In this document: one piece after another, positions 1 through 64,000 of the stretch | How positions within the stretch are numbered: the stretch's first letter is position 1 | How the letters are laid out: each line of letters opens with the position of its first letter | From: an uncultured Bacteroidales bacterium | GTDB taxonomy: Bacteria; Bacteroidota; Bacteroidia; Bacteroidales; JAADJA01 | Reading direction: 5' to 3' | Length of the DNA: 64,000 nucleotides | Assembly: GCA_963761195.1 (NCBI GenBank) | Contig: CAVXGA010000012.1 | Location: 96,082 to 160,081 of the forward strand | Program-made: the position numbers and the translations under genes | The notes under the pieces: generated by a model | Database searches by the model: none | What the model was told of the DNA's origin: nothing | The model's input: the letters and a program-made list of their open reading frames with translations, nothing else

Positions 1-807
1 TAAAAGGAGGGTCCCCTTTATATCGCCGGCCGATATGGCATCTACCATTTTAAAATAATAATCATAGTCGAGTACATTCAGGTTCTCGATTACATTTTTA
101 TAGGTGATATTTTTCCCGCCGAAACTCACAATCTGGTCAAAAATGGAAAGCGCATCACGCATCGCACCGTCCGATTTCTGCGCTATAATATGAAGGGCAT
201 CCATCTCAGCAGTTACATTTTCCTGTTCCGCAACAAACTGAAGATATGCAGCGATATCATCAACAGTAATTCTTCGAAAATCATAAATCTGGCAACGGGA
301 TAAAATAGTGGGGATGATCTTATGCTTTTCCGTAGTTGCGAGGATGAATTTAGCATATTCCGGTGGTTCTTCCAGCGTTTTCAGAAAAGCATTAAAAGCA
401 TTTGCAGAAAGCATATGCACTTCATCGATAATATATACCTTATACTTCCCGACCTGAGGAGGTATCCTCACCTGATCCACAAGGTTACGGATATCATCCA
501 CCGAATTGTTGGAAGCTGCATCAAGTTCATGAATATTAAAGGATGCTGACCGGTTAAATGAAATGCAGGATTCGCATTCATCGCAGGCATCAAGACTGGC
601 GGAAAGGTTTTTACAGTTGATAGTTTTTGCTAATATTCTGGCACAGGTTGTTTTACCCACACCCCTAGGGCCACAAAACAAAAATGCCTGGGCAAGATGA
701 TTATTCCTGATCGCATTTTTAAGTGTCTGAGTTATCGAGTTCTGCCCAACAACTGTATCAAATGTTTGTGGTCTGTATTTCCTTGCCGATACGATAAAAT
801 TTTCCAT
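1..807 (-). CDS. dnaX: DNA polymerase III subunit gamma/tau, N-terminal part (3' end runs off the window)
   Basis: Reverse-strand translation from the ATG at 805-807 reads MENFIVSARKYRPQTFDTVVGQNSITQTLKNAIRNNHLAQAFLFCGPRGVGKTTCARILAKTINC. This is a clamp-loader AAA+ Walker A. It is absent from the ORF track because it is open to the edge. The + ORFs 322-549 and 697-921 are its antisense shadows. Confidence 0.9.
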   Translation of the reverse strand, partial: MENFIVSARKYRPQTFDTVVGQNSITQTLKNAIRNNHLAQAFLFCGPRGVGKTTCARILAKTINCKNLSASLDACDECESCISFNRSASFNIHELDAASNNSVDDIRNLVDQVRIPPQVGKYKVYIIDEVHMLSANAFNAFLKTLEEPPEYAKFILATTEKHKIIPTILSRCQIYDFRRITVDDIAAYLQFVAEQENVTAEMDALHIIAQKSDGAMRDALSIFDQIVSFGGKNITYKNVIENLNVLDYDYYFKMVDAISAGDIKGTLLL

Positions 808-1015
808 TATTCCTGTTCCGATTATTCCGTTTACCGATTTTCCAAAATTACAAAGATTTTCATACGGGAAGATAGAAAGCCATATTCAAATTCATTATGT
901 TCCATCTGCAAATCTGTATGATTTTTGAAACAATTCACATTTACCACGAGCTTAACTATTGATATTAGGTTAATCATCTATTAATTTTAATCATTCTCCA
1001 ATTCAATCATTTTTT

Positions 1016-1023
1016 TATCTTTG
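1016..1023 (+). promoter_or_regulatory. Bacteroidota-type -7 promoter box (TAtcTTTG)
   Basis: Matches TAnnTTTG and lies 25 nt upstream of the ATG at 1048. Confidence 0.45.
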
Positions 1024-1047
1024 ACCAGTCAATAATGATAGCAGGTC

Positions 1048-2652
1048 ATGACAGCCCAAATTAAAGAAGATAACAAAAAGGTAAGATGGATAGCTTTGAT
1101 TGCCGTTCTGGTGTTTACAGCTATTTTATATTCAGGATCCGTCAAAAATTCGATTCTTTATGGTTGGGACGATGGTGAATACATCGAAAATGCAGACATC
1201 AGGCAGTTCGATGTAAGTAAATTTTTTTCCACTTATTATCTTGGCATGTACCAGCCACTGGCCGTTCTTACCATCTCTGCAAATTACCAGGCTGCCCATG
1301 ATAATCCTGTTCCCTACCATACTACAAACCTGTTGATCCATTTGATTAATGTGATTTTGGTTTTTTACCTTTTTTACAGTCTGGCAGGCCGTATTGATAT
1401 TGCTACTTTCATCAGTTTATTGTTTGCTATTCATCCGATGAATGTTGAGGCAGTGGAATGGATTGCAGCCCGGAGTACCGGGCTGTATTCGATGTTTTAC
1501 CTTGCAGCACTTTTGAGCTATCTCGCTTTTCTTAAAAAGAAATCAATTTTATACCTGGTCCTTACCTTCGTGTTCTTTTTATTATCATGCCTTACCAAAT
1601 CTATGGCGATGACACTTCCTTTAGTGCTCTTTACGTTTGACTATTACCTGGGAAGAAAATGGAAAGGCAGGGTAGTCTGGGAAAAGGTTCCGTTTTTTAT
1701 CGTATCGGTCGTAATCGGAATTGTTACCATCAATGCCGCATCAAGCTTCGGGCATATACGGAATCTTGATGTTTCCTACAATCTTTTCGACAGGCTTTTA
1801 ATGCTCATTTATTCCCTTGTTTTTTACCTTGTTAAAGCGGTTGGTCCGGCCAATCTTTCGGCTGTTTATGCCTATCCCGATAAATCAGGATTCTTTCTGC
1901 CCTGGGAATATTATCTGGCTCTTTTAATTTTTGGTGTGATAATTTTAAACATTGTAATATTAGGGAAATCAAGGAAAAGGGTACTTTTTGGTCTGATGTT
2001 TTTTGCAGTGACCATCGCCCCGGTTTTACCCTTGGTATGGTCGCGTATGCTAATGTTAGCCGACCGGTACACATACATCCCCTACCTTGGCATTTTCTTT
2101 ATTTTGGCCCGAATTTATATCCGTTTTATTGAAAGTAACAGAGAACAGATCCAGAAATATAAATTGTTTATAAATACCGGATTATTTATTTATATCCTCT
2201 TCCTCTCAATTACATCGTACCAACGAACTAAAGTCTGGAAGGATGCACAAACCCTGATGACCGATGTGATCGAAAAAGACCGTTCGGACGTGGATGTATC
2301 CATCGGTTATTTTTTTAGAGGGAATATCAATGACCGCTCCAACGATATGAATGCAGCCCTGACAGATTTTTCAGAAGCCATTAAGCTGAACCCAAAATAT
2401 ACCCTGGCTTACAACAACCGGGGCATCATAAGAGGCAGCATGCAGAATTTTAAAGGAGCAATGGAAGATTTCAATAAAGCCATTGAGCTGGAACCCAATT
2501 ATGCCGATGCGTTTTATAACCGCGGAAATGTTAATTATTACCTCAAACATTTCGACGATGCCTGCAGTGACTGGGATAAGGCAGCAAATCTGGGCTCGGA
2601 TCAGGCCGCTGCAATTAAAAACAAATATTGTAATTCACAACTGTCTCGTTAA
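1048..2652 (+). CDS. TMTC-like GT-C membrane glycosyltransferase homolog (DUF1736-type core) with C-terminal TPR repeats
   Basis: Polytopic N-terminal region containing HPMNVEAVEWIAARSTGLYSMFYLAALLSY. The C-terminus has three TPR-like units (AYNNRGIIRG, AFYNRGNVNY). Confidence 0.65.
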   Translation: MTAQIKEDNKKVRWIALIAVLVFTAILYSGSVKNSILYGWDDGEYIENADIRQFDVSKFFSTYYLGMYQPLAVLTISANYQAAHDNPVPYHTTNLLIHLINVILVFYLFYSLAGRIDIATFISLLFAIHPMNVEAVEWIAARSTGLYSMFYLAALLSYLAFLKKKSILYLVLTFVFFLLSCLTKSMAMTLPLVLFTFDYYLGRKWKGRVVWEKVPFFIVSVVIGIVTINAASSFGHIRNLDVSYNLFDRLLMLIYSLVFYLVKAVGPANLSAVYAYPDKSGFFLPWEYYLALLIFGVIILNIVILGKSRKRVLFGLMFFAVTIAPVLPLVWSRMLMLADRYTYIPYLGIFFILARIYIRFIESNREQIQKYKLFINTGLFIYILFLSITSYQRTKVWKDAQTLMTDVIEKDRSDVDVSIGYFFRGNINDRSNDMNAALTDFSEAIKLNPKYTLAYNNRGIIRGSMQNFKGAMEDFNKAIELEPNYADAFYNRGNVNYYLKHFDDACSDWDKAANLGSDQAAAIKNKYCNSQLSR

Positions 2653-2729
2653 AAGAGACTGAGTGACAGTTGTTTATAATTTAGTTCTTTGACATTTTTG
2701 TAATCATTATTTGCAAGTAGCCCAGCACT

Positions 2730-2752
2730 CGTCCTCGTTTGTAACGAGGACG
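2730..2752 (+). other. Perfect 10-bp stem-loop CGTCCTCGTT-tgt-AACGAGGACG, 3' of the TMTC-like gene
   Basis: Read directly from the sequence. It has the same GTT-TGT-AAC apex as the stem-loops at 7930-7956 and 8837-8863 when those are read in transcript sense. No U-tract follows. Confidence 0.5.
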
Positions 2753-2920
2753 CATTTATCCGCAGCATTTGTAATGCAAAACCAATAAGACAATTGAGTA
2801 CAAAAAATCTTTAATTTTGATTCATGTTTGGCCATTCAGTTATTAATTACCAGGATGAAAATAAAAAATTGCATTTAAAATGCTGAAATAAACCTGTCCT
2901 CGTTATACGCGAGGTTTAGA

Positions 2921-3205
2921 TTGGGGCTGCGGCCTTTTCTGAACAGTCGAATGGACAGAACAACAATAGATACCTACCAAAAAGCCGATTCTTTAATTAC
3001 TACTCGTTTTCATTCACCGTTTCAATGCTCCTCAAGAGATTTGCTTAAGAGCCGGGAATTTGCAATTATCCTGACAGATGTATTGTTTTTCACTAAAAGA
3101 ATTATGCTTCCACACAAGAGAATAGCAGTTGTAATGAATGAGATGGAAGAAATAATTTCAAAAGATTACCCTGATGCGAAGATTGAGAAATATAAACCTT
3201 TTTAG
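2921..3205 (+). CDS. Hypothetical protein (doubtful ORF, TTG start)
   Basis: The only ORF in a 1.1-kb gap. No recognisable motif. Confidence 0.2.
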   Translation: MGLRPFLNSRMDRTTIDTYQKADSLITTRFHSPFQCSSRDLLKSREFAIILTDVLFFTKRIMLPHKRIAVVMNEMEEIISKDYPDAKIEKYKPF

Positions 3206-3424
3206 AAAGACCTGTAAATGAAAACGAACCGCCCGCAAGTTCAAGCGTTCCTGTAAAGGTCTCTGCGTAAAAATCACCCGGACCGTAATACTTACGATAT
3301 CCAAATCAGGCGAACGTATAATCTTGTTATGGGATTGTAAACAAGAAAGAGCAGGTTTTCACTTCGTAAAAAAAATTTTCTCCTTTTATCAATGATTCTC
3401 TTTACTGCGTTATAGTCGAAAGAA

Positions 3425-3500
3425 AGTACGGCGGTACTCGAAGCCGAGTATCGGCGTACTCGGAGTCAAGTATCACGGTACTCGGTGCCGAGTATGCTGC
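3425..3500. repeat. 3.5 tandem copies of a 22-bp unit (AGTAYCRSGGTACTCGGWGYCR) with nested inverted repeats CCGAGTA/TACTCGG
   Basis: AGTA recurs at 3425, 3447, 3469 and 3491, an exact 22-bp period. Palindromes seen are TACTCG-aagc-CGAGTA and CCGAGTA-tcggcg-TACTCGG. Confidence 0.8.
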
Positions 3501-3667
3501 ATATTCTGCAAGTTCAAATAAACTAATTGAAATCATTTATCCTGCTGCATTGCTTTTAACATTTCGGGATAGACTGGTAAAACAGTAAAAACACAGGTTA
3601 TCAACAAAAAGAAAAAATAAACATAACAATGACTTTATCAAAAAAACGGTCAACCTTATTCAGGCAT

Positions 3668-3785
3668 GGTCATTCAGGCAAGGTCATTGAACCTTAAACC
3701 TTGAACTTTGAACCTTAACACCTTGAACCTTGAACTCTTGAACCTTAAACCTTTGAACCTTAAACTTTGAACCTTAAACTTCCAC
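3668..3785. repeat. Degenerate tandem array of TGAAC(C/T)T / TTGAACCTTAAAC units (about 9 copies)
   Basis: Read directly: ...ttgaaccttaaaccttgaactttgaaccttaacaccttgaaccttgaactcttgaaccttaaacctttgaaccttaaactttgaaccttaaac... It ends about 40 nt before the M48 start. Confidence 0.8.
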
Positions 3786-3795
3786 CTAATTTTGG

Positions 3796-3803
3796 TAATT
3801 TTG
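3796..3803 (+). promoter_or_regulatory. -7 promoter box TAatTTTG (a second copy lies at 3787-3794)
   Basis: Matches TAnnTTTG, 22 nt upstream of the ATG at 3825. Confidence 0.45.
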
Positions 3804-3824
3804 CAAACCATTAATAAAGTGTAT

Positions 3825-5067
3825 ATGGCTCAGATCATATTTTATATAATTATTGGGATTATTATTTTCGACTATATTCTGGAACGGATACTCGATTGGC
3901 TCAACAGTACGTATTGGAGCAATGAACTACCTCCCGAACTTGCCGGCATTTACGATGCGGAGAAATACAAAAAATCGCAGGATTACGAACGAGTGACCAC
4001 CCGTTTTTCGTTGCTTACAAGTTCATTAAGCATTATCGTTATGCTGCTCATGCTTTTCCTTAGCGGTTTTGCATGGCTCGATAATGTTGTACAGGCATTA
4101 TACGCAAAATCCCATCCTGATGGCACTGCTGTTTTTCGGGATACTGGGATTTGCTGCCGATATCCTGTCGACGCCATTTTCAGTTTACAGCACCTTTGTC
4201 ATCGAAGAAAAGTTCGGATTTAATAAAACAACTCCGAAAACCTTTGTTCTGGATAAGCTGAAAGGGTTATTTCTGGCGGCGATTATCGGTGGCGGACTGC
4301 TGGCTCTTGTCGTATGGATTTACATGATTTCAGGCTCATGGTTTTGGGTGATCGCCTGGGCTGTCATCAGCGTGTTTACTATTTTCATGACCATGTTCTA
4401 TTCAAACATCATTGTTCCTTTATTCAACAAGCAAACACCGCTTGAAGAAGGAAACCTGCGAACAGCCATCGAAGATTTTGCACATAAAGTCGGCTTTAAG
4501 CTTAAGAATATTTTTGTCATGGACGGTTCCAAACGCTCCACGAAGGCAAATGCCTATTTTACAGGTCTCGGCTCAAAGAAACGAATCGTACTTTTTGATA
4601 CACTGATCAAGGATCATACAACAGAAGAGCTTGTCGGAGTTTTGGCCCATGAAATTGGCCATTACAAGAAAAAGCATACGCTTACGGGAACCATTATTTC
4701 GCTTTTACAAACCGGACTGATGCTTTATATTTTATCGCTCTTTATTGGGAACCCGGTTTTATCGCAGGCGCTGGGTGCAAGCGAAGGCAGTTTTCACTTG
4801 GGTATTCTTGCATTCGGATTGCTGTACAGTCCCCTGTCGCTCATTCTCGGATTAATTATGAATATGATCTCCCGGAAAAATGAATTTGCTGCGGATCGTT
4901 ATGCAGGCGAAAATTATAAACCCAAACCCTTACAGGATGCATTAAAAAAGTTATCGGTTAATCATTTAAGCAATCTTCGCCCCCACCCTGCCTATGTATT
5001 CTTTTACTATTCGCATCCGCCGCTGCTGCAAAGACTGAAAGCACTGGAAAAGGTAACTCCAGCTTGA
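3825..5067 (+). pseudogene. M48 family (Ste24/HtpX-like) zinc metalloprotease, interrupted by a +1 frameshift near 4092
   Basis: HEIGHYKKKH (HExxH) sits in the 3' frame. The N-terminal frame (MAQIIFYIIIG...GFAWLDNVV) continues as RHYTQNPILMALLFFG only if one base (c at about 4092) is skipped. Confidence 0.8.
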
Positions 5068-5116
5068 TAATTTTATGATTCTTTATTAGATTTGTAGATT
5101 CTTTAAATCAAATAGG

Positions 5117-5326
5117 ATGTTTCAGCAAAAATATATAACGGATGAAAAAGGCAGGAAGATAAGCGTTGTAGTTCCTTTTAAAGAATACAAAAAGCTTATC
5201 GAAGCCTATGACGAGCTCGAGGATATTAAAGCGTACGATTCAGCTAAATCCAAAAAATCTGATCCGGTAGATGCAGCCACAGCATTTGAGGAAATAGAAG
5301 AGTACCAAAAAAGATCAAAAAAGTGA
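5117..5326 (+). CDS. RelB/ParD-type antitoxin
   Basis: 69 aa with an acidic C-terminus. Its stop overlaps the ATG of the RelE-like remnant (ATGA overlap at 5324-5328). Confidence 0.6.
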   Translation: MFQQKYITDEKGRKISVVVPFKEYKKLIEAYDELEDIKAYDSAKSKKSDPVDAATAFEEIEEYQKRSKK

Positions 5327-5580
5327 TGATGTATCGCATCATGGTTGAACGGATCAGTAGTAAAATTTCTTAAGACCTATTCCAAAATCCGATTATCCAA
5401 GGATCAAAGCAAAAATTTTAAACCTCCAGACGAATCCCCACCCTTATGATTCGCTAAAACTTAAAGGTAGAAATGCATTCAGAATACGCCAGGGAAAATA
5501 CAGGATCATATACGAAGTAAGAGAAAATGTACTTTTAATTGTCATTATTTTGTAATCGGACACCGAAAGGATATTTATCG
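5326..5580 (+). pseudogene. RelE/ParE family toxin remnant (at least 2 frameshifts)
   Basis: Three frames must be joined: MMYRIMVERISSK / FLRPIPKSDYPRIKAKILNLQTNPHPYDSLKLKGRNAFRIRQGKYRIIYEVRENVLLIVIIL / VIGHRKDIY. Together these give the typical RelE signature. Shifts lie at about 5362-5365 and about 5545. Confidence 0.75.
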
Positions 5581-6228
5581 TCAAGTAAAAACAGACTTCA
5601 CTGTTGCCAGCATTAAAGGGATAAAAGTTAATCGCTTTAAAGCTCGCAGGACTGCTAATAACATCTCCGGCGATAGCCGCTCTGAAATATTCACATTGAT
5701 GTATTCAAACAAGATCTCTCCTTTTGTATTTACTACCATCACTGTCGGAACAGGCAATAAATCCGAAACGTCTCCTTTGGTCCTGGGTGAAATGAAAAAT
5801 TTGGAAACATCCTTCGTTTTATAGGCAAGTCCTGTTTTCTGTATCAGGTTGCCGCCCGGATCGGAATAGACCTGGTAACGGATGCTATCCTTGTCGATGG
5901 TGGGCTGCAGGTTTTTATAATCTTCAGGACTAACAGCAACGATCTGGTAACCCAGTTTCAGGATTTCCTGCTCCGCTTTTGCCAGCCCCGAAAGCTGCGC
6001 ATTGCAATACGGGCACCAGCCGCCGCGATAAAAGACAAGAACGGTTGGTTTTTCTTTGAGGATCGAATACAACTCAACCGGTTCATTTTTCAGGTTGATT
6101 AATTTTTCATTGGGTAATGATTCACCTACCAGCAAAGGAGAAATATCCTCCTTTTTATCCGCTATTTGTGCCTGAACTGAAAAAGAAAGTAAACCTGTAA
6201 TTATGCAGAAGAAAAATGTTTTTTTCAT
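5581..6228 (-). CDS. Secreted thioredoxin-fold redoxin (AhpC/TSA-like, WCPYC active site)
   Basis: Signal peptide MKKTFFFCIITGLLSFSVQA and the motif FYRGGWCPYCNAQL. Confidence 0.75.
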   Translation of the reverse strand: MKKTFFFCIITGLLSFSVQAQIADKKEDISPLLVGESLPNEKLINLKNEPVELYSILKEKPTVLVFYRGGWCPYCNAQLSGLAKAEQEILKLGYQIVAVSPEDYKNLQPTIDKDSIRYQVYSDPGGNLIQKTGLAYKTKDVSKFFISPRTKGDVSDLLPVPTVMVVNTKGEILFEYINVNISERLSPEMLLAVLRALKRLTFIPLMLATVKSVFT

Positions 6229-6498
6229 TTCAAAAGGTTGAGTTTGTGCAGCTGATTATTTTAATGATCCCAACAATTAAACAAGCAGAAGCGTTAAGTG
6301 TTTGCTGTTTTCTGATTAGGGTGGGGAATTTTGGTCAATCAGGGTTTTCTATTGGTGTTTCAATATAAGCAAAATCCTGGCAAACATGGTAAAGGTTTTG
6401 TTATCACAGGCTAATTGTTATGTATTAAGGATGCATTCTTGCAATTTACCGGTTCGGCGCTTAACGAAGTGGCGGCTTAAAAGCACAATACGCTCGGC

Positions 6499-7092
6499 TT
6501 AGGCTCCAACCGTACCTGTCTCTACTTTTCCGGATCGTTTGTAGTTGGCAAAGATCACTCCGGTTGGCGTAACCAAACTCTCTGTTAATGTAAATGCTGC
6601 CGCAATCGTGCCATTGTCAAACAACTTTTTCCCTTTGCCAAGAGTCACAGGGTAAATTTTGAGCCAGAGTTCGTCCACTAAATCATTCTTAAGGAGTAGC
6701 TGAATAAGCTCACCACTGCCGTGAACCTGAATGTCAGAACCGTTTGAATTTTTGAGCTTTTCAATATCTGCCAGGGTTTTGAGGAAAACTGAGTTTTTCC
6801 AATCACACTTTTTCAGGGTCCCGGACATAACGTATTTTGTGACATCATTGATACCTGGCCAAAAGTCTGCATGTTCAGGCCAGTAGGAGGCAAAAATCTC
6901 AAATGTTTTTCTGCCCAAAAGAAGGTCTGCAGGTTTCATCTGTTTTTCCATCACCTTACCTCCAACTTCGTCAAAATAAGGCGCCACCCAACCGCCTTAT
7001 TTGAAACCGCCTGACGGATATTCCTCAGGTCCGCCGGGTGCTTGCATTATGCCATCCAATGTAATAAATGATAAGACGATTATTTTTCTCAT
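6499..7092 (-). pseudogene. Dihydrofolate-reductase-family (RibD C-terminal domain) protein with an in-frame TAA
   Basis: Reverse translation from the ATG at 7090-7092 reads [44 protein letters not shown]... The stop codon occupies 6997-6999. The rest of the ORF is intact. Confidence 0.7.
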
Positions 7093-7395
7093 CAGCATGT
7101 CGTCAGTGATTATCGTGCTGACTTCGCACGTTTATAGTTGCTTACTCAATTCCGTTTTCCGTTTCCCCATCAATTTTTTTCTGTTTATTTCTTTCAGTCA
7201 CTTTCAAGTTAGTAGGTCGCCCAGTCATGACGCATGACGGTTAGTAAGTATGGCACGTAGCCCTTCCTTACTATTATTTATATTGATTTGTATTATTTTC
7301 AATTTTACAATTCTTTGTCTTAATGACCGCTATCTGGCTATGAGAATCTACTTGCTGTTATCGGCTGAAATCTAAGTTCCCCTTATTAATTTCAA

Positions 7396-7671
7396 TTAAA
7401 TACTTAGCATTATCTCTTTATTTTCCTTATCAGGTTCGTTTTCATATTGATTAAGCAAAAATGGACTCATTTCTAAAATTTTCCTAATTCTAACACTGTT
7501 TAATGGATTAGCTATTCCATATGAATTTTTTAAATCAAGAACGTATAATTCTCTTAAAGATGCTATTTCGGCACCCTTTATTGCTCCTCCAATGGCACCC
7601 ATGTTGTATCCTTGAGAAGATTTAATTGCTACTTCTCCATTGTTGATAGGCCCATAAAAAACTAAGTACAT
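7396..7671 (-). CDS. Hypothetical protein, possibly a 5'-truncated fragment
   Basis: The frame stays open about 40 codons upstream of the ATG without another start. No motif recognised. Confidence 0.3.
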   Translation of the reverse strand: MYLVFYGPINNGEVAIKSSQGYNMGAIGGAIKGAEIASLRELYVLDLKNSYGIANPLNSVRIRKILEMSPFLLNQYENEPDKENKEIMLSI

Positions 7672-7929
7672 TCCTTCAGAAATTATTTTTGAATACCAGG
7701 TTTGGGCTTGTTGAAGGTTACAATTTATAAATAATGAGTCTCCGGTTGAGATGGCATAAATCTGCTTTTTAATAAAATTATTTTTTATTGATTTAGAGAC
7801 TGTTTAAAATTCAATAAAAAATTTGACAGTATCAATTTTGCCACTAAATCACTAATACGCAAAGAAAACACAAAGAGTTATAACAGTCTCTAAGGTTTTA
7901 CCCTAAGGCTTAAATCATTATTATCTGTT

Positions 7930-7956
7930 GCCACGAGTTACAAACTCGGGGCAGCG
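7930..7956 (-). other. 27-nt conserved stem-loop, copy A (GCC-a-CGAGTT-aca-AACTCG-g-GGC-agcg), 15 nt 3' of the HTH gene stop
   Basis: 23 of 27 nt identical to copy B. One G:C to A:T compensatory pair lies in the stem. Confidence 0.6.
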
Positions 7957-7971
7957 GGTTTGGGATTTGGG

Positions 7972-8304
7972 TTAGGTTTGGGGGCGGGCTTTTAGGAGGG
8001 TATTGATTTCGTGGAGATAGGCTACTTCTTTTTGTAAGGCGACTACTTTGGCGGTTAATTCTTTGTTTTGAGCGGTTAAACTGGTGAGGGTGGCTGCGGA
8101 TGTTCCGGATTTTTCGATGAAATGGATGAAAAAGTTGTACTTGAGGTGGCGGGAGATGCGGTATAGCCTGCTTACGGGCATGTCGTTCTTCTTTAATGAA
8201 GCGTAGAGGGTTACGGGACTAATTTTAAGTTGTTTTGCAAGGTCGTAAACGGATGTGTGGTGCAGTCTGCAATGCTCTTTTATTTTATAACCAAAGTTTA
8301 CCAT
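7972..8304 (-). CDS. Small helix-turn-helix DNA-binding protein with a C-terminal coiled coil
   Basis: TSVYDLAKQLKISPVTLYASLKK is HTH-like. The C-terminal heptad-like stretch is LTAQNKELTAKVVALQKEVAYLHEINTLL. Confidence 0.6.
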   Translation of the reverse strand: MVNFGYKIKEHCRLHHTSVYDLAKQLKISPVTLYASLKKNDMPVSRLYRISRHLKYNFFIHFIEKSGTSAATLTSLTAQNKELTAKVVALQKEVAYLHEINTLLKARPQT

Positions 8305-8361
8305 GATGAATTTTTTATTTTAATGTGTTATGCGGGTTCAAAAATAGAAAAAATTTTGTGA

Positions 8362-8529
8362 TTGTTAACTATATTGATATAAATGTTCAACTAATTATTC
8401 AATATGTTAAATTAATTAATCTTTATGTAAAGTTATTTAATTAATATGTTAAGTTGATTAATTATTTTGTTAATCAGATTAGTAAATTTATAAAGTAAAT
8501 TGATATATTTGTTAAGTTGATTAATTAAT
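8362..8529. repeat. Eight tandem 21-bp iteron-like units (consensus about WTGTTAAGTTGATTAATTAAT)
   Basis: Unit starts at 8362, 8383, 8404, 8425, 8446, 8467, 8488 and 8509, an exact 21-bp phase. Units at 8446 and 8509 are nearly identical. Confidence 0.85.
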
Positions 8530-8836
8530 ATGATGGCCGGAAGATCATTTTAGCGTTAAAAACTTGCGGGGGCGTTGATTTTAAGGGGTTGGGGGACAAA
8601 TGCAAATTGGTGGGTGGGATAAATAAGGAACGAGAATAGAAGTTATACTATATAGGCATGATTGTTATCTTAAGGCACGAGTCGCGCTTACACACTGGCC
8701 TGGGTTGGAAGACTGGCGCCAGTTAGGGTACATCACAAAGCCATATTTGTGAAGAAATTTGGGGTTGGGAGGGGAGGAATTAGTAGGGTTGGTGGAGTAG
8801 GATTGGGTGGAGAAGGTCTGATGTTGCCATATTAAA

Positions 8837-8863
8837 GCCACAATTTACAAACTTGCGGCAGCG
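8837..8863 (-). other. 27-nt conserved stem-loop, copy B, 10 nt 3' of the HepT stop
   Basis: gccacaatttacaaacttgcggcagcg compared with copy A gccacgagttacaaactcggggcagcg. Confidence 0.6.
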
Positions 8864-8873
8864 TAGGGCAGCC

Positions 8874-9212
8874 TTATAAATTAAGTAATTCTTGAACTTC
8901 AGTTTTAAGTTTTGGTAGGTGATTAATCAGGATGCTCCAAATAAGATCATCTGAGATTTTATCATAACCATGTGCTATCCTGTTTCTTGTCCCAACAATT
9001 TTTTGCGCATTAACAAGTTCAAATTTCCTGTCCCTTTTAAGTATTCGGTTTGTAGCTTCTCCAATAATTTCGATATTGCGCTCAACAGCACGCTTAGTTT
9101 TTATGTCCTTAATATAGTTTTCAAATATCCTTGGTTTATCGGCAAAATAACTCTCAATCTCTTCAATGGATTGAATAATATCATACAACCATGTCTTTAT
9201 TTCATTATCCAT
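8874..9212 (-). CDS. hepT: HepT-like (DUF86) RNase toxin of a type VII MNT/HepT toxin-antitoxin pair
   Basis: Rx4HxY motif within TRNRIAHGYD. Overlaps the upstream MNT gene by 8 nt. Confidence 0.85.
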   Translation of the reverse strand: MDNEIKTWLYDIIQSIEEIESYFADKPRIFENYIKDIKTKRAVERNIEIIGEATNRILKRDRKFELVNAQKIVGTRNRIAHGYDKISDDLIWSILINHLPKLKTEVQELLNL

Positions 9213-9504
9213 AAATAAGTTGTTTGGATTGATCTATGGATTGCCGTAAATATGGATTTTTTATTGCTTTATCTTCCAACAAATCCACATCTCTATTGAA
9301 TAATCGTTCCAATGACTCTTTGAAATCGAAATAATTATCAGCATAATAATATAAGTCGACATCATTAAAATCTACTACAAAATCAATATCACTGGTTTTT
9401 CTGAATCTGCCAGTTAATACCGATCCAAAAGCAAATAGTTTACTCACCTTGTGTTTCTTACACAAATCATTAATAATTTCAATATTTCTATCAACAATAT
9501 CCAT
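9205..9504 (-). CDS. mntA: MNT nucleotidyltransferase antitoxin
   Basis: FGSVLTGRFRKTSDIDFVVDF, which is a GS...DxD minimal nucleotidyltransferase motif. Confidence 0.85.
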   Translation of the reverse strand: MDIVDRNIEIINDLCKKHKVSKLFAFGSVLTGRFRKTSDIDFVVDFNDVDLYYYADNYFDFKESLERLFNRDVDLLEDKAIKNPYLRQSIDQSKQLIYG

Positions 9505-9764
9505 GTAGCAAAGATAGTAATTTGCTTCAATTTTTGGTAAGTGTCTGTTTTTTAAGGTTACACCCGACTTGTTTATAAATGAACCTCTCCCCTTTCTACC
9601 AAAAGCGGTTTATCGTTTTTCTCTGAAATTTCAGGTTTTGTTTCTGCACCTCTATGCTTGTTTTGTGTGGCTAATGTAAAGGTTTTTTTGAAACAGCAGA
9701 ATAGTTTTTTATTCATTTAATTAAATCAGCCGGTAGAATGGGCTGGTAAGAGAATATTTCTCTG

Positions 9765-9834
9765 AAATGTGTGAATGATGTAACTCTTTTCTATAATTGT
9801 GTAATGCTTTCCGAAATAGATAGAATGACCTTTG
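9765..9834 (+). promoter_or_regulatory. Stress-gene upstream element, copy 1 (box A 9765-9784, box B 9795-9805, box C 9828-9834)
   Basis: AAATGTGTGAATGATGTAACTCTTTTCTATAATTGTGTAATGC, then 25 nt, then CTTTG. Starts 134 nt before the ATG at 9899. Confidence 0.7.
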
Positions 9835-9898
9835 CTATCGTAATCACTTATTTACGCCCGTCCCGCAGGAAGCGGGGAAATTTTCAAAACATAAAGTC

Positions 9899-10054
9899 AT
9901 GGGAAACTTACTCTATTTCTTAGCGGTTATCCTCCTGATAGGTTGGGCAATCGGATTTTTTGCCTATAGCGCCGGAGGGATTATACACATTCTGCTTGTA
10001 ATTGCAATTATTGCAATACTATTTCAGGTTATCCGGGGGAGAAGAACCATTTGA
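9899..10054 (+). CDS. lmo0937-family small membrane protein (51 aa; below the ORF-track cutoff)
   Basis: MGNLLYFLAVILLIGWAIGFFAYSAGGIIHILLVIAIIAILFQVIRGRRTI. It has the two-helix hairpin typical of this family. Confidence 0.75.
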   Translation: MGNLLYFLAVILLIGWAIGFFAYSAGGIIHILLVIAIIAILFQVIRGRRTI

Positions 10055-10209
10055 TCATGAAATTTATAGTTATTCGAATCATACTCTATGTTTAACCTTA
10101 AATGGCGTGCTTTGGTTTGATGTTAATCAACCCATATATATTTTAATTATCCATAAAGATTTAAATGAAGCAATAAAATTAATTTTAAATAAATTTAAAC
10201 ATAAAGAAA

Positions 10210-10710
10210 ATGAGAAGATCAGTGTTGACCATATTGTTAGTTTTAATAATTAGCATGCTTTTTGCCCAAACTCCGTTGCCGAATGGTAAGGTCCAGCTTA
10301 ATGCCGGGGTAGGTTTATATTCAGGCGGAATTCCCGTTTATGTAGGTTTCGATGTAGGTGTTCCCAAAGATTTTACCGTCGGCGGAGAATTGTCTTTCGC
10401 ATCCTATTACGATGACTGGCATTCCAGACATTACCATCATACGGTTACAGGTATTTCCGGCAATTTTAATTATCATTTTAACAGGTTGCTCAACATCACT
10501 CCAAAATGGGATGTGTATGCCGGTCTGAACCTGGGATTTTACATCTGGAATTCGCCCAACGATTATGAAGGAAATCATAGTTCAGGTCTTGGTTTGGGCT
10601 TACAGGTTGGCGGAAGGTACTACTTTACGGATAAATTCGGGATTAATCTTGAATTTGGTGGTGGTAATGAATTTTCGGGAGCCAAATTCGGTATTTCAAT
10701 CCGATTCTAA
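10210..10710 (+). CDS. Small outer-membrane beta-barrel protein (OMP_b-brl / OmpW-like)
   Basis: Signal peptide, alternating aromatic/Gly beta-strand pattern, and a C-terminal ...KFGISIRF. Confidence 0.65.
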   Translation: MRRSVLTILLVLIISMLFAQTPLPNGKVQLNAGVGLYSGGIPVYVGFDVGVPKDFTVGGELSFASYYDDWHSRHYHHTVTGISGNFNYHFNRLLNITPKWDVYAGLNLGFYIWNSPNDYEGNHSSGLGLGLQVGGRYYFTDKFGINLEFGGGNEFSGAKFGISIRF

Positions 10711-11001
10711 AATGCTTGCGGGTTAGGATGCCTTGAAAAAGATGCATCTAATGATACGCATATTTATTACAGGTATGCAGGTAAAATTCCTGTTTACTGT
10801 AGCTTTATTGCAATAGATAAGGAAATAACCACCTTCAAAAAACCATCCCGATTCGTGAAGGCTTCCTTTTAATTAATCTGTTAATTATTTTACCACTCAT
10901 TGTTTGCTTGACAAAACTTCAGGGATATCGATTCCAGACAATTGATTGACACGTTACTTTTTATAGACTTCAGTGACTAACCAAAAACGCATCCCATTTG
11001 T

Positions 11002-11071
11002 AAATGTGTGAATCATGTAACTCTTTTGCATAATTGTGTAATGCTTTCCGGAAAAGATAGACGGAACTTTA
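11002..11071 (+). promoter_or_regulatory. Stress-gene upstream element, copy 2
   Basis: AAATGTGTGAATCATGTAACTCTTTTGCATAATTGTGTAATGC, then 25 nt, then CTTTA. Also starts 134 nt before its ATG (11136). Confidence 0.7.
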
Positions 11072-11135
11072 CTCGTGTAATCATTTTATTAAACCTGTTA
11101 AAAAGGAAGCAGGAAATTTAAATAAATTTTTAGTC

Positions 11136-11291
11136 ATGAGAACTATGCTAAATGTCATTGCAATAATTTTGGTTGTTGCCTGGGCAATCGGATTTTTTAA
11201 ATACAGCGCCGGGGGAATGATAAACATTCTTCTTGCACTAGCTCTTTTTGCAGTATTGCTAAGGGTGTTGATGGGACCAAGAAGCATTTAA
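11136..11291 (+). CDS. lmo0937-family small membrane protein (51 aa)
   Basis: MRTMLNVIAIILVVAWAIGFFKYSAGGMINILLALALFAVLLRVLMGPRSI, a paralog of 9899-10054. The listed minus ORF 11081-11287 is its antisense shadow. Confidence 0.75.
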   Translation: MRTMLNVIAIILVVAWAIGFFKYSAGGMINILLALALFAVLLRVLMGPRSI

Positions 11292-11413
11292 AAATGCCTC
11301 CTTAATTACATGATCATTTATGGCAAATGCTTCATAATCTGCGAATTTTATCAGACGACTCCATGACCCCATAATTAAAATTATACGGATGTTAAAAAAC
11401 TAATTAAAGCTAC

Positions 11414-12457
11414 ATGATAGAGGTCAAAAAGGAAGGTATATTACTCACTAAAACAAATTTAGAATTTGAAAACGAAGGGGTTCTGAATCCTGCAGTAATT
11501 CGCGAAGGAGATAGTGTTCATCTTTTTTACCGGGCTGTGCAACAAGGAAATCATTCGAGTATAGGCTATTGCCGACTGGATGGTCCGTTAACTGTCGCTG
11601 AACGATGGGATAAACCTTTTATGGTTCCCGAATTTGAATACGAATCGCAGGGCGTTGAAGATGCTCGTATTGTAAAGATTGACGACCTGTTTTATTTGAC
11701 TTATACCGGTTACGACGGAACAAATGCCCGCGGAGCTTTTGCTACTTCAAAAGATTTAAGCCATTTCACAAAACAAGGGCTCATTGTTCCTCCCATAACG
11801 TATGCACAATTTGTATTCCTTGCTGAAACTGCCGGAAAAGTAAACCCAAATTATTACCGTAATCATAAGTTTTACTACCAGAAAGCTGATCCTGAAAAAA
11901 AAATAATGTTGTGGGACAAAAATGTAGTTTTCTTTCCCCGAAAAATTAATGGGAAATTGGTATTCCTTCACCGGATCAGGCCCGGCATTCAGATTGTTTC
12001 TATAGATCAAATAAAAGAACTAACTATACAATTCTGGGAAAACTATTTTATCAACCTGCAGGAACATATTGTTATGGATCCTGTTCATGCGCACGAATCA
12101 AGCTACATCGGCAGCGGCTGCCCACCTGTTGAAACAGAACACGGATGGTTGCTGATTTATCATGGAGTAAAAAAAACCCGCCAGGGGATTGTTTATTCGG
12201 CCTGTGCTGCCTTACTGGATCTGAATGATCCTTCGAAAGAGTTGGCGCGGCTGCCTTATCCATTATTTTCGCCGGAATATGAATGGGAATTGCATGGTGA
12301 GGTGAATAACGTCGTATTTCCTACCGGTACTGTGCTTTTTGGAAATACCCTATTTATATATTACGGAGCAGCAGATACACATAGTGCCTGTGCTTCCGTT
12401 AGTTTATCAGCAATATTGGAAGAATTGTTAACTTATACGAACAGTGATGAAAAATAA
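11414..12457 (+). CDS. Glycoside hydrolase family 130 (DUF377-type) protein, putative beta-mannoside phosphorylase/transferase
   Basis: GVLNPAVIREGDSVHLFYRAV, GVEDARIVKIDDLFYLTYTGYDG and WLLIYHGV are GH130 five-bladed propeller signatures. Confidence 0.7.
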   Translation: MIEVKKEGILLTKTNLEFENEGVLNPAVIREGDSVHLFYRAVQQGNHSSIGYCRLDGPLTVAERWDKPFMVPEFEYESQGVEDARIVKIDDLFYLTYTGYDGTNARGAFATSKDLSHFTKQGLIVPPITYAQFVFLAETAGKVNPNYYRNHKFYYQKADPEKKIMLWDKNVVFFPRKINGKLVFLHRIRPGIQIVSIDQIKELTIQFWENYFINLQEHIVMDPVHAHESSYIGSGCPPVETEHGWLLIYHGVKKTRQGIVYSACAALLDLNDPSKELARLPYPLFSPEYEWELHGEVNNVVFPTGTVLFGNTLFIYYGAADTHSACASVSLSAILEELLTYTNSDEK

Positions 12458-14903
12458 AATAGTTTCTATCGGATTTAATAATGTGATCAATCATCAGAAA
12501 GAGTTGTCTCATTTGAAAAATACCATTCCTACGAGAATCACTCTTAAAAACATTGATATAGAACCGAATCCGGACAAAAAAACGGATTTGGCTGAAATCT
12601 TGTTTATTACCTCCTATCCACCAAGGGAGTGCGGTATAGCGACCTATTCACAGGATTTGATAAAATCCCTTAATAATAAATTCAGCAATTCCTTCTCTAT
12701 AAAAGTTTGTGCGCTGGAATCAGGAGATGCCAATTATCCATATCCTGAGGAAGTAAAATGTATTCTTAAAACATCCCTGGCTTCCGGATATGATAAACTG
12801 GCATTGACCATTAATAATGACAATCGCATCAAAATTGTTCTGATACAGCATGAGTTCGGCTTTTATAGATTGCAGGAACAAGCATTTATAAAGTTTTTAC
12901 ATAAACTTTCAAAACCGGTTGTTATTGTTTTTCATACCGTATTGCCACATCCTGATGAAGCATTAAAATCAAAGATACAAAGTATTGCGGCTGCCTGCGA
13001 GGCCATTGTTGTAATGACCCATATTTCGGAAGGGATTTTAACAAATGATTATGGATTGCCGGATCAAAAAATATCCGTGATAGCCCACGGTACTCATTTG
13101 GTCTCCCATTTAAGTAAGAAATTTTTAAAAAGTAAATATGGATTAAAAGGCAGGAAAGTCCTTTCAACATTTGGCCTGCTAAGTTCGGGAAAGAGTATTG
13201 AAACTACATTGGAAGCATTGCCGGCCATTATAAAAACCAGCCCCGAAGTCGTATTTCTGGTAATCGGCAAGACCCATCCCGAAGTTGTGAAGACAGAAGG
13301 AGAAAAATACAGGGAAATGCTTGAACAAAAAGTGAAACAATATGATCTTCAGGATCATGTGATATTTATTAATAAATATGTTGCATTACCTGAATTGCTC
13401 GAATATTTGCAGCTTACCGATATTTACCTGTTTACCACCAACGATCCGAACCAGGCCGTAAGCGGCACATTTGCCTATGCCATGAGCTGCGCCTGCCCAA
13501 TCATCTCCACCCCTATTCCTCATGCAAGGGAAATATTGACTGAGGATACCGGAATTATTTTTGATTTTCGCAACTCAGAACAATTGGCTAATGGCGTTAT
13601 ACGGTTACTCACCGATGATCCGTTGCGAAGGAATATCAGTACAAATACGCTGGAGAAAATCGTCTCCACTGCCTGGGAAAATTCTGCCGTTGCACATGCA
13701 ATGCTGTTCGAAAAAATTGCCGGAGAAAAAATTGTGCTGCAATATAATCTTCCGGCCATCAACCTGGACCACCTGAAACAAATGACTACGGATACCGGGA
13801 TCATTCAATTTTCAAAAATCAATCAACCCGATATCAGTAGCGGTTATACCTTAGATGATAATGCCAGAGCACTGGTAGCCATGTGCATGCACTTTAAACT
13901 GACTGGTGATGAGTCGAGTGTAGATTACATTGCAAAATATCTCGATTTTATAAAATATTGCCAGCAACCGGCAGGAAATTTTTTAAATTATGTAGATAAG
14001 GATAACAATTTTACCGAACAAAACAATGCTGTCAATTTGGATGATGCCAATGGAAGAGCTGTTTGGGCCCTGGGATATTTAGTGTCATTATCGAGCCTGC
14101 TGCCCGCGGAGATTATTTTTGAGGCTAATGAAATCATTCAAAAAACAATTCCTCACATAGAAACAATGCATTCAACACGGGCTATGGCCTTTGCTATAAA
14201 AGGATTGTATTTCTATCATACGAGCATAAAACTGCCTGAACAGTTTAACCTGATTAAAACACTGGCAAATCGTTTGGTTCAGATGTATAAACATGAATCG
14301 GATGAAAAATGGGAATGGTTTGAAACCTATCTCACCTATGCCAACAGTATATTGCCCGAATCCATGTTATATGCCTGGTTATTAACCGGAGATACTGTTT
14401 ACAAAGACATCGCCAGATCATCGTTTAATTTTCTTTTATCGCAAACCTTTAATGAAAACGGGATAGAAGTAATTTCGAATAAAGACTGGCTGCAAAAGGG
14501 AGAGAATGCAGGGGGTTTTGGCGAACAACCTATTGATGTTGCCTATACCATAATGACTTTAAGCGCTTTTTATGACGAATTTATGGATGATAGCTATCGC
14601 CTGAAAATGGAAACGGCCTTCAACTGGTTTTTAGGGAACAACCGATTGCATCAGATTATTTATAATCCTTGCACCGGGGGTTGCTACGACGGGCTGGAAG
14701 AAAAACATGTGAACATAAATCAGGGTGCAGAGTCAACGATAAGTCATCTGATAGCAAGATTTACAATTGAAAAGTATAAAATTTCACAGACCCGACTTAA
14801 AACTCAATTGCGAAATCATATCAGGGTGCATAAAAAAAACAGCGAATTTGTATATTCGACCGTTGATAAAAATGAACCGGGTGCTCATTTTTTCATTTCA
14901 TAA
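12447..14903 (+). CDS. GT4-family glycosyltransferase fused to a C-terminal domain of about 400 aa with unknown function
   Basis: The N-terminal roughly 420 aa look like GT-B/GT4 (FITSYPPRECGIATYSQDL, a GKTHPEVV-type region). The C-terminal half has no motif I recognise. The start overlaps the GH130 stop. Confidence 0.65.
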   Translation: MKNKIVSIGFNNVINHQKELSHLKNTIPTRITLKNIDIEPNPDKKTDLAEILFITSYPPRECGIATYSQDLIKSLNNKFSNSFSIKVCALESGDANYPYPEEVKCILKTSLASGYDKLALTINNDNRIKIVLIQHEFGFYRLQEQAFIKFLHKLSKPVVIVFHTVLPHPDEALKSKIQSIAAACEAIVVMTHISEGILTNDYGLPDQKISVIAHGTHLVSHLSKKFLKSKYGLKGRKVLSTFGLLSSGKSIETTLEALPAIIKTSPEVVFLVIGKTHPEVVKTEGEKYREMLEQKVKQYDLQDHVIFINKYVALPELLEYLQLTDIYLFTTNDPNQAVSGTFAYAMSCACPIISTPIPHAREILTEDTGIIFDFRNSEQLANGVIRLLTDDPLRRNISTNTLEKIVSTAWENSAVAHAMLFEKIAGEKIVLQYNLPAINLDHLKQMTTDTGIIQFSKINQPDISSGYTLDDNARALVAMCMHFKLTGDESSVDYIAKYLDFIKYCQQPAGNFLNYVDKDNNFTEQNNAVNLDDANGRAVWALGYLVSLSSLLPAEIIFEANEIIQKTIPHIETMHSTRAMAFAIKGLYFYHTSIKLPEQFNLIKTLANRLVQMYKHESDEKWEWFETYLTYANSILPESMLYAWLLTGDTVYKDIARSSFNFLLSQTFNENGIEVISNKDWLQKGENAGGFGEQPIDVAYTIMTLSAFYDEFMDDSYRLKMETAFNWFLGNNRLHQIIYNPCTGGCYDGLEEKHVNINQGAESTISHLIARFTIEKYKISQTRLKTQLRNHIRVHKKNSEFVYSTVDKNEPGAHFFIS

Positions 14904-14926
14904 CAATGCCGCAGGTATCATACACA

Positions 14927-14963
14927 TTTTTCAGCATAAAATTGTAAAATATTGGCTGAAAAA
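14927..14963 (+). terminator. Inverted repeat TTTTTCAGC-N19-GCTGAAAAA, 3' of the GT4 gene
   Basis: A perfect 9-bp stem with A/T flanks, but the long loop weakens the call. Confidence 0.3.
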
Positions 14964-15397
14964 TATATAAAAATATTTTCACAACAGTAGTTATCGGAAT
15001 AACCTGCTATCAGGATACCCTGATTAACAAAAACCTATGGAATCAAGCAATACTCCCAATTCATAATTGCAACACTAACCATGGATCCAAAATAGATATG
15101 GTTGCTTCGCATAGCTGTTAAGTTTCGGTATAAAAGAATTGAGTAATTCCAAAAAAAGTTTATCATAGGCCGAATATAACCAAAATAAAGATAAATTTGG
15201 ATTTTTTTTATTGGTAATTCTGATTGCTTAATTCTATTGAAAAAGTATACGATATCAAGATTTTGTTTGAGGCTGATATTAGAATATTAGAGATGATTAT
15301 CTACTAATTAAGCATTTATGTGTGTGGTACAGATATTGCACAATAGAATAAGCACATTTCACCTTATATAAAAATTGAAGGTCTAATTTGATTTACA

Positions 15398-16870
15398 ATG
15401 CAAGTTAAAGTAACTAGAAAAGACGTATTATTTAAACCGGATCCAACCCGGGTAATAGCCCGATATATAAGTTATTCTGAAAGTAATAATATTCGCATTA
15501 TCTTAAATGTCCTTTCCATGTCGGAGCTGGATGTAGATATTGCTGTTAATCAGGTATTAAGAGGATATTCAAAAAGACATAGAAGAATTTCAAATATATT
15601 TGAAAAACACTTTATAAAGCTGAAGAATGATTTAGCATCAAAGAATATTATTCCAGATGCACTGAATCAGAACCGGAGGCTGTTGATAGGCTCCTATTTT
15701 ACGATGGAGTATTCCATTGAATCAGCTGCATTTTTTAATCCTTCGATAGTGGAGCATCCTGATCAGACTGAATTACAACATGGTGAAAAAAGGATAATTA
15801 TGAGCTTCAGGGCTACCGGTGAAGGTCATATATCTTCGATTGTTTTCCGTTCTGGTGTGCTGGATATGAATAATGTAATGAGTTTTGAGCCCCGTGGGAG
15901 AATGCTGGATGAACCTGAAACCATCAGGCATTATTTGTATGATAAAAAATCCTTTCAGGAAAAGTTGGAAAATATGAAATTTTATGACAACACCTTACCT
16001 CCTTCAGTAATCCTGGACCAGCTCGAAGATGAATTCACTTATCTCGAATTGCAAAAATGTGTGGAAGAGGCCAATAATACTTTTCCATTCTCAGAAATAA
16101 AAACCCTGACGCTAAAACAGATCATGTGGCTTGCTTCATCACATTATGAAATTGAATTTTCCTTTGATACTTCCATGTCAGAACGGGTTATTTTTCCGGT
16201 TATGCAAACTGAAAAAAATGGTATTGAAGACGCCCGTTTTGTCCGTTTTGTTGATGATGACGGAACCATAAAGTATTTTGCAACATATACAGCATATGAC
16301 GGATCCGTAATTATGCCCAAGCTGATCGAAACAAATTCTTTTTACAGGTTCCAGATTTCTCCGATTAATGGTGACTTTGCTATGAACAAAGGAATGGCAG
16401 TTTTCCCCAGGAAAATCAATGGGAAATATGCTATGCTGGGCCGTATTGATGATGCCTCCATCTACATTTCATTTTCGGATGATTATAAAGTCTGGAATGA
16501 AGCACAACTTATTCAGGAACCAAAGTACCCATGGGAATTTGTTAAAATAGGCAATTGTGGTTCACCGATTGAAACTGATGAGGGTTGGCTGATTATTACC
16601 CATGGGGTCGGACAAATGAGGGAATATGTTCTGGGTGCCAGCTTGTTCGATTTAGATAATCCAACCAAAGAAATCGGTAGATTAAAAACTCCAATGATGA
16701 TTCCCAACATGGAAGAGCGAGAGGGTTATGTCCCCAATGTACTCTATTCCTGTGGTTCTATTATAAATAACGGAGAACTTGTGATTCCTTATGCCATGTC
16801 AGATTATGCTTCTACATATGCTACTGTTAATTTAAAGGAACTTCTGGGTGAGTTGAAGAATTCCAAATAG
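15398..16870 (+). CDS. Long-form GH130 family protein (490 aa, about 150-aa N-terminal extension)
   Basis: GIEDARFVRFVDDDGTIKYFATYTAYDG, VFPRKINGKYAML and WLIITHGV. Confidence 0.7.
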   Translation: MQVKVTRKDVLFKPDPTRVIARYISYSESNNIRIILNVLSMSELDVDIAVNQVLRGYSKRHRRISNIFEKHFIKLKNDLASKNIIPDALNQNRRLLIGSYFTMEYSIESAAFFNPSIVEHPDQTELQHGEKRIIMSFRATGEGHISSIVFRSGVLDMNNVMSFEPRGRMLDEPETIRHYLYDKKSFQEKLENMKFYDNTLPPSVILDQLEDEFTYLELQKCVEEANNTFPFSEIKTLTLKQIMWLASSHYEIEFSFDTSMSERVIFPVMQTEKNGIEDARFVRFVDDDGTIKYFATYTAYDGSVIMPKLIETNSFYRFQISPINGDFAMNKGMAVFPRKINGKYAMLGRIDDASIYISFSDDYKVWNEAQLIQEPKYPWEFVKIGNCGSPIETDEGWLIITHGVGQMREYVLGASLFDLDNPTKEIGRLKTPMMIPNMEEREGYVPNVLYSCGSIINNGELVIPYAMSDYASTYATVNLKELLGELKNSK

Positions 16871-16964
16871 TGTCCCCAACATTATTTTTTATTCATTTGT
16901 GACTTCTTCATTATAAATATTTGTCCTGATTTACCTTCAGGTTCGAACATCCCACATTTTTTGA

Positions 16965-17034
16965 AAAGGTGTGAATTATGTAATTTTAATATAAAATTGT
17001 GTAACACATATTTTGCTATAGTTATTCAACTTTG
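16965..17034 (+). promoter_or_regulatory. Stress-gene upstream element, copy 3
   Basis: AAAGGTGTGAATTATGTAATTTTAATATAAAATTGTGTAACAC, then 25 nt, then CTTTG. Starts 99 nt before the ATG at 17064. Confidence 0.65.
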
Positions 17035-17063
17035 TAACAGTATTATTCACTAAAAAAAACAAG

Positions 17064-17840
17064 ATGAAAAAAACATTTCAATTCCTTGCATTCTTAACCT
17101 TGATTTTTAGCATGTTAATTATATCATGCGTACCAACCAGAAAACTTGAGGTTTCAAAAGCCAAAGTTGATAAGCTACAAAAAGACAGCACGAAAACGCA
17201 CAATCAACTGAATGAGTGCAATTCGCAAAAAGCATCCCTGCAGGATGAATACGCTGCTGTTCAAAATGATTTGAAGGTTCTTTCAACCGAATCAAATCTG
17301 ACCATTGCCGACCAGGCGAAACGATTGAAAAATCTTCAGGATATGATTCAGTCACAAAAGGATGTAATGACTAAACTTAAAAATTCAATAGCCGATGCGC
17401 TTATGAATTATAAAACCGATGAGCTATCCGTTTATACTAAAGACGGAAAGGTTTATGTTTCGCTTCAGGAAAAATTGCTTTTCAAATCAGGCAGCGATGT
17501 GGTTAATCCTCAGGGTAAAGAAGCACTTAAAACGCTTGCTCAGGTGCTCAACAGCACCAAAGACATTAATGTGTTGATTGAAGGCCATACGGATAATGTC
17601 CCTATTAAAACAAAATTGTTTAAAGATAATTGGGATCTCAGCACCGCAAGAGCCACATCCATTGTACGAATTTTGACAAAAGACAATGGCTTTGATTCGA
17701 GTCGTATAACAGCAGCAGGCAGAGGTGAATTTCATCCCGTATTAACAAATGAAACAGAGGAAGGACGTGCCGGCAACCGCCGAACTGAAATCATTCTATC
17801 ACCTAACTTGAGCGAGCTCTATAAACTATTGGGTCAATAA
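17064..17840 (+). CDS. OmpA-family lipoprotein with an N-terminal coiled coil
   Basis: Lipobox LIISC. The OmpA C-terminal domain shows TDNVPI...NRRTEIILSP. Confidence 0.8.
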   Translation: MKKTFQFLAFLTLIFSMLIISCVPTRKLEVSKAKVDKLQKDSTKTHNQLNECNSQKASLQDEYAAVQNDLKVLSTESNLTIADQAKRLKNLQDMIQSQKDVMTKLKNSIADALMNYKTDELSVYTKDGKVYVSLQEKLLFKSGSDVVNPQGKEALKTLAQVLNSTKDINVLIEGHTDNVPIKTKLFKDNWDLSTARATSIVRILTKDNGFDSSRITAAGRGEFHPVLTNETEEGRAGNRRTEIILSPNLSELYKLLGQ

Positions 17841-18081
17841 AAATGGATCGTGTTTTTGCCTCTCTTTAAGCAAAATTATATGTTAACTCATAGTATCAAT
17901 AATATACGCAAAGAACCAATGACTTAACCGGGTTAATCCGGTATTACGATACATTTAGGCTTTGTTCGTTTATCCTGATTTATCAAACGCTTCAAAGCCT
18001 TATTGTTTTTTATTATTTGAATTTTTATGCTTATTCATGTTAACTAATTTGGATTCAGTTACCTTTTAGAAAATTCACGAA

Positions 18082-18150
18082 AAATGTGTGAATTATGTAA
18101 TTCTTATCCTGAATTGTGTAATACTTTCTGCAGTCATTTGAATTACTTTT
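18082..18150 (+). promoter_or_regulatory. Stress-gene upstream element, copy 4
   Basis: AAATGTGTGAATTATGTAATTCTTATCCTGAATTGTGTAATAC, then 24 nt, then CTTTT. Starts 116 nt before the ATG at 18198. Confidence 0.65.
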
Positions 18151-18197
18151 AAGCGACTTATTTAACGGTAATTAGTTGGATGATGTAACCTCAGACA

Positions 18198-18362
18198 ATG
18201 AAAAATATACTTTATATCACCATCGTTTTACTTGTAATAATTTGGGCAATTATTTTTTTGAGTTTTAGTTCATTCATGATTGTTCATTTGTTGCTTGTAT
18301 TTGCGGGATTTTATTTACTCATTATCCTTAATTTTAATGAGGAATTATCAAGAAAATGGTGA
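18198..18362 (+). CDS. Small two-helix membrane protein (54 aa), a distant lmo0937-like paralog
   Basis: MKNILYITIVLLVIIWAIIFLSFSSFMIVHLLLVFAGFYLLIILNFNEELSRKW. Not in the ORF track. Confidence 0.55.
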   Translation: MKNILYITIVLLVIIWAIIFLSFSSFMIVHLLLVFAGFYLLIILNFNEELSRKW

Positions 18363-18432
18363 GTGTTAGTAATTGACGTTAAATAAAAATGCGATGTAAT
18401 TAAGTTGGTACTTACTTGTAATACTTTATGAT

Positions 18433-18618
18433 ATGGATTCAAAACTAAATCAGAGTAACTTAAATGAGCTTAAATCCAAGCTTAGAAAAAAATTCCCTCA
18501 GTTAACAGAAACTGATTTACAAAATAAAGAGGGTGCGGAAGAAAGTATGCTGAGAATGGTGGAATATAAACTTCGAAAGACAAAACAGCAGATGCAGGAA
18601 ATAATTGAAAAGCTTTAG
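18433..18618 (+). CDS. CsbD-like general stress protein (Bacteroidota type)
   Basis: The pattern NELKSKLRKKFPQLTETDLQNKEGAEESMLRMVEYKLRKTKQQ matches the NWNELKGK...LTDDDL...GK.DEL..KLQ CsbD-family layout. Confidence 0.6.
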   Translation: MDSKLNQSNLNELKSKLRKKFPQLTETDLQNKEGAEESMLRMVEYKLRKTKQQMQEIIEKL

Positions 18619-18668
18619 CCTGATTTCTTCCTGAAACATAATTAAGCATAAAAAGAAAGGAACTAGAA

Positions 18669-19535
18669 ATGAATTATTTGTATTTATTAATTCCACTTGC
18701 AGTTATTTTAATTGCAGGTATAAGAATTGTCAGACCCACACAAAGAGGGTTGATCGAAAGGCTTGGAAAATACCATAATTACGCGAATCCTGGATTTCAC
18801 TGGATTATTCCAATTATCGACAGGTTATTTATGGTAAATATAACCGAACAAATGGTAGATGCCGAGCCTCAGGAAATAATTACCAACGACAATTTGAATG
18901 CGAGCGTTGACGCGCAGGTATATTTCAGGGTGAAAGCCGATGAAGAAAACGTAAAAGGATCGACCTATAATGTGAATGATTACAAATGGCAGATTGTGAA
19001 CCTTGCACGGACGACGCTGCGTAATATTATCGGTACCCTTACGCTTAAATCGGCCAACAGCGAACGCGGTAAAATAAATGCCGGACTTTATGAAACTCTG
19101 CATAATGAAACGCAAAACTGGGGCATTGAAATCGTCCGCACAGAGTTGAAGGAAATTGACCCGCCTAAAGATGTGCAGGAAACCATGAATAAAGTAGTAA
19201 AAGCTGAAAATGAAAAAATTGCGGCTATAGATTCTGCGACTGCGGCCGAAACTGTCGCCGATGGGATAAAACGCGCCTCTATTAAAGAAGCGGAAGGGTT
19301 TAAACAATCGAAGATATTGCACGCCGAAGGGGAAGCTGAGGCCATTAGACTGGTAAATCAGGCAGCAGACAAATATTTTATCGGAAACGCTCAATTATTG
19401 CGGAAGTTGGAGGCAATGGAAACATCGCTCGAAAAGAATGCGAAAATTGTTATCCCAACCGGAACTGAATTGGTAAACATTATCGGAGAGATGGCAGGAA
19501 TAGTCCCTCTGACACGAAAACAAAAAGAAGATTAA
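18669..19535 (+). CDS. SPFH/band-7 (stomatin-like) membrane protein
   Basis: N-terminal TM segment followed by IRIVRPTQRGLIERLGKY...ITNDNLNASVDAQVYFRV. Confidence 0.85.
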   Translation: MNYLYLLIPLAVILIAGIRIVRPTQRGLIERLGKYHNYANPGFHWIIPIIDRLFMVNITEQMVDAEPQEIITNDNLNASVDAQVYFRVKADEENVKGSTYNVNDYKWQIVNLARTTLRNIIGTLTLKSANSERGKINAGLYETLHNETQNWGIEIVRTELKEIDPPKDVQETMNKVVKAENEKIAAIDSATAAETVADGIKRASIKEAEGFKQSKILHAEGEAEAIRLVNQAADKYFIGNAQLLRKLEAMETSLEKNAKIVIPTGTELVNIIGEMAGIVPLTRKQKED

Positions 19536-19667
19536 TTTTGAATTCATAATTGCATTTTATTGACGAATCTGTGTGAGGTTTAGTTAAATATAAGCATCGG
19601 CTAAAGTGCAGCAGTGAAAAGTTATAACCTTTTTCTGTCTTTAAATTTTCTTTAACAGAAACTATAA

Positions 19668-19736
19668 AAATGTGGGAATAATGTAAATCTTTTACAAAAT
19701 TGTGTAACGGATTCTGAAGGCAATTTACGTACTTTT
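19668..19736 (+). promoter_or_regulatory. Stress-gene upstream element, copy 5
   Basis: AAATGTGGGAATAATGTAAATCTTTTACAAAATTGTGTAACGG, then 24 nt, then CTTTT. Starts 236 nt before the ATG at 19904. Confidence 0.6.
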
Positions 19737-19903
19737 AATTTTTATTTTAAAAAATGGTGCTGAAGGAGTAACATATAGAAATAAAAATCCTGGGAAAATC
19801 ATAGACTTTGTCAGATAAACAGTAGTAATTGGTGGTATCGTTTTTTTCAGATTTAAACGTATTTATTTTGCTTCATTTTTATTCACACATAAAACCAACT
19901 GAA

Positions 19904-20104
19904 ATGAATGAAATCTTGACCCCCAAACAATGGAATGAACTCCGAATCCAATTAAAACAAAAACACCCTGAACTTACTGATGCTGATTTGCCTTATTATG
20001 AAGCCGAAGAAGAGGATATGTTGTGCATGATCGAATACGAGCTTCAAATGTATCATGAAAAAATGCCGCATACAAATAATGCTATTAGCCATTATTCCCG
20101 CTAA
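19904..20104 (+). CDS. CsbD-like stress protein, second paralog
   Basis: MNEILTPKQWNELRIQLKQKHPELTDADLPYYEAEEEDMLCMIEYELQ. The listed ORF start at 19829 is probably too early. Confidence 0.55.
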   Translation: MNEILTPKQWNELRIQLKQKHPELTDADLPYYEAEEEDMLCMIEYELQMYHEKMPHTNNAISHYSR

Positions 20105-20564
20105 ATAGATATAGTCGATAAAGTGTGAACGTTTAATCTGCAATTAAATTAAAAAGAATTTTAAGTTAGGTGTCGTGAGGGATTACGAAGCTATTTCCTA
20201 TCTGTAGTGGTCCAGTAAAACTGGTCAGAAATTATTAATTTTAAAATTTATCTCAAATGAAAAGATGTTTACAGTGTTAAGGCGCTTTTTGCGTAGGATA
20301 AATTAAAAATGTGCATGGAAATATTGCTGACTATTTTTGATCGTCGTCTATGCAACTGAACTAAGTGATCGAAGGAATCAGTAAAACTGTAATCAAGAGA
20401 ATTTTCATCAGGAGATGAGATCAATATTATGAAGGTTCGGGATCGAAATATATTTTAAAAAACCGCTTTCGAAATTGAATTAATAATTATTATGATTTTT
20501 AACCTTATATCTCATTGTTTTATTGAGCTTTACAAATGTTATTTATTTTAATTTGTTGTACCTA

Positions 20565-20605
20565 TCAAAAGAATAATGCCCGTATAATATTTATATACAG
20601 GCATT
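20565..20605 (-). terminator. Stem-loop plus T-rich tail, 3' of tRNA-Arg
   Basis: aatgcccgtata/tatacaggcatt forms a 12-bp stem with one mismatch. On the minus strand it is followed by attctttt. Confidence 0.5.
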
Positions 20606-20620
20606 TATATTAATTTTCTG

Positions 20621-20693
20621 TGATCCCGGGAGGGCTCGAACCCCCATCACGAGAACCGGAATCTCGAATTCTATCCAGTTGAACTACGGGACC
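20621..20693 (-). tRNA. tRNA-Arg (anticodon CCG)
   Basis: The reverse complement GGTCCCGTAGTTCAACTGGATAGAATTCGAGATTCCGGTTCTCGTGATGGGGGTTCGAGCCCTCCCGGGATCA folds as a cloverleaf. The anticodon loop is TTCCGGT. Confidence 0.9.
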
Positions 20694-20912
20694 AGTGTGA
20701 TTGCAGATCGAGGAATAACGATTTATGATTTATGATCTGTTCCGATACTGCAAAAATATCCTTTATTTCAATAAACACTCAATTGCTCAATTTATCTAAA
20801 ACCTTAACAAAGAAGAAACAATTCCGGCAAAATTATAAAGATTTTCATTCTGAACTTAATCTCGGTAACTATTAATTTAACAATTATTAAATCTCTTCTC
20901 GTACATTTTCAA

Positions 20913-20920
20913 TAAATTTG
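20913..20920 (+). promoter_or_regulatory. -7 promoter box TAaaTTTG upstream of fbaA
   Basis: Matches TAnnTTTG, 39 nt before the ATG at 20959. Confidence 0.4.
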
Positions 20921-20958
20921 CAAATCAATTTCTGTTTTTCATTATAAAAAACAACTAT

Positions 20959-22038
20959 ATGTCTGAAAAAATTTTAAACGTCGTTAAACCAGGTGTCATT
21001 ACTGGCGACGACCTACAAAAAGTATATAAAATTGCCAAGACGAATCAGTTTGCAATCCCTGCAGTCAATGTCATAGGAACAGATTCAGTAAATGGCGTTC
21101 TCGAAGTTGCCAGAACCGTGAATTCACCGGTAATCATTCAGTTCTCAAATGGCGGATCCCACTTTTATGCAGGAAAAGGTTTGTCGAATGAAAATGAAAA
21201 AGCAGCAATTATAGGGGCAATTTCGGGTGCAAAACACATTCATCATGTGGCTGAAATGTATGGAGTACCTGTAATTGTCCATACTGATCATGCAGCCAAA
21301 AAACTATTACCCTGGATTGACGGACTGCTTACAGCCGGGGAAGAACATTTTAAACATTACGGTAAACCGTTGTTCAGTTCTCACATGCTTGATTTGTCTG
21401 AAGAACCGATCAAAGAAAATATCGAAATCTGTAAGAAATATCTTGCAAGAATGAGTAAATTGGGTATGACGCTGGAGTTGGAACTGGGGGTTACCGGTGG
21501 CGAAGAAGACGGCGTGGACAATACAGGCCTTGACAGTTCGCGTTTATATACCCAACCCGAGGAAGTAGCCTTAGCTTATGAAGAACTGCTTAAAATTTCG
21601 CCTAACTTTACTATTGCAGCTGCATTTGGTAATGTGCACGGCGTTTACAAACCCGGAAACGTAAAACTTCAACCCATTATCCTGAAAAACTCACAAGATT
21701 ATATCCAGAAAAAATTTAACACGCCCGAAAAACCAGTAAATTTTGTATTTCATGGCGGTTCAGGATCAAGTCATGAGGAGATCAAACAAGCGGTATCGTA
21801 CGGTGTGATAAAAATGAACATCGATACCGATACGCAATGGGCATTTTGGGATGGAATACGGAAATTTGAGGCTAAAAACCACAGTTATCTTCAGAGCCAG
21901 ATCGGCAATCCTGAAGGTGATGATAAACCGAATAAAAAATATTACGATCCCAGAAAATGGCTCCGTGAAGGTCAGTTGAGCATGATCGAAAGATTGAAAA
22001 TTGCATTCGAGGATCTCAACAACATCAACAGGAATTAA
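20959..22038 (+). CDS. fbaA: Class II fructose-bisphosphate aldolase
   Basis: IPAVNVIGTDSVNGVLEVA, VIVHTDHAAKKLLPWIDG and FVFHGGSGS. Confidence 0.92.
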   Translation: MSEKILNVVKPGVITGDDLQKVYKIAKTNQFAIPAVNVIGTDSVNGVLEVARTVNSPVIIQFSNGGSHFYAGKGLSNENEKAAIIGAISGAKHIHHVAEMYGVPVIVHTDHAAKKLLPWIDGLLTAGEEHFKHYGKPLFSSHMLDLSEEPIKENIEICKKYLARMSKLGMTLELELGVTGGEEDGVDNTGLDSSRLYTQPEEVALAYEELLKISPNFTIAAAFGNVHGVYKPGNVKLQPIILKNSQDYIQKKFNTPEKPVNFVFHGGSGSSHEEIKQAVSYGVIKMNIDTDTQWAFWDGIRKFEAKNHSYLQSQIGNPEGDDKPNKKYYDPRKWLREGQLSMIERLKIAFEDLNNINRN

Positions 22039-22072
22039 GTATCTCTTTATTCTTCAGGGCTTATAAAGCTTG

Positions 22073-23881
22073 ATGAAAAGTAAATTTTTTGCATACCTTT
22101 TGTTTGGAGGATTATTCGGGTACCTGATTTTGAGAGGTATTTATGTACCCCTGATCCATGATTCAATTGCAACTTTTTTCAGGTATGTCCATATCGGTGA
22201 GATTTTCCCTTACCATTCGGAATGGTCGGCGAATAACCATTATCTGAATTCATTACTGACTTTTATTAGTTACAGGCTTTTGGGGTCTTCACCTATTGCA
22301 TTGAAACTTCCCAACATTATTTTTTTCCCGGTTTTTTTCTACTTTGTTTATAAAATTTCACTTGAAATCAAAGAGAAATTCCTTCGCTGGGGATTTTTGA
22401 TCGTTTTGACAATGACTCATAATTTCTTTGAGTTTTTTGCAGTGTCAAGGGGTTATGGGATGTCAATGGCCTTGTTGTTCGGTGCAATATGGTTCACCAT
22501 TTTAGCGATGAAAGAAAACCGGCTTAAGGATTATATCTTCGTGCTTGTTTTTCTTATTCTCGCAACCTATGCCAACCTGACTATCACGAACTCCTTCATT
22601 TTAATTTTAGGACTACTTACTATTAACATTTTACATAACCATTCTGACGGATTTATAAGGATGCTCAAAAAGCTACTTATAATTATTTTTTTAGGGATTA
22701 TACCTCTCTTTCTCGGCATTGTCCTCCTTTTTAAGCTAAAAGCCGAAGGAGAGCTTTATTACGGTAAACCCGACGGATTTTATCAGGTAACCGTTCGTAC
22801 ACTCATTCGTTTACTCACGGGTTCTGAATCCAGCCTTTTAACCTGGTGGGCAATTGCATATTTTCTCGCTACATCTATCGGATTTGTTTACATCGTTATA
22901 AAACTAAAGAAGACAGAACAACCCTGGAAATTTCTTCAACCTGAGTGGATATTTTTTTATCTTCTTACAGGAAATATCATTGCTTCGGTACTTGAGAATA
23001 AACTTTTCGGAACAAATTATCCCGAAGACCGAACCGGTCTTTACTTTTTTCCATACCTAATCGGTTCTATATTTTTTATAACTGACAGAATCAATTTTAA
23101 GCAATCATTCATTAAATGGATAGTTGTAATACCGCTGGCATTTTTTCCAATCCATTTTATTCTGAATCTTAATTTATCCCGGTCTTCACTTGAAGATGAA
23201 GCCATTCCATTGCGCTTTCATGAAAAAGTTGCTGCTACCACGTATCCGGGTCAAATACCTCCAACTATTGAAGGTTATCGGAGCAGAGTTTTTCGCTGGG
23301 TTTATATGAATTTCAGGGAAAAACAGGAATTAAGCCTGATCCATTACAATTCCTATCCATCTCTTGACGGCGACTTTCAACTGGTTCGACCTGCAGACGA
23401 TCCCCTCTGGCAGAAGTTTTATGACTCGGTCGATTCCGATAAACACACCGGTTTCTGGCTTCTTAAGAGGAAGCATGTGCTTGAAAAAAATCTGATTTAT
23501 ACCAAAAAGTCCATTCAAATGGATTCTATCACGAATCAGGAATACTTCGAAATTGCAAGCGGATCAGTAGATTCACTCAAGGGTATGACTTTATATTTGT
23601 ATTATAACCTGCGATTATTCTCCAATCAAAAACCTTTTCATGGCTGGATCGTGACAAGTGTATTTGATAAAGACAGAAAATTATTGCGCTATGAATATAT
23701 TCCGCTCGATTGGTACAGAACAGTGTGGGATGATAACAAACCTTTTAAAAATGGAATGCTGGTTCATGAAATACCTGAAAGTGCCACTTCATATGTTACC
23801 TATATCTGGAACATTCAAAAAACCCCTTTTATCGTTAATAAATGCGATTACAACTTGTTTACACTTGAAAAAGACTATTAA
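22073..23881 (+). CDS. Polytopic membrane protein, possible GT-C (ArnT/PMT-like) glycosyltransferase
   Basis: About 12 predicted TM segments in the first 370 aa, then a soluble C-terminal domain. No catalytic motif confirmed. Confidence 0.4.
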   Translation: MKSKFFAYLLFGGLFGYLILRGIYVPLIHDSIATFFRYVHIGEIFPYHSEWSANNHYLNSLLTFISYRLLGSSPIALKLPNIIFFPVFFYFVYKISLEIKEKFLRWGFLIVLTMTHNFFEFFAVSRGYGMSMALLFGAIWFTILAMKENRLKDYIFVLVFLILATYANLTITNSFILILGLLTINILHNHSDGFIRMLKKLLIIIFLGIIPLFLGIVLLFKLKAEGELYYGKPDGFYQVTVRTLIRLLTGSESSLLTWWAIAYFLATSIGFVYIVIKLKKTEQPWKFLQPEWIFFYLLTGNIIASVLENKLFGTNYPEDRTGLYFFPYLIGSIFFITDRINFKQSFIKWIVVIPLAFFPIHFILNLNLSRSSLEDEAIPLRFHEKVAATTYPGQIPPTIEGYRSRVFRWVYMNFREKQELSLIHYNSYPSLDGDFQLVRPADDPLWQKFYDSVDSDKHTGFWLLKRKHVLEKNLIYTKKSIQMDSITNQEYFEIASGSVDSLKGMTLYLYYNLRLFSNQKPFHGWIVTSVFDKDRKLLRYEYIPLDWYRTVWDDNKPFKNGMLVHEIPESATSYVTYIWNIQKTPFIVNKCDYNLFTLEKDY

Positions 23882-23972
23882 CAAAATTATCCTTGTGTTA
23901 ACAAATATTTCTTGGAGTCCATCAATAATCATGTAATTTTACATCCCTAAAAAAATTAATAAATTATTCATT

Positions 23973-26831
23973 ATGAAACGTATTTTACTTTTATCTGTCA
24001 TTCTGCTGACAGTATTTTTTGGAACTGTTCAAGCTCAGAACCTTGTCGTGAATGGAAACCTGGAATCGTGGACAAGCGGGGTCCCTGATGGGTGGGGACT
24101 GGTACAAAATATCACACAGGGAACCACATTTGTTCATGGTGGAAATTATTCCGCGATGCATACCTCTACCAGCACAAGTCAGAAATTTAACCAGGAGATT
24201 AACGGTTTGCAGGCGGGCCAGGATTATACAATAAGTTATTGGTATTACGATAATGACCCTACAGCAAAAACAAGGATATGGGCGTACTGGTTATCCGGTG
24301 GGGCAACTTTGCCTGACAATGCGGATGTGCTAAGACCCTCTACCTATTCGACTGACAATCCGGATTGGCAGCAATTTAGTGCAATACTGACCGCACCTGC
24401 AGGTGCCGATGCATTTCGTTTTGAAGTAAGGGTGTATCAGGAAAACAGTGTGTCAGGGGGTGCTAATTATTACGACGATTTTGAATTTACAGGTGATATC
24501 ATTGTAAATCCGGAACCTTCGAATTACCCAACCAACTTTGTCGCAAATGCTGCCGGTCTGTCTATCGACCTTTCCTGGACTGATGCTACAGGATCACAAC
24601 TTCCCACCGGTTACATAATAGTGGCCGGACTTAACCCATCATTACCGGTTCCGGTAGATGGAACACCAATTTTAGATGATCTGGATTTGTCAGATGGCAG
24701 TGGAGCGATCAACGTTGCCTATGGTGCTCAATCTACATCGTTTGTAAATTTAGAATCAAATACACCTTATTATTTTGCAATTTATCCATACAGTAACACG
24801 GGTACCAATATCGATTTTAAAACTGATGGTACGGCTCCGACTGCCACGGCAACAACAGCCAACCAAACAATTATCGAGTCAGAAAACTTTGACGATTCGT
24901 GGGGAAACTGGACTACAATCAGTGTAGTTGGCGACCAGGTTTGGGACAGAAACAATACTTTTGGACTCAACGGTACAGCTTGTGCACGTATCAGCGGATT
25001 TGTTGTCCAGGCTTTTGACAATGACGATTGGCTGATCTCGCCTGCAATGAATTTTAATAATTTTTCAAATGCATCCCTTGTATTTTTCAATGCGAAAAAT
25101 TATACAGGACCGGATTTGGAATGCGTGATATCGACTAATTATGATGGTGGTGGCGATCCTGGTTCTGCAACCTGGACAGCACTGACATATACAATGTGCC
25201 CCGGAAACTGGGTTTGGACGAATTCAGGTACAATTGACCTTTCTGCCTACAGCGGAGCCGCCGTGTATGTTGCTTTTCATTACACATGCAACACAGTTGA
25301 ATCAGCGACATGGGAAATCGATGATGTTCTGATCACCGGTGAAGGCACCGGGACTGTTTATCCCGAGCCTTCAAACTATCCTACAATTTTCACAGCCGAC
25401 CCGGGAAGCACGAGTATTCAATTATCATGGACTGATGCAACAGGTACACAACTTCCGTCAAAATATATCATCATGGCCGGAACTTCCGCTTCATTACCTG
25501 TACCGGTTGATGGAATTCCAACTCCTAATGACCTTGATCTTTCTGATGGTTCAGGTGCAATGAATGTTAATTATGGCGTTGAGGATGCTACTTTTGCTAA
25601 TCTGGTCACCGGAACAACCTATTATTTTACCATTTATCCCTATACGAATAGTGGTGCTGTCATTGATTATAAAACCGATGGTGTCGCTCCTGCAGCTAAT
25701 GCAACCACAACATTTTTACCCGAACCTACAAATTACCCGGTAAACTTTGTTGCCAGTCCAACAAACAACTCGATTGGATTAACCTGGACTGATGCAGTTG
25801 GAACTCAATTACCTGAAAAGTACATCGTCTTTGCAGGAACAAGTTCCACATTGCCTGTTCCTGTTGATGGAACTGCAATTGCAGATGATACGGACATGAG
25901 TGACGGATCCGGAGCACTTAATATTGCCTATGGTGTTCAAGCCGCTTCTTTCAGTGGATTAGAAGCAAGTACACCATATTATTTTTCAATATATCCTTAC
26001 ACCAATTCAGGTTCCGGTATAAATTATAAAACTGATGGAACGGCTCCCACTGTAACAGCTACAACCTCAGTCCAGACAATTGTTACTATTGAAGCAGAGA
26101 ATTTTGATGATAGCTGGGGCAACTGGACAACAGTTAGCGTGACAGGCGATCAGGTATGGAGCAGAGACAATACCTTCGGAATAAATAGTACACCTTGTGC
26201 ACTGATGAGCGGATTTTCGGGCGTATCCTATGAAAACGATGACTGGTTAATTTCACCTGCTTTAGACCTGGATAATTATAATAACGAGGTCCTTACTTTC
26301 CAGAATGCTAAAAATTACACAGGTAATGATCTCTTACTTAAATTTTCAACCGATTACAATGGTGGTGGAGATCCTTATTCGGCGACCTGGACTACATTGA
26401 ACTATACCATGTGCCCGGGAAACTGGACCTGGACTTCTTCAGGAAATGTTGACCTTTCATCAATTAACGGAACCGCTGTTTATGTTGCATTTCAGTTCAC
26501 ATCAACCAGTACGGAATCAGCTACCTGGGAGATTGATGATATTCAAATTACAGGTGAAGGAAACACAAGCATTACCAATCAGTTCTTATTATCGAATTTG
26601 TCAAAAGTTTATCCCAATCCTTCAAGTGGTGTTATCAATCTTGAAAAATTATATGAAGGATTTGATAAGGTTCAAATATTATCTTTAACCGGAACCGTAC
26701 TTTCTGAATTCGAATTTAATGAACCCATTGTCAGGCATGATATTTCTGACCTTGGCAAAGGAATTTATTTTGTCAGGTTTATAGAATCTTCAACAGGTCA
26801 GTATTCGGCACAAAAACTTATTGTCTATTAA
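23973..26831 (+). CDS. Large T9SS-secreted surface protein: CBM-like N-terminus, 3 FN3-like repeats, 2 choice-of-anchor-J domains, T9SS C-terminal sorting domain
   Basis: The repeat EPSNYPTNF...LSWTDATGxQLP...YYFxIYPY starts at about 24510, 25362 and 25719. ENFDDSWGNWTT...DDWLISPA...ATWEIDD occurs at about 24882-25340 and 26097-26560. The CTD VYPNPSSGVINL...GIYFVRF runs about 26607-26828. Confidence 0.8.
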   Translation: MKRILLLSVILLTVFFGTVQAQNLVVNGNLESWTSGVPDGWGLVQNITQGTTFVHGGNYSAMHTSTSTSQKFNQEINGLQAGQDYTISYWYYDNDPTAKTRIWAYWLSGGATLPDNADVLRPSTYSTDNPDWQQFSAILTAPAGADAFRFEVRVYQENSVSGGANYYDDFEFTGDIIVNPEPSNYPTNFVANAAGLSIDLSWTDATGSQLPTGYIIVAGLNPSLPVPVDGTPILDDLDLSDGSGAINVAYGAQSTSFVNLESNTPYYFAIYPYSNTGTNIDFKTDGTAPTATATTANQTIIESENFDDSWGNWTTISVVGDQVWDRNNTFGLNGTACARISGFVVQAFDNDDWLISPAMNFNNFSNASLVFFNAKNYTGPDLECVISTNYDGGGDPGSATWTALTYTMCPGNWVWTNSGTIDLSAYSGAAVYVAFHYTCNTVESATWEIDDVLITGEGTGTVYPEPSNYPTIFTADPGSTSIQLSWTDATGTQLPSKYIIMAGTSASLPVPVDGIPTPNDLDLSDGSGAMNVNYGVEDATFANLVTGTTYYFTIYPYTNSGAVIDYKTDGVAPAANATTTFLPEPTNYPVNFVASPTNNSIGLTWTDAVGTQLPEKYIVFAGTSSTLPVPVDGTAIADDTDMSDGSGALNIAYGVQAASFSGLEASTPYYFSIYPYTNSGSGINYKTDGTAPTVTATTSVQTIVTIEAENFDDSWGNWTTVSVTGDQVWSRDNTFGINSTPCALMSGFSGVSYENDDWLISPALDLDNYNNEVLTFQNAKNYTGNDLLLKFSTDYNGGGDPYSATWTTLNYTMCPGNWTWTSSGNVDLSSINGTAVYVAFQFTSTSTESATWEIDDIQITGEGNTSITNQFLLSNLSKVYPNPSSGVINLEKLYEGFDKVQILSLTGTVLSEFEFNEPIVRHDISDLGKGIYFVRFIESSTGQYSAQKLIVY

Positions 26832-26853
26832 TCATTGAAAAACATAAAACTTC

Positions 26854-26890
26854 AAAGTCCTCCGGAAACGGGGGACTTTTATTTTTATTC
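26854..26890 (+). terminator. Rho-independent terminator
   Basis: aaagtcctccg-gaaa-cgggggacttt followed by ttatttttatt. Confidence 0.7.
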
Positions 26891-26931
26891 AATAAATGGA
26901 TTTCATTATCGTTTAGGTAAACAATAATCTT

Positions 26932-26939
26932 TATATTTG
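26932..26939 (+). promoter_or_regulatory. -7 promoter box TAtaTTTG
   Basis: Matches TAnnTTTG, 23 nt before the ATG at 26962. Confidence 0.45.
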
Positions 26940-26961
26940 TGGCAACAGGAAACCTTTAAGA

Positions 26962-28524
26962 ATGCAGTTCACTATGAAGCTACCGGTTAAATACATCATT
27001 GTCTTTTGCATTTTAATGTTACATTTCTTGTTTTTGCCTGCTCAGGACGACCCTTTATTAAGAATTGAGATTGACAGCAAATCGGATAATGCAAATTACA
27101 GCCTTGCTTCGTGTCAGGATAAAGGTATATTTTTATTTTATGAAACGACCATAAATCAGGATGGGTACAAATTCTGGGTGTTTGTGTTTTATGATAAATT
27201 TCTACAGGAAGTCTGGAAAAAAGATGTTCCTGTTTTCGAAAATATGATTTATCAAATGAAATCCCTGCATGGCGATTATCTTTATGTTTTGTTTAATATT
27301 CCAGATAAGAAGAAAGTTGATAATTATAATTACCAGGTACTGAAAATAGCCATTGCCGATGGGCATTATGAAATGTTCAGCGGGAAGATTCCTGATCATT
27401 TCTATTTTGTCGATTTTGATGTCCTTGGTGATAATATAATTATTGGGATGAGCGGCGATAATGATAAGTGTGGTATTTATGTGTTAAATATGCTTACAAA
27501 AGAAACCAAACCGGTTTTTGAAATTGACACCGACCGTTCAAAATTAGAAGAACTTTATTTAGATACGATAAACAATACATATTACGGGATTTTTAACATC
27601 CGGACGTCTAAATCAGAATTTTATTTTCAATTAAATGAATTTGATAAAACGGGAGTTAAAATCGGATCTACTGAAATTCAAGCCGAGTCAGGGAAGAAAT
27701 TAAATACAGGTAAACTAATGCATACAACTCAAAATAGTTTACTACTCATTGGCACATACGGGGTTATTAAAGGTAATTCTGTAAACGATAAAGATTACTT
27801 CGATGATCAGGCCGCCGGGTTTTACAGTATATTGATTTCCGGCAATCAGGAACAAGAAGCCCACTATTACAATTTTCTTGAATTAGAAAACATGACCGGT
27901 TACCTGAAAAGTAAAGAGTATTTGCAAGCTAAAAGGAAAGCCGAGAAGGATGAAGAACCGGATAAATACTCCATGAATTTCGATTTGCTTTTACATGACA
28001 TTATTTGCAGTGACAGCCTTTATTATTTAATTGCCGAGGCCTATTATGAAGAATACCGCACTGTGACAAGCACATATTATGATTATTACGGTCATCCTAT
28101 GCCGGTATCTTACTCTGTTTTTGACGGTTATAAATATTTTAATGCATTTATTTCCTGTTTCGATAACAAAGGGATAAAAGTTTGGGATAACGGTATGGAG
28201 ATATTTAATATCCTTACCTTTAATTTAGAGAAACGAGTCTGCACCTTTTTTCCAGATTCAAGCCAAATGGTTCTCACCTATAATCATGATGGGAAAATAG
28301 CAAGTAAAATAATCGACGGTGATAAAACTGTCGAAGGAGTTGATTATTATCCGATCGAAACAACCTATTCCAACGATAAGATAATGGCAGACTCTAAAAG
28401 CAATATTTTTTACTGGTACAATAATTATTTTATTGCTTATGGTTTTCAGACCATTAAAAACAACTCACTTTTAGAAAATAATAAACGAACCGTGTTTTAC
28501 ATCAATAAAGTAGCTTTCCGTTGA
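26962..28524 (+). CDS. Hypothetical secreted protein
   Basis: Signal-like N-terminus and a long intact ORF. No motif recognised. Confidence 0.5.
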   Translation: MQFTMKLPVKYIIVFCILMLHFLFLPAQDDPLLRIEIDSKSDNANYSLASCQDKGIFLFYETTINQDGYKFWVFVFYDKFLQEVWKKDVPVFENMIYQMKSLHGDYLYVLFNIPDKKKVDNYNYQVLKIAIADGHYEMFSGKIPDHFYFVDFDVLGDNIIIGMSGDNDKCGIYVLNMLTKETKPVFEIDTDRSKLEELYLDTINNTYYGIFNIRTSKSEFYFQLNEFDKTGVKIGSTEIQAESGKKLNTGKLMHTTQNSLLLIGTYGVIKGNSVNDKDYFDDQAAGFYSILISGNQEQEAHYYNFLELENMTGYLKSKEYLQAKRKAEKDEEPDKYSMNFDLLLHDIICSDSLYYLIAEAYYEEYRTVTSTYYDYYGHPMPVSYSVFDGYKYFNAFISCFDNKGIKVWDNGMEIFNILTFNLEKRVCTFFPDSSQMVLTYNHDGKIASKIIDGDKTVEGVDYYPIETTYSNDKIMADSKSNIFYWYNNYFIAYGFQTIKNNSLLENNKRTVFYINKVAFR

Positions 28525-28576
28525 TTTTATCGGATTTGCAAAGTCCAAAAGATTGATTTCAACCCAAATGTTCCCG

Positions 28577-29963
28577 TTATATCATTTTCCGCGGATCGAC
28601 CCATTTGCTGAATTCCTCGTCGGTTACATAACCAAGACCCACTGCAGCTTCTCTTAATGTTAAACCTTCCTTATGTGCTTTCTTGGCTATTTCAGCAGCT
28701 TTTTCATACCCGATATGTGTATTTAAAGCCGTAACCAGCATCAATGAGTTTTCCAGATTTTTCTGTATAAAAGGCAGGTTTGGTTCGATGCCAATTGCGC
28801 AATTGTCGTTAAACGAAACACAGGCATCACCTAACAATCGGGCAGCCATTAGAAGGTTATATATCATTACCGGCTTGAACACATTCAGCTGGAAGTGACC
28901 CTGCATTCCCCCAACCGCAATTGCAGCATCGTTGCCGATAACCTGTGCACAAACCATGCTCAATGCCTCATTTTGAGTGGGATTTACTTTTCCCGGCATA
29001 ATCGAAGAACCGGGTTCATTTTCAGGTAGTTTTAGTTCACCAATTCCGCATCGTGGACCGGATGCAAGCATACGGGTATTATTTGCAATATGCATAAGAC
29101 TGACGGCAAGCGTTTTCAATGCTCCAGAAGTTTCAACCATTGCATCATGTGCTGAAAGGGATTCAAATTTATTTGCTGCGGTTCGAAACGGACATCCGGT
29201 TAGTTCTGCAATTTTAGCGGCAACTTTTTCAGAATATCCTGGAGGCGTATTGATCCCTGTACCAACGGCGGTTCCACCCAAAGCAAGCTCTTGCAAATGA
29301 TCAAGGGTATTTATTAACGCTTTTATGCCATGATCGAGCTGCGATGCATATCCGCTGAATTCCTGTCCCAATGTAAGCGGTGTAGCGTCCATAAGATGCG
29401 TACGTCCGGTTTTTACGATATCCTTAAAGTCAGCAGCTTTCTTCTGCCAGGGTTTTCTTTAAAAGTTCGACACCCGGAATGGTCGTTTCAACGATCATCT
29501 TATAGGCTGCAATATGCATTGCGGTAGGGAACGTATCGTTTGATGACTGAGATTTGTTTACATCATCATTGGGATGAATGGTCCGTTTCCCATCACCCAA
29601 TTGTCCGCCATTCAATACATGTGCTCTGTTGGCAATGACCTCATTCATATTCATATTGGATTGTGTACCGGAGCCTGTCTGCCAGATTACCAATGGAAAA
29701 TTATCATCCAGCTTACCTGCCAGAATTTCATCACAAACATCACTAATCAGCTTTGCTTTATCTGCAGAAAGAACACCCAAATCCTTATTGGTAAGGGCTG
29801 CTGCTTTTTTCAGATAGGCAAAGGCCATGATGATTTCTCTGGGCATTGATCCGGGTTCGCCAATCAGAAAATTCATTTTTGACCGCTGGGTTTGAGCACC
29901 CCAGTATTTGTCAGCTGGAACCTCTACAGTTCCCATCGTGTCCTTTTCAATTCTGTAATTCAT
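28577..29963 (-). pseudogene. fumC: Class II fumarate hydratase, split by a frameshift at about 29438-29440
   Basis: The N-terminal part ...[16 protein letters not shown]... ends at EESC*. Skipping one base restores [43 protein letters not shown] is present in the C-terminal part. Confidence 0.9.
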
Positions 29964-30037
29964 AACGTTTAATTTTTTTATAGTTGTAATCCAATTTTTT
30001 CTTTTCTGAATTAATTAGCCATAATTTTTCCCCTGGG

Positions 30038-30391
30038 TTATGTTTTTTGTTCAAATAATATATCTATATTTTCAGGAGGATCGGCCCATACTGCTTTGTA
30101 ATTTTTAACCACAATCGGTCGCTTAATCAGTTTTGGGTTCTCAACCAGAATTTTAATCCACTCATTATCCGTAAATTTCATGGTCTTAAATTGTTTCCGG
30201 TATATATCCTCCTGCATCCGAATAATTTCCTGAGGCTTTGCATTCATTTTAATGAGAATGACTTTCAAATCCTTTTCTGTTAAAGGGTTCTTCAGGTATT
30301 CGACAATTTCATAGGGCTCCCCTTTTTTCGCCAGGTAATTTAAACCGGCTCGCGATTTTTTGCATTTAGGATTGTGGTAAATTTTGATCAT
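30038..30391 (-). CDS. ArsC/Spx-family reductase-like protein (YffB type)
   Basis: MIKIYHNPKCKKSRAGLNYL carries the N-terminal CxxS redox motif. Confidence 0.7.
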   Translation of the reverse strand: MIKIYHNPKCKKSRAGLNYLAKKGEPYEIVEYLKNPLTEKDLKVILIKMNAKPQEIIRMQEDIYRKQFKTMKFTDNEWIKILVENPKLIKRPIVVKNYKAVWADPPENIDILFEQKT

Positions 30392-30459
30392 TTTTTTCTT
30401 TATGATGGGTTACTTAATTTACTGTTGAAACTTTTAATAACTTGACCAAACAGCCATTG

Positions 30460-32625
30460 CTACTCATTTTCAGCTATTGTCATTTCATCAACCAAATGTT
30501 TCGCACCAGCAAATTTATCTATAATAAATAAACAATACCGAATATCGAGGACAATATTTCTGCATTGTTCAGGATCGAAATAGAGATCGCTCATGGTTCC
30601 TTCCCAGCAACGATCGAAATTAAGCCCGATCAGGTTTCCATTTGCGTCCAGCACGGGGCTGCCAGAATTTCCTCCGGATGTGTGATTGGTCGCCAGAAAG
30701 CATACATGCATTGTTCCATCCTGATCACCATATCTTCCGTAATCCTTTTCATAGTAAAGCTCTTTGAGCCTGTTTTCAACAACGTAATCATAGACATCCG
30801 CGTCCTCTTTTTCAATAATGCCTTTCAGCGTCGTAAAATATTCATAATCAACTGCATCTTCAGGCTTATAACCATCCACTTTACCATAGGCTACTCTAAG
30901 CGTTGAATTGGCATCCGGATAAAAAAGCTTCATGGGCTGCATTTCCATTTGGCCTTTCATGTATAGCTGCATCAGACTGTCGGTAGTGAGATTAAGCTGA
31001 CTGATTTTTTTTACAAGTACTTCATTATAATTATTAAATCCTTGAGTCAGTTTATAAACCAGATCCTTTTGAAGCTTCTTCCATGAAGATTTTTTATAGG
31101 AGGTTAGAAAATTATTCATTTTTTCCCGGGATGCAAATAAAGAATGTTCAAAAATTTCTTCTGCAAGCCTATTCATATCCCCCTTGTATCGGCCAGTAAT
31201 TTCACTAAATTCAAGTGGTAAATCCTCTTTTGGATTACTATTATAGTAATCACTCATGAGCGCCACAAAAATCTTTTTATCGATACCAGGCTGATAATCT
31301 TTGTAAAATAAATCTGAAGACCGGATAAGTTTTTGTATACGATCTTCTGTATTTTCCTTTGACTCATCAGTTCTCTTCCCGGCTTCGACCAGGGGTTCAA
31401 ACTGCCGGGCAAAGCGGATGATCTCTACACCAAATCCTGCTTCCCTTATATAAAGTGCACTTTGGTATAACGGACCGAGGTTCTTATAAATCTTTTCGAA
31501 TGCAGGAAGAACGGGACCATATTTATTTTTCAAGTCGGCAGTAGAATTTGCCCACTCCTGAAATGCGGATTCAAATTGCTTTTTATTTTCGATAGCATTG
31601 AGTCTTTTAATACCGCGATCCTCTCCTATTGCCTTTTTCCATCCATTTGCAACAGATGCTTGTTTGGCGGCATATTGAATACGGATCTCACTGCTTTGAT
31701 CCATGCCTTGTTTAAATATTTCTATTCGCTTTCCCCGCAAATTTATCAGCAATGGATTGAGCATATTCACCTGCAGGCTTATCTGACACGAAGGAATGTA
31801 TTCTTCGGTTCGTCCGGGATAGCCAAAAACAAAGGTAAAATCTCCTTGCTGAACGCCATTCAGAGAAATTGCAAGATGCTTTTTAGGATGGTACGGAATA
31901 TTTTCCTGTGAATATTTACAGGGGTTGTTATCTTTATCTGCATAAATTCTGAAAACAGAAAAATCACCCGTATGTCGCGGCCAAATCCAGTTATCGGTAT
32001 CGCCCCCGAATTTTCCGATATCGGAAGGCGGGGCACCAACGAGGCGAACATCTTCAAAAACTTCATTTACAAAGAGGAAATACCGGTTTCCCTCGAAAAA
32101 TGAACGCACAACAGCTTTATAATGAGTACCTTTCACAGCTTCTTTCTTCACAGAATCAATATTCATAGCAATGGTGAACATCCTGTCAGCTTCATTCATC
32201 GTATCAGAAACACCTTCGAGGACGAGGCTTGTAACCTCTTCCATGCGGATCAATAATGTAACGGTTAAACCAGGGTTTGCAAGCTCTTCCGATCGATCCC
32301 TTGCCCAGAATCCATTGGTAAGGTAATCGTTTTCGAGAGATGAATGGGCCTGTATCCGGCTATAACCACAATGGTAATTGGTTAGGATCAGACCTTCATC
32401 CGATACAATTTCTGCCGTACAACCACCTCCGAAAATCAGGATGGCGTCTTTCAGACTCGCATGGTTGATGCTGTAAATATCATCGGCAGTTATATTCATT
32501 CCCATCGACTGCATTTCGGTCTCGTTCAGTTCGCCAAGATAAAGAGGTATCCAAATTCCTTCATCCGAACGCGCTTGCTGTTGAATTAAAAAACAAAAGA
32601 GAATAATGTAAAGAAACTGTTTCAT
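30460..32625 (-). CDS. S46 family dipeptidyl-peptidase (DPP7/DPP11-like)
   Basis: ILTNYHCGY (His) and SGGNSGSPV (Ser). The likely start is MKQFLYIILFCFL at 32625, not the listed 32754. Confidence 0.85.
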   Translation of the reverse strand: MKQFLYIILFCFLIQQQARSDEGIWIPLYLGELNETEMQSMGMNITADDIYSINHASLKDAILIFGGGCTAEIVSDEGLILTNYHCGYSRIQAHSSLENDYLTNGFWARDRSEELANPGLTVTLLIRMEEVTSLVLEGVSDTMNEADRMFTIAMNIDSVKKEAVKGTHYKAVVRSFFEGNRYFLFVNEVFEDVRLVGAPPSDIGKFGGDTDNWIWPRHTGDFSVFRIYADKDNNPCKYSQENIPYHPKKHLAISLNGVQQGDFTFVFGYPGRTEEYIPSCQISLQVNMLNPLLINLRGKRIEIFKQGMDQSSEIRIQYAAKQASVANGWKKAIGEDRGIKRLNAIENKKQFESAFQEWANSTADLKNKYGPVLPAFEKIYKNLGPLYQSALYIREAGFGVEIIRFARQFEPLVEAGKRTDESKENTEDRIQKLIRSSDLFYKDYQPGIDKKIFVALMSDYYNSNPKEDLPLEFSEITGRYKGDMNRLAEEIFEHSLFASREKMNNFLTSYKKSSWKKLQKDLVYKLTQGFNNYNEVLVKKISQLNLTTDSLMQLYMKGQMEMQPMKLFYPDANSTLRVAYGKVDGYKPEDAVDYEYFTTLKGIIEKEDADVYDYVVENRLKELYYEKDYGRYGDQDGTMHVCFLATNHTSGGNSGSPVLDANGNLIGLNFDRCWEGTMSDLYFDPEQCRNIVLDIRYCLFIIDKFAGAKHLVDEMTIAENE

Positions 32626-32863
32626 TTTAAATGGAAATTGATAACCGCAAATATAGTTAATTGAGTTACTAATTTTCTTCAACTTCGTTTTTAATGCCGA
32701 GAAAAAATAAGGCAAATGACTAATTTGAGTCGTAAAAATTTCATTCCTTTCCAACGATTAACTATTTTTGTATAAATGTTAGGTATCAACTGAACGGAAA
32801 AATTTCTCCAATGATCCTTTGTATCCAATGATATAATAGCGTAACAATATAAACAGTAAGCCA

Positions 32864-33559
32864 ATGAAAACAACAATTACAAAAATAGTTTCCGGACTTT
32901 TATTCCTTTACGCTTTGTTTTCGGTAGCAGGGAATCTGATTGCACAGGACGAGTGCAAAGTGCTTAAACCTGAAATCAGCGGTACGTATACTGGCAAATG
33001 TAAAAAGGGGCTTGCAAATGGGAAAGGCAAAGCTGTTGGTGCCGACATCTATGAAGGACAGTTCAGGGATGGCTTGCCATCAGGCAAGGGAACCTATACC
33101 TGGGCAAATGGCGATATCTATAATGGTGAATGGAAAGAAGGATACAGAGATGGTAAAGGCTCCTATAAATTTAAAGTGGGTGACAAAGATTCTACGCTAA
33201 CCGGATTATGGATCCAGGACCAGTATTACGGTCCCATGCCAATTGCTCCAAGAGTGATTAGCAAGACCAGCATTGACCGTTATACAATTTACAAACAAAG
33301 CGACATCAAATATCGGGTTTTAATTGATTTCATGCAAAATGGAATGAGAAACACCGGGATCACAAATTTACTGATGTCTACTTCCAACGGCACGGAAACT
33401 ACACTTGGTAACTTGATTGGGTATGATTACATCACCTTTCCGGTTAGGATTAAAGTTTCATATATTACCCCGAACAAGTTGCACACTACGACGTTTCATG
33501 CAGATTTTGAGTTCGAAATAAGTGAGCCGGGTGACTGGCGGGTTGAAATCACCAATTAA
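32864..33559 (+). CDS. MORN-repeat protein, secreted
   Basis: YEGQFRDGLPSGKGTYTWANGDIYNGEWKEGYRDGKGSY. Confidence 0.7.
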   Translation: MKTTITKIVSGLLFLYALFSVAGNLIAQDECKVLKPEISGTYTGKCKKGLANGKGKAVGADIYEGQFRDGLPSGKGTYTWANGDIYNGEWKEGYRDGKGSYKFKVGDKDSTLTGLWIQDQYYGPMPIAPRVISKTSIDRYTIYKQSDIKYRVLIDFMQNGMRNTGITNLLMSTSNGTETTLGNLIGYDYITFPVRIKVSYITPNKLHTTTFHADFEFEISEPGDWRVEITN

Positions 33560-33819
33560 CCTGGCCCGGCAATTTCCATTACAGTTTTATGTTGTAAAAT
33601 TTGACAATCCACTCGAAAACATTCAACGGATTTTTGACCCTGGTCAAAGTCAAATGCTTTTTATTTTTGTTTATTTTTTGTAGGATATTGGTTTGGGATT
33701 AAATGACATTTAAATCCATTTTCAAATTAAGCTATGTGATAATTATTAGGTTAGGATCAGGTATCATTTAAAATAGCACAATAAAAACAGAATAAAAAAT
33801 TGTAAATTATATTCAAGTT

Positions 33820-34233
33820 ATGAAAAGAAAAGCAACAGCCGTATGGCAGGGAACAGGAAAAGAAGGCAAAGGCCATCTTTCAACACAAAGTGGTATTTTA
33901 AACAAGACTCAATATTCGTATAGTTCCCGTTTTGAAGAAGGCATCGGAACGAATCCTGAAGAATTGGTAGCTGCAGCACATGCCGGTTGTTTTACCATGA
34001 AACTGAGTTTTAACCTGACTGAAGCAGGCTTTGTAGCAGACAATCTTGAAACAACCTGTACAGTTACACTTGAAAACGGGGCGATCACAACCTCCCACCT
34101 TGAACTGACTGCGCACGTTAAAGGAATTGATAGCGCGAAATTTGAGGAGCTTGTAAAAGATGCTGAAAAGAACTGCCCGATCTCGAAAACGCTGAATTCA
34201 AAAATATCAGTGGTTTTTAAATTGAATCCTTAA
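33820..34233 (+). CDS. osmC: OsmC-family peroxiredoxin
   Basis: AAAHAGCFTMKL and EKNCPISK provide the two conserved Cys. Confidence 0.85.
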   Translation: MKRKATAVWQGTGKEGKGHLSTQSGILNKTQYSYSSRFEEGIGTNPEELVAAAHAGCFTMKLSFNLTEAGFVADNLETTCTVTLENGAITTSHLELTAHVKGIDSAKFEELVKDAEKNCPISKTLNSKISVVFKLNP

Positions 34234-34273
34234 AAACTTTTGGAGATTTTCTGATTTTCTGAATTAAAGGGCT

Positions 34274-36217
34274 TTAATCCACAACCTTAAATTCTGTTCT
34301 TCGGTTATTGGCTCTGCCGGTTTCTGTTTGGTTTGTATCAAGAGGCTGGGTCTCACCATAACCTTTAAAGCTTAAGCGTGATGGATCAATTCCATTTCCA
34401 ATAAGATAATTATAAACTGCCTTTGCCCGGTTCTCTGACAAAATCTGGTTATATTGAGGGGTTCCCACATTATCGGTATGGCCTCCGATCTCGATTTTTA
34501 ATGCAGGGTTTTTGGTCAGCAATTCAGTCAGTTTCTGCAGTTCGACCTTCGAAGCATCCTTCAGTTCATATTTATCAGTCTCGAAAAAAATATTTTTCAG
34601 GATCACTTTGGCACCTGTTTTAAGTTTTTCAAGTGGAATATCCTTTAAAACAGGATCTGTCGAAGGGTTTTCGCCTTCAAGATTAAAGTTTTCGGAATAA
34701 AACAAATAGCCTTCCTTAGAGACTGTCAGTGCATAGTCGTGATGTGCCGGCAGACAAACAAGAAATTCACCGTTTCCTTCGTTTGAAAAGGATTGTACAG
34801 CAAGTTTCCCGGAATTCAAGTCCGTTAGTTCGAAGCGGGCTTCCAGTTTTTCACCACTTTCTTTATCGTAAACGGTGCCTTTCATATAGGTAACCGGCTG
34901 CGGACGGGCACTTTCATACAATTCAAAACTGTACAGATCGAGACCCCCAAACCCATCCTTCCTGTCGGAAGCAAGCATGGCCAGCTTTCCATTAGCGCTT
35001 ATCAAAATACTGTTTTCATCTTTAAATGTATTGATGGGATATCCGAGGTTAACAGGAACACCCCAATTGCCAGCGCTATCCCTGCGACTTACAAATATGT
35101 CCAAACCACCCATTCCGGTATGACCATCCGATGAAAAATAAAGTGTCTGGTTATCAGGATGGATGAACACAGAGCCTTCATAACCATCCGTATTTATGTT
35201 GTCTCCCAGTTTTACGGGTATACCCCACTCACCTTCACCGGTCATAACCGAACACCAGATATCGTAATTGTTATCGCGGTTGCTCACGTAATAAATTGTT
35301 TTCCCATCTGATGAAAGTGAAGGCTGCGACTCCCAATGCCTTGAATTGACCGGTGCACCAATATTATAAGGCACCGACCAGTTATTCCCAACTTTTTTTG
35401 ATGCAAACAGATCGCATCTTCCGTAACCTTGCCTGTCACTGCCATAACCGTTTACACTTTCACACGCAGTAAAGATCAGCATATTCCCGTCGGCTGAGAG
35501 CGTAGGTGCGCCTTCATTATAAATGGTATTGATGGGCGGTCCTATGGAAACGGCAGGCTGCCATTCACCATTAAGGAAATTGCTCACAAAAAAATCCTCC
35601 TGCCTGCCGGATGGTGCGTTTTTATCTTTCAGCAACCGGGTAAAGAGCAGGGTTTGGTTGTCAGCAGTAAGGCAGGGGAAATAATCATCCTGAGCTGAAT
35701 TGACATTTTTACCCAGATTCACCGGATGAAATGGTACCGGATTTTGGATAGCTTTCATGGCAAACTCGCAACTCTCCAAATTTTTCGAGGCTTTTAACTG
35801 GTTTTTCTCATACAATCCGGGATAACCCAGGTACGATTTGTAATGTTCGAACGCATCCCTGTACCAACCGTTTTTATATTCAAGGTTGGCCACTATAAAA
35901 AAAGCAGCAGGAAATTTGTCAGGAGCAATTTCTACTGCTTTTTTATAATATACAACGGCAGCAGAGTCACTTTTATCCTGCTCGTACATATCGCCCAGCA
36001 TCATGTAAGCTTCATAAAAATTTGGGTCTTCTTCAATCGCTTTTTTAAATGAAATTTCTGCTTCCGTTGAATTCTGGTGCTTCAAATATAGTTCACCGGC
36101 TTCGTAAAACTTTTTAGCCTTTTTGGATTTAGAGGATAGATCGTACACCTGTGATTTACAAACCAATGGGAGAATAATCAACAAGAGAATAATAAATTTT
36201 ACAGAGTTAGGAAGCAT
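34274..36217 (-). CDS. OmpA-family envelope protein with N-terminal TPR and a TolB-like beta-propeller
   Basis: TPR units at the N-terminus, repeated WD40-like PD40 segments, and a C-terminal GHTDNVG...NRRTEFKVV. Confidence 0.8.
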   Translation of the reverse strand: MLPNSVKFIILLLIILPLVCKSQVYDLSSKSKKAKKFYEAGELYLKHQNSTEAEISFKKAIEEDPNFYEAYMMLGDMYEQDKSDSAAVVYYKKAVEIAPDKFPAAFFIVANLEYKNGWYRDAFEHYKSYLGYPGLYEKNQLKASKNLESCEFAMKAIQNPVPFHPVNLGKNVNSAQDDYFPCLTADNQTLLFTRLLKDKNAPSGRQEDFFVSNFLNGEWQPAVSIGPPINTIYNEGAPTLSADGNMLIFTACESVNGYGSDRQGYGRCDLFASKKVGNNWSVPYNIGAPVNSRHWESQPSLSSDGKTIYYVSNRDNNYDIWCSVMTGEGEWGIPVKLGDNINTDGYEGSVFIHPDNQTLYFSSDGHTGMGGLDIFVSRRDSAGNWGVPVNLGYPINTFKDENSILISANGKLAMLASDRKDGFGGLDLYSFELYESARPQPVTYMKGTVYDKESGEKLEARFELTDLNSGKLAVQSFSNEGNGEFLVCLPAHHDYALTVSKEGYLFYSENFNLEGENPSTDPVLKDIPLEKLKTGAKVILKNIFFETDKYELKDASKVELQKLTELLTKNPALKIEIGGHTDNVGTPQYNQILSENRAKAVYNYLIGNGIDPSRLSFKGYGETQPLDTNQTETGRANNRRTEFKVVD

Positions 36218-36327
36218 CCTTTACAGTTTATGGAAAATCAAAAATACAATTTCCTGATAAGATCAATACATTAATATAGTAAACTTTTGCCGGCAATTTT
36301 CATCAGTTGACAATGACGTTGTTTTCT

Positions 36328-36969
36328 TCATGGAATTCGCATGTATTTATGGCTTTGCAATGATATTTGCCATTTTGGATTCTTCTTTACATACTCAACA
36401 ATCGATTGCATCATATTTTCTCTTTTACTCCACTCGGGTTGAAGAAATAGCTTGCATTCATCAGAAAGTTTGCTGATATTTTTTTCCGCCCAGTCAAAAT
36501 CTCCTTTTGATTGAATAATCACTTTGTATTCGCTGGCTCTGGAATATATTTCAGGCAGAGGAGGACTGTTTTTCTTCGGTGAAAGACAGATCCAATCCCA
36601 GGTTCCACTAAGCGGATGTGAGCCTGAAGTTTCGAGGTATGTTTTGATTCCTCTGTTTTTTAATTCCGAGCACAAGTAATCAAGGTTATACATTAAGGGC
36701 TCTCCACCGGTAACGACGACGGATTTTGCTACACAGGTCTCTATTCTTTTCACAATTTCATCAGTAGAAGTCAGTGGCCAAATTTCAGCATTCCACGATT
36801 CTTTAACATCGCACCAGCTACAGCCGACATCGCATCCTCCAATCCGGGTAAAATAAGCAGGCTTTCCCGAATGAAAACCTTCTCCCTGAATGGTGTAAAA
36901 ATCTTCCATTAAGGGGAGCGCATGACCGTTTTTAAGCGATTTAATATTTGTCAAATGGCTGTCAGTCAT
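36328..36969 (-). CDS. queE: 7-carboxy-7-deazaguanine synthase (radical SAM)
   Basis: FTRIGGCDVGCSWCD gives the CX3CX2C cluster. The size and layout are typical of QueE. Confidence 0.8.
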   Translation of the reverse strand: MTDSHLTNIKSLKNGHALPLMEDFYTIQGEGFHSGKPAYFTRIGGCDVGCSWCDVKESWNAEIWPLTSTDEIVKRIETCVAKSVVVTGGEPLMYNLDYLCSELKNRGIKTYLETSGSHPLSGTWDWICLSPKKNSPPLPEIYSRASEYKVIIQSKGDFDWAEKNISKLSDECKLFLQPEWSKRENMMQSIVEYVKKNPKWQISLQSHKYMRIP

Positions 36970-36975
36970 AAATTA

Positions 36976-37917
36976 TTAATCATCTGGAAGAAGTTTGATG
37001 ATCTTCTCCACGTTGAGAATGTAAACAGCCTGCTTAAATTCTTTTGTCTGTTCATTTGAAAAAAGGATATTTTCGTCATCCATCCAGCAAATTCCTTCTG
37101 TTTGTCCGCCTGTCATTCTGTTCAGGTTGAACCGGTAAACTTTATCAGTACCCAAAGAAATGCCATTAAAATTTTTAAAATAATAGATGAACGGTACATA
37201 ATCTTTATACCCGATTAAAACTAAAGTTCTTGTATTAATATTGTAATCTGCACCAGTCACAAGACCATCAACATCAAATGAGGCAACCGGCGCAATTGAA
37301 TAATCACCGGTAACTTTTGATAATTTGTACATCCGTGTTTCATTATCTGCCCGGTCTTTCGAAAAAATGATGAGAGAATCGCCGAAATTAATCAGTGATT
37401 CGCAGTCAAAATTGTGGGATCGGGTTTTCTCAAAAGACAATTGGTCGGTGTACGAAAAAGAAATCACCGTGGCTTGAAGACTTACTTTATTACTTTTCTT
37501 TATTTCCTTTTTATCGATTTTATAAATTTTAAGATCTTTTCTAACCCCTTTATTATTCCCAAAATCACCTACATAAATGAAATCGTCGTCTTGTGTAATA
37601 TCTTCCCAGTCAATGTTGGTAGCATTAGCAAGAGAAATAGTCTGAATTATTTTACCTGAATTCTTGTCAATTCGGTAAATTTCAGGTTTCCCACCACTGT
37701 CGTTGAATGTCAGAACCGACTGTTCAAACCATATCAATCCAGAGGTTTCATTTACAATCGTATCGATATCCGAAAATTTTTCAGGTATTACAGGATATTC
37801 AATAATTGTATAGAGCTCTTTTCCCTGCTGGGCAATTAATTGGGGGAATGAAAGAATTATACTGAAAATAAAAAGCAGAAATGGTTTAATTAAAGTGGAT
37901 ACCATCGAACCATTCAT
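36976..37917 (-). CDS. Hypothetical secreted beta-propeller-like protein
   Basis: Signal-like segment LIKPFLLFIFSIILSF and the motif NIDWEDITQDDDFIYVGDFGNN. The start is uncertain (37905-37959). Confidence 0.5.
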   Translation of the reverse strand: MNGSMVSTLIKPFLLFIFSIILSFPQLIAQQGKELYTIIEYPVIPEKFSDIDTIVNETSGLIWFEQSVLTFNDSGGKPEIYRIDKNSGKIIQTISLANATNIDWEDITQDDDFIYVGDFGNNKGVRKDLKIYKIDKKEIKKSNKVSLQATVISFSYTDQLSFEKTRSHNFDCESLINFGDSLIIFSKDRADNETRMYKLSKVTGDYSIAPVASFDVDGLVTGADYNINTRTLVLIGYKDYVPFIYYFKNFNGISLGTDKVYRFNLNRMTGGQTEGICWMDDENILFSNEQTKEFKQAVYILNVEKIIKLLPDD

Positions 37918-37955
37918 TTTGAGATTAAAATTCTGAGAATAAAAACAAGAATGGA

Positions 37956-38837
37956 TCACGGATAAATTTCCTTTTTGTGAGCTTTCAGCGTATTCATTAA
38001 CAAGGACACGATGGTCATGGGACCAACACCTCCCGGAACCGGAGTTATTAATGACGCTAAAGAAATGACCTCATCAAATTTTACATCTCCGATCAGTCTG
38101 AAACCCGATTTGGTCGAATCAGAAGGAATCCGATGAATACCAACGTCGATCACCACAGCACCTTTTTTCACCATATCTGCAGTCACAAATTCAGGTTGAC
38201 CCATTGCCACAATCAGTATATCCGCTGTTTTTGCAATCTTTTTGAGGTCTTTTGTTTGGCTGTGACACAACGTTACGGTGGCATTTCCAGGATATGCTTT
38301 TCTTGACATCAGGATGCTTATGGGAGAACCAACAATATGACTTCGGCCAAGAACGACACAATGTTTTCCTGCAGTCTCAATTTTCGACCTTTCAATTAAC
38401 TGCAGAATACCGTTTGGAGTTGCGGGCAGGTAAGCGGGCAGGTTCATTGCCATTCGCCCAAAATTTATAGGATGAAATCCATCTACATCTTTAGCCGGAG
38501 AAATGCTTTCAATTACTTTTTTTTCGTCGATATGAGCAGGAAGAGGCAGCTGAACAATAAAGCCATCGATTTCATCATCTTCATTAAGGTATTGCACAAC
38601 TTTCAATAATTCTTTTTCACTTACGGTTTCAGGAAGCTTATAAATGGAAGAAATAATGCCTACTTCCTTACAGGCTTTTTCTTTACCACTGACATACGTC
38701 AGACTGGCCGGATCCTCGCCAACAAGTACTGCAGCCAAATGCGGGCTGGAATCACCTTTATCAATAATGGCAAGCACTTCAGCAGCAATTTCTGCTTTAA
38801 TTTGTTTCGCAATTTCCTTTCCGTCAATTATTTTCAT
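37956..38837 (-). CDS. folD: Bifunctional methylenetetrahydrofolate dehydrogenase/cyclohydrolase
   Basis: PHLAAVLVGEDPASLTYV, FIVQLPLP and VVLGRSHIVGSP. Confidence 0.92.
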   Translation of the reverse strand: MKIIDGKEIAKQIKAEIAAEVLAIIDKGDSSPHLAAVLVGEDPASLTYVSGKEKACKEVGIISSIYKLPETVSEKELLKVVQYLNEDDEIDGFIVQLPLPAHIDEKKVIESISPAKDVDGFHPINFGRMAMNLPAYLPATPNGILQLIERSKIETAGKHCVVLGRSHIVGSPISILMSRKAYPGNATVTLCHSQTKDLKKIAKTADILIVAMGQPEFVTADMVKKGAVVIDVGIHRIPSDSTKSGFRLIGDVKFDEVISLASLITPVPGGVGPMTIVSLLMNTLKAHKKEIYP

Positions 38838-38918
38838 AAAATCTGATCAAGTGTGTATAAATTTAATCATTTTCATCGAAATGTCCTGACAGGCTGCCAC
38901 TTCATCCAATCATCGATT

Positions 38919-40262
38919 TTACCTTCCCGGCATTTTATTCATATTTGCCATAGCTCTCATTACATTCTTCCCCTTCCCTCCCGACATCATTTTCATCATT
39001 TTCTGCGTTTCGCCAAACTGTTTGATAAGCTGGTTAACCTCCTGTATGTCAGTACCACTGCCAATCGCAATTCTCCGTCTTCGGCTTCCGTTAAGAATCT
39101 TCGGGTCATTCCGCTCACCGGGCGTCATGGAATGGATTATGGCTTCAATTCCCTTAAAGGCATCATCGTCAATATCCATGTTTTTAATGGCTTTACCCAC
39201 ACCAGGTATCATACCCATCAGGTCTTTCACATTACCCATTTTTTTGATCTGTTTGATCTGATTTAAAAAATCATCGAAATTAAACTGGTTTTTAGCGATC
39301 TTTTTCTGGAGTTTCCTGGCTTCTTCTACATCAAACTGTTCCTGTGCTTTTTCAACCAGAGAAACGATGTCACCCATTCCCAGTATCCTGTCAGCCATAC
39401 GACTGGGATGAAAAACATCAATAGCATCCATTTTTTCGCCAATACCCACAAACTTTATGGGTTTATCTACAACCGCTTTTATTGTTAGGGCTGCACCACC
39501 CCTGGTATCACCATCGAGCTTTGTAAGAACAACCCCATTATAATCAAGCCGTTCATTAAAAGCTTTAGCCGTATTCACTGCATCCTGACCGGTCATGGAA
39601 TCAACCACGAACAAAGTTTCCTGAGGGTTGACAGATTGCTTGATTGCTGCAATTTCATTCATCATCAGTTCATCGATTGCAAGCCGGCCTGCCGTGTCGA
39701 TAATAACTACATTAAATCCGAATTCGTGTGCATGTTTAAGTGCATTTTTACAAATGGAAACCGGGAGTTTATTTTCTTCTTCAGCATATACCTTAACATT
39801 TACCTGTTCTCCTAAAACTTTAAGCTGGTTAATTGCAGCAGGTCGATAAACATCACCTGCTACCAGCAAAGGGTTTTTCCCTTTTTTACTCTTCAGATAG
39901 TTAGCCAGCTTTGCCGAAAATGTCGTTTTACCAGAGCCCTGTAATCCTGCGATGAGAATAATGGCCGGATTACCTTTTATATTCAGTTCAGATGCCTGAG
40001 ATCCCATTAACATGGATAGCTCATCATGTACAATCTTCACCATAAGCTGTCCCGGAGATACAGATGTTAAAATCTTTTCGCCAAGCGCTTTTTCTTTGAC
40101 CTGTTCCGTAAATTGCTTTGCAATTTTAAAACTTACATCCGCATCCAACAAGGCTTTTCTCACTTCCTTCAATGTCTCGGCAACATTGATTTCCGTAATA
40201 TGACCATGTCCTTTAAGTATTTTAAATGACCGTTCAAGTTTATCCGATAGACCTTCAAACAT
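38919..40262 (-). CDS. ffh: Signal recognition particle protein
   Basis: MFEGLSDKLERSFKILKGHGHITEINV, GLQGSGKTT, DTAGR and a Met-rich M domain. Confidence 0.95.
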   Translation of the reverse strand: MFEGLSDKLERSFKILKGHGHITEINVAETLKEVRKALLDADVSFKIAKQFTEQVKEKALGEKILTSVSPGQLMVKIVHDELSMLMGSQASELNIKGNPAIILIAGLQGSGKTTFSAKLANYLKSKKGKNPLLVAGDVYRPAAINQLKVLGEQVNVKVYAEEENKLPVSICKNALKHAHEFGFNVVIIDTAGRLAIDELMMNEIAAIKQSVNPQETLFVVDSMTGQDAVNTAKAFNERLDYNGVVLTKLDGDTRGGAALTIKAVVDKPIKFVGIGEKMDAIDVFHPSRMADRILGMGDIVSLVEKAQEQFDVEEARKLQKKIAKNQFNFDDFLNQIKQIKKMGNVKDLMGMIPGVGKAIKNMDIDDDAFKGIEAIIHSMTPGERNDPKILNGSRRRRIAIGSGTDIQEVNQLIKQFGETQKMMKMMSGGKGKNVMRAMANMNKMPGR

Positions 40263-40502
40263 AGTGTACAAATTTTTGAGGGTGCAAAATTAATAAATTT
40301 TGGCAAGGTGTAAAGAATGGAACTACTTTGAATTTTTACTCCACATAATTTTCCACATATAGTTAACATGTCCCTAAATTGCAGTTTTTTCCAAATATGA
40401 GAATTCTTCTTTTTTAATCGTTATTGATATTCAGAGGTTTACACGTTTGTATGGTTTTTGACTGATCCTTTAACGAAAATAAAGAATTTTAAATTAGAAA
40501 AA

Positions 40503-40691
40503 ATGAAAACAACAACATCAAATTCAAACGATACAGTTCAAATAAGCGGAAACGACAATTTTTGCATTATTAATAACAAACAGGATAATTTTTGCTGGGT
40601 TATTAACCTGGAAGATCATCCTAATTCATATTTAATGAAATCTTCGTTTCAAAATTATAATCAGAAATATAACAAAACAGGAAGGAATTAG
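40503..40691 (+). CDS. Small Asn-rich hypothetical peptide (62 aa) with the duplicated motif DNFC(I/W)(I/V)IN
   Basis: MKTTTSNSNDTVQISGNDNFCIINNKQDNFCWVINLEDH... It is followed by its own terminator. Confidence 0.3.
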   Translation: MKTTTSNSNDTVQISGNDNFCIINNKQDNFCWVINLEDHPNSYLMKSSFQNYNQKYNKTGRN

Positions 40692-40747
40692 TAACAATTA
40701 TCCGACAGGCCATTTAGTTGATTTTTATCTGCATATATTTTAATTGC

Positions 40748-40778
40748 AAAAGCCCGACAACCCGGGCTTTTTGTTATT
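40748..40778 (+). terminator. Rho-independent terminator
   Basis: agcccg-acaac-cgggct followed by ttttgttattt. Confidence 0.65.
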
Positions 40779-40794
40779 TAAAGGAATTCATTAA

Positions 40795-41256
40795 ATGACA
40801 GAATTTAAAAATATTAAAATTATTTCAGGAGGCCAGACAGGGGTAGATCGTGCAGCTCTCGATTTTGCATTAGGTCATGGCATTAACTGCGGAGGATGGT
40901 GCCCAAAGGGACGGTTGGCTGAGGACGGACCAATTTTGCTTAGATACCCACTCGACGAAACCAAATCGTCATCTTATAAAGTAAGAACAGAAAAAAACAT
41001 CAGCGAAAGTAATGCAACCATTATTATTTACGACAATAAATTTGATGCGGGTACTGGTCTGACTTTGAATCTTTGTAAAAAACTGGGAAAGCCATATCTT
41101 ATTTTCAAACTGACGGAAGTTTATGACAATTATAGCTTTGCAAATTGGATGAAAACGAACAACATTCAAATTCTAAATATTGCTGGTCCGAGAGAAGGTT
41201 CTGCCCTTGGAATTTATAAGAAAACTTTACTTTTTTTAGAAAAAATATTCCTATAA
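40795..41256 (+). CDS. YpsA-like SLOG-fold protein ('putative molybdenum carrier' family)
   Basis: IISGGQTGVDRAALDFALGHGINCGGWCPKGRLAEDG. Confidence 0.6.
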   Translation: MTEFKNIKIISGGQTGVDRAALDFALGHGINCGGWCPKGRLAEDGPILLRYPLDETKSSSYKVRTEKNISESNATIIIYDNKFDAGTGLTLNLCKKLGKPYLIFKLTEVYDNYSFANWMKTNNIQILNIAGPREGSALGIYKKTLLFLEKIFL

Positions 41257-42118
41257 ATCTGCTTTCAGTATCCTGTTTTTTCCTGACATATCTTTACAAA
41301 TTTCAACATTTTGATAACCTTTGTGTTCAAATAGATCGCATGTCTCCGTGGTTAAAAACTCATTAATTTCGCAGAAGATTTTGCCCTTTTGTATCAAATG
41401 CTCAGCTCCAAATGCTGCAATTGCCCGGTAAAAAATGAGTGGGTCATCATCCTTAACAAAAAGGGCCAGTTCAGGCTCATAATCCAAAACATTTTTTTTC
41501 ATGGCTTTTTTTTCTGAATGCCTTACATAAGGAGGATTACTGACGATAATATCAAAACTCCCGAGTCTGTTCTGGTTTTTTTCATTCAAAAAGTCCATCT
41601 GAAGAAAAGAAATCTCTGTCCTGTTCATCGTCGCATTTTTTTTTGCAATGTCAAGTGCATAGCCTAGAAATATCTATGGCAAGAAGTTTTGCATCGATGC
41701 GATTTTTTTTGATTGAAATGGCTATACAACCCGACCCTGTTCCAATATCTAAAATATTTGGCTCTTTTAATTCACTGCAATCCTGTAGAATAATTTCAAC
41801 CAATTCTTCTGTTTCCGGCCGTGGAATCAATACGTCGGGTGTTACCATAAACTGAAGACCATAAAATTCAGTTTGACCAAGGATGTATTGAATCGGTTTG
41901 TAGTTTTTTAAATCTTTTACCGCGAAATGAATTTTTAACAATTGGGATTCATTAACGGGTTTTTCCGGTTCAGCCAAAATTTTTGTGCGCGTGAGTTCCG
42001 TGTATGCTTCAATAATCAGGAACAGCAACGTATCAGCCTCACGTTCATCATAATATTTCATGAGTTCGGGCCTGTAATAACTTCTGATATCTCCTATCCT
42101 GTTTGACCGTACATCCAT
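41251..42118 (-). pseudogene. prmC: Release-factor glutamine N5-methyltransferase, frameshifted near 41668
   Basis: ILDIGTGSGCIAISI and VSNPPYV are present. The upstream frame ends ...AIDISRLCT*. Skipping one base gives DISGYALDIAKKNATMNRTEISFLQMD. The likely start is MDVRSNRIG at 42118. Confidence 0.85.
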
Positions 42119-42175
42119 TTTTCGAAAGTACTCAAAAAAATGTATTTTTGAGGATGTAAAATTCAATTCACGAAG

Positions 42176-42820
42176 ATGAAAGGAGATATTCTCATACTTG
42201 ATGATAACCACCGGAAAGCGGCCAAACAGGTGGTAGGATTAATTCTTGATGATATTAAAATAGCAACCAATCGATTTGTACTTACGGTTGCTGGTGAATC
42301 CGGTGCTGGTAAATCGGAAGTTGCTGCTTCCATTGCTCAAATTCTTGAGGAAAATAACATAAAATGCTACATCTTTGGCCAGGACGACTACTTCAAACTC
42401 CCGCCAAAAACTAATGAAAGAAAAAGAAAATCAGATATTTCATGGGTAGGAATTCAAGAAGTGAAGCTTGATTTGCTGGATGAAAATTTAAATGATGCGT
42501 TGGAGGGAAAAGCAATTGTAACAAAGCCCCTTGTTGATTTTAATGCAGATAAAATCGAAGAAGAAAAAGTTGACCTTTCAGAATTTAACATGCTGATTGC
42601 CGAAGGTACTTACACTACATTGCTGAAAAACGTGAATTGCAGGATTTTTATTGACAGAAATAAAATGGATACGATAGAATCGCGAAAAAGAAGGGCGCGG
42701 GAAAATCAGGATGAATTTCTGGACAAAATCCTAACCATCGAACATGAAATTATTTCCCGGCATAAGCAGTTGGCTGATATTATCATTTCTAAGGAATGGA
42801 ATGCGACAAGAATTAATTAA
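42176..42820 (+). CDS. P-loop kinase of the PRK/uridine-kinase family
   Basis: Walker A VAGESGAGKSEVA and a size typical of the family. Confidence 0.5.
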   Translation: MKGDILILDDNHRKAAKQVVGLILDDIKIATNRFVLTVAGESGAGKSEVAASIAQILEENNIKCYIFGQDDYFKLPPKTNERKRKSDISWVGIQEVKLDLLDENLNDALEGKAIVTKPLVDFNADKIEEEKVDLSEFNMLIAEGTYTTLLKNVNCRIFIDRNKMDTIESRKRRARENQDEFLDKILTIEHEIISRHKQLADIIISKEWNATRIN

Positions 42821-42883
42821 TTTTCATTCAAATAAAATTGACGAATTCAAAACAAATATTCATGCGCTTTAAGCTGAACAATT

Positions 42884-44140
42884 ATGGAGAATAATTATAA
42901 TCACATCGCCATGTTAAGCACACATGGGTATTTTGATCCGGTTCCTACGTTGGGGATTACTGATACCGGCGGCCAGGTGGTTTATGTGCTCGAACTTTCA
43001 AAAGCTCTGGCACGCAAAGGAATCAAAGTTGATATCTTCACCCGATGGTTCGACAGGACAAAACCCCAGATTGATCCTGTACCAGGTTATCCCGATGTAA
43101 GGGTGATCAGAATCCCTTGCGGTAGCTGGGAATTTGTTCCGAAAGAATTTATTTACGATTTGTTGCCGGAATTATCCTCAAATATGATCCGGTTCATCAG
43201 TAAAAACAACCTGTCGTATGACCTGTTTCACGGGCATTACGTAGATGCCGGCATTGTAATGCTTGAAGTAGCGAATTACTTCGACAAGCCTTCCTATTTT
43301 ACAGCTCATTCACTGGGAGCCTGGAAAAAGGACCAAATGGGCGGAGATCCTGAAGAAATGGAAAAGGTGTTTAATTTCAAGCATCGCATCGCTGAGGAAG
43401 TTCGTATTTTTAAAGCCGTTAACGGACAGACCCTGACTTCATCCGTGCAACTTGAAAAACTGAATAGCCTGTATAATTTTAAGGCTGATAATATTGAAAT
43501 CATTCCTCCCGGAGTGGATATTAACCGATTTCGTATGTCGCGGGCATCTGAGCAAAAAACAATGACAAACCTCCCGGAAAAATACATCCTGAACCTCAGC
43601 CGTATCGATTCAAATAAGGGCCATGACCTGATGCTAAATGCATTTGGCAAAATTGTTCATCAGCTTGACGATGTACACCTGGTTATTGGGGGCGGTTCAC
43701 CAAATCCAAAACCCCGGGAGATTGAAATTTTTGATATGATGCGAAAGATCATCGGTGAAAATAACATGAAAGATAAGGTTCATCTGGTAGGCTATATCAG
43801 TGATGAAATGATGCTCCCCTATTATCAGAATGCCTTACTGTTTGTGCTGCCTTCTGTTTTTGAACCTTTCGGGATGACAACTCAGGAAGCTATGGCCTGT
43901 GGTTGCCCTGTAATTGCTTCAAAATTCGGAGGTATCAGGAACGCGATTACACACGGGAAAGACGGATTACTGATCGATCCGGGAAATGAAGAAGAATTTG
44001 CTGGAGCAATAAAGAGCTTATTGCAAGATGAGGTTCATCGGAAAAGAATTGGCAAAGCGGGAAGTGTTCTTATTCGTAATGAGTATAGCTGGGAAGCTAT
44101 TGCTGACAGATTTCTTGAGTTTTATTTGAAATACAAGTAA
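42884..44140 (+). CDS. Sucrose-phosphate-synthase-like GT4 glycosyltransferase (glycosyltransferase domain only)
   Basis: MLSTHGYFDPVPTLGITDTGGQVVYVLELSKALARKG is the SPS/mannosylfructose-P synthase type N-terminus. VLPSVFEPFGMTTQEAMACGCPV is also present. Confidence 0.65.
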   Translation: MENNYNHIAMLSTHGYFDPVPTLGITDTGGQVVYVLELSKALARKGIKVDIFTRWFDRTKPQIDPVPGYPDVRVIRIPCGSWEFVPKEFIYDLLPELSSNMIRFISKNNLSYDLFHGHYVDAGIVMLEVANYFDKPSYFTAHSLGAWKKDQMGGDPEEMEKVFNFKHRIAEEVRIFKAVNGQTLTSSVQLEKLNSLYNFKADNIEIIPPGVDINRFRMSRASEQKTMTNLPEKYILNLSRIDSNKGHDLMLNAFGKIVHQLDDVHLVIGGGSPNPKPREIEIFDMMRKIIGENNMKDKVHLVGYISDEMMLPYYQNALLFVLPSVFEPFGMTTQEAMACGCPVIASKFGGIRNAITHGKDGLLIDPGNEEEFAGAIKSLLQDEVHRKRIGKAGSVLIRNEYSWEAIADRFLEFYLKYK

Positions 44141-44243
44141 ATCTTGTTGTAATAATTCGTGATCCTGAAAAATTCAATTTATAAATCAACTTATTCCAGA
44201 GAAAGAATTAAAAGAAACAGAAATTCGTTAGGATACAGATTAA

Positions 44244-45020
44244 ATGAAAGCAATGGAAGATATATTGTTCAGAATAGCTGAAATAAAAAAAGTAGGGAGA
44301 AAAGCTGCCTTGTGTATTATTATCGAAACAAAGGGAAGCTCACCCCGAAAGGCGGGTTCGAAAATGCTGGTTCTCGCAGATTCGACAATTGAAGGATCTG
44401 TTGGCGGTGGTAGTCTTGAGATGAAAGTTATTTCCGATGCACGAAATGTTATGGCGAAAAATCAGCCCCAAAAGTTCACTTACGATCTTGAAGATGATCT
44501 TTCCATGCATTGTGGAGGTACTGCCGAAGTCTACATTGAACCCATCATTCCTGAACTGAATCTGTATATTTTTGGTGCCGGCCATATAGGCAAAGTCCTT
44601 GCGAAATTCGCATCCGGTTTTGGATTCCGCATTATACTTATCGATCACCGGGAAGAAATCACAGATAAAATTGATCTTCCTGAAGTCGAACTGATCCGTG
44701 ATGAATATGCGAACGCTGCCCGGAAATTGGAGTTTAACCCAAATGATTATATTGTAATAGTCACGCCTAAACATGCTTATGATGAGGAAGTTCTTGCAAT
44801 CTGTGCAAAAAAGTCGTTTGCATACCTGGGTATGATAGGCAGTAAAACGAAAGTAGCTTTGGCGCGTAAAAGACTTTTAGAAGAAAAGATTCTTACCGAA
44901 GATGAAATCAACAAAGCAGATATGCCAATTGGGATTAAATTTAATGCACAGACTCCGGAGGAAATTGCCATCAGCATCCTTGCAAAATTGATCGATGTTA
45001 AAAATTCAGGAATCGAATGA
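44244..45020 (+). CDS. xdhC: XdhC/CoxI-family molybdenum-hydroxylase maturation factor
   Basis: N-terminal XdhC domain (TKGSSPRKAGSKMLV) plus a Rossmann part (LYIFGAGHIGKVLA). Confidence 0.8.
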   Translation: MKAMEDILFRIAEIKKVGRKAALCIIIETKGSSPRKAGSKMLVLADSTIEGSVGGGSLEMKVISDARNVMAKNQPQKFTYDLEDDLSMHCGGTAEVYIEPIIPELNLYIFGAGHIGKVLAKFASGFGFRIILIDHREEITDKIDLPEVELIRDEYANAARKLEFNPNDYIVIVTPKHAYDEEVLAICAKKSFAYLGMIGSKTKVALARKRLLEEKILTEDEINKADMPIGIKFNAQTPEEIAISILAKLIDVKNSGIE

Positions 45021-46489
45021 TGAAGGAGGATCAAAATAAGATAAGCTTTGTTTTGGACGACACCATCGTCGACATCGATTTTGTGAAGCAAAACCTCAGT
45101 CCAACAATCACTGTTTTGAATTATTTGCGTTCACTATCTAACCACAAAGGAGTTAAAGAGGGCTGTGCAGAAGGTGATTGCGGCGCTTGTACAATAGTTT
45201 TGGGAGAACTGGATGACACTGATAATCTAATCTACAAAGCAGTCAATTCCTGCCTGGTCTTTCTGCCGATGATCCATGGAAAACAATTGATAACAGTTGA
45301 AAACCTGGCTGTTAAACAAGGTGAGGAAGTTAAACTTCATCCCGTTCAGCAAGCCATGATTGATATGAACGGCAGTCAATGCGGTTATTGCACACCAGGC
45401 TTTATCATGTCCATGTTTGCCTTGTATAAAAACTATAAAGCTCCGTCTGACGAGATCATTAAGGATGCCCTGACAGGAAATCTCTGCCGTTGTACGGGTT
45501 ATCAGCCCATTCTCAGGGCAGCAAAGAAAGCGTGCCGGAATGGAGGTAGTGATCAATTCACAAAAAGTGAACAAAAAATAGTGAAGCTTCTAAAATCCAT
45601 TGCGGTTTCTTCAAAGACGGTTTCAGTCGTAACACGAAACCAAAAATACTTTCAACCGAAAAGTTTGCCTGAATGTTTTGACTTATTGGGAAAATACCCC
45701 GAAGCATTGTGCCTGAATGGATCAACCGATATAGCGCTGAAACAAACCAAAAAATTTGAGTTAATCAAAGAAGTAATCGACCTTTCAGGTATCAAGGATT
45801 TAAGATTCTTCACCGAAAACAAATACGAATTCGGCATTGGATCGGGCTTATCGCTTGAAAAGTTGAAGAATAATCTCAATGGCTCCTTGCCCGCATTGAC
45901 GGATATGATCAGCGTTTTTGCATCGAAACAAATCAGGAATCTTGCCACCATCGGCGGTAACATTGCGACTGCTTCACCCATCGGAGATACAATCCCGCTT
46001 TTGATGGCTTACAATGCTAAGATATGGCTGATCAGCAGGAAAGGAGAAAGAATACTTCCCATTGAAAATTTTGTCCGTGGATACCGGCAAACTGATTTGC
46101 AGAGTGGAGAGATCGTTCATTCGATAATCATTCCAAAAATCAAAGGACAGTTAATCCGGTTTTATAAAGTCTCCAAACGAAAAGATTTGGATATATCAAC
46201 GGTTAGTGCCGGCTTCAGGTTAAAACTCACAAATAACACGGTTGAAGATATTTGTCTTGCCTTTGGGGGGATGGCGGAAATGGTTAAAAGAGCAAGTTCA
46301 ACAGAAGCATTTCTGAAGCAAAAGCAATGGACTAATGAAAATATTAAGGCGGCTCAGAAAATACTATTTAATGAATTTGTTCCCATTTCGGATGCACGTT
46401 CAGGAGCTGAATTCAGGAAAATTGCAGCTAAAAATTTATTGATTAAATTCTTTGAAGAAACACGAAATGAGCTACCTACCGCACAATAG
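45017..46489 (+). CDS. xdhA: Xanthine dehydrogenase small subunit (2x[2Fe-2S] + FAD domain)
   Basis: CAEGDCGACTIVL, CGYCTPGFIMS and CRCTGYQPI, followed by a CO-dehydrogenase flavoprotein-like domain. Confidence 0.85.
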   Translation: MMKEDQNKISFVLDDTIVDIDFVKQNLSPTITVLNYLRSLSNHKGVKEGCAEGDCGACTIVLGELDDTDNLIYKAVNSCLVFLPMIHGKQLITVENLAVKQGEEVKLHPVQQAMIDMNGSQCGYCTPGFIMSMFALYKNYKAPSDEIIKDALTGNLCRCTGYQPILRAAKKACRNGGSDQFTKSEQKIVKLLKSIAVSSKTVSVVTRNQKYFQPKSLPECFDLLGKYPEALCLNGSTDIALKQTKKFELIKEVIDLSGIKDLRFFTENKYEFGIGSGLSLEKLKNNLNGSLPALTDMISVFASKQIRNLATIGGNIATASPIGDTIPLLMAYNAKIWLISRKGERILPIENFVRGYRQTDLQSGEIVHSIIIPKIKGQLIRFYKVSKRKDLDISTVSAGFRLKLTNNTVEDICLAFGGMAEMVKRASSTEAFLKQKQWTNENIKAAQKILFNEFVPISDARSGAEFRKIAAKNLLIKFFEETRNELPTAQ

Positions 46490-48776
46490 CGCTGCAAAAC
46501 ACGTAACAGGAGAATCTGTTTATGTGAATGATATCCTGATCAGTGAACAGTTGCTTTACGGTCACCTGGTTTACAGCAAGCAGGCTCATGCAATAATCGA
46601 AGTAGGAAGCCTGAATAAAGCAAAATCGTTGAGTGGCGTCAAAGCAATTCTTACGTGCAAAGATATCCCCGGCAGCAATCAAATGGGACCTGTTGTTCAT
46701 GATGAACCCTGTCTGGCTGATAATGAAGTCCATTGTATTGGTCAGGTCATTTTATTGATCGCCGCCGAAACGAAGCAAATAGCCCGTGAAGCTGAAAAAC
46801 TGATCAGTATCCGTTACAAAACCCTTGACGCTATTCTTGATCTGGAAACAGCGATTGCTAAAAATAATCGCCTTCATCCATCACGGAAAATAGAAACGGG
46901 CAATATTTCCGAAGCATTCAAACAATGTGACCATATTTTTGAAGGCACCTTAAAAACGGGCGGACAGGAGCATTGGTATCTTGAAACTCAATCCTGTCTT
47001 GCTCTTCCGGGTGAGGGAAAAGAAATGAAATTGTTCAGTTCCACACAACACCCGTCGGAAACGCAAGCCATCGTTGCAGAAGTCCTGGGGATTCAAAAAA
47101 ATGAGGTGGAAATTGAGGTGAGAAGAATGGGTGGGGCTTTTGGAGGAAAGGAAACTCAGGCCAATCATTACGCTGCCTGGTCGGCCCTGCTTGCCAATGC
47201 TACAGGACGTCCCGTAAAAATTCACCTCAACCGCGATGAGGATCAGATCATCACAGGCAAAAGACACAATACACGTTCACAGTATAAAGCCGGATTTGAC
47301 AAGAGCGGAAAGATCCTTGCTGTCGATATTGACATAAATCTGGATGCCGGATGCACAACTGATCTTACCATGGCAATTATGGAAAGAGCCATGTTTCATG
47401 TGGATAATGCGTATTTCATTCCCAACCTGCGGGTGATTGGTAATACATGGAAAACAAACAAGCCGTCGAATACAGCATTTCGAGGCTTTGGAGGGCCACA
47501 AGGAATGGCTGTAATTGAAACCATCATTGACCGCATTGCACGGTTCCTTGGCAAAGATGCAATTGAAATCAGGAAAAGGAATTTTTATAAAACAGGGACG
47601 AACAGCATAACTCATTATGGACAGAAAGTTGAAAACATTCGGCTACCATTGATATACAATCAACTCATCAAATCCTCCGGGTATTTCGAGCGGCGTCAAC
47701 AAATCGACCAATTCAACTCATCCAATCAATTTAACAAAAGAGGCATGGCAATGACTCCCGTCAAATTTGGCATTTCATTTACCACTTCTTTTCTAAATCA
47801 GGCAGGATCACTGGTTAATATCTACAAGGATGGTTCTGTTCAGGTAAATCATGGAGGAACTGAAATGGGGCAGGGACTTCACACCAAAATTTTACAAATT
47901 TCATCTTCAGAATTAGGCATCGATCCCAAATTCATCAAGGTAACGAGCACCAATACATCAAAAGTTCCAAACACATCAGCAACTGCAGCCTCTTCCGGCA
48001 GCGACCTGAACGGCATGGCAGTTAAAATTGCCATCGGTAAATTGAAATCAAGGTTGGCGGATATCGCATTAATGCTTTTAAAGGAAGGTCAAGCGAAGAA
48101 GAAAGACATCATTTTTCAGGATAACCTGGTCTTTAATAAACGAAATCCACAAATTAAAATTCCATTTACTGAATTGGTCAACGCTGCATATTTAAACCAA
48201 ATCAGCCTAAGTGCCACCGGATTTTACAGAACTCCCGGCATTTTCTACGATAAGCAAAAAGGAAAGGGCAATCCCTTCCATTATTTTGCTTTTGGAATGG
48301 CCGTAACCGAAGTGGAAATTGATACACTAACAGGATATGCCAAAGTTCTTCGCACGGATATCCTTCATGATGTTGGAAATTCCGTGAACGAACGTATTGA
48401 CTTTGGACAGATTGAAGGTGGATTTGTTCAGGGAATCGGTTGGGTTACGACTGAGGACATGAAATACGACGCAAAAGGCAATTTATTAAACCATTCACCT
48501 GATACCTATAAAATCCCTACCATTCAGGATATTCCGGAAGATTTCAGGGTTGAAATTCTTAAAAATGCTCCGAATCCCGGCACCATTAAGCAAAGCAAGG
48601 CTGTGGGTGAACCGCCATTCATGCTGGCTTTGTCGGTTTGGCTTGCCATTAAAGATGCTATCTCTGCTGTTGGCAACCATAAAATTGAGCCGGATTTTTC
48701 TTTACCCGCAACCAATGAAATAATATTGGAATCACTGGAGAAATTAAAGTTTCAGCACATAGCAAGCAAAGTTTGA
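46467..48776 (+). CDS. xdhB: Xanthine dehydrogenase molybdopterin-binding subunit
   Basis: RRMGGAFGGKE, AFRGFGGPQG and GEPPFMLA. The start probably overlaps the xdhA stop. Confidence 0.85.
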   Translation: MSYLPHNSAAKHVTGESVYVNDILISEQLLYGHLVYSKQAHAIIEVGSLNKAKSLSGVKAILTCKDIPGSNQMGPVVHDEPCLADNEVHCIGQVILLIAAETKQIAREAEKLISIRYKTLDAILDLETAIAKNNRLHPSRKIETGNISEAFKQCDHIFEGTLKTGGQEHWYLETQSCLALPGEGKEMKLFSSTQHPSETQAIVAEVLGIQKNEVEIEVRRMGGAFGGKETQANHYAAWSALLANATGRPVKIHLNRDEDQIITGKRHNTRSQYKAGFDKSGKILAVDIDINLDAGCTTDLTMAIMERAMFHVDNAYFIPNLRVIGNTWKTNKPSNTAFRGFGGPQGMAVIETIIDRIARFLGKDAIEIRKRNFYKTGTNSITHYGQKVENIRLPLIYNQLIKSSGYFERRQQIDQFNSSNQFNKRGMAMTPVKFGISFTTSFLNQAGSLVNIYKDGSVQVNHGGTEMGQGLHTKILQISSSELGIDPKFIKVTSTNTSKVPNTSATAASSGSDLNGMAVKIAIGKLKSRLADIALMLLKEGQAKKKDIIFQDNLVFNKRNPQIKIPFTELVNAAYLNQISLSATGFYRTPGIFYDKQKGKGNPFHYFAFGMAVTEVEIDTLTGYAKVLRTDILHDVGNSVNERIDFGQIEGGFVQGIGWVTTEDMKYDAKGNLLNHSPDTYKIPTIQDIPEDFRVEILKNAPNPGTIKQSKAVGEPPFMLALSVWLAIKDAISAVGNHKIEPDFSLPATNEIILESLEKLKFQHIASKV

Positions 48777-48949
48777 AGCATATACTTAAAGTACTCAGGT
48801 GTTTTTAATTGAAATATTAAAATACACCTATGAATTGAAGATTTTATTATTCGAAATAAAACCTATATGATTTATGCAATCTTGCATGATATAACCAAAT
48901 TGTACTGGACTTTAGTATTTTGAAAAATAGTTGAATAGAGGTAAAATAT

Positions 48950-49534
48950 TCAACGAAAATATCTTTCATAATCTTCCGGCGTATTGATGTTGATCAGCAC
49001 CTGTTCATCATCCACAGCTACTTTCTTGTGTTTGTAATTGCTTAACCAGTCTCTCAGGTTTAAATCATTTCCCGGACAATCGATGAGTTCTTTAATAATT
49101 TCCCCAGTTAGCAAAACCGGATGCCCTCCCCTTTTGCCATAATAAGGTACATAATATTCCGCATCATCAACACCTGAGATCATTTGACGGATGATCCGTT
49201 TGTCGACAAAAGGATTATCGACATTCTGAATAAAAATATAACCTGCCTTTTCGCAGGCTTTCAATCCGGTTTTAACCGAATAAAATCTTCCGTATTCAAC
49301 ATGTCGGTTTATGATAAACCGGCAATCGTTTAAATAAGGTGAAGGTTGTTTTTGAATTTCTGAATTTAATGTTTCATTTATTACAATTACAATTTCAGTA
49401 ATACCGGCACTTCGATATTCCGTAACAATCTTTTCCAGGAAATTATATTTCGAATCAAACCTGAGAAAAGGCTTCGGCCTGCCCATCCTTTCCGAGTTTC
49501 CGGCAGTTAAAATAACGCAAGTAGTATGATCCAT
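48950..49534 (-). CDS. MobA/MocA-like nucleotidyltransferase (molybdenum cofactor cytidylyl/guanylyl-transferase family)
   Basis: CVILTAGNSERMGRPKPFL. Confidence 0.65.
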   Translation of the reverse strand: MDHTTCVILTAGNSERMGRPKPFLRFDSKYNFLEKIVTEYRSAGITEIVIVINETLNSEIQKQPSPYLNDCRFIINRHVEYGRFYSVKTGLKACEKAGYIFIQNVDNPFVDKRIIRQMISGVDDAEYYVPYYGKRGGHPVLLTGEIIKELIDCPGNDLNLRDWLSNYKHKKVAVDDEQVLININTPEDYERYFR

Positions 49535-49635
49535 TTCTATTTGATGTCATTGGCAAAGCTATAAAATCTTTATTACTACTTTTGCCATGAGATGAGGGAA
49601 ACCAAAATGATAAGTTGCTCTCAAAATCAGCATTC

Positions 49636-50592
49636 ATGCACGACAGAACGTACGAATTAAAAAAAGCATCATGGATCGGAATCCTGGGAAACACAGCCCT
49701 TGCTATTCTGAAAATTGTGATCGGTTTCATTGCCGGTAGTTTCGCCGTTATTGCCGATGGCATTGACACCACTACCGATATTCTTTCCTATTTCATCACG
49801 CTTTTTACCTCGCGGATTATTTCCAAACCTCCTGATACCAAATATCCTTACGGTTATAAAAAAGCGGAAACCTCGGCCACCAAAATACTGGCGTTTATTA
49901 TCTTCTTTGCTGGGGCGCAATTGCTTATCTCGACAGTTTCAAGGCTGCTGTCAGGGCAGCATCGGGAAATGCCTTCAATCATAGCTATTTATGTAACGCT
50001 GTTCAGTATTGCAGGAAAAGCAATTCTTTATTCCTGGCAATTCCGGATGGGAAAAAAAACCGAAAGCTCCATGATCATTGCCAATGCTAAAAACATGCGG
50101 AATGACATTCTCATATCCTTTTCTGTTCTGACCGGGCTGATCTTTACCTTTTGGCTACAAATGCCTGTTTTTGACACCATCATCGCCCTTGCCGTGAGCC
50201 TGTGGATCATTGTGGTCGCATTCGGCATTTACCGCGAATCGAACCTTGAGATGATGGACGGCGTAAAAGACACCACCATTTATTTTAAAATATTCAAGTC
50301 GGTCGATCAGGTCGAAGGCGCACACAATCCCCACCGGATCCGGGTTAGAAAACTGGGCAATATGCTTACAATTTCACTGGATATTGAAGTAGATCAGGAG
50401 ATAAAAGTGAGCGAATCGCATGAAATAGCAGTGTGCGTGGAAGAACGGCTGAAAGCAAACATTGACAATATTTACGATATCATGGTTCATGTAGAACCAA
50501 TCGGAAATATTGAACAAAATGAAACATTCGGGATTTCGAAAGAAATTATTCAGGATGAACACAAACCCTCAAAAGCCCGGTTTATCAAATGA
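49636..50592 (+). CDS. Cation diffusion facilitator family transporter
   Basis: Six TM segments containing ADGIDTTTD-type motifs, plus a cytoplasmic C-terminal domain. Confidence 0.8.
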   Translation: MHDRTYELKKASWIGILGNTALAILKIVIGFIAGSFAVIADGIDTTTDILSYFITLFTSRIISKPPDTKYPYGYKKAETSATKILAFIIFFAGAQLLISTVSRLLSGQHREMPSIIAIYVTLFSIAGKAILYSWQFRMGKKTESSMIIANAKNMRNDILISFSVLTGLIFTFWLQMPVFDTIIALAVSLWIIVVAFGIYRESNLEMMDGVKDTTIYFKIFKSVDQVEGAHNPHRIRVRKLGNMLTISLDIEVDQEIKVSESHEIAVCVEERLKANIDNIYDIMVHVEPIGNIEQNETFGISKEIIQDEHKPSKARFIK

Positions 50593-53500
50593 CAGATAAA
50601 TTTTCGATCATCCCTTTCAGGCAATTGGTCTCGATTGTATTCGCTGAACTCGGCAAAGATGAGTTCTTCGGCATACCACGGGCGATTTTTTTCAATCCCT
50701 CATCCTCCGATCCTTTCCGGATGAACCGTTACGGTGCACTGCTGGAAACGCCTTTAGGGGTGGCCGCCGGTCCCCATACACAGCTTTCACAAAATATCAT
50801 CGCTGCATGGCTTTGCGGTGCCCGGTACATCGAATTAAAAACCATTCAAACACTGGATGAACTATCGGTTTCGAAACCCTGTATCGACATGCAGGATGAA
50901 GGTTATAACTGCGAATGGTCGCAAGAACTGAAAATACATGAATCCTTTGATCAGTATCTCAATGCCTGGATTTTAATCCATCTCCTGAAACATAAATTCG
51001 GGTGGATTGAAGACAAAACTTCCGGAACAATTTTCAATATGAGTGTCGGTTATAACCTGGAAGGGATCATGAACCCGAATGTGCAATGGTTTTTTGAGAA
51101 AATGAAAAACTGCAGCATCGAGAAACAAAGGAAGATTGATGAAATCAGTGATTTATATCCTGAAATAACAGAGATTCCTATTTCTGACTGCATTTCCAAT
51201 AATGTTACTTTATCTACCATGCATGGCTGTCCGCCGGATGAAATAGAAAAGATCGGGACCTACCTGATTGAAGAAAAAAAGTTACATACAGTCATTAAAC
51301 TCAATCCGACCTTACTTGGCAAAGATTTGTTAAGAGAAATACTGACGAACAGTGGATTTGATATAGAGGTTCCGGATCTTGCATTTGAGCATGATCTTAA
51401 ATATCCGGAGGCTGTTTCGATCATCAGAAATTTACAAAAGAAAGCCGAAAAACATCAACTGCATTTCGGATTGAAACTGACGAACACCCTTAGAAACATC
51501 GAATCAGAAAGATGTTTTACCTGCGTCAGAAAAAATGATCTACATGAGTGGAAGGGCGCTTCATCCGGTCTCGGTTCAGTTGGCTAATAAACTGCAAAAA
51601 GACTTTGGCGGAAAGCTTAATATCTCCTTTTCAGGTGGTGCAAATGCTTTTAATTTTCCTGATCTTGTTGCCTGCGGGCTGACACCCGTTACTGTTTGTT
51701 CCGACCTGTTAAAACCCGGAGGTTACGGGCTACTGACCCAATATATTACAAATTTGAGAGAGGCTTTTCGGGATGCGGATGCCGGGTCAATACCAGAATT
51801 CATCCAATATAAAAGCAACCGTAAAGTTGAAGATTGGAGAAAAGCTGGCTTATTGAATCTTTCAGAATATGCCTGTAAAGTCCTGGATTCAAAGGCCTGT
51901 AAAAAGACTGAGATCCATGATCCGACAATAAAAACACACCGAAAGCTCGATAATTTCGATTGTATACAAGCACCCTGTGTGGATGCCTGTCCCACAAACC
52001 AGGATATTCCCGATTACCTGTATTATACAGCAAACTCTGATTTTCAAAAGGCTTTTGAAGTAATAATGCGCAGAAACCCGTTCCCTTACACAACCGGAAT
52101 GATCTGTGATCATCTTTGTCAGAGCAAATGCACACGGATGAATTATGAAGAAGCGCTTCAGATTAGGGAAATCAAGCGTTTTATCGCGGAAAATAAAGAG
52201 AGGGATTTTTCACCTGTTGTAAATCCAGGATTCGGTTTAAAGGTCGCCATAATTGGTGCCGGTCCATCGGGATTATCTGCTGCTTATTTTCTTGTACTTG
52301 CGGGTTTTAAGGTTGATATCTATGAAACAAAGGATCAGCCTGGGTGGAATGGTCTCCGGAGCGATCCCTGCGTTCAGGCTCACCAATAAAGCCTTTATAA
52401 AAGATACTGAGTTGCTTGAAAAGATGGGAATAAAAATACATTACAACATAAAAATTGACCGGGAAAATTTTACACAAATAAAGAACTCAAACGATTTTGT
52501 TTACATCGCTGCCGGGGCTCAGCGATCAAAAAAGTTTGAAATCAATGGAATCGAAGCAGAAGGCATTTTAGATCCCCTGCCATTTTTATTCGACATCAAA
52601 CGAGGTAAAAAGGTGGATGTCGGGAATAAAGTAGTCATCATCGGTGGTGGGAACACGGCAATGGATGCGGCAAGGACTGCCTGGCGGCTTGTAGGTCAAA
52701 ATGGGAATGTTACGATAATTTATCGCCGGACCATCAGGGAAATGCCCGCTGATTCCGGTGAGATCAATGCGGTAAGGGAAGAAGGCGTGGAAATTATTGA
52801 ACTCGCACTTCCGGTGAAAATTAATGAGGAGAACGGAAAAGTCAGGTCAATCACCTGCATTCGGATGAAACAAGGGTTACCAGATGCTTCCGGCAGACCT
52901 AAACCCGTACCTGTCCCGGGTTCTGAATTTGAAATTTTCTGTGATACGGTCATTCCCGCTATCGGGCAGGAAACGGATTTTGACTTTATTGATAAAGAAT
53001 TACTTGAAACCGTTCCTGGTGTTTATGAAACCAAAATTCCGGGAGTTTTTATCGGTGGTGATGCACTTCGGGGTGCTTCCACTGCCATAAACGCCATTGG
53101 TGACGGTAGAAAAGCTGCCGCGAAGATCATCGAAAAAGCCGGAGTTAATTTTGAAATACCATTGGCCCGTTTACGCAATCCTAAAACTTTGGCAGAGCAC
53201 ATGACAAGCCGGATGATTAAAAGATTTCCCGGGCACACGCACGAAATTGAACCAGGAGATCGCAAAAACTTCAGCCTTGTAACCGGAACATTTACCAGTA
53301 TGGAAGCAATTGAGGAGGCCTCGCGATGTCTTTTGTGTGATGAAGTTTGCAATATTTGTGTGACAGTTTGCCCTAACCTCGCTAATTATTCCTATGAAAT
53401 TAATCCAACCAAATATTGCCTGAATAAGATCACACATCAAAATGGAAAGCAGGAAATCATACAGGATGAGCTTTTCGAGGTAAACCAAAAATATCAGATA

Positions 53501-53881
53501 CTCCACATTGCCGACTGGTGCAACGAATGCGGCAATTGCACAACCTTTTGTCCGACTGCAGGTTCTCCCTATAAAAATAAACCGCATCTCTACCTGAGCC
53601 GTAAAGCTTTTGAACAGGACGATGATTGCTATTTTTTGGTTAATAAAAATGGGGACAGTGAACTTATTTATAAGGAGAAAGGAATTACACATCATTTGAC
53701 TGAGCAAGAAAATGCGTATCTTTATTACGTTGATGGAATCAGTATCTCTATTGATAAAAAGACATTCGAAATCATTCGTTTGGAAACAGGAGCTGAAACA
53801 CGTGATTTTCGGCTTCACAAAGCTGCAGAAATGAGCATAGTCCTGCAGGGTGCAAAGAAAATTTACAACACTATTAATTAA
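50589..53881 (+). pseudogene. ygfK: YgfK-like flavoprotein (DHOD/DPD-like TIM barrel + Glt-small-subunit-like FAD/NAD domains + 4Fe-4S), with two frameshifts (about 51492 and about 52342-52344)
   Basis: PLGVAAGPHTQLSQNIIAAWLCGARYIELKTIQ, MIYMSGRALHP, VAIIGAGPSGLSAAYFL, VVIIGGGNTAMDAART, and C-terminal CDEVCNICVTVCPN and CNECGNCTTFCPT. The three listed ORFs join if one base is skipped at each junction. Confidence 0.8.
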
Positions 53882-53888
53882 AAGACAG

Positions 53889-55358
53889 ATGAAGAGCAGA
53901 GAAGAAGTTCTGGAAAATACAATCAGGCGGTGCAGGGAAAAACATATTATCATCCCCACTTACAAACAAATGCGCAATCCTGACTTGATTCCCGCGAAAA
54001 TAAAAGACAAGCTAAAAAACATTGGTTTGTGGGATTTGAACTCCCTTAACCTATTTAGGATCACATGGAAAAACGAGCCAATTGAATTCGGCGGTGGTTT
54101 TGGGAAAGTCAATTTTATAGAATTGCCATCTGAGCTTACAGGGGTTAAAGCCAGAATCATCATGCTGATAGGGAAGTATTTCCCGACAGGTGCACATAAA
54201 GTAGGTGCTACATTTGGTCCGCTGGTCGAAAAACTGGTCTCAGGCCGATTTGATCCTACCCGCCAGAAAGCGTTGTGGCCTTCTACCGGAAACTATTGTC
54301 GTGGAGGAGCCTATGATTCATACCTTCTGGGTTGTCAGTCGATTGCCGTTTTACCCGAAGGAATGTCGAAAGAACGATTCGACTGGCTGCATAAAGTGGG
54401 CGCCGAAGTATTTGCTACACCGGGCAGCGAAAGCAATGTGAAAGAAATTTATGATAAAGTGAAAGAGTTGAAGGCAGAGCGGGGTGATGAAATTGTCAAT
54501 CTGAACCAGTTTGAAGAAATTGGCAATGCACTCTGGCATTATACGGTAACAGGACCGGCTATGGATGATGTTTTCAACAGCGTAAAATTAACCGATTCAC
54601 GGTTCTCAGGACTATTCCTCACGCAGGGTTCAGCAGGAACTTTGGGAAGCGCCGATTATCTTCGTGAAAAATTTCCTCTGATAAAAATCTGCGCCGGCGA
54701 AGCACTTCAATGTCCTACCCTGCTGATGAACGGCTATGGGAGTCACCGCATCGAAGGGATCGGCGATAAACATGTGCCATGGATCCATAACATCAAAAAC
54801 ATGGATCTCGTAGCCGGTATCGATGATGAAGCCAATATTCAGATCATGCGGCTGTTCAATGAACCGGCTGGAAAGGAGTACCTGATCAACGAAAGTGGAA
54901 TGGATCCAGAACTTGTCAATAAACTTGAATTACTCGGCATTTCGTCCATTGCCAACCTCATGGGATCGATAAAGTTGGCCAAATATTTTGAAATGGATGA
55001 GAATGATATAATATTTACTGTAGCCACTGATTCGATGGTAATGTACCAGTCAAGGCTTCAGGAAGAAAGGGAAAATAATGGTGACTTTGACAGGAATGAT
55101 GCGTCTATTGTATACAAGGCTTATTTAATGAATCTCAACATCGACCACATGATCGAAATGACCTATTACGAGAAAAGAAGGATGCATAATTTGAAATACT
55201 TCACATGGGTTGAACAACAGGGAAAGACAGTCGATGAACTGAATGCACAATGGTACGATGAAAACTACTGGAAATCGCAATTTGCGAAAGTAGACGAATG
55301 GGATGAAAAGATAATGGAATTTAATGAACGGACAGGTTTACTGAAAGAATACATTTAA
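53889..55358 (+). CDS. Fold-type II (Trp-synthase-beta-like) PLP-dependent enzyme, about 489 aa, function unknown
   Basis: FPTGAHKVGATFGP contains the candidate PLP lysine. STGNYCRGGAYDS and GSAGTLGS are also present. There are long N- and C-terminal extensions relative to cysteine synthase. Confidence 0.6.
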   Translation: MKSREEVLENTIRRCREKHIIIPTYKQMRNPDLIPAKIKDKLKNIGLWDLNSLNLFRITWKNEPIEFGGGFGKVNFIELPSELTGVKARIIMLIGKYFPTGAHKVGATFGPLVEKLVSGRFDPTRQKALWPSTGNYCRGGAYDSYLLGCQSIAVLPEGMSKERFDWLHKVGAEVFATPGSESNVKEIYDKVKELKAERGDEIVNLNQFEEIGNALWHYTVTGPAMDDVFNSVKLTDSRFSGLFLTQGSAGTLGSADYLREKFPLIKICAGEALQCPTLLMNGYGSHRIEGIGDKHVPWIHNIKNMDLVAGIDDEANIQIMRLFNEPAGKEYLINESGMDPELVNKLELLGISSIANLMGSIKLAKYFEMDENDIIFTVATDSMVMYQSRLQEERENNGDFDRNDASIVYKAYLMNLNIDHMIEMTYYEKRRMHNLKYFTWVEQQGKTVDELNAQWYDENYWKSQFAKVDEWDEKIMEFNERTGLLKEYI

Positions 55359-56617
55359 TGCTTGACAAATTCACATATGCGTGTGTAAATTGTGGACAGC
55401 AGTTTCCGGCTGACAGAATAATGTATCTGTGTCCGGTTTGTTCAGCGACATATAAAGAGAACCCACCCAAAGGAGTTCTGAAAACCATTTATAACTACAA
55501 CGAGCTGATCCGGAAAAAATTGACATTTAAATCCTTAAAAGAAAAGCATTTCATTGATCTATTGCCCATCAAATCAAGCATTGATCTTCCAAAATTAAAA
55601 ATCGGAAATACGCCCTTGTATTCGGTCAAATCCTGGGATAAAAAGATGTTTCCTTTTGGTCTTTATTTAAAAGATGATGCTCAAAATCCGACATACTCCT
55701 TTAAAGACCGGGCATCGGGTATTGTTTCGGCTTATGCAAAGGAAAACAACCTGCAGACAATTATTGCTGCTTCTACCGGGAACGCGGCTTCTTCCCTTGC
55801 AGGAATTTGTGCATCACAGGGTCAGGAGGCAGTTGTTATTGTGCCTGCTGCAGCACCGTTGGCAAAGCTTACGCAGGTTATAATGTACGGGGCAAAAGTG
55901 ATTATTGTGAACGGAAATTATGATGATGCATTTGACTTAAGCGTGGAAGCAACGAAGCATTTTGGCTGGTATAACCGCAATACAGCTTTCAATCCGTTGA
56001 CCATCGAAGGGAAAAAAACAGTCTCTTTCGAGCTTTTCGATCAATTGAATGAGACAATTCCCGACCGCATTTTTGTTCCGGTTGGTGATGGTGTTATTCT
56101 ATCAGGTGTATATAAAGGGTTTGAAGATTTGATGAAGCTTGAAATGATAAAAAAAGTACCGGTTATTGTGGCTGTTCAGGCTGATTGTAGTGATAATCTG
56201 ATCAGCAATCTGGAAAAAGAAACCTTCGTCTCAAAAGGGTGTTATACGGTAGCTGATTCCATAGCTGTCGATTATCCGCGTAATTTCTATATGGCAAGGG
56301 ATTATTTAAAAAAATACAAAGGAGAATGGATAGTCGTTACGGATGAGGAAATCATTGCGGCTTCAAAATCATTGTCAAAAAATACCGGCCTCTTTGCGGA
56401 GCCTGCTTCCGCAGCAGCCATTGCCGGAATGATCAAATATAAAGAATTCGGAATGATCCCGGAGCAATCGAAAAATGTTGTTTTGCTTACGGGAAGTGGG
56501 TTGAAAGACATTCAGGCTATGCAAAATTACATTACCATCCCGGCACCTATTGAGCCATCCATCCTCATACTTGAAAAATATTTACATAATAAACAAATGC
56601 AATTCTCCGGTCGTTGA
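55358..56617 (+). CDS. Threonine-synthase-family PLP enzyme with an N-terminal Zn-ribbon
   Basis: CVNCGQQF...CPVCS, NPTYSFKDRASG and STGNAASSLA. Confidence 0.7.
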   Translation: MLDKFTYACVNCGQQFPADRIMYLCPVCSATYKENPPKGVLKTIYNYNELIRKKLTFKSLKEKHFIDLLPIKSSIDLPKLKIGNTPLYSVKSWDKKMFPFGLYLKDDAQNPTYSFKDRASGIVSAYAKENNLQTIIAASTGNAASSLAGICASQGQEAVVIVPAAAPLAKLTQVIMYGAKVIIVNGNYDDAFDLSVEATKHFGWYNRNTAFNPLTIEGKKTVSFELFDQLNETIPDRIFVPVGDGVILSGVYKGFEDLMKLEMIKKVPVIVAVQADCSDNLISNLEKETFVSKGCYTVADSIAVDYPRNFYMARDYLKKYKGEWIVVTDEEIIAASKSLSKNTGLFAEPASAAAIAGMIKYKEFGMIPEQSKNVVLLTGSGLKDIQAMQNYITIPAPIEPSILILEKYLHNKQMQFSGR

Positions 56618-56839
56618 AACTGATATCAGAGTAAAATCAAAGGAATATTAAAAAAAGATCGGGAAGGAAAGTCGTGCCTAAAGTTCATAATGGTAAAGAT
56701 GAACAGATCATCTTCAAAGCCAATCAAATATTAATAACAGTCAGATAAAAGTTTGATGTTGATTTAGCTATCCAAACTTTGCTTAACCCATTAAAATAAA
56801 ACAGGAAACTTAAAAAGTTAAGTTTCCTAGGTAATTTTG

Positions 56840-56914
56840 GGTGCAAGATGGGGCTTGAACCCACGACCCCCGGAACCACAATCCGGTGCTCTAACCAGCT
56901 GAGCTACATGCACC
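56840..56914 (-). tRNA. tRNA-His (anticodon GTG, with encoded G-1)
   Basis: The reverse complement GGTGCATGTAGCTCAGCTGGTTAGAGCACCGGATTGTGGTTCCGGGGGTCGTGGGTTCAAGCCCCATCTTGCACC has the anticodon loop TTGTGGT. There is one T-T mismatch in the acceptor stem. Confidence 0.85.
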
Positions 56915-56988
56915 ATATGAACACCGCAAAAATAGTACAATTTTAATTCTTAAGAAAAAGAAAAATTTTTATTTTTCAATGAAATTGA

Positions 56989-56996
56989 TATTTTTG
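56989..56996 (+). promoter_or_regulatory. -7 promoter box TAttTTTG
   Basis: Matches TAnnTTTG, 27 nt before the ATG at 57023. Confidence 0.4.
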
Positions 56997-57022
56997 CATT
57001 TACATATATTTATATTAGAATA

Positions 57023-58297
57023 ATGAAAAGAAATTTACTATTTCCCTTGACCAAAATAATGGCCGCATTTGGATTGTACATCTTACTCAGTGCATTTATA
57101 AACGCAGAAACAAAGAAACCCAAATCAACTGCCGGAGGTCTTTTGACATTCACCATACGGACAGTTACCGACAATGGCACTTATTCACCCAAGCATGTAT
57201 TAGCCATTTGGATTGAAGATGCCGGCGGGTTTGTTAAAACCAGGAAAGCAATGGCAAACCAGCGTAAACAATACCTATATACCTGGAAAACCGCGTCGAA
57301 TTATAATGTTGTTGATGCAATTACAGGTGTTACATTAACAAGTCATCAAACCCATACGGTTACCTGGAACTGTACCGATCTTTCGGGAAATATTGTTCCC
57401 GACGGAGATTATTCGGTTTGGGTGGAGTTTACGGATAAACATTCTCAGGGGCCTTTGTATAACCTTACGTTCACTAAAGGTACTCAGGCGCAATCGATGA
57501 CGCCGGCTGATGAAACCTATTTTAAAGACATTCAACTCGATTTTGTACCTTATGTCGCAGATTTCGATTCAGATACAACTGAAATCTGCCAGAATGGAAC
57601 AGTTACTTTTACAGATCAGTCAATCGGTGCAACATCCTGGTCATGGAATTTTGGTTCGGGCGCCTCGCCTGCTTCTGCATTAACAGCGGGTCCGCATAAT
57701 GTAATCTATTCCTCGCCAGGTCAAAAAACTGTAACCTTAACTATTAATGGTTCTGTTACTGAAACAAAGCTCAACATGATAACCGTCAATCCTTCACCTA
57801 CCGCAGAATTTTACTTTTCCGTTTCCGGATTCACTGCGGAGTTTTCGAACAACTCATCAAATGCATCGTCCTATTTGTGGGATTTCGGTGATGGAAATTC
57901 AAGTACTGAAATTAACCCTATGCACATTTATGCAGACGCCGGAATATATCAGGTTTCTTTAACAGCTACCTTTATAAGTTGCGATGATGTTGTATATCAT
58001 GATGTTTCTGTCCCTATTGTGGGGATTAGCAAACAGATAGTTGACAATCCTGCAACAGTTTTATTCTATCCGAATCCATCAACCGGATATATCAACATCA
58101 ACATAAATCAGAAAGATTTAAGCCCGGTGAAATTGACCGTATTTAATTCAATCGGTAAAATAATTCAAACAACCACGGAAAAAACTGATTTAACTGAAAT
58201 TATTAATCTTGATATTTCCGATCAACCAAAAGGGATCTACTTTATCAAACTCGAAAGCGCAAGCCTGAATACAAGCCAAAAAATCATGATTTATTAG
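57023..58297 (+). CDS. T9SS-secreted protein with two PKD domains and a DUF2271-like N-terminal domain
   Basis: WSWNFGSGASP and YLWDFGDGNSS are the PKD cores. The T9SS CTD shows LFYPNPSTGYININ...GIYFIKLES. Confidence 0.7.
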   Translation: MKRNLLFPLTKIMAAFGLYILLSAFINAETKKPKSTAGGLLTFTIRTVTDNGTYSPKHVLAIWIEDAGGFVKTRKAMANQRKQYLYTWKTASNYNVVDAITGVTLTSHQTHTVTWNCTDLSGNIVPDGDYSVWVEFTDKHSQGPLYNLTFTKGTQAQSMTPADETYFKDIQLDFVPYVADFDSDTTEICQNGTVTFTDQSIGATSWSWNFGSGASPASALTAGPHNVIYSSPGQKTVTLTINGSVTETKLNMITVNPSPTAEFYFSVSGFTAEFSNNSSNASSYLWDFGDGNSSTEINPMHIYADAGIYQVSLTATFISCDDVVYHDVSVPIVGISKQIVDNPATVLFYPNPSTGYINININQKDLSPVKLTVFNSIGKIIQTTTEKTDLTEIINLDISDQPKGIYFIKLESASLNTSQKIMIY

Positions 58298-58600
58298 GAA
58301 GCGTTTTCCATTATAATGGGGATTATTCAATCCAAAACTCTATTAATCTGCTTTTAGTACGAATTCTGATGATTGGATAATTGGAATTCACAGCAGAACT
58401 GGTGAACAGAAGGTTTCGGCAAGAAATTTCCGGATAGAAGAATCGCACTTATATCTTATAAAAATAAAGAGATTCACTACAATTAGCATTTTGAATTTTC
58501 GGACTTTCAATCCGCCGAAACTTGAAATATTTTTGTTACCGTAAATGATTTTTGGCTTTGAAACCTTGGAGAATAGTTATGCCTATAAAAATATAAAGTA

Positions 58601-58628
58601 AAAAGAGAGAAATTAATTTCTCTCTTTT
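58601..58628. terminator. Perfect 14-bp palindrome AAAAGAGAGAAATT/AATTTCTCTCTTTT between convergent genes (bidirectional terminator)
   Basis: Read directly from the sequence. Flanked by A and T runs on both sides. Confidence 0.65.
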
Positions 58629-58701
58629 CACTGTTATGGATTAAATAAATTGCGATCAAATGCTTAAACTAAACCGCAATTATTAATAGAAAATCGTTTC
58701 C

Positions 58702-59235
58702 TTATTTCTTTACCATTGGATCAGGATGCGCAATTAATGCTTTCTTTTCTTCGAAATTAAATGGTTTGTCAAACGGGTTTTCTTTATTATGACATTTTTC
58801 ACAAACTTTCTGATCCGGAACAATCATTCCTTTTGTCTTGGCTAATGCAAGATCCTTCATGATGGTATTTGTTTTATATGCACTTCCCGGACCGTGGCAA
58901 GATTCGCAGGAGACACCTTCAGCTATTGTTATTCCTGCCATCTGGCTATCCTTTAGACTCCCTGCTGTAGAATGGCATTTTATGCAACTGGCTTCTTTGG
59001 TTGGATCTGCAATGTTATGTGCTTTTGCATAAGCTAACGATTTCTCATTGCTCAACGTTTTCATTGCGTTGGCATGCAAACTTTCCGACCAAATTTTATA
59101 CTGTTGACCCGTAGCAGGTTTGTTGTGGCAAATTTTACACTTTGCGGCACCAACATACTGGAAGTCTTGTGCTAAAAGAACGCTACCGCTGATAAACACC
59201 AGACCCAGAATTAGAAATAGATTTTTACTTTTCAT
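58702..59235 (-). CDS. Periplasmic tetraheme cytochrome c (cytochrome c554-like family)
   Basis: Signal peptide and four CXXCH sites: CKICH, CIKCH, CESCH, CEKCH. Confidence 0.8.
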   Translation of the reverse strand: MKSKNLFLILGLVFISGSVLLAQDFQYVGAAKCKICHNKPATGQQYKIWSESLHANAMKTLSNEKSLAYAKAHNIADPTKEASCIKCHSTAGSLKDSQMAGITIAEGVSCESCHGPGSAYKTNTIMKDLALAKTKGMIVPDQKVCEKCHNKENPFDKPFNFEEKKALIAHPDPMVKK

Positions 59236-59666
59236 ACATTTTAAATTTTAAGTTAAGTTACTTTTTTGTGCATTTTGAAATGCTAAATAAGTCAATTTTT
59301 AAATTCGATATATTTTTTACACTTTAAAATTAGTAACGTTAAGTCTTTTTTACAGAACAAAGATCGGGAAATATTTAACAATTAACATACCAATATACAA
59401 TTCTTTCAAAGAAAAAATTAATCTATTCAATTAACTTTACAAGACCATGAGAATTTGTAAAATTACAAAATAAATCAATGCGATCATGTAGAATAAATTT
59501 TCCCGATTTGCGAGTATATTAAGCACTTATCCAATTTGTTTTTAAGAATTTCAAATTAAGATCATCGAAGAAAATCTGTATTAAATTCAGTTTAGCCTGC
59601 TAAATTATAAAACTTTTGAATACTTATTTAAATATATACAGTATAACATATTTTTAAAAATAGTAC

Positions 59667-59692
59667 ACGTTTACCCTAAAAAGGGTAAACGT
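59667..59692. promoter_or_regulatory. Perfect 11-bp inverted repeat ACGTTTACCCT-aaaa-AGGGTAAACGT in the divergent cytochrome intergenic region
   Basis: Read directly from the sequence. Lies 86-111 nt upstream of the ATG at 59778. No + strand gene upstream that it could terminate. Confidence 0.5.
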
Positions 59693-59777
59693 ATTTTAGA
59701 ATCTATATAAATTAATAGTCAAGTATATATATTATTTATTATTTTAATAATTTCGGCAAGTTTTATCAGGATTTTGA

Positions 59778-62577
59778 ATGAAAAATAAAAATTTTAAAAT
59801 TAACAGAAGCTTTGTACTTCTCATTTACATAGCATTTTTTTTATCGTCAAACACAATTTTCGCTCAGTCGAATGATGATTGTCTTGCGTGTCACGAAGAT
59901 CCCGACCTGACCGCAGTGATACAGGGTAAAACAGTTTCCGTGTTTGTCAACAAATCCATATTGGCTAATTCAGTGCATAAAGATGTATTGTGTGCCTCCT
60001 GCCATCCCGATGCCCTGGTTGAAGAATTTCCTCATCCGGAAGAATTGAAACCGGTGAATTGTGGCAGTTGTCATGAAATACCTGAACAGCAATTTGAAAA
60101 AGGAATTCACGGGCAGGCACTGCAATTAAAAGCATTGTACGCACCAAATTGCAAAGAATGTCATGGTACGCACAACATTTTAGCTTCATCGTCCCCTAAA
60201 TCGAGGACTTATAAAATGAATATTCCAGTATTGTGTGGTAAATGCCACCGTGAAGGTGCCCCTGTGCAAAGAACATACAATATTAATGAACATAACATCC
60301 TCGAAAATTACAGTCAAAGTATTCATGGTGAAGGATTGTTTAAAAAAGGCTTGATCGTATCGGCAACCTGTAATGATTGTCATGGAAATCATTTAATATT
60401 ACCGCATACCAGTCCGAATTCGACAATTTCAGTCAATAATATTGCAAGTACATGCATGAAATGCCATGCAGAAATTGAGAAGGTTCATACTAAAATTATC
60501 AAAAAAGAGCTCTGGGAAAAAGAACCGGGTGCGATTCCGGCCTGTACTGATTGCCATCTTCCCCACAAGGTGGATGTTCAAAATATAGTTATAACGATTT
60601 CTGACCAAGCATGCTTGAAATGCCATGATCAGGTTGGTGTTCACAAAACCGTAAACGATTCTGTCATTTCTTTAAGGGTGACCAAAGATGACATTTCAAA
60701 TTCTGTTCATAAAAATATCCCCTGTGTAAAATGTCATTCAGATGTATCAACGCATTTGAAGCGTCCCTGCGAAACTGCCGGAAAAGTTGATTGCTCAAAT
60801 TGCCATGCTGATATTTCCAATATATATAATGAAAGCGGACATGGCCAAGCCTATTTTAGAAAAGATAAAAATGCTCCCTATTGCACAGATTGTCATGGAA
60901 CGCATAAGGTGAAATCGAGGTATGATGATACCAGTCCTACGTACAGAAGTGCCATTCCTACCCTTTGTGGTAAATGTCATAGAAAAAATGGGAAAGCTGT
61001 TGAAAATACTTCGTTAAAAGAAGTGGATGCTTTTCGCGATTATTCGTCAAGTGTACACGGCAGAGGATTAACAGAAAAGGGATTGTTGCCGAGTGCCGTA
61101 TGTACAGATTGTCACACGACGCATTACATTTTAAAAGAATCCGATGAACGTTCTTCCGTCAATCCTAAAAATATTCCCGCAACATGTGCTAAATGCCACA
61201 AGGGTATCTATAATGATTATATCAGCGGTGACCATTCCATACTGAAAGATGATAAAAAGCATAAATTTCCGACCTGTGCCGACTGTCATACAGCACATGG
61301 AATAACTGAAATTACCGAGGATAAATTCATGAATGAAGTCACACACCAGTGCGGCACTTGTCATGAAGAAGTTTCTAAAACATATATGGAAACGTACCAT
61401 GGTAAAGCTTACCAACTGGGTTATTTAAAAGCGGCGAAATGCTCAGACTGTCATGGCGCGCATAAAATTTATGATGTAAACAATCCGAAATCATCAGTTG
61501 GATCTCAAAATATTGTTGAAACCTGCAAAAAATGTCATCCGGATGCGAATAAGAGGTTTACGGGATATTTAACACATGCAACCCATCACAACAAAACCAA
61601 ATACCCAGTGTTGTATTTTACATTTTGGGGGATGACCGCGTTGCTGGTGGGGGTTTTCGGATTTTTCGGAATCCACCTGTTGCTATGGTTACCACGATCG
61701 ATACAAACGGTAAGGAAACGTAAACAGTTACGTGAATCCATTGGAGATAAATATTATATTCGACGGTTTACAAGAGGTCAACGCATAACCCATATTTTCG
61801 TTATTTTAAGCTTCATCATGCTTGCACTAACAGGTATGATGCTGAAGTTTGCCGGTATGGAATGGGCCAGCAGGTTAGCTGGTTTATTAGGAGGTGTAAA
61901 TATTGCCGGAAATATTCATCGCTTTGCGGCATTTATCACATTTGGCTATTTTACATTTCATATTACATCACTGATCCAGATGAAGGTTAAGCAACATATA
62001 CCTATTTGGAAATTCATTTTCGGAAAGAATTCATTAATGTTCACAAAACAGGATCTGCTTGATTTCAGGGATACAATAAAATGGTTCTTAGGCAGAGGCG
62101 TCCGTCCTGAATATGGTCGATGGACTTACTGGGAAAAATTTGATTATTTCGCTGTATTTTGGGGAGTCGCCGTGATAGGCTTTTCAGGATTAATTCTATG
62201 GTTCCCGGAATTTTTTACAAAATTATTTCCTGGCTGGCTAATAAATGTTGCGATGATCATACACAGTGATGAAGCTTTGCTTGCAGTAGGATTCATCTTC
62301 ACCATACACTTTTTTAACACGCACCTCCGTCCGGATGCGTTCCCAATGGATACCGTAATTTTTACCGGAACCGTTCCATTTCGAAGAATATAAGCTTGAT
62401 CGGCCCCGTGAATATGAAGAATTAAAAAGATCAGGCCGACTGAAAAAAGTGATTATTAAACTGGAAGAAAAAAACAAATGGGAGAAAGTTATCAAAGTTT
62501 TTGGTTATTTTTTCCTAACTGTAGGTCTTTCTCTGGTTGTATTGATTATTTATTCCATGCTATTTGGATATAAATAA
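59778..62577 (+). pseudogene. 19-heme cytochrome c fused to a FdnI/HydC-type membrane cytochrome b domain (CbcL-like quinol oxidoreductase). A single frameshift at about 62382 truncates the last roughly 60 aa
   Basis: 19 CXXCH sites counted between aa 35 and 587. The C-terminal region has about 5 TM helices with conserved His ([26 protein letters not shown]). After VPF, skipping c62382 restores [20 protein letters not shown] plus a final TM, ending at the TAA at 62575-62577. Confidence 0.8.
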
Positions 62578-63090
62578 AGACCTTTCATAAAAGAGCGTAC
62601 TGTTCATCTATGCTTTCCTTTTATAAATCTTCTAATCAGCATTCATCATCTTGATTATTGGTTAAGTGTGTTTTGTTTTAATGGCAAATACTTTCCTAAT
62701 CTAAAATTCTACAAGTATTTTAAGGATAACCAGCATTATCAGAACATTCTACCAAATAATTGTCCGTTAGTTTAACTTAAATCTTTACTTGTTAGGGTAA
62801 AACAGTTGAAATTTATTAGCAAAAAAGCTGCATTATATCATTATAATAACAGTTTTATATCATAGTATCTGCATTGTCCATATGTATGTATATATCTACA
62901 TTTATGCCAATTTAAAATAAACACAATTGTAATATGTTCGTACATTTAATTAACTCATTTCTTTGTTTGCGGCGCTTATTACTTTCGGGGTTTTTATATT
63001 GCAGAGTGACTGCCAATTATCACTATAATTAAAGTATCAAAATAGCGACAGTTAATCACAGGAACTATTTATTTGAAAGATAAATTTACT

Positions 63091-63690
63091 ATGAAACATA
63101 AAAATCACACAAGTCCATTAGTACCGGTTATTTTATTCGTGTTTCTCTTTGTTCTGCTTTGGGGTTGCAGTAATAATAAAAAATCAGAATCCATTGAAAC
63201 CAAAGATGAAATTGCTCAGGTAAATATTGCAAAAGATGAATCTTCCGACGCTTTTAAAGATAACGAAATTGCAATAGAAGCACCCCCTTTCACAGATGGT
63301 ATATTTCCCTGTAATGATTGTCATTCAGATCAGGTACCTAATCCGGTAAGAAGAAAATTGGTTGATATGCACGATGATATTGATGCGATATTTAACCACG
63401 ATAGTGAAAACCGCTGGTGCCTTGACTGCCATGATTTGAATCAGCGGGATTCTTTAAAACTTGCCAGTGGAAAACGCATAGGATTTGACGAATCGTACAA
63501 ATTATGCGGACAATGTCATGGAGATAAATTAAGAGATTGGAAAGTGGGGGTTCATGGAAAACGGACAGGTGAATGGAATGGGAAAAAACAATATCTTTTA
63601 TGCGTGCATTGCCATAATCCGCATTCGCCTAAATTTAAACCCTTAAAGCCGCTACCTCCTCCGGTACGGCAGGAAGATATTCATAAATAA
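63091..63690 (+). CDS. Tetraheme c-type cytochrome lipoprotein (cytochrome c3/NrfB-like)
   Basis: Lipobox LLWGC and four CXXCH sites: CNDCH, CLDCH, CGQCH, CVHCH. Confidence 0.75.
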   Translation: MKHKNHTSPLVPVILFVFLFVLLWGCSNNKKSESIETKDEIAQVNIAKDESSDAFKDNEIAIEAPPFTDGIFPCNDCHSDQVPNPVRRKLVDMHDDIDAIFNHDSENRWCLDCHDLNQRDSLKLASGKRIGFDESYKLCGQCHGDKLRDWKVGVHGKRTGEWNGKKQYLLCVHCHNPHSPKFKPLKPLPPPVRQEDIHK

Positions 63691-63704
63691 TTTGTTAAAA
63701 ATCA

Positions 63705-63953
63705 ATGATAATTATGCAGAAAACTGATACTGATTCAAGAAGAGATTTCTTAAAAAAGATACCTTTTGCACTTGCATCAATTAGTGCTTTTTCGCTTTTT
63801 AGATTTAAAAAATCGAATCATAATTCTGAATTAAAATTTAACACATTATCTAAGTCTGAAGCCGATGAAATTATTAAAAATGAAGAGTTTCCGGCCTCGA
63901 CTTACCTTAATCCGGCAGCGGCGCCTGTCGCAGAAAAAAATTTAAAGGGGTAA
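63705..63953 (+). CDS. Small protein with a twin-arginine (Tat) signal
   Basis: SRRDFLKKIPFALASISAF. Only 82 aa and contains no Cys. A new ORF (MQEKE...) opens at 63986 and runs off the window. Confidence 0.45.
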   Translation: MIIMQKTDTDSRRDFLKKIPFALASISAFSLFRFKKSNHNSELKFNTLSKSEADEIIKNEEFPASTYLNPAAAPVAEKNLKG

Positions 63954-64000
63954 TTTTAAAACTGTTGACTTCAATTTTGTAACATATGCAAGAAAAAGAA

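Follow-up and report, generated by a model that had tools for sequence, protein, structure and literature searches.

Directly upstream of a gene for a 110-aa DNA-binding protein in an uncultured Bacteroidales bacterium lies an array of eight phased 21-bp direct repeats, and this pairing of array and gene recurs at related loci across uncultured Bacteroidota with a different repeat sequence each time. Because of this recurrence, the array is most likely the binding platform of the protein itself, rather than a replication origin or a centromere. Judged by its sequence, the arrangement is classified here as a regulator of the Xre type whose putative operator, an expanded array of phased direct repeats, travels with its gene. 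No description of the protein family, or of the array-plus-gene architecture, was found in the literature. The DNA analysed is a stretch of 64,000 nucleotides, referred to throughout as the window.

The array, its predicted promoter and its flanks

The features of the cassette, in window coordinates, are these:
7930..7956, minus strand: hairpin-forming 27-nt element, 16 nt past the stop codon of the HTH gene
7972..8304, minus strand: HTH-zipper gene, 110 aa
7990-8097, minus strand: residues 70-105, a single long helix forming the leucine zipper
8107-8295, minus strand: residues 4-66, Xre/Cro-type five-helix HTH (from Pfam HTH_26, AF2 and Foldseek)
8305..8361, minus strand: 5' leader and predicted core promoter for the HTH gene
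8362..8529: array, consensus tTGTTAAgTTaATTAATaAAT on the plus strand and ATTnATTAATnAAnTTAACAn on the gene strand
Units 1-4, plus strand, register from 8362: TTGTTAACTATATTGATATAA / ATGTTCAACTAATTATTCAAT / ATGTTAAATTAATTAATCTTT / ATGTAAAGTTATTTAATTAAT
Units 5-8, plus strand, same register: ATGTTAAGTTGATTAATTATT / TTGTTAATCAGATTAGTAAAT / TTATAAAGTAAATTGATATAT / TTGTTAAGTTGATTAATTAAT
8530..8873, minus strand: spacer from the HepT stop codon to the array, C-rich and G-poor on the gene strand
8837..8863, minus strand: second copy of the 27-nt element, just past the HepT stop, 23/27 identical

The earlier note had described eight 21-bp units at 8362-8529, lying 58-225 bp upstream of the ATG at 8304, and both the repeat and its distance from the gene were confirmed. 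The units stand head to tail on the plus strand in a 21-bp register that begins at 8362, and since the 21-mers on either side do not fit the unit, the unit count is eight. Six unit columns are invariant and a further four agree in seven of the eight units, with a mean pairwise unit identity of 0.67. Self-identity of the array is 0.673 at a lag of 21, 0.667 at 42 and 0.667 at 63; dinucleotide-preserving shuffles (n = 5000) give 0.384 +/- 0.037 at lag 21, which places the array at z = 7.8, and all 5000 stayed below 0.60 at every lag between 5 and 60. Tandem Repeats Finder independently reported a period of 21 at 8383-8473 and 8437-8532. The array is real, and it is also singular within the window: across the 64 kb, 168-bp segments with lag-21 identity above 0.5 start only at 8294-8418, that is, at the array. 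Its 18-mer core, TGTTAAGTTGATTAATTA, is present in two exact copies (8447 and 8510) and one copy with three mismatches (8426), and has no copy in the rest of the 64-kb window. The G+C content of the array is 13.7%, against 38% for the window, making the array 86% A+T.

Short palindromes seem, by eye, to be present in many units. Under a column-permutation null, dyad symmetry of the units does not exceed chance in any array (P = 0.05-0.98), and a model with one symmetric dimer on each palindromic unit was dropped because the palindromes were not significant in this test. The units are therefore direct repeats, to which a simple model of a symmetric dimer on a palindrome does not apply. When a PWM of the array was run over the 64-kb window, every site outside the array scored below the median unit, and the same approach at seven other loci (6-10 kb each) likewise gave no site that reached the median outside their arrays. 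These scans, on what is a small sample, fit the idea that the array is the main target of the adjacent protein.

Between the array and the gene is a Bacteroides-type -7 box, TATTTTTG, at 8339-8346 on the minus strand, or -42 to -35 from the ATG. The consensus for such boxes is TAnnTTTG (PMC4747536). An exact TAnnTTTG occurs between array and ATG at six of ten loci and a one-base variant at two more, where a back-of-envelope estimate of chance occurrence is about 0.05 per locus. The spacing from -33 to -7 is reportedly 19-21 bp, a figure that goes back to Bayley et al. in 2000. At that spacing, the expected -33 region falls within the promoter-proximal unit, 8362-8382, so that a protein coat on the array would touch the region bound by polymerase. 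Scored against the consensus, the promoter-proximal units are the weakest of the array, at 9.9 and 12.5 bits, and the distal unit reaches 22.3 bits.

On its other side the array adjoins the spacer, which has a GC skew of -0.41 on the gene strand and is predicted to be unstructured (MFE -3 kcal/mol for 101 nt). As RNA, the spacer, the shared-motif region and the post-stop hairpins folded no better than shuffles (z +0.6 to -1.8), and the cassette and related upstream regions have no match in Rfam. Two spacer motifs, CCCACCCA (8611-8618) and GCGACTCGTGCC (8674-8685), are common to other family loci; a search for a second conserved ORF in the spacer gave nucleotide-repeat artefacts only. The spacer may act as an insulator of the Rho-utilisation type that would keep read-through transcription out of the cassette. 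GC skew reaches its extreme for the whole window at 7851-8926 (0.55, about 4.4 SD), and the gene strand is G-poor through spacer, array and gene, as it is in most family loci; within the gene itself, amino-acid and codon composition could explain this bias. The two copies of the 27-nt element bracket, as direct repeats, the skewed cassette of about 930 bp, and the copy at 7930-7956 may be terminator-like. Their reading as element ends or target duplications was rejected, because other family loci have no flanking repeats.

The protein family and its related loci

The protein matches Pfam HTH_26 (Cro/C1-type) at 23.7 bits, the cut-off being 22, and this is also the best and most frequent Pfam match in the family (14 of 21 members). 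An AF2 model built on a 17-sequence alignment (pLDDT 85) has helices at residues 4-14, 19-25, 30-39, 44-54 and 59-66, followed by one at 70-105. Foldseek matched it to ClgR, SinR, restriction-modification C-proteins (C.BclI), ImmR, CapH and HipB, with target-normalised TM scores of 0.6-0.75 over the 60-70 residues of the HTH domain and modest E values of 0.03-0.3. The family profile, searched against PDB sequences, retrieved mainly leucine zippers (GCN4, C/EBP, Jun) and designed coiled coils. Leucine heptads with an asparagine at an 'a' position are the signature of a parallel dimeric zipper. Here leucines at residues 76, 83, 90, 97 and 104 mark five heptads, with L83 invariant and L76 and L90 nearly so, and Asn80 occupies an 'a' position within an 'EN' motif conserved in the family alignment; the protein thus has both leucine at every seventh residue over at least four heptads and the buried 'a' asparagine. 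It is predicted to dimerise through this C-terminal parallel zipper.

A word-indexed protein search returned the query alone, and an HMMER scan of 1.8 billion cluster representatives returned 73 relatives, nearly all of 100-125 aa, which their sources name as hypothetical protein or generic HTH only. By sequence, the protein is a member of a rare, unnamed family of the Bacteroidota. One variant, P0029, has two tandem HTH domains before the zipper, an arrangement that agrees with tandem reading of direct repeats. HTH_Tnp_1 gives a weak match in five of 21 family members. PADLOC reported mad1 (E 2.6e-4) over the generic HTH part only, and membership of a defence system was discarded on account of that limited match.

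Related loci were drawn from representative genomes, metagenomes and exact-sequence look-ups, using a search alignment of six sequences, a 21-sequence version being too diverse. Twelve loci, among them the window, are full-length, have enough upstream DNA and encode proteins of at least 30% identity. Ten of the twelve have an array of 21-bp period at about -225 to -55 from the ATG; the exceptions are L004, with two 22-bp repeats, and L020, with a 42-bp period in 2.3 copies. Array position relative to the ATG, repeat unit and flanking genes are as follows:
Window: -225..-58; unit, gene strand, ATTAATTAATCAACTTAACAA; HepT/MNT and a DUF6563 fragment
L001: -226..-51; unit ATTTCTTTTCCTAAATTCAAT; other unrelated genes
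L002: -221..-55; unit AAAAGTGTCCATCCGGTAT; other unrelated genes
L003: -307..-48; unit AAATTGCACAAATTCAACTTC; DNA methylases
L017: -225..-67; unit ATATCAATTAATTGCATTAAA; Fib_succ_major protein, CoA transferases
L018: -196..-109
L019: -223..-92 (contig end)
L037: -212..-62; unit TATAGTAATTAATGCAATTTA; MmeI-type R-M gene, DUF2971, Rnf genes
L039: -253..-39; unit TAAATAAACTTCCAGTTTATA; GatB/GatD, SIR2/RecX
L041: -222..-66; unit TGAAAGCGACCATCCACTCAC; TPR protein, succinyl-CoA ligase

The geometry is conserved. A register anchored at -225 from the ATG accommodates eight or nine units at every locus listed except L003, which has 12.4 near-perfect copies, and in most loci some 40-70 bp separate the end of the array from the ATG. 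All ten arrays have a lag-21 identity within 0.55-0.92, and none of them has a 10/11-bp signal. In some arrays a 42- or 63-bp period is slightly stronger. Repeat-number polymorphism, which would point to phase variation, was not found, three sample pairs being identical. The L039 array is overlain by a called antisense ORF of 216 aa that matches no family and is probably spurious.

Unit sequences, on the other hand, are unrelated among distant loci. Several family arrays are not AT-rich and G+C-containing units exist (GTGTCCATCCGG, AAGCGACCATC), which argues for sequence-specific recognition rather than generic AT-rich curvature or purely structural DNA. Array similarity is highest, and the register near-identical, for the closest three protein pairs (L017/L037, r = 0.68; window/L017, 0.65; window/L037, 0.57). 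The L017 and L037 proteins share the recognition-helix string TPTTLYRSLR and their arrays an AATTAAT-GCA core; in the window protein the string is SPVTLYASLK, and the unit differs from theirs. Array similarity correlates only weakly with HTH identity when all 45 locus pairs are taken together (Spearman 0.22, P = 0.15), so that for co-variation of array and protein the closest pairs alone are informative. DNA identity between L017 and L037 is 80%, and is confined to -194..+314, that is, to array plus gene, where it fades without a sharp boundary into unrelated flanks. L001, L002 and L003 are three unlinked paralogues in one MAG, JAWKKL01, each with an array sequence of its own. More distant members, L004 and L020 among them, have fewer repeats; in L043 and L044 the equivalent position seems, by eye, to hold one short inverted repeat, much as in the operators of ordinary autoregulated Xre proteins. 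The smaller number of repeats in L004, L043 and L044 suggests that operators were expanded into arrays, and by this comparison the eight-unit array looks like an expanded operator typical of one subfamily.

The flanking genes change from locus to locus. Near the array, in the window as at eight other loci, there was no gene for Rep, ParA/ParM/TubZ, an integrase or a transposase, and within about 8 kb of the window array no Rep gene; the sole P-loop protein near the loci, a STAND/AAA-like ORF 2.5 kb from the L002 array, is not conserved. A tblastn search of 72,556 plasmids, 50,697 phages and viral contigs found no homologue of the protein. DnaA boxes (TTATCCACA-like, at most one mismatch) are absent between 4257 and 9204; the 64 kb contain 27 one-mismatch matches against 22 expected, of which the nearest to the array, at 9205, is in a coding region. 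By our own count, the upstream neighbour is co-directional at eight of eight loci. No inverted repeats bracket the cassette, and no target duplications were found. A housekeeping gene of the window has its nearest matches in uncultured Bacteroidales/Bacteroidota MAGs. In an empty-site comparison, synteny with a 91%-identical relative stops at an aldolase gene.

Models for the array

The earlier note had offered two main readings of the array, a relic or active module for partition or replication and strong autoregulation; of origin and centromere arrays it had said that small DNA-binding proteins occupy them cooperatively. The former has no Rep, Par, integrase or transposase genes, DnaA boxes, or plasmid or phage homologues to sustain it, and a classical partition module is very unlikely. 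The term iteron remains apt for the DNA, but as an assignment to the iteron family it fails for want of a Rep initiator, DnaA boxes and plasmid context. Autoregulation through cooperative binding fits the fixed geometry at ten of twelve loci, the co-changing repeats and the adjoining promoter.

The array is probably the protein's own binding platform, most simply one for cooperative autorepression; binding, its stoichiometry, the sign of regulation and any targets in trans are what we infer here. Array, promoter and gene would make up a self-contained cassette of about 0.55 kb, or about 0.9 kb with the C-rich spacer. The protein would dimerise via its C-terminal parallel leucine zipper and its HTH domains would read the 21-bp units, all of which lie on the same DNA face because a 21-bp spacing amounts to two helical turns. 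Occupation of the eight units, whether by eight dimers or by four dimers each spanning two units, would cover about 170 bp with an unbroken nucleoprotein coat. At its promoter-proximal end this coat would lie over the gene's own -33 region, so that transcription would respond steeply to the concentration of the protein. Autorepression is the simplest outcome, and activation is also compatible with the sequence.

Eight operators far exceed what autoregulation normally needs, so the array may serve a purpose beyond feedback. It is possible, though unlikely, that this purpose is the nucleoprotein complex of about 170 bp itself, in which case the cassette would represent an unrecognised class of autonomous protein/DNA-array elements in the Bacteroidota. 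Such a complex may serve in chromosome pairing or anchoring or as an insulator, or gene and site may form a selfish pair; a selfish pair may have spread horizontally, its specificity diversifying so that paralogues avoid cross-talk. The fixed unit number, C-rich spacer, strand bias and constant orientation may then be design features.

Several other readings bear on the same observations. Positive autoregulation would make the array an upstream activating platform, at which RNA polymerase is recruited or stabilised on a weak promoter, and eight cooperative sites could then set an all-or-none, heritable ON/OFF state, that is, a bistable switch. The array does lie wholly upstream of the -7 box, at about -35 to -200 from the likely start, which is the classical activator position; the high number of sites implies steep cooperativity, and the units nearest the promoter are those that match the consensus least. 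Overlap of the proximal unit with the expected -33 element is, however, more typical of occlusion, and the structural neighbours include the repressors SinR, ImmR and HipB, although C-proteins and ClgR can also activate; we consider activation unlikely. It is quite unlikely that the array is a centromere-like, pairing or architectural site that relies on a host motor, DNA pairing or anchoring, with promoter control incidental. A direct-repeat array upstream of the binder's own promoter is the layout of type II, III and Ib centromeres (PMC5016525), the conserved unit number (about eight units in 168 bp) may be a sign of a defined higher-order complex, and scans of the 64-kb window and of 6-10 kb at seven loci gave no further target sites. 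Yet a ParM, ParA or TubZ gene stands beside none of nine loci, the fold is an Xre HTH, whereas the small centromere-binding proteins that are known are RHH or winged-helix, the cassette lies among the housekeeping genes of chromosomal contigs, with three unlinked copies in one MAG, and no plasmid or phage homologues were found.

The patchy, rare distribution of the family (73 clusters among 1.8 billion representatives) and the three paralogues in unrelated contexts of one MAG would also suit a selfish unit of small size, mobile or exchanged horizontally, in which the array is a recombination or transposition end or an addiction-like site. Consistent with this are the 80%-identical array plus gene of L017 and L037 in unrelated flanks, the standing of the cassette as the skew outlier of the window, neighbourhoods that are often variable or defence-type (HepT/MNT, R-M, DUF2971), the co-directional upstream neighbour at all eight loci, and an HTH-plus-zipper layout that recalls IS3 OrfA, with its weak HTH_Tnp_1 matches in five of 21 members. 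The reading is nonetheless distinctly improbable: transposase, integrase and recombinase genes, terminal inverted repeats and target duplications were all absent, the 27-nt flanking direct repeat occurs in the window only, the L017/L037 homology has no sharp boundary, copies are identical across samples, and the fold is nearer to Xre regulators than to transposase HTH domains. A functionless minisatellite, or purely structural DNA (bent or UP-like) that lies beside the gene by chance, is highly improbable. The window array is 86% A+T, and the recent near-perfect expansion of L003 to 12.4 copies means that slippage or duplication does occur; against this, period, copy number and position are alike in ten loci with unrelated units, G+C-containing ones included, A-tract phasing of 10-11 bp was not found, and copies are stable across samples. 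An iteron-type replication origin, still active or left behind by an integrated plasmid or ICE, is extremely improbable, although phased direct repeats of about 21 bp, very AT-rich and beside the gene of a DNA-binding protein, are what such an origin would offer. The 110-aa Xre HTH plus zipper is not a Rep initiator, DnaA boxes are neither present within or beside the array nor enriched in the window (27 against 22 expected), no locus has mobilisation, integrase or partition genes, the protein has no plasmid homologues, and several family arrays are not AT-rich.

If the protein does coat its own array, the family would provide naturally diversified, orthogonal protein/operator pairs, with at least ten 21-bp specificities on one small scaffold, three of them coexisting in one genome. 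It would then be a compact model for the co-evolution of HTH specificity and repeat arrays and for the reading of direct repeats by symmetric dimers, as well as a source of insulated, steeply responsive regulatory parts for the Bacteroidota, where genetic tools are scarce. Should its role lie outside regulation, in pairing, anchoring or selfish spread, the complex would count as a chromosomal element of a new kind. The finding also points to a protein family still without a name and to an intergenic arrangement, recurring across loci, that annotation pipelines miss, as where the L039 array lies under the called antisense ORF.

Comparison with known systems

SinR, ClgR, C proteins, ImmR and CapH resemble the protein in their five-helix HTH, small size, C-terminal helical multimerisation and typical autoregulation through operators sited at their own promoter. 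Those regulators act on effector genes next to them, from a single operator or a few that are often palindromic, whereas here there is no conserved adjacent effector and the putative operator is an array of eight direct-repeat units. OrfA of the IS3 family, with an HTH and a leucine zipper in about 100 aa, is similar in size and two-part architecture, and a few family members weakly match HTH_Tnp_1 or HTH_7; unlike IS3, the cassette has no downstream orfB/transposase, frameshift site or terminal inverted repeats.

The origins of R6K, RK2, P1 and pSC101 contain iterons of 17-22 bp, phased at about two helical turns, beside the gene of the Rep protein that binds them. Eight phased 21-bp direct repeats adjoining the gene of a presumed binder recall this layout. 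Rep initiators are proteins of about 250-350 aa with winged-helix domains, and the cassette lacks an initiator of this type as well as DnaA boxes and plasmid context.

In the ParR-parC, TubR-tubC and omega-parS systems, one small dimer binds each head-to-tail repeat, and the coated array wraps into a higher-order structure and represses the promoter (PMC5016525). The window array is likewise directly upstream of its gene's own promoter, ending 58 bp before the ATG. ParR, omega and ParG are ribbon-helix-helix proteins and TubR is a winged helix, in contrast to the all-helical Xre fold plus long helix found here, and par systems are plasmid-borne and always accompanied by a ParM, TubZ or ParA motor gene, neither of which holds for this cassette.

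The best precedent for the reading of such units is the C repressor of phage P2, an Xre-like dimer that recognises non-palindromic direct repeats 22 bp apart, with one dimer on each repeat (PMC2995052). No sequence similarity to it was detected when the family profile was searched against PDB sequences. P2 C has two half-sites where the window has eight units (and L003 twelve), it dimerises through its globular domain and not, as predicted here, through a C-terminal zipper, and it operates in a phage switch with Cox and integrase, whereas the present cassette stands alone in a chromosome and has no phage homologues. The likeness lies in a small HTH protein, here a predicted dimer, and in direct repeats two helical turns apart at its own regulatory region; and among the heteroimmune relatives of P2, too, different repeat sequences are recognised (PMC2995052).

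Genes and arrays around the cassette

The cassette, which combines the 21-bp repeat array with the gene for the HTH-zipper protein, lies next to genes of toxin-antitoxin type and is followed by a probable gene fragment. The features concerned are:

8874-9504, minus strand: HepT/MNT toxin-antitoxin pair (HEPN ribonuclease / nucleotidyltransferase), immediately upstream of the cassette
7396-7671, minus strand: 91-aa ORF, just downstream of the cassette
5117-5326, plus strand: RelB-like antitoxin ORF, apparently orphan, 3 kb away
3792-4223 and 4069-5067, plus strand: M48/HtpX-like peptidase, two overlapping ORFs in different frames
3432-3495: tandem array with a 22-nt unit repeated 2.9 times
3687-3779: tandem array of the heptamer TTGAACC in about 13 copies, for which 15- and 22-nt periods were also scored

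The MNT protein matches the PADLOC candidate defence family PDC-S09, and defence-type neighbours are found upstream at several other loci of the family, with restriction-modification genes at L003 and L037 and DUF2971/PDC-S31 at L037. On the downstream side, the 91-aa ORF aligns with the DUF6563 profile (191 positions) from position 96 to 180 only. It is probably a truncated gene remnant, whose place just beyond the cassette suggests a decaying or variable region. Farther away, the M48 peptidase ORFs follow directly downstream of the two tandem arrays. The first ORF carries the Peptidase_M48_N part and the second the catalytic part. The split stems from a frameshift in the gene or from an error in the sequencing.

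Repeats and strand composition at the cassette

The cassette is bracketed by a direct repeat and contains G-rich runs:

7930-7956 and 8837-8863: 27-nt direct repeat GCCACNANTTACAAACTNGNGGCAGCG, 23/27 identical, flanking the cassette on both sides
8556-8575: partial third copy of the 27-nt repeat
7957-7990, 8570-8625 and 8760-8815: telomere-like GGGTTT/GGGATTT runs

On the gene strand, the stop codons of the HTH gene and of HepT each closely precede one full copy of the 27-nt repeat. A hairpin with a TTTGTAA loop is possible in each full copy; the predicted folding of these hairpins is no better than that of shuffled sequences. Comparable hairpins, with a TTTGCAA loop, lie upstream of the arrays at L002 and L003, two of the three paralogous loci in the MAG JAWKKL01. 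The strongest GC-skew outlier of the 64-kb window is 7851-8926, where G exceeds C on the plus strand by a skew of up to 0.55. The window's sole quadruplex-type motif, of the form (G3+N1-7)x4, is at 7948-7971 on the antisense strand, directly past the HTH stop codon.

Upstream elements at related loci

Family loci of different lineages have in common a motif of ~45 nt, GGCGC.AGTC...GCGACTCGTGCC, located in the spacer that precedes the array. Its positions, with those of other features at these loci, are:

window 8674-8685 (minus strand); L041 2814-2825; L002 about 3290-3340; L003 about 3440-3490: ~45-nt spacer motif
L001 3526-3592 / L002 3422-3488: interspersed repeat pair
L002 3294-3379 / L003 3447-3533: interspersed repeat pair
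L039 4262-4912, minus strand: 216-aa ORF from the source's gene calling, running antisense over the array and matching no family

In some copies the motif is followed by CCCACCCA and a small hairpin, and its distance to the array varies among the family loci; neither an Rfam match nor a significant fold was found for it. Upstream of their arrays, the three JAWKKL01 paralogues also have short interspersed repeats in common; these are 68 and 87 nt long, ~91% identical, and look like MITE- or REP-type elements. The antisense ORF of L039 is probably spurious, and illustrates how false gene calls mask such arrays.

Distant homologues and tandem-HTH proteins

Distant homologues that match in the HTH domain only (L005, L006, L008 and L015, from Prevotella and other Bacteroidales MAGs) are preceded by a conserved element of ~150 nt, which lies between about 250 and 50 nt ahead of the matched HTH gene. 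This element, which contains ..AAAACCGCCAATTTT..GTTCATGCCCC..GGCGTGGAYTGTTTGTGCTTATCTGTATC..CTTGGCGGT.., looks like a structured RNA; an Rfam search with it in L008 gave no match at E <= 0.1. Other proteins carry the HTH in tandem. The family variant P0029 (249 aa) has two tandem HTH domains of the cassette-protein family followed by a zipper, and P0019 (409 aa) and P0023 (589 aa) have seven tandem, resolvase-like HTH repeats of ~48 aa each. Each of the three may read tandem DNA repeats as a single chain.

Follow-up and report, generated by a model that had tools for sequence, protein, structure and literature searches.

What is the 43-nt element that recurs in front of genes in the window (the whole 64-kb stretch of DNA analysed), and what reads it? 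Its copies are located on the + strand at 9765..9807 (copy 1), 11002..11044 (copy 2), 16965..17007 (copy 3), 18082..18124 (copy 4) and 19668..19710 (copy 5), and each of them is a candidate activator site. In copy 1, box 1 is AAATGTGTGAAT, repeat 1 is AATgATGTAAC and repeat 2 is AATTGTGTAAT. The pattern AAAKGTGKGAATNATGTAA-N11-AATTGTGTAAY is matched by all five copies without mismatches or gaps and has no match in 100 dinucleotide shuffles, in agreement with the five ungapped copies of the initial annotation. The search pattern proposed there carried an N12 spacer, which gives no match; the real spacer is N11. No further copy was detected in the 64 kb, even with 8 mismatches allowed in 29 positions. 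Conservation among the copies sets in sharply at AAA, and beyond the 43-mer the third box alone is conserved. The exception is copies 1 and 2, which are paralogous duplicates with similar flanks, while the likeness of copies 3-5 ends at the element edges.

The third box had been placed 24-25 nt past the element, and its position needs correcting: in every one of the five copies it begins precisely 21 nt past the 43-mer. It reads GACCTTTG in copy 1 (9827..9834), GAACTTTA in copy 2 (11064..11071), CAACTTTG in copy 3 (17027..17034) and TACTTTTA in both copy 4 (18144..18151) and copy 5 (19730..19737), always on the + strand. Its consensus, nAnCTTTG at a fixed distance, matches the -7 box TAnnTTTG of the housekeeping sigma-A, which occupies -12..-5 in Bacteroidota promoters (PMC9723704; PMC7366714). 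If the third box is a -7 element, the 43-mer spans about -74 to -32 and transcription is expected to begin about 5 nt past the box, with predicted starts at ~9839, ~11076, ~17039, ~18156 and ~19742 for copies 1 to 5. The leader predicted for copy 5 is unusually long, at 162 nt.

Genes downstream of the copies were compared with protein family profiles. The first unit starts with an lmo0937/DUF5670 mini membrane protein of 51 aa (9899..10054, +; family match), and an outer-membrane beta-barrel protein of 166 aa (10210..10710, +) is probably co-transcribed with it; no terminator-like site was found on the + strand between these two genes. A second 51-aa lmo0937/DUF5670 protein (11136..11291, +; family match) opens unit 2. 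The GH130 (347 aa) and GT4 (819 aa) genes at 11414..14903 (+) have no element of their own and are probably transcribed from copy 2; of 17 ORFs related to the GT4 in 11 other loci, 14 follow the motif at a distance of no more than 3 kb. Regulon membership is uncertain for a second GH130 of 490 aa (15398..16870, +) because it also lacks its own element; its relatives occur in 11 motif loci and in 5 araC-like loci. An OmpA-domain lipoprotein of 258 aa is encoded at 17064..17840 (+). Unit 4 (18198..19535, +) comprises a 54-aa mini protein, a divergent CsbD-like protein of 61 aa, and an SPFH/Band 7 protein of 288 aa, and another divergent CsbD-like protein, of 66 aa, is found downstream of copy 5 (19904..20104, +).

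Family matches confirm the beta-barrel protein, GH130, GT4, the second GH130, OmpA and SPFH. Three lmo0937-like proteins had been proposed; two of them (9899 and 11136) hold, while the third (18198), with two transmembrane segments, has no family match. Similarly, the two CsbD-like assignments are supported by a chain of identities, 44% between the 61-aa protein and a Pfam-positive CsbD and 41% between the 66-aa and 61-aa proteins, but not by family profiles, the former having no Pfam or NCBIfam match and the latter no NCBIfam match.

A search with a 20-base core pattern disclosed at least 120 loci, nearly all of them in Bacteroidota according to record titles. The element is found across orders of this phylum, preceding different genes. 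In an alignment of 127 instances, conservation extends to positions on which the instances were not selected, namely AAATGTGT upstream, T at +12 and +15 and, at a fixed distance, A55, C57 and T58-T59-T60-G61. A second, independent set (95 instances) shows the same pattern, although core positions in both logos are partly set by the selection of instances. Judged by sequence, a module of ~70 bases is conserved across the phylum and stands upstream of five genes of the window.

These alignments also define the promoter geometry. In box 3, A is present in 111/127 instances and the TTT in 102-122/127, and the first T of the -7-like box is weak (53/127 and 24/95). Two direct-repeat units, positions 1-12 (AATnATGTAAcT) and 22-33 (ArTTrTGTAAca), have consensus sequences that agree at 10/12 positions in both instance sets, giving the direct repeat AATnRTGTAAC with a period of 21 bp. 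From the end of repeat 2 to the A of the -7-like box there are 22 nt, which puts this end at about -34 if the box is at -12..-5. No TTTG corresponding to a -33 box precedes the -7 box by 19-21 nt, and that place is taken by the repeat in the consensus of both sets (positions 30-34 are AAyrn). For 76% of 123 instances, an ATG-initiated ORF begins 15-75 nt past box 3, with a mode of 30-39 nt, compared to 17% in the opposite direction and 20% at random positions. Only 4/130 elements (3%) are within long open frames, vs 74% of random segments. The view that the element is unrelated to the housekeeping promoter is not supported, given the sigma-A-type -7 box at a fixed distance and the ATG about 35 nt later. 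Its reading as a promoter-associated signal of a regulon, on the other hand, is supported.

Across Bacteroidota, genes downstream of the motif encode CsbD, lmo0937, YtxH, ferritin/Dps, Mn catalase and BON proteins, with glycine-zipper OmpA, DUF4142/DUF305 and small cupin proteins as further families. Genes of the CsbD, lmo0937, YtxH, Dps, Mn catalase, BON, OmpA and SPFH types are among the first genes after the motif. The coherent stress-type set noted in the window is also seen at the level of the phylum, and the shared signal marks what is apparently an undescribed stress-protection regulon; no published description of the element or the regulon was found in the literature searched.

Which regulator accompanies the element? 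An ORF of the AraC family (PF12833) is present in 23/120 of the motif loci listed, and in 7 of these 23 its TGA stop lies inside box 1. In the reverse test, 80 metagenome loci (518 kb) were picked solely by AraC homology and scanned with up to 3 mismatches in 20 positions. This revealed 97 sites, vs 0 in reversed sequence, and 52/80 loci were positive; the 28/80 loci without a site at this threshold include many of just 1-2 kb. Of the 97 sites, 88 are on the same strand as the AraC-like gene, 20 overlap its stop codon and 6 are upstream of it at promoter distance. In both sets combined, the stop codon falls within box 1 in 27 loci. Among the 45 largest ORF clusters of the motif loci listed, the AraC-like protein is the sole regulator.

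The protein has ~180 aa. Its C-terminal part is a double helix-turn-helix domain (PF12833, 1.3e-15; PF00165, 1.5e-10), with AraT, YesN and XylR as sequence matches in PDB. In the AlphaFold model (pLDDT 87), the fold of the DNA-binding domain matches MarA, SoxS, Rob, AraC and AdpA, and the N-terminal domain of ~70 aa has a beta-alpha-beta-beta-alpha-beta arrangement, that is, an HMA/ferredoxin-like fold. Downstream of the gene, one often finds genes for a small cupin and for a PAS hybrid histidine kinase that is cytoplasmic and comes with a single-domain receiver. We consider this tightly linked AraC-family gene a strong candidate for the regulator. No AraC-like gene was found in the 64-kb window, so the link between element and regulator rests on other genomes. 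The initial statement that no regulator is known should now be qualified, the AraC-family gene being linked to the element in other loci.

Combining these results, the element is best interpreted as a site for an AraC-type activator acting in class-II-like fashion at the sigma-A promoters of a stress regulon, with a probability of about 0.6. Each copy would supply the upstream half of a promoter that depends on an activator and is used by the Bacteroidota housekeeping sigma-A polymerase. The two AATnRTGTAAC repeats, predicted at -65..-55 and -44..-34 with centres 21 bp apart, would stand in for the -33 element, and a further TGTGTGA box would lie at about -71..-65. An activator bound to the repeats on one helix face may recruit the polymerase, like AraC at araI1-araI2; we infer activation over repression. 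The most likely activator is the ~180-aa HMA-AraC protein, and positive autoregulation is suggested by the element often preceding its gene. The small cupin, the PAS hybrid kinase and the receiver are possible inputs for the presumed inducing signals, the AraC-like protein having no receiver domain of its own. Of the two mechanisms offered in the initial annotation, it is the activator site that fits.

The other mechanism was a dedicated sigma factor of the ECF type reading the 43-mer, with GTAAC as the -35 box and GTAA 16 nt further on as the -10 box. TGTAAC is similar to ECF -35 boxes, e.g. that of Bacillus sigma-X, and the consensus does contain the GTAAC-N16-GTAA spacing. The C of GTAAC, however, is weakly conserved (69/127 and 59/95) and is T or A in two window copies, no -10 box of the CGT type is present, and a more strongly conserved box follows 22 nt further downstream. 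An ECF promoter would leave the conserved nAnCTTTG, with its fixed distance and its match to the sigma-A -7 box, unexplained, and the ATG distance suits a start site past box 3. Moreover, phmmer searches with RpoE and SigW queries found ECF-like ORFs in just 2/120 and 0/80 linked loci. We consider this layout improbable. Somewhat less improbable, though still unlikely, is that the site belongs to another transcription factor encoded elsewhere, with the AraC-like protein, the cupin and the kinase as mere regulon members. A LytTR response regulator would be one example: such proteins also use direct repeats with a period of 21 bp, and the location of the repeats immediately before the core promoter suits them as well. 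The window, which has five sites and no AraC-like gene, is in line with such a factor, and an element in front of the AraC-like gene in some loci is expected of any regulon member. Against it, no second DNA-binding family is recurrent in the loci, and LytTR-like ORFs occur in only 2/120 and 1/80 of them, as seen in single-sequence searches of limited sensitivity. The recovery of 97 sites vs 0 in the control when starting from AraC homologues, and the stop-codon overlap repeated in 27 loci, argue for the AraC-like protein instead.

Two further explanations dispense with a DNA-binding regulator. A conserved and oriented block in front of genes might be transcribed and act as RNA, in a 5' leader or as a small RNA of its own, and hairpins of -6 to -12 kcal/mol can be formed by single copies from the window. 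RNAalifold, applied to 100 instances on both strands, nevertheless predicts 0 base pairs with an energy of 0.0, there is zero length variation between the boxes, and no Rfam family was matched at the gathering threshold (two sub-threshold matches are attributable to chance), all of which makes an RNA very improbable. As for a dispersed repeat or MITE residing in intergenic DNA by chance, it would be in accordance with five near-identical copies in 10 kb, copies 1 and 2 stemming from a recent duplication that took in their genes. In copies 3-5, on the contrary, similarity is confined to the element, which is conserved over Bacteroidota orders before differing genes. With 76% co-orientation at a fixed distance from the gene start and 3% in open frames, the dispersed repeat is refuted and its probability is negligible.

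To our knowledge, Bacteroidota lack the sigma-B, sigma-S and EcfG systems, and no general stress response of this phylum was found described in the literature searched. Tentatively, at slightly less than even odds, the element could, together with the HMA-AraC protein, the small cupin, the PAS hybrid kinase and the single receiver of this kinase, make up the general stress response in Bacteroidota, as a phylum-wide system. Where other phyla rely on sigma-B, RpoS or EcfG, an activator that controls its own gene would here act through sigma-A promoters, and the stop codon of the regulator would be incorporated in the first box of the following promoter. Bacteroidota dominate polysaccharide turnover in the gut, soil, freshwater and sea, and a 70-nt signature searchable in any genome would let the regulon be defined computationally. 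It would also give functional context to many small proteins without assigned function, such as DUF5670/lmo0937, DUF6600 and DUF4142 proteins, the small cupin and 147-aa lipoproteins. Candidate regulator and sensor genes would become available for deletion in cultured species, with Maribellus maritimus, Ancylomarina salipaludis and Gaoshiqia hydrogeniformans among the cultured carriers, and Bacteroidota genetics would gain a promoter part that is compact and probably inducible.

In gene content, the putative regulon resembles those of sigma-B in Bacillus and Listeria, EcfG-NepR-PhyR in Alphaproteobacteria, and RpoS, sharing with them CsbD, YtxH, Dps, catalase, BON/OsmY-like and lmo0937-type proteins, and likewise a single signal is located before many scattered small stress genes. 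The signal there is an alternative-sigma promoter, whereas here it lies upstream on a promoter of the housekeeping type, with no linked sigma or anti-sigma genes. The PM2 motif of Bacteroides thetaiotaomicron is also a non-canonical Bacteroidota motif in front of stress (oxidative) genes (PMC7366714). Its sequence is a near-palindrome with centres at -10 and -30, while the element described here keeps the canonical -7 box and has direct repeats extending to -74.

The enterobacterial regulators MarA/SoxS/Rob and GadX/GadW/YdeO have in common with the proposed system the AraC-family domain and a multi-gene stress regulon, control of which is putative here. They bind single, asymmetric boxes of 20 bp, or sites arranged in some other way, instead of a fixed tripartite 41-bp site, and differ in the N-terminal domain, phylum and polymerase specificity. 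A close parallel in architecture is provided by AraC (araI1-araI2, PBAD) and RhaS (PRha), in which direct-repeat half-sites partly overlap the -35 box; as in our element, two half-sites follow a ~21-bp period, and the proximal one abuts or overlaps -35 (PMC11983282), a position that is predicted also for repeat 2. The same double helix-turn-helix domain is present in the linked AraC-like protein, and similarity in autoregulation is suggested by elements upstream of its gene. In AraC and RhaS the N-terminal domain is a cupin, whereas in the linked protein it is HMA/ferredoxin-like and a cupin is usually encoded by a separate small gene downstream. The core promoter, a Bacteroidota sigma-A one, has here the -7 box but lacks the -33 box, and in place of one catabolic operon, dozens of stress genes are the putative targets.

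The five copies of the 43-nt element (43-mer), located, as the initial annotation had reported, on the + strand at 9765, 11002, 16965, 18082, and 19668, all match a 41-nt degenerate pattern with 0 mismatches, and no match was obtained in 100 dinucleotide shuffles of the window. The search pattern proposed there needed correction, since with its N12 spacer it yields 0 matches, the correct spacer being N11. Similarly, the third short box, previously placed 24-25 nt behind the element, begins 21 nt past the 43-mer in 5/5 copies. Multiple alignment of the copies and their flanks shows that similarity opens exactly at AAA and, past the 43-mer, returns solely as this short box, except in copies 1 and 2. 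These two are evidently the product of a duplication that took in their lmo0937 genes. Their units (9765-10054 and 11002-11291), comprised of the element, a 60-nt leader, and the lmo0937 gene, are paralogous and alike beyond the element, and in either leader a short GC hairpin immediately precedes the ATG (e.g. CCCGCaggaaGCGGG at 9862-9876). The leader of copy 5 (19742-19903) extends over 162 nt before the 66-aa CsbD-like ORF, compared with 25-60 nt in the other four units, and could provide room for a small RNA, an attenuator, or an unrecognised tiny ORF. At a tolerance of 8 mismatches in 29 positions, no weaker copies were found elsewhere in the 64 kb. A scan for sigma-70-type promoters and terminators gave output at shuffle level and was uninformative.

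A 20-base core, GAATNATGTAA-N11-AATTGTGTAA, was scanned in one genome per species and disclosed at least 120 loci, distributed in Bacteroidales, Prolixibacteraceae and relatives, Chitinophagales, Saprospiraceae, Flavobacteriales, Cyclobacteriaceae, Lentimicrobiaceae, and one Ignavibacteria genome. The loci listed include several cultured strains and none from the window's own genome, the closest being 79% identical over the SPFH gene. Among the matches listed, the sole exact ones outside Bacteroidota and Ignavibacteria are in a Syntrophales MAG (L058) and a Thermotogaceae MAG (L069); one is contig-terminal, the other falls inside a long open frame, and chance or mis-binning probably accounts for both. 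Conservation at positions outside the search core was followed in 127 instances, with the G of GAAT numbered as position 0. Without being specified in the search, AAATGTGT is conserved 5' of the core, together with T at +12 and +15 and a box at a constant distance, +54 to +61, which reads n-A-c-C-T-T-T-G. Within this third box, 111/127 instances have the A, 121-122 have each of the first two T, and 102 have the third. The five-copy observation is confirmed, and far more strongly than the window sequence alone could tell.

The -7 element of the primary sigma factor of Bacteroidota is TAnnTTTG at -12 to -5 (PMC9723704, PMC7366714). The third box fits it except for a weak first T, and a sigma-A-type -7 box at constant distance contradicts the earlier view that the element is unrelated to the housekeeping promoter. 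The suggested scan of related genomes also revealed a regular relation to gene starts: in 76% of 123 instances a co-oriented ATG ORF of at least 40 codons begins 15-75 nt past the third box, most commonly at 30-39 nt. The corresponding values are 17% for the reverse direction and 20% for randomly placed positions in these loci. With transcription starting 5 nt past the box, the leader would be ~ 30 nt long, which is of the order of the quoted 5' UTR length of 32 bp (PMC9723704). Only 4/130 elements lie within a long open frame, versus 74% of random 70-nt segments. A dispersed repeat or MITE was ruled out by the orientation and distance of ATGs (76%) and by the rarity of elements within open frames (4/130). 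Taken together, the match of the third box, the ATG spacing, and the avoidance of open frames indicate that the module is a promoter and, by the inferred start site, that the 43-mer is situated upstream of the core promoter, at about -74 to -32. We consider it likely, with a probability of about 0.8, that the module is an activator-dependent sigma-A promoter.

The 43-mer contains a direct repeat with a 21-bp period, formed by positions 1-12 (AATnATGTAAcT) and 22-33 (ArTTrTGTAAca), the two units being alike at 10/12 consensus positions. Counted from the inferred start, the repeats are found at -65 to -55 and -44 to -34, with an extra TGTGTGA (box 1) at about -71 to -65; the consensus has no TTTG at the place of the -33 box. 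The layout is constant, gap-free, and of two helical turns, and it ends at the place expected for sigma region 4. By analogy, this geometry is that of activators on tandem direct repeats, and the activator site that had been offered as one option for the TGTRAAY repeats would fit 21-bp direct repeats ending at about -34. Likeness to CRP/Fnr and Rex half-sites (TGTGA) was dropped because the partner half-site is missing, by eye, from the consensus.

Recurrent neighbours were sought by clustering every ORF of the 120 motif loci. Histidine kinases (30 loci) come first, followed by a 179-193-aa protein that occurs in 23 loci and was assigned to the AraC family (HTH_18 1.3e-15, HTH_AraC 1.5e-10). 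At 90% clustering, its own family numbers at least 8000 members, which bear generic names only. In the AlphaFold model (pLDDT 87), a beta-alpha-beta-beta-alpha-beta N-terminal domain is followed by a long linker helix and a DNA-binding-type domain. The C-terminal domain superposes on MarA, SoxS, AraC, and AdpA, and the N-terminal domain is weakly similar to HMA metallochaperones, hence HMA-AraC. In seven loci (L008, L022, L041, L057, L060, L083, and L119), the AraC-like gene stops at the TGA contained in box 1 (..AAT GTG TGA AT), so that the next promoter opens within the last codons of this gene, one stretch of DNA serving both as the codons for the C-terminal ..LE(N/D)V and as the first box of this promoter. 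Furthermore, two motif loci carry the element 5' of an operon headed by the AraC-like gene and continuing with a histidine kinase, and in L108 also with a receiver.

The reverse test was done on 80 metagenome loci (L121-L200), chosen solely for encoding an AraC-like homologue. It yielded 97 sites (up to 3/20 mismatches) in 518 kb and 0 in the reversed sequences, with 52/80 loci positive. Twenty sites overlap the stop codon of the AraC-like gene in the same register, and 6 are upstream of it at promoter distance; the rest are mostly on the same strand, 49 further downstream, 11 further upstream, and 2 inside the gene, and only 9 are on the opposite strand. The AraC-like gene, preceded by the element in two motif loci and at 6 metagenome sites, is a candidate for the regulator with the element in its own promoter that had been proposed as something to look for. 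It is usually followed by a stand-alone cupin of 114-118 aa (32/80 loci). A conserved gene order, found in L011, L085, L097, L108, and 16-18 of L121-L200, runs from the AraC-like gene through a cytoplasmic PAS hybrid kinase, which has receiver and HPt domains, to a single-domain receiver of 144 aa with the C-terminal sequence ..NWYMERM; these gene sets lack a DNA-binding response regulator.

The element had been described as lacking a known regulator; a candidate is now at hand in HMA-AraC, given its presence in 23/120 motif loci and sites in 52/80 AraC loci, and we lean towards this protein as the activator of the element. The serious remaining rival is that the AraC-like gene is merely a member of the regulon and the regulator is encoded elsewhere, in favour of which stands the window itself, where tblastn found neither the AraC-like gene nor the receiver. 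The ECF-sigma layout noticed initially would mean that an ECF sigma reads the 43-mer as a promoter. We reject this reading, as ECF-like ORFs occur in 2/120 motif loci and 0/80 AraC loci, the C of GTAAC is poorly conserved, and neither the third box nor the ATG distance is accounted for. Binding of a LytTR regulator, with which the direct-repeat geometry is compatible, is rejected on similar counts, LytTR-like genes being found by single-sequence search in 2/120 motif loci and 1/80 AraC loci. Action of the conserved block as RNA is rejected too: RNAalifold on 100 instances gave no base pair on either strand, and Rfam, searched with the gathering threshold for the whole window and with E <= 1 for 9600-20300, yielded nothing beyond two tRNAs and two chance matches below threshold.

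Among the genes downstream of the window copies, the OMP beta-barrel, the OmpA lipoprotein, and the SPFH protein were verified (Pfam, NCBIfam), and so were GH130, GT4, and the second GH130. Two members of the lmo0937-like trio were upheld as lmo0937/DUF5670 proteins in the same libraries, while the third, a 54-aa mini protein, has no family match. The two CsbD-like proteins also have no family match in the libraries tested, and what stands is sequence kinship: the 61-aa protein shares 44% identity with a Pfam CsbD-matching protein, and the 66-aa protein shares 41% with its 61-aa counterpart. The set GH130 - GT4 (819 aa, with a long C-terminal extension) - GH130 (490 aa) occupies 11414-16870; its second GH130 (15398), with no element of its own, is only a possible member of the unit. 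In 11 loci, 14/17 ORFs related to the 819-aa GT4 are located up to 3 kb downstream of a motif, supporting the proposed membership of the GH130-GT4 genes in unit 2. The whole set was seen again near a motif or AraC-like gene in L048, L156, L191, L195, and L199, and may be involved in putative synthesis or recycling of a mannoside-type protectant. Directly upstream of copy 1, where other genomes often have the AraC-like gene, there is a toxin-antitoxin pair on the - strand, a HepT-like ribonuclease (8874-9212) and an MNT-type nucleotidyltransferase (9205-9504; Pfam).

In other genomes, the first genes behind the element are of the same kinds as in the window, with further ones added. They code for CsbD (10 instances), lmo0937 (6), and YtxH, a small cupin (114-118 aa), ferritin/Dps, manganese catalase, a BON-domain protein, glycine-zipper OmpA, DUF6600, DUF305/DUF4142, a 147-aa lipoprotein family, and a B12-binding radical SAM protein. 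These stress-type first genes and the co-oriented gene starts across the phylum bear out the proposal of a regulon signal. We know of no general stress response described for Bacteroidota.

In addition, two other window features were recorded. A class II fumarase on the - strand (28577-29963) is divided into two ORFs (Lyase_1 positions 1-145 and 162-312 plus the FumaraseC C-terminus), which is a frameshift, a pseudogene, or a sequencing error. Multihaem c-type cytochromes (cytochrome c554/c7/c3 families) are clustered at 58702-63690, and one of these proteins carries a fused cytochrome b561-like membrane domain.

The openly accessible literature, searched in full text, gave no description of the element and its phylum-wide spread, of a sigma-A-promoter stress regulon in Bacteroidota, of an HMA-AraC family with its stop codon in the next promoter, or of cupin, kinase, and receiver genes linked to HMA-AraC. 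The motifs PM2 of B. thetaiotaomicron and SM1-6 of F. psychrophilum, of which PM2 and SM4-6 are published alternative promoter motifs, differ from the element (PMC9723704, PMC7366714). By analogy, the proposed mechanism is of a known kind, that of an AraC/XylS-type, class-II-like activator. The cupin is the sensor domain of classical AraC and part of the same protein, whereas with HMA-AraC it is usually encoded by a separate next gene; the AraC-like protein and the stand-alone cupin therefore look like a split version of classical AraC. AraC at araI1-araI2 and RhaS are the textbook activators on tandem direct repeats. The sites of both AraC and RhaS overlap the -35 box in part (PMC11983282).

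Follow-up and report, generated by a model that had tools for sequence, protein, structure and literature searches.

A GH130 and GT4/six-hairpin gene module among stress genes of an uncultured Bacteroidales bacterium and its possible role in mannoside metabolism

What do two GH130 proteins and a GT4 glycosyltransferase do together in a region of small stress genes? The question is raised by a 64,000 nt stretch of DNA from an uncultured Bacteroidales bacterium (JAADJA01; assembly GCA_963761195.1, contig CAVXGA010000012.1, positions 96,082–160,081 of the forward strand), hereafter the window. An earlier note on this DNA described two GH130 genes flanking an 819-aa GT4 protein, and read them as a functional module for an internal mannoside cycle. 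The open reading frames bear out this layout exactly:

11136–11291, +, lmo0937-family (DUF5670) 51-aa membrane protein; NCBIfam NF033488 E = 5e-11, above cut-off
11292–11413, +, spacer between lmo0937 and GH130-A; terminator scan and alignment to relative L082
11414–12457, +, GH130-A, 347 aa; Pfam Glyco_hydro_130 (PF04041) E = 3e-51
12444/12447–14903, +, GT4-6H fusion, 819/818 aa; Glycos_transf_1 E = 1e-19 over aa 227–402
about 12597–13709 (aa 52–422), +, GT4-like domain; Pfam and profile matches
about 13755–14768 (aa 438–775), +, six-hairpin (6H) domain, (α/α)6; structure model
14904–15397, no strand, non-coding gap between GT4-6H and GH130-B, 494–495 nt
15398–16870, +, GH130-B, 490 aa; Glyco_hydro_130 E = 3e-28 over aa 260–484

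The GT4-6H start overlaps the GH130-A stop by 11–14 nt. GH130-A, GT4-6H and GH130-B have neither a signal peptide nor a transmembrane segment (maximum Kyte-Doolittle 19-residue mean 1.2–1.6) and are cytoplasmic. No transporter or SusC/D gene was found among the flanking genes of the window, scanned over up to 28.5 kb, and no importer, GH5 or polysaccharide-utilisation genes lie near the module there, in keeping with the earlier note, which had found no transporter, SusC/D pair or secretion signal. The window locus also holds no gene for a mannose-1-phosphate guanylyltransferase or a phosphomannomutase.

A conserved core of GH130 and GT4-6H

The GT4/six-hairpin protein matched at least 600 entries from genomes and at least 600 from metagenomes, and GH130-A shows over 80% identity to more than 120 protein clusters. 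Among the 73 genome loci with enough upstream sequence, drawn from Bacteroidota, Ignavibacteria and archaeal MAGs, 56 have GH130-A directly upstream of GT4-6H and co-directional with it. In two MAG loci, L017 and L015, GH130-A, GT4 and 6H are joined in frame as single polypeptides of 1094 and 1096 aa, respectively. GH130-B adjoins GT4-6H in L001, L031, L040, L042, L046, L082, L083/L084 and many metagenome loci, and the trio with both GH130s is rare, occurring only in the window and L146. The conserved core is GH130 plus GT4-6H. Departures from it exist: in L082, the closest relative, GH130-A has suffered an internal deletion, and in several loci of Sphingobacterium and Chitinophaga no GH130 lies within 8 kb of GT4-6H. 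Because each protein has hundreds of close homologues and the pairing is conserved across phyla, the three-gene arrangement is far beyond chance. The conserved pairing and the fusions uphold the proposal of a functional module, and the three genes are best explained as one form of a cytoplasmic carbohydrate module that is widespread.

One homologous cluster has been studied experimentally. Teth514_1785–1796 of Thermoanaerobacter sp. X-514 contains two GH130s, a mannose-1-phosphate guanylyltransferase, a GT4 and a hypothetical protein (Chiku et al. 2014, PMC4264767). The GH130s are a β-1,2-oligomannan phosphorylase and a β-1,2-mannobiose phosphorylase, and the authors, who named no natural source of the substrate, read the cluster as salvage of imported β-1,2-oligomannan (PMC4264767). 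Locus L131 holds a near-identical cluster: its GH130s share 95.7% identity with Teth514_1789 and 97.2% with Teth514_1788, and its order (GH130s, mannose-1-phosphate guanylyltransferase-like gene, GT4, 349-aa protein) is that published for Teth514_1789 to Teth514_1785; from the 96–97% identity and the gene order we infer that L131 is orthologous to the Teth514 cluster. The L131 GT4 aligns with aa 52–422 of the window protein (34% identity, E = 1e-70) and the 349-aa protein with aa 438–775 (36% identity, E = 4e-72). By these alignments, GT4-6H is a fused homologue of Teth514_1786 (the GT4) and Teth514_1785, encoded in Thermoanaerobacter by separate genes.

As in the window, two GH130s lie beside the GT4 and 6H genes in Thermoanaerobacter. 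The window and Thermoanaerobacter GH130s are 34–35% identical over full BLASTP alignments and 38–44% when only the C-terminal catalytic region is compared. The window proteins are also longer in places: GH130-A by a loop of ~40 aa, GH130-B by an insertion and an extension at the N terminus. The Thermoanaerobacter cluster carries an ABC importer and a GH5, whereas the window module does not, and no ABC importer, GH5 or guanylyltransferase was found near the module in the window or the Bacteroidota loci. Unlike the Thermoanaerobacter cluster, the window module lies in a general-stress island. In a further arrangement, L088, a split GT4/6H pair follows PGM/PMM, GH94 phosphorylase and NTP-transferase genes, an order that links GT4/6H to sugar-1-phosphate chemistry in general.

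The GH130 and GT4-6H proteins

Both GH130 proteins belong to the family, scoring 174.6 (GH130-A) and 99.1 bits (GH130-B) against the PF04041 cut-off of 26. Their best solved relatives are the β-1,2 enzymes Teth514_1789, Teth514_1788, Lin0857 and Uhgb_MS, with Teth514_1789 (E = 9e-47) and Teth514_1788 (3e-45) closest to GH130-A. The conserved residues of GH130-A are R (in FYRA), E-D (VEDAR), K (WDKN), R (LHR), H (IYHGV) and D (YGAADT), and those invariant in GH130-B are R138 (SFRATG), E277-D278-A279-R280, N330-K331, R349, H402 and D469. In UhgbMP numbering, R59, E103, D104, K150, R168, H231 and D304 are all present in both proteins and conserved within each clade. A phosphate-binding R/H pair with no signal peptide predicts a phosphorylase, and an E/K pair predicts β-1,2 linkage (PMC7660257). 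Both proteins carry the proton-donor Asp (the D of EDAR), the R of LHR (A) or LGR (B) and the H of YHGV (A) or THGV (B), and lack a signal peptide. The E/K pair (Glu at UhgbMP Y103, Lys at R150), a predictor rather than an assay, is found as VEDAR with WDKN in GH130-A and IEDAR with MNKG in GH130-B when aligned against Teth514, TM1225 and RaMP2. A β-1,2-mannosidase model matched far more weakly, at 1e-29 (A) and 1.6e-4 (B) against 1e-58 and 1e-41. We predict that both are cytoplasmic β-1,2-mannoside phosphorylases, in agreement with the β-mannoside phosphorylase activity that the earlier note had assigned to them.

That note had also singled out EDAR in both proteins. The motif is indeed present (GVEDARIV in A, GIEDARFV in B) but is not distinctive, as the characterised Lin0857 has it too and GH130-A orthologues include 47 with EDPR and 12 with EDAR. 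Against the NCBIfam model for β-1,2-mannobiose phosphorylase (NF052550), GH130-A and GH130-B scored 198.9 and 143.1 bits with a cut-off of 450, and against NF050092 164 and 139 bits with a cut-off of 550. On these scores they are relatives, not members, of the β-1,2-mannobiose phosphorylase equivalogs, and their substrates may therefore differ. They share the fold, catalytic Asp, phosphate site and E/K pair of the GH130_4 and GH130_6 phosphorylases (Lin0857, Uhgb_MS, Teth514_1788/1789). In a rough neighbour-joining tree of ~150 C-terminal residues, with no bootstrap and with PDB sequences rebuilt from alignment printouts, A and B fell in separate clades beside, not inside, Lin0857/Uhgb_MS and Teth514_1788/1789, the representatives of GH130_4 and GH130_6 used for comparison. 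The tree thus suggests two uncharacterised GH130 clades. In GH130-B some 100 residues at the N terminus are helical, and a further ~70–90 aa of helix are inserted into the protein; its model (pLDDT 79) best matches the five-bladed propeller folds of Teth514_1788/1789 (TM 0.74 on target).

The GT4-6H protein matches the GT4 family models PF00534 (70.7 bits, cut-off 26.4) and PF13692 (63.7 bits), with profile matches to SPS, MshA and PimA/B; the ~390 C-terminal residues beyond the GT4 domain have no Pfam family. The canonical Leloir GT4 motifs are lacking. All 78 orthologues have Q337-x7-Y345 in place of EX7E, and in all 78 the GR..K phosphate motif of the C-terminal Rossmann domain is altered to F-G-L-L...K250, with Arg replaced by Leu. 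Q-x7-Y is shared by the split GT4s of the Thermoanaerobacter type and of L088/L089, whereas a co-occurring 339-aa GT4 of other lineages retains EX7E. With Q-x7-Y and the loss of the GR..K arginine, even the donor of GT4-6H is uncertain. As a member of a retaining family, GT4-6H cannot be the β-mannan synthase in a Leishmania-like pair of synthesis and phosphorolysis such as the earlier note had suggested; any β-1,2 synthesis would fall to the GH130s.

The Leishmania comparison needs a further correction. Mannogen is a β-1,2-mannan, built and phosphorolysed as an intracellular stress and reserve carbohydrate by the GT108 MTPs, which are five-bladed propellers. These share dual glycosyltransferase and phosphorylase chemistry with β-1,2 GH130s; however, they belong to a different CAZy family from the window GH130s, and the Leishmania system has no GT4 or six-hairpin partner. 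No GT108 chain was found among the PDB sequence matches (E ≤ 1e-3) of GH130-A or GH130-B, and the only Leishmania match at fold level was the hypothetical protein 2B4W, which we take to be an MTP family member, at rank 38 for the GH130-B model. A GT108/MTP identity was rejected: the window proteins are GH130.

The 6H domain (model pLDDT 74) has one solved relative by both sequence and fold, the Yersinia pestis ‘putative exported protein’ YPO2471 (PDB 7TEM), matched at E = 6e-11 in sequence (2e-23 with a profile) and as the best fold hit at E = 3e-10 (TM 0.66). The two share DD.ARA and NxGAES motifs; YPO2471 is stand-alone and annotated as exported, while the 6H domain here is fused to GT4. A literature search for 7TEM and YPO2471 found no paper. 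Next in fold is the AGE superfamily (TM 0.55–0.63, 9–14% identity), whose epimerases and isomerases require a conserved catalytic His pair. Comparisons of 21 and of 78 sequences showed no invariant His in the 6H domain; D472, W625, W728, N733 and D749 do not vary, and E627 and E763 hardly do. We therefore rejected membership of this superfamily (cellobiose 2-epimerase, mannose isomerase, YihS), despite the similar fold.

The cyclic β-1,2-glucan synthase Cgs combines a GT84, an (α/α)6 cyclisation domain and a GH94 phosphorylase to make an osmoprotective glucan. The window module has the same three-part logic of glycosyltransferase, (α/α)6 domain and inverting β-1,2 phosphorylase united in a protein or an operon, as an analogy only. 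Like Cgs, L088 pairs GT4/6H with GH94, and L015 and L017 fuse all three parts. The module differs in having GT4 rather than GT84, GH130 rather than GH94, a 6H domain nearest the YPO2471/AGE fold and another domain order; its sugar is probably mannose, unlike that of Cgs.

Stress elements and transcription

A 69-nt repeat occurs in five copies, all within 9.7–19.7 kb of the window, where 0.00 were expected:

9765–9833, +, element copy 1; upstream of an outer-membrane β-barrel protein gene (10210–10710)
11002–11070, +, element copy 2; precedes the lmo0937 gene
16965–17033, +, element copy 3; directly downstream of GH130-B, 31 nt upstream of an OmpA-family lipoprotein gene (17064–17840)
18082–18150, +, element copy 4; upstream of genes for a 54-aa membrane protein, a 61-aa CsbD-like protein and Band_7/SPFH (18669–19535)
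19668–19736, +, element copy 5; upstream of a second CsbD-like small gene (within 19829–20104)

The invariant core of the element is GAATnATGTAA-N11-AATTGTGTAA, with a Bacteroidetes -7-like motif, GAACTTTA, about 25 nt further on. The motif is also found in the related loci L001, L004, L007, L033 and L053, and in L082 the element and the lmo0937 gene behave like a duplicated cassette. Copy 3 marks the end of the module. No terminator-like site was detected between 11291 and 11414, and copy 2 is likely to be the promoter of an lmo0937/GH130-A/GT4-6H transcription unit. The 3′ part of the spacer (11339–11413) is what remains of an AI-2E transporter gene, namely of its 3′ end: window positions 11339–11506 align to L082 9244–9414, which spans the end of AI-2E and the start of GH130-A. 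In relatives the AI-2E transporter gene precedes GH130-A, the ancestral operon order.

The gap before GH130-B (14904–15397) contains neither a stress element copy nor a detectable coding remnant. Conservation with the closest relative is 89% over its 3′ 200 nt (15197–15397), and positions 15192–15199 read TAAATTTG, a Bacteroidetes -7-like sequence. The gap probably provides GH130-B with a promoter and leader of its own. Given this element-free 495 nt, the conserved proximal 200 nt and the frequent placement of GH130-B on the opposite strand in other genomes, GH130-B is probably not driven by copy 2. The features on which the earlier note had built stress-linked control are all there: the cluster of elements, the lmo0937-like gene after copy 2 and the uninterrupted run into GH130-A. 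Such control remains plausible for GH130-A and GT4-6H, but probably does not extend from copy 2 to GH130-B with its own upstream region.

The association with stress genes extends to many genomes, as had been suggested for this one, and is therefore not peculiar to the window. Neighbours across 81 loci include YtxH, CsbD, DUF892/YciE-like, Hsp20, BON, Usp, lmo0937/DUF5670, P-type ATPase and OmpA genes, and one 6H gene that stands alone belongs to a YtxH-holin-DUF4142-6H-DUF5670 operon. Relatives show a co-directional array with the element and lmo0937 at its start and GH130-A/GT4-6H at its end. The Bacteroidota module sits among general-stress genes, not in polysaccharide-utilisation loci. The term stress island draws on gene content and on one transcriptome in a distant phylum, in which an adapted Thermoanaerobacter strain grown with 6% ethanol reportedly up-regulated 16 genes, among them the 6H/GT4/guanylyltransferase operon Teth514_1785–1787 (PMC3751872).

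Possible functions of the module

The best reading, to which we give a little less than an even chance, is a stress-linked intracellular cycle of mannoside synthesis and phosphorolysis, for which we infer the substrates, direction of flux, product and regulation. General stress would lead the copy 2 promoter to transcribe lmo0937, GH130-A and GT4-6H as one unit, and GT4-6H would make or prime an intracellular glycoside from a nucleotide sugar, most likely GDP-mannose. The GH130s would add or remove β-1,2-linked mannose by way of α-mannose-1-phosphate and phosphate, possibly also using GDP-mannose, as shown for other β-1,2 GH130 phosphorylases (PMC12814180). A pool of oligomannan or of a mannosylated small solute would thus be built under stress and later recovered as mannose-1-phosphate with no ATP spent. 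GH130-B would be a separately controlled partner with its own upstream region and may differ in chain-length preference, as do Teth514_1788 and Teth514_1789. Several observations weigh against the cycle: a retaining GT4 cannot make the β-linkages that GH130 cleaves, the GT4 donor site is non-canonical, and the locus lacks guanylyltransferase and phosphomannomutase genes. The GH130 scores far below the equivalog cut-offs, the basis of the stress island in gene content and one distant transcriptome, the GH130-A deletion in L082, the GT4-6H loci of Sphingobacterium and Chitinophaga without GH130, and the attachment of the sole experimentally studied cluster to an ABC importer and a GH5 count against it too.

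The last of these points to salvage, in which the GH130s would convert external β-1,2-mannosides, for example from fungal or bacterial glycans, to mannose-1-phosphate, genes elsewhere would supply GDP-mannose, and GT4-6H would α-mannosylate a cellular acceptor, making the module catabolic rather than a storage cycle. The Thermoanaerobacter genes for the importer, GH5, two GH130s, guanylyltransferase, GT4 and 6H all run in one direction, and L088 follows the same logic with GH94, NTP-transferase and PGM/PMM. However, the importer, SusC/D, GH5 and guanylyltransferase are absent beside the module in the window and in Bacteroidota loci, the neighbours are stress proteins and not polysaccharide-utilisation genes, and no natural substrate source was proposed even for Thermoanaerobacter; we consider salvage rather unlikely here. 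The earlier preference for an internal cycle over foraging accordingly stands for the window, which has no import machinery, but not for the family as a whole, which in view of the Thermoanaerobacter importer and GH5 is not purely an internal-cycle system. The envelope-type neighbours (OmpA-family, outer-membrane β-barrel, BON, Mla-type ABC and small membrane proteins), the label ‘glycosyltransferase involved in cell wall biosynthesis’ on homologues and the exported annotation of YPO2471 would suit a different role, in which GT4-6H would work at the cytoplasmic face under envelope stress, making or modifying a membrane glycolipid, lipoglycan or glycoprotein whose mannose units the GH130s would trim or recycle. 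We regard this as unlikely: flippase, polyprenyl-phosphate transferase, polymerase and other glycan-assembly genes do not recur beside the module, the three proteins have no membrane segments, the cell-wall label is generic for GT4, and phosphorylases require cytoplasmic phosphate (PMC7660257).

The altered donor site itself suggests a relay of two phosphorylases, in which the GT4-like domain would behave as GT4 trehalose phosphorylases do and, in place of a nucleotide sugar, would use α-mannose-1-phosphate released by GH130 to make an α-glycoside at no nucleotide cost. Retaining phosphorylases, such as trehalose phosphorylases, do exist in GT4. The family is listed among those containing phosphorylases (PMC7660257). 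Both EX7E glutamates are lost (Q337 and Y345 in 78/78) along with the GR..K arginine, and the domain is tightly coupled, even fused, to an enzyme producing mannose-1-phosphate; yet the motif reading comes from sequence alignment alone, and in L131 and L088 a sugar-1-phosphate nucleotidyltransferase gene lies immediately upstream of GT4, which argues for a nucleotide sugar as the donor supplied to this GT4. We consider the relay quite unlikely. Least credible of all, and very improbable indeed, is a fortuitous adjacency of three genes with unrelated roles: the 495 nt before GH130-B and the rarity of the A and B combination would fit it, but the cross-phylum pairing, the natural triple fusions and the start/stop overlap contradict it.

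Beyond the cycle proposed for the window lies a broader reading, which we offer as speculative and with a low probability: a previously unrecognised prokaryotic stress-carbohydrate system of three activities (GT4-like transferase, six-hairpin domain and GH130 β-1,2-mannoside phosphorylase), sometimes on one polypeptide, that would make and phosphorolyse an intracellular β-1,2-mannoside, linear or cyclic, in Bacteroidota, many other bacteria and some archaea.

Bacterial β-1,2-mannoside phosphorylases have been characterised in vitro without an established physiological substrate. Here such predicted phosphorylases are hard-wired, up to gene fusion, to a highly conserved, unstudied GT4/six-hairpin protein, and the locus suggests an undiscovered stress carbohydrate or solute. 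Should the module serve only salvage or envelope maintenance, it would still be of use in correcting the annotation of proteins that at present go under the names ‘pesticidal protein Cry7Aa’ or ‘cell-wall glycosyltransferase’. The locus would offer a functional handle on the 7TEM family with its solved structure, on the EX7E-less class of GT4 and on a candidate Bacteroidales general-stress promoter element. If the broader three-activity system is real, prokaryotes would have their own equivalent of Leishmania mannogen, and the cyclic β-1,2-glucan synthase an analogue that works with mannose; both the six-hairpin family of the YPO2471 type and the GT4 class with Q-x7-Y would then have a function for the first time.

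Gene layout, repeated element and island

Three co-directional ORFs lie exactly at the coordinates predicted beforehand, and their family matches bear out the earlier note's cluster of a GH130, a GT4 fusion and a second GH130 at 11414-16870. With the small gene upstream of GH130-A, they are:

11136-11291 (+), lmo0937-family (DUF5670) membrane protein, 51 aa, lying downstream of copy 2 of a repeat of 69 nt (the element)
11414-12457 (+), GH130-A, 347 aa; Pfam Glyco_hydro_130, E=3e-51
GTG 12444 or ATG 12447 to 14903 (+), GT4-6H, 819 or 818 aa; GT4 models match about aa 130-420
15398-16870 (+), GH130-B, 490 aa; GH130 match confined to aa 260-484

The ~390 residues of GT4-6H beyond the GT4 part, which hold an (alpha/alpha)6 six-hairpin domain (6H), have no match in Pfam or NCBIfam. 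The stop of GH130-A is overlapped by the start of GT4-6H (…AGTGATGAAAAATAA…). As the earlier note supposed, no terminator-like site was seen between lmo0937 and GH130-A, in a generic sigma-70 and terminator scan whose counts equalled those of shuffles and which is thus uninformative. Its view that transporter, SusC/D pair and secretion signal are lacking also holds: scanning the flanking genes up to 28.5 kb revealed neither a transporter nor a SusC/D gene, and the three proteins lack signal peptides and membrane segments.

The proposal that element copy 2 drives the whole trio is weakened. GH130-B is probably transcribed independently of the upstream genes, because the 494-nt gap before it contains no element copy, the proximal 200 nt of this gap are 89% conserved with the closest related locus (L082), a TAAATTTG motif lies within it at 15192-15199, and GH130-B is on the opposite strand to GT4-6H in many genomes. 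The gap also matched nothing in Rfam and no plasmid, and a search for remains of GH130, GT4 or neighbouring coding sequences gave nothing significant there; across 9-21 kb, the Rfam scan returned one tRNA and two sub-threshold matches only, and assigned no known RNA element to the gaps. In L001 (9268-9756, -) and L082 (12526-12684, -), the stretch directly upstream of GH130-B carries a piece of the GH130-B C-terminus in inverted orientation; a remnant of it was not detectable in the window gap.

The element occurs in five copies within the window, all at 9.7-19.7 kb; 5 matches to its core pattern compare with 0.00 expected from shuffles. Every copy lies upstream of a stress-type gene:

9765-9833, copy 1 (69 nt), upstream of an outer-membrane beta-barrel protein gene
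11002-11070, copy 2 (69 nt), upstream of lmo0937
16965-17033, copy 3 (69 nt), upstream of an OmpA-family lipoprotein gene
18082-18150, copy 4 (69 nt), upstream of genes for a small membrane protein, a CsbD-like protein and Band_7/SPFH
19668-19736, copy 5 (69 nt), upstream of a second CsbD-like gene

The element is built as AAATGTGTGAATnATGTAA-N11-AATTGTGTAA followed by a -7-like box; AATTGTGTAA is a TTG-type -33 box, and the TAnnTTTG-like -7 box about 25 nt further on completes the Bacteroidetes promoter form. We infer that the element acts as a promoter, and the genes that it heads make up a 'general stress island' of 10 kb. Draconibacterium orientale and related MAG loci (L001, L004, L007, L033, L053) carry the core in exact form, and a Bacteroidales stress regulon not described before may have the element as its operator and promoter. 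Other loci encode, at the island edge, an AraC-type regulator of 187 aa with a small N-terminal domain (L004 112-672, L007 157-717, L001 4189-4728 and 16 others). In L004 and L007 its gene ends directly where an element copy lies, and the protein is a candidate to regulate the element.

Directly upstream of the island in the window is a HepT-like RNase and nucleotidyltransferase (MNT) toxin-antitoxin pair (8874-9504, -). A tRNA gene (20621-20693, -; Rfam RF00005, 52.7 bits) marks the downstream edge, followed by a 359-aa gene (20959-22038) whose product resembles, by eye, class II fructose-bisphosphate aldolase. Elsewhere in the window, short tandem repeats of TTGAACCTTAAACC-like units with a period of about 14-15 nt (3687-3794) lie just ahead of the gene for an M48 peptidase (4069-5067), and 23973-26831 (+) encodes a protein of 952 aa that contains fn3 and has a C-terminal sorting domain for type IX secretion, with internal DNA repeats (24574-26081).

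The related loci L053, L004 and L007 carry a co-directional array of element, lmo0937, YtxH, small proteins, AI-2E transporter, GH130-A and GT4-6H, with an overlap of the AI-2E gene and GH130-A in L007. In the window, the unit of element and lmo0937 (10851-11295) stands in place of the genes from YtxH to AI-2E, and 11339-11413 is a remnant of the AI-2E 3′ end; a deletion evidently brought the lmo0937 cassette beside GH130-A. L082 (6025-6288, 9406-9846, 14696-14974) carries this unit of element and small lmo0937-like gene in duplicate and at other positions; such a cassette there replaces the middle of GH130-A, and GH130-B is the surviving partner. The island looks to have been reshuffled through recombination between element copies. 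Four companions of the module elsewhere, namely the AraC-like regulator, YtxH, AI-2E and a canonical 339-aa GT4, are absent from the window.

The GH130 proteins

By sequence and fold, GH130-A and GH130-B are closest to four beta-1,2-mannoside phosphorylases with structures, Teth514_1789 (7FIP), Teth514_1788 (9FJ8), Lin0857 (5B0P) and Uhgb_MS (9ERG). Sequence rules for this family were set out by Li et al. (PMC7660257), with residues numbered as in UhgbMP: the proton-donor Asp is D104, phosphorylases are marked by the phosphate-binding Arg/His pair R168 and H231 together with the lack of a signal peptide, and linkage follows from the Y103/R150 pair (E/K beta-1,2; E/R beta-1,3; Y/R beta-1,4). 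On alignment to the solved enzymes, the signature motifs of GH130-A (LFYRA, VEDAR, WDKN, LHR, IYHGV, YGAADT) and GH130-B (SFRATG, IEDAR, MNKG, LGR, ITHGV, AMSDY) fall on the expected positions and are conserved inside each orthologue set. Because the Asp, Arg/His and E/K positions match these rules and are conserved, both proteins are predicted from sequence to be cytoplasmic beta-1,2-mannoside phosphorylases.

Neither is a member of the curated beta-1,2-mannobiose phosphorylase equivalog (199 bits for GH130-A and 143 for GH130-B, against a cut-off of 450). A rough neighbour-joining tree of the shared C-terminal ~150 residues, without bootstrap and with PDB sequences rebuilt from alignment printouts, placed them in two separate clades beside GH130_6 and GH130_4 representatives and away from the beta-1,4 enzymes. 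GH130-A has a variable ~40-residue loop inserted ahead of WDKN, and the GH130-B model (pLDDT 79) shows a Teth514-like propeller, extended at its N-terminus by ~100 residues of helical structure and interrupted at ~180-250 by a helical insertion.

Both proteins do carry EDAR, as first remarked, but its supposed distinctiveness against EDPR did not survive comparison: the characterised Lin0857 likewise has EDAR, GH130-A orthologues are mixed (47 EDPR, 12 EDAR), and all GH130-B proteins have EDAR. A role for EDAR as a subfamily hallmark is thus ruled out. Several GH130-A orthologues (P0324, P0325, P0327, P0332, P0348) bear the NCBI name 'pesticidal protein Cry7Aa', apparently a misannotation that has propagated through a GH130 family.

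GT4-6H and its unfused relatives

The GT4-like half is more than 72% identical across the best 120 protein clusters. Its EX7E motif is replaced by Q337-x7-Y345 in all 78 of 78 orthologues, and in the GR..K phosphate motif Arg is changed to Leu and K250 kept; judged by these motifs, this half is non-canonical. The 6H domain is modelled as an (alpha/alpha)6 barrel (pLDDT 74, pTM 0.79). Its only sequence relative with a structure is Yersinia pestis YPO2471 (PDB 7TEM; E=6e-11 with a single sequence, 2e-23 with a profile), with which it has the DD.ARA and NQGAES motifs in common. A fold search returned 7TEM first (E=3e-10, TM 0.66), followed by AGE-superfamily epimerases/isomerases, GH9 and GH76 at 9-14% identity. 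The orthologues compared have no conserved histidine in 6H, which makes an AGE-type epimerase mechanism unlikely, and 6H as such an enzyme, on the pattern of the known epimerase and GH130 mannan pathway, was rejected. Four polar residues, D472, E627, D749 and E763, are invariant or nearly so and would be compatible with a glycosidase- or transglycosylase-like site. The 6H family comprises 3185 clusters (50% identity, E<=1e-3), in which the domain occurs fused to GT4 (730-800 aa) and stand-alone (about 350-380 aa).

The closest known system by homology is Thermoanaerobacter Teth514_1785-1789. In locus L131, GH130s 95.7% identical to Teth514_1789 and 97.2% to Teth514_1788 are preceded by ABC permeases and a 627-aa gene at the published GH5 place (no NCBIfam match), and followed, in order, by a 358-aa protein (best NCBIfam match mannose-1-phosphate guanylyltransferase), a 391-aa GT4 and a 349-aa protein with no family match. 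This is the published order from Teth514_1789 to Teth514_1785 (PMC4264767). The window fusion aligns with the L131 GT4 over aa 52-422 (34% identity, E=1e-70) and with the 349-aa protein over aa 438-775 (36% identity, E=4e-72), and Q-x7-Y is also present in the L131 GT4. Given these alignments and the shared gene order, GT4-6H is, at the level of sequence, a fused homologue of Teth514_1786 and the 'hypothetical' Teth514_1785, neither one characterised.

In L088, a split GT4/6H pair is preceded by PGM/PMM, a GH94 phosphorylase and an NTP-transferase; with L131, this repeatedly ties the GT4/6H unit to an inverting beta-glycoside phosphorylase and sugar-1-phosphate activation. In architecture the closest analogue, and no more than an analogy, is cyclic beta-1,2-glucan synthase, in which a glycosyltransferase is combined with an (alpha/alpha)6 domain and a GH94 phosphorylase. 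In function, the closest analogue is Leishmania mannogen metabolism, which uses GT108, a family that does not include the window proteins. The literature searched gave nothing on YPO2471, 'pesticidal protein Cry7Aa', PH1107-related, or mannosylglucosylglycerate with GH130, nor did it describe a fused form that lacks an importer, lies in a stress island and combines a Q-x7-Y GT4 with GH130s of two new clades.

Conservation, stress context and possible role

A scan of one genome per species gave at least 600 matches, the best 80 of which are mostly from Bacteroidota, with Ignavibacteria, one Syntrophobacterales MAG and archaeal MAGs. Of the 73 loci with enough upstream sequence, 56 have a GH130-A-type gene as the immediate upstream neighbour, in the same orientation, and in two MAGs (L015, L017) GH130-A, GT4 and 6H form a single in-frame ORF of 1094-1096 aa. 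GH130-B takes the place of GH130-A as neighbour in L001 (Draconibacterium orientale), L031, L040, L042, L046, L083 and L084. When metagenomes were scanned with stand-alone 6H proteins as seeds, further versions appeared: GT4-6H with a ~310-aa GH130, a canonical GT4 of 339 aa that retains EX7E, and a ~490-aa GH130; GT4 and 6H with a CBS protein and a ~300-aa GH130; and GH130-B convergent to GT4-6H. The pairing of a small with a long GH130 is common among these metagenome loci, and the trio with both GH130-A and GH130-B is rare, seen in the window and L146 among the loci examined. Chance adjacency of the three genes is excluded. The canonical 339-aa GT4 was seen in L116, L118, L121, L125, L129, L136, L140, L142, L151, L160, L161 and L169, and a CBS-domain protein sometimes joins the module (L094, L097, L101, L111, L139); the steps of these two proteins, absent here, may be encoded elsewhere in this genome.

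Neighbouring genes of 81 loci were clustered into recurrent families: the 187-aa AraC-like regulator (19 loci), a putative histidine-kinase-like protein of ~595 aa (17), YtxH (13), P-type ATPase (13), AI-2E transporter (12), Phage_holin_3_6-like (11), CsbD (9), DUF892/YciE-like (7), Hsp20 (6), BON (6) and Usp (5), with lmo0937/DUF5670 and OmpA-like genes likewise recurrent. A stand-alone 6H gene sits in an operon of YtxH, holin-like, DUF4142, 6H and DUF5670, without GT4 or GH130. The operon Teth514_1785-1787 is reported as one of 16 loci up-regulated in an ethanol-adapted Thermoanaerobacter strain at 6% ethanol, and the functional reading of that operon by its authors is speculative (PMC3751872). 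Taken together, the neighbour families, the arrays in relatives, the stand-alone 6H operon and the ethanol up-regulation support a stress-linked role for the module.

What the module makes or breaks down can be read in several ways. A two-phosphorylase relay without nucleotide is suggested by the loss of EX7E in the GT4-like domain, but the NTP-transferase adjoining in L131 and L088 weakens it and we consider it improbable. Remodelling of envelope glycoconjugates is doubtful, and salvage of imported beta-1,2-mannosides, feeding GDP-mannose, is unlikely. The best-supported reading, a cytoplasmic, stress-linked mannoside module, has weak points of its own: GT4 enzymes are retaining, which leaves the chemistry joining both halves unexplained; the GT4 donor site is atypical; the window locus has no guanylyltransferase gene; and an importer is attached to the only studied homologous cluster.

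We favour the cytoplasmic, stress-linked mannoside module only tentatively. In such a module, GT4-6H would make or prime a glycoside out of a nucleotide sugar, and the GH130s would add or remove beta-1,2-mannose through mannose-1-phosphate; they may add it from GDP-mannose as well, a use shown for other beta-1,2 GH130s (PMC12814180).

Follow-up and report, generated by a model that had tools for sequence, protein, structure and literature searches.

Two fold-type-II PLP enzymes encoded beside ygfK may stand in for YgeX in a reductive uric-acid pathway

The DNA analysed here is a window of 64,000 nucleotides from an uncultured Bacteroidales bacterium, in which a block at positions 44244-56617 encodes xdhC-xdhA-xdhB, a MobA/MocA-like transferase, a CDF transporter, YgfK and two PLP enzymes that we call PLP1 and PLP2. 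Every gene that a preliminary description of this DNA had named was found, in the same position. The xdhC-type molybdenum-hydroxylase maturation factor (44244-45020, plus strand) exceeds the Pfam cut-offs for PF02625 (77 bits) and PF13478 (121 bits) and matches the NCBIfam XdhC models at scores below their cut-offs; XdhC-like genes are also close to PLP1 in 8 of the 83 related loci considered below. It adjoins the plus-strand genes for the two subunits of a xanthine dehydrogenase, both of which pass curated equivalog cut-offs: xdhA (45017-46489), the small subunit with 2Fe-2S and FAD (domains Fer2_2, FAD_binding_5 and CO_deh_flav_C; TIGR02963, 540.4 versus 467), and xdhB (46452-48776), the molybdopterin subunit (TIGR02965, 1018.7 versus 849.5), whose start codon is uncertain, the listed TTG start of the ORF giving a 38-nt overlap with xdhA. 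The MobA/MocA-like nucleotidyltransferase, a probable Moco cytidylyltransferase, is encoded on the minus strand (48950-49534); it scores 93.9 against PF12804 (cut-off 27) and 103.6 against the MocA/YgfJ model TIGR03310, below the cut-off of 186. A divergent gene of this type is also found upstream of ygfK in L007, L011, L012, L058, L068 and L085.

The remaining genes run in tandem on the plus strand: the CDF-family cation efflux transporter (49615-50592; TIGR01297, 215.7 versus 82), ygfK (50589-53881), which encodes an NAD(P)H/FAD/FMN/Fe-S reductase of the TIGR03315 family and is read as three ORF pieces, the 489-aa PLP1 (53889-55358) and the 419-aa PLP2 (55358-56617). The CDF gene shares 4 nt with ygfK, a gap of 7 nt separates ygfK from PLP1, and PLP1 shares 1 nt with PLP2. 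These genes therefore form one transcription unit, an operon closed by a terminator-like hairpin at 56802-56829 (both strands; stem of 11-12 bp, then a T-run).

The three pieces of ygfK match positions 2-308, 320-573 and 566-976 of TIGR03315. Two +1 insertions, one near 51492 and one near 52341, separate them; both were mapped against the intact 1094-aa orthologue of the nearest relative, locus L085, which has the same gene order and in which PLP1 and PLP2 are intact too. The insertions are real in the sequence, and their repair yields a protein of 1096 aa, as the proposal of a full-length YgfK of about 1100 aa after two frameshift repairs had anticipated. At 906.8 against the TIGR03315 cut-off of 835.3, the repaired protein is an orthologue of 2,8-dioxopurine (isoxanthine) reductase. 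The frame is otherwise free of stop codons, and its product is 67-78% identical to that of L085. Because prmC and an M48 peptidase gene, unrelated housekeeping genes of the same window, are likewise frameshifted, and because YgfK is intact in L085, the frameshifts in ygfK are probably assembly errors.

When every window ORF of 70 aa or more was compared by BLASTP with the proteins of E. coli K-12 (E <= 1e-8), no homologue of ssnA, hyuA, ygeW, ygeX, ygeY or carbamate kinase was detected anywhere in the 64 kb, and the earlier remark that none of them is visible here was thus correct. Likewise, no urate-reducing molybdenum hydroxylase of the XdhD/DOPDH type (TIGR03311 or TIGR03313) was found in the window, where XdhAB are the only XDH-family ORFs; in related loci such an enzyme can directly follow PLP2, as in L001 (876 versus a cut-off of 830). 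YqeB and YqeC, trait markers of selenium-dependent molybdenum hydroxylases, have no homologue in the window either, and among the 83 related loci YqeC occurs in one (L030) and YqeB in none. In L085, too, XdhD/DOPDH, SsnA, HyuA, YgeW and YgeY are missing within reach. The absence of the hydrolases is a trait of the fragmented layout of this lineage, common to L085, and not of the pathway variant, and the missing steps (XdhD/DOPDH, SsnA, HyuA, YgeW/YqeA and YgeY) would be encoded elsewhere in this genome.

PLP1 has a CysK/CBS-like core that is extended by about 75 aa at the N-terminus and by about 110 aa at the C-terminus. It gives only a weak PALP match (51 bits), and its assignment to CysK or CysM was rejected on family scores, which lie far below the cut-offs (TIGR01139, 90.6 versus 351; TIGR01136, 90.4 versus 344; TIGR01138, 32.5 versus 394). 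Lys104 in 'TGAHK', the Asn-loop 'STGNY' (S132-T133-G134-N135), Q207 and S352/S353 ('GISS') are invariant in 39 homologues. A Foldseek search with an AF2 model of PLP1 pointed to CysK, CBS, beta-cyanoalanine synthase and the O-ureido-serine synthase DcsD (TM about 0.7 on the target). With these enzymes it shares the core fold, the catalytic Lys, the carboxylate-binding 'S-T-G-N' loop, the Gln and the Ser at the pyridine N, whereas identity is only about 24%, both extensions are particular to PLP1, and its context is purine-catabolic instead of sulfur assimilation. Judging from these residues, the active site supports beta-elimination or beta-replacement chemistry at the level of the superfamily, not membership of CysK. 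Identity across phyla is 57-85%, and PLP1 belongs to an uncharacterised, very large and unusually conserved family. Nor is it YgeX: it scores 18.5 against NF006058 (cut-off 276), and its BLAST match to the E. coli protein covers only 46 residues.

PLP2 is an enzyme of the threonine-synthase-like type. It aligns to the solved enzymes of B. subtilis (6cgq), M. tuberculosis (2d1f) and T. thermophilus (1uim) at E of about 1e-48, contains the SFKDR lysine motif and passes TIGR00260 (187.3 versus 167.1), and it shares with ThrC-like proteins of the PRK05638 type an N-terminal Zn-ribbon (C9, C12, C25 and C28; CxxC-x12-CxxC, residues 9-28). Yet it falls below more specific models (PRK05638, 224 versus 421; PRK08197, 214 versus 303), its context is purine catabolism and not thrA/thrB, and three ThrC motifs are changed: STGNA, NPLTIEG and PVGDG take the place of STGNT, NPxR(L/I)EG and PVGNAGN of the solved enzymes. 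The altered forms, STGNA, (T/A)(A/G)xNPx(T/L)xEG and GDGxx, are present in PLP2 and in all 36 cluster-linked copies, while 6cgq and 2d1f keep the ThrC motifs. According to the T. thermophilus structure papers, STGNT, NSVNPxR(L/I)EG and GNAGN reportedly line the phosphate site for O-phosphohomoserine, and the substrate pocket of PLP2 appears to be altered relative to ThrC. Similarity to E. coli YgeX (24% identity over 153 residues, BLAST) is at the level of the superfamily.

The gene neighbourhoods of PLP1 were surveyed in 83 loci, which come from more than 15 phyla. PLP2 was found in 39 of them, YgfK in 28, the ureido-removing YgeW, carbamate kinase (YqeA) and YgeY in 26, 18 and 13, the XDH molybdenum subunit in 24, the ring-opening amidohydrolases SsnA and HyuA in 16 and 14, and the terminal lyase YgeX in one, for a chance expectation of about 0.35 loci per single-copy gene if a genome of 3 Mb is assumed. 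Among 32 loci flanked by 8 kb or more on each side, 22 hold one core gene or more and 15 hold two or more; about 10 have no pathway gene within 10 kb, and PLP1 may therefore have a role broader than this pathway. Partner genes score above their NCBIfam cut-offs, as seen for selenium-dependent XDH (876 versus 830), YgfK (1227 versus 835), YgeW (630 versus 453), YgeY (523 versus 321) and D-hydantoinase (518 versus 393), with YgeW and YgeY of L027 among those that pass. The linkage of the PLP genes to ygfK and xdh is thus consistent across many phyla, so that the test which the original proposal had set for itself is passed, and the suggestion that they belong to an anaerobic purine or urate route is borne out. 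What does not hold is the idea that they take the place of the usual hydrolases, since SsnA, HyuA, YgeY, YgeW and carbamate kinase accompany the PLP pair in related clusters. Of the canonical genes, only YgeX is systematically missing.

A reductive pathway of urate degradation through 2,8-dioxopurine was published in 2025 (Life Metab, PMC12507026; Liu et al., 2025, 10.1101/2025.04.24.650524), and it ends with the conversion of diaminopropionate to pyruvate by YgeX (10.1101/2025.05.19.654654; 10.1101/2025.04.24.650524). We think it somewhat probable that the block represents this uric-acid (2,8-dioxopurine/isoxanthine) system in an incomplete and dispersed form, with PLP1 and PLP2 in the place of YgeX; we did not find a published description of such a variant. 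With XdhC and the MocA-like transferase acting in its maturation, XdhAB would oxidise hypoxanthine and xanthine to urate, 2,8-dioxopurine would be dearomatised by YgfK, an NAD(P)H-dependent flavin/Fe-S reductase, and the PLP pair would release pyruvate and ammonia from the last C3 amino acid, a diamino or ureido compound (2,3-diaminopropionate, possibly albizziin), by PLP-dependent beta-elimination, the substrates being suggested by genomic context. The window matches the known cluster in its YgfK orthologue above TIGR03315, with a MocA-like transferase and an XDH-family enzyme alongside, and related loci hold the PLP pair together with selenium-dependent XDH, SsnA-like, HyuA, YgeW, YqeA and YgeY proteins. 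It differs in that YgeX is absent and two unrelated fold-type-II PLP families, CysK-like and ThrC-like, are found instead, that XdhD/DOPDH, SsnA, HyuA, YgeW and YgeY are not adjacent, and that a CDF transporter heads the operon. As YgeX occurs in 1/83 loci and the hydrolases are present beside the pair, it is most likely YgeX that the pair replaces, and not the hydrolases. YgeX/DpaL, the 2,3-diaminopropionate ammonia-lyase (NF006058, TIGR03528), is also a fold-type-II PLP enzyme with an equivalent position in its cluster, for which we propose the same step, but neither PLP1 nor PLP2 is its orthologue.

A pointer to a division of labour comes from L076, where an operon of three genes encodes YgfK, PLP1 and, exactly in the normal place of PLP2, a true diaminopropionate ammonia-lyase (NF006058, 425 versus 276). 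Because of this swap, and because PLP2 is coupled to YgeY in L020, L079 and L081, PLP2 would hold the position of YgeX and PLP1 would be the universal partner. RidA proteins are enamine/imine deaminases and partners of aminoacrylate-forming lyases, and the triple-RidA protein that follows PLP1 in L046, together with the swap in L076, points to amino-acid deamination. Several observations fit the replacement of YgeX less well. If PLP1 alone were its analogue, there would be no need for the true YgeX beside it in L076; if PLP2 has that role, the step of PLP1 is left unexplained. The lack of XdhD/DOPDH, SsnA, HyuA, YgeW and YgeY from the window and from the reach of L085 weighs against it, as do the well-flanked PLP1 loci that have no pathway gene nearby. 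The SsnA-like genes of related clusters score below the SsnA cut-off (368 and 341 versus 444), which also counts against this explanation. CysK- and ThrC-type enzymes, moreover, usually act on L-amino acids. The D configuration proposed for the pathway intermediates (PMC12990295) therefore speaks against it as well.

It is also conceivable, if unlikely, that the two enzymes act elsewhere in the same pathway and not as a diaminopropionate lyase: PLP1 could act on albizziin (3-ureido-alanine) and beta-eliminate urea or carbamate from it directly, so that YgeY is not needed, or salvage the C3 unit as serine or cysteine by beta-replacement and leave the deamination to PLP2 (or YgeX). The scaffold of PLP1 is of the CysK beta-replacement type and its modelled structure has the ureido-handling DcsD among its neighbours, true YgeX is found together with PLP1 in L076, YgeY is missing from several clusters (L006, L030, L041 and L073), and YgfK-PLP1-PLP2 or YgfK-PLP1-YgeX stands as a lone three-gene unit in L019, L076, L085 and the window. 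However, in clusters that lack YgeY there are two or three OTCase-like carbamoyltransferases and carbamate kinase, which could strip both ureido groups and still yield diaminopropionate, and YgeY lies alongside PLP1 in 13 loci. To the related view that YgfK-PLP1-PLP2 is an autonomous three-enzyme module, with a PLP1 reaction that neither the E. coli nor the Clostridium pathway has, we give a similarly low probability. That reaction may be direct beta-elimination or beta-replacement on a ureido amino acid such as albizziin, or one that captures the C3 unit in the form of serine or cysteine; if so, PLP1 would represent a new enzyme activity in its large family and the pathway a separate lower branch of purine catabolism in anaerobes, not a simple exchange of YgeX.

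Other readings would take the PLP genes, or the whole block, out of the pathway. The block could be a decaying remnant, with ygfK a true pseudogene and the downstream half (XdhD, SsnA and HyuA) lost, that no longer supports purine catabolism; the two frameshifts and the lack of XdhD, SsnA, HyuA, YgeW and YgeY in 64 kb would agree with this, as would the single run YgfK-PLP1-PLP2-XdhD-SsnA-HyuA in other Bacteroidota (L001, L005 and L056). We hold it to be improbable, as the frameshifted prmC and M48 peptidase genes point to an indel-prone assembly, ygfK is stop-free apart from two single-base insertions and its product is 67-78% identical to that of L085, and L085 has the same truncated layout with intact YgfK, PLP1 and PLP2. 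A service in cofactor maturation, for instance the delivery of sulfur or selenium to molybdenum hydroxylases as (seleno)cysteine-type intermediates, seems quite improbable to us, even though CysK-like enzymes are able to make (seleno)cysteine, the PLP genes adjoin those for XdhC, the MocA-like transferase and molybdenum hydroxylases, and the module is followed by rhodanese genes in L019. The trait of selenium-dependent molybdenum hydroxylases does include YgfK-family clusters (Haft and Self, 2008, PMC2276186), but YqeB and YqeC are next to PLP1 in 0/83 and 1/83 loci, the commonest partners after PLP2 and YgfK are the lower-pathway YgeW, YqeA and YgeY, often without a nearby XDH (L031, L038, L063, L069 and L079), and the RidA partner and the YgeX swap favour amino-acid deamination. 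Finally, the two could be ordinary cysteine-synthase and threonine-synthase isozymes that sit beside ygfK by chance, as the public annotations 'cysteine synthase' and 'threonine synthase' and the TIGR00260 score of PLP2 would have it. This is extremely improbable: PLP1 reaches 90 bits against a cysK cut-off of 351, the three ThrC motifs differ in PLP2 and every cluster-linked copy, the linkage to the purine pathway is kept across more than 15 phyla, and the window has no hom/thrB or cysE context. The outcome that would have undone the original proposal, that of plain biosynthetic isozymes, is contradicted by family scores and motifs, and PLP1 and PLP2 are mis-annotated in public records.

The proposed replacement of YgeX is conserved in many environmental anaerobes. 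The hosts of PLP1 clusters, whose phyla include Bacteroidota, Cloacimonadota, Chlorobiota, Spirochaetota and Synergistota, among others, are mostly uncultured and environmental, in contrast to the gut Bacillota and Enterobacteria of the known pathway. The CDF transporter is lineage-specific: it is the first gene of the ygfK operon in the window and in L085 only, and in none of the other 83 loci.

The block at 44244-56617 is a variant of the known reductive urate system and not a new kind of system. The published route, also called the 2,8-dioxopurine pathway, was established in E. coli and clostridia by two 2025 studies. XdhD/DOPDH converts urate to 2,8-dioxopurine, a reduction by YgfK follows, SsnA opens the ring, and HyuA turns the ureidomethyl-hydantoin into 2,3-diureidopropionate; YgeW (with carbamate kinase yielding ATP) and YgeY then strip the two ureido groups to give 2,3-diaminopropionate, from which YgeX, a diaminopropionate ammonia-lyase, makes pyruvate and NH3.

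Every gene that the preliminary description had assigned to the block was confirmed with Pfam and NCBIfam: xdhC (PF02625 and PF13478), xdhA (TIGR02963, 540 against a cut-off of 467), xdhB (TIGR02965, 1019 against 850), a MobA/MocA-like transferase transcribed in the opposite direction (PF12804), a CDF transporter between the latter and ygfK at the 5' end of an operon, ygfK itself as three ORF pieces tiling TIGR03315 at 2-308, 320-573 and 566-976, and two PLP enzymes. The first of these (PLP1; 53889-55358, + strand, 489 aa) has only a weak PALP/cysK-like match, and the second (PLP2; 55358-56617, + strand, 419 aa) is ThrC-like with a CxxC-x12-CxxC motif at its N terminus. Because CDF and ygfK overlap by 4 nt, ygfK and PLP1 lie 7 nt apart and PLP1 and PLP2 overlap by 1 nt, we regard CDF-ygfK-PLP1-PLP2 as one operon; its 3' end bears a terminator-like hairpin (56802-56829), directly past which lies a tRNA gene (56840-56913, - strand). 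This and a second tRNA gene (20621-20693, - strand) were the sole matches in an Rfam scan of the window, which found no Moco, purine or guanidine riboswitch, and a promoter scan covering the sigma-70 type alone gave matches no more frequent than in shuffled sequence. As had been claimed, ssnA, hyuA, ygeW, ygeX, ygeY and carbamate kinase (yqeA) are missing from the 64 kb, and so are yqeB and yqeC, when all window ORFs are compared by BLASTP with the E. coli K-12 ygeW-to-xdhD proteins. The window and its nearest relative (L085, whose PLP1 is 90% identical) hold a partial system only, consisting of the MocA-like transferase, CDF, YgfK, PLP1 and PLP2, with XdhCAB in the window alone. In other Bacteroidota (L001, L005, L056 and others) genes for an XdhD-like protein, SsnA and HyuA come directly after YgfK-PLP1-PLP2, and a bare three-gene module is also present in the loci L019 and L076. 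Downstream of it in L019 (9367-13937) are two rhodanese-domain proteins, a porin and a 401-aa MobA-like NTP transferase, which may be a set for sulfur or selenium and Moco handling. The CDF transporter was rejected as a pathway component: found in the window and L085 only, it is specific to their lineage.

The wider context was drawn from 83 PLP1 loci of other genomes (L001-L083), whose ORFs were extracted and labelled by their BLASTP matches to the window genes and to those of the E. coli cluster. PLP2 is a partner in 39 of the 83, YgfK in 28, a YgeW-like protein in 26, the XDH molybdenum subunit in 24, the carbamate kinase YqeA in 18, SsnA in 16, HyuA in 14, YgeY in 13, the XDH FeS and FAD subunits in 12 each, and XdhC and MocA in 8 each. 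Short contigs are common in this set; when the count is restricted to the 32 loci that have at least 8 kb on each side, at least one core gene was found in 22 and at least two in 15. The flanks examined amount to 1.06 Mb in total, and the chance expectation is about 0.35 loci per single-copy gene in a 3-Mb genome. Conserved linkage of the PLP genes to ygfK and xdh, which the preliminary description had put forward as the point to check, is borne out by this census. Directly upstream of PLP1 we found YgfK (18 loci), YqeA (11) or YgeW (6), and directly downstream PLP2 (22) or HyuA (6). Partners also exceed curated cut-offs of NCBIfam, as in L001 (Se-dependent XDH, 876 against 830; D-hydantoinase, 518 against 393) and L027 (YgfK, 1227 against 835; YgeW, 630 against 453; YgeY, 523 against 321); SsnA-like partners match the SsnA model best, with scores under its cut-off. 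In L030, PLP1-PLP2 sit mid-way in a single-strand operon of about 20 kb: ahead of the pair come XDH, SsnA, two OTCases and carbamate kinase, and after it XDH, YgfK, an amidohydrolase and XDH. The cluster of L073 also includes a PnrA-like substrate-binding protein, of a family that binds purine nucleosides. Unsupervised clustering of all neighbouring ORFs revealed no new family in more than 8 loci, antisense shadow ORFs inside PLP1 excepted. Loci without pathway genes place PLP1 in mixed contexts (2-hydroxyacid dehydrogenase, ABC substrate-binding protein, EamA transporter, DUF3810). In one of them, from Cloacimonadales and with no purine genes nearby (L046, 9995-12798), the gene after PLP1 encodes a 433-aa protein of three RidA (L-PSP) domains; it is the sole suggestive partner in this group and a hint that what PLP1 releases is an enamine or imine.

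Set against the canonical pathway, PLP1-type clusters have orthologues for every step but the last, and YgeX alone is systematically missing. Its only orthologue among the 83 loci is in L076 (2056-8051), a Bacteroidota MAG in which YgfK and PLP1 share a three-gene operon with a true diaminopropionate ammonia-lyase (NF006058, 425 against 276) between unrelated flanks; the lyase gene holds the usual place of PLP2. A metagenome scan anchored on this ammonia-lyase returned two loci, with a purine context in neither. In L020, L079 and L081 a YgeY-like gene directly adjoins PLP2 or overlaps with it, a pairing akin to the adjacent ygeX-ygeY of E. coli. The most economical model is that PLP1 and PLP2 together replace YgeX. 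The data support the idea that conserved PLP enzymes belong to a variant anaerobic route for urate; what has to be revised is the view that the pair stands in for the usual hydrolases, which stay in PLP1-type clusters, the protein most likely replaced being the PLP lyase YgeX.

In the model, PLP1 and PLP2 would take the final C3 amino acid through an aminoacrylate intermediate to pyruvate. PLP1 is the universal member and often comes directly after the carbamoyltransferase and carbamate kinase genes, and PLP2, judging from gene order, would be the occupant of the YgeX position. The two might divide the labour by isomer (D- versus L-) or by substrate (diaminopropionate versus albizziin), or PLP1 could carry out an extra step absent from E. 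coli. Clusters from Cloacimonadota, Spirochaetota and others (L006, L023, L030, L063, L073) encode carbamate kinase and two to three paralogues of the OTCase type (about 30% identity to YgeW), often without YgeY. Such YgeY-free clusters are consistent with phosphorolysis of both ureido groups before the PLP step, potentially worth two ATP per urate. The need for two PLP enzymes may relate to the stereochemistry of the lower pathway and to the sequence in which its ureido groups are cleaved, both still open questions (PMC12990295).

No curated model describes PLP1 (cysK gives 90.6 against a cut-off of 351), and its best PDB matches are cysteine synthases with E values of about 1e-17. An AF2 model (pLDDT 70, pTM 0.74) resembles, at about 24% identity, CysK, CBS, beta-cyanoalanine synthase and DcsD, an enzyme that handles ureido compounds. 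Invariant features are the catalytic Lys104 ('TGAHK'), the Asn-loop 'STGNY', Gln207 and 'GISS'. Extensions of about 75 aa and 110 aa flank the fold at the N and C termini; the conserved residues argue that PLP1 is an active beta-elimination or beta-replacement scaffold. PLP2 is annotated in public records as a threonine synthase, scores 187 on TIGR00260 (cut-off 167) and aligns to solved ThrCs with E values of about 1e-48. Of 120 database homologues, 119 keep its Zn-ribbon. In the window copy, as in each of the 36 cluster-linked homologues, three motifs read STGNA, (T/A)(A/G)xNPx(T/L)xEG and PVGDGxx, whereas the corresponding positions in the ThrCs of B. subtilis and M. tuberculosis show STGNT, NSVNPxR(L/I)EG and PVGNAGN. 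In the T. thermophilus ThrC structures the three motifs presumably bind the phosphate of O-phosphohomoserine; the searchable literature on ThrC phosphate-site residues yielded nothing usable.

A broken ygfK could mean that the window holds a true pseudogene. Relative to L085, where MocA diverges from CDF, YgfK, PLP1 and PLP2, followed by a T9SS-PKD gene, and where YgfK is intact (1094 aa), the window gene has single-base insertions near 51492 (CTT[A]GAA) and near 52341 (CCTGG[G]TGGAATGG), the latter within the GGMV dinucleotide-binding motif. It also has a 6-nt in-frame insertion, and further stop codons are absent. Removing the two bases gives 1096 aa and a TIGR03315 score of 906.8 against 835.3, in agreement with the earlier estimate of about 1100 aa after repair of two frameshifts. 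Two further, unrelated genes of the window are also frameshifted: prmC (41251-42211, - strand), and an M48 (CAAX-type) peptidase (3792-5067, + strand) whose Pfam match changes frame between profile positions 8-68 and 69-179. Four indels in three genes within 64 kb suggest an indel-prone assembly, probably from long reads, and not selective decay of ygfK. For this reason ygfK is probably intact in the organism itself, and we consider pseudogenization very unlikely. Selenocysteine recoding was also rejected as the origin of the breaks, which are +1 frameshifts and not in-frame TGA codons.

Further literature searches did not find this variant described, and the two 2025 pathway papers make no mention of Bacteroidota, Cloacimonadota, or cysteine-synthase- or threonine-synthase-like genes. 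Neighbourhood 'YgeX' was scored in one survey by the generic PALP domain PF00291 (PMC12507026), which PLP1 and PLP2 carry as well, and the other 2025 survey relied on BLAST searches with genes of C. sporogenes; neither approach would tell PLP1/PLP2 clusters from YgeX clusters. PLP1 has more than 8000 database relatives, the top 120 of which (79-100% identical) come from MAGs labelled Bacteroidales, KSB1, Desulfosarcina, Cloacimonetes and Chlorobi, and in a library clustered at 50% just a few full-length clusters represent the family. At least 582 PLP1 loci occur in GTDB species genomes, and the best 80 of these (57-81% identity) span at least 15 phyla, one Asgard MAG among them. The PLP1/PLP2 pair, which is kept in no fewer than 15 phyla of anaerobes, mostly uncultured ones of sediments, digesters and groundwater, extends the range of the pathway well past host-associated Bacillota and Enterobacteria. 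It also offers a testable function for two large families, now named 'cysteine synthase' or 'PLP-dependent enzyme' (PLP1) and 'threonine synthase' (PLP2), and corrects the annotation by which metabolic reconstructions of these MAGs count PLP2 as ThrC. The Asgard locus, from a Hodarchaeota MAG (L080, 9992-12789), has a PLP1 57% identical to that of the window followed by a divergent PLP2-like gene (31%), and could reflect horizontal transfer or bin contamination. The contig of L001 (JAOKOG010000004.1), labelled Desulfosarcina sp., has a Por_Secre_tail (T9SS) gene and a PLP1 82% identical to the window's, and may be mis-binned.

The window genome itself is Bacteroidota-like, with about 38% GC, PorE/T9SS genes, Por_Secre_tail domains and multihaem cytochromes. 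The latter, of c type, lie at 58702-59235 (- strand), 59778-62393 (+) and 63073-63690 (+), with 4, 19 and 4 CXXCH motifs, and are syntenic with cytochrome, Fe-S and NrfD genes of L085, which suggests that this member of the Bacteroidota, which bears a T9SS, has a module for respiration or extracellular electron transfer. Just upstream of xdhC (40795-44140) are genes for a circularly permuted YpsA SLOG protein, a uridine-kinase-like P-loop kinase and a GT4 glycosyltransferase. At 8874-9504 (- strand), a HepT-like RNase adjoins an MNT-type nucleotidyltransferase, in what looks like a toxin-antitoxin pair.
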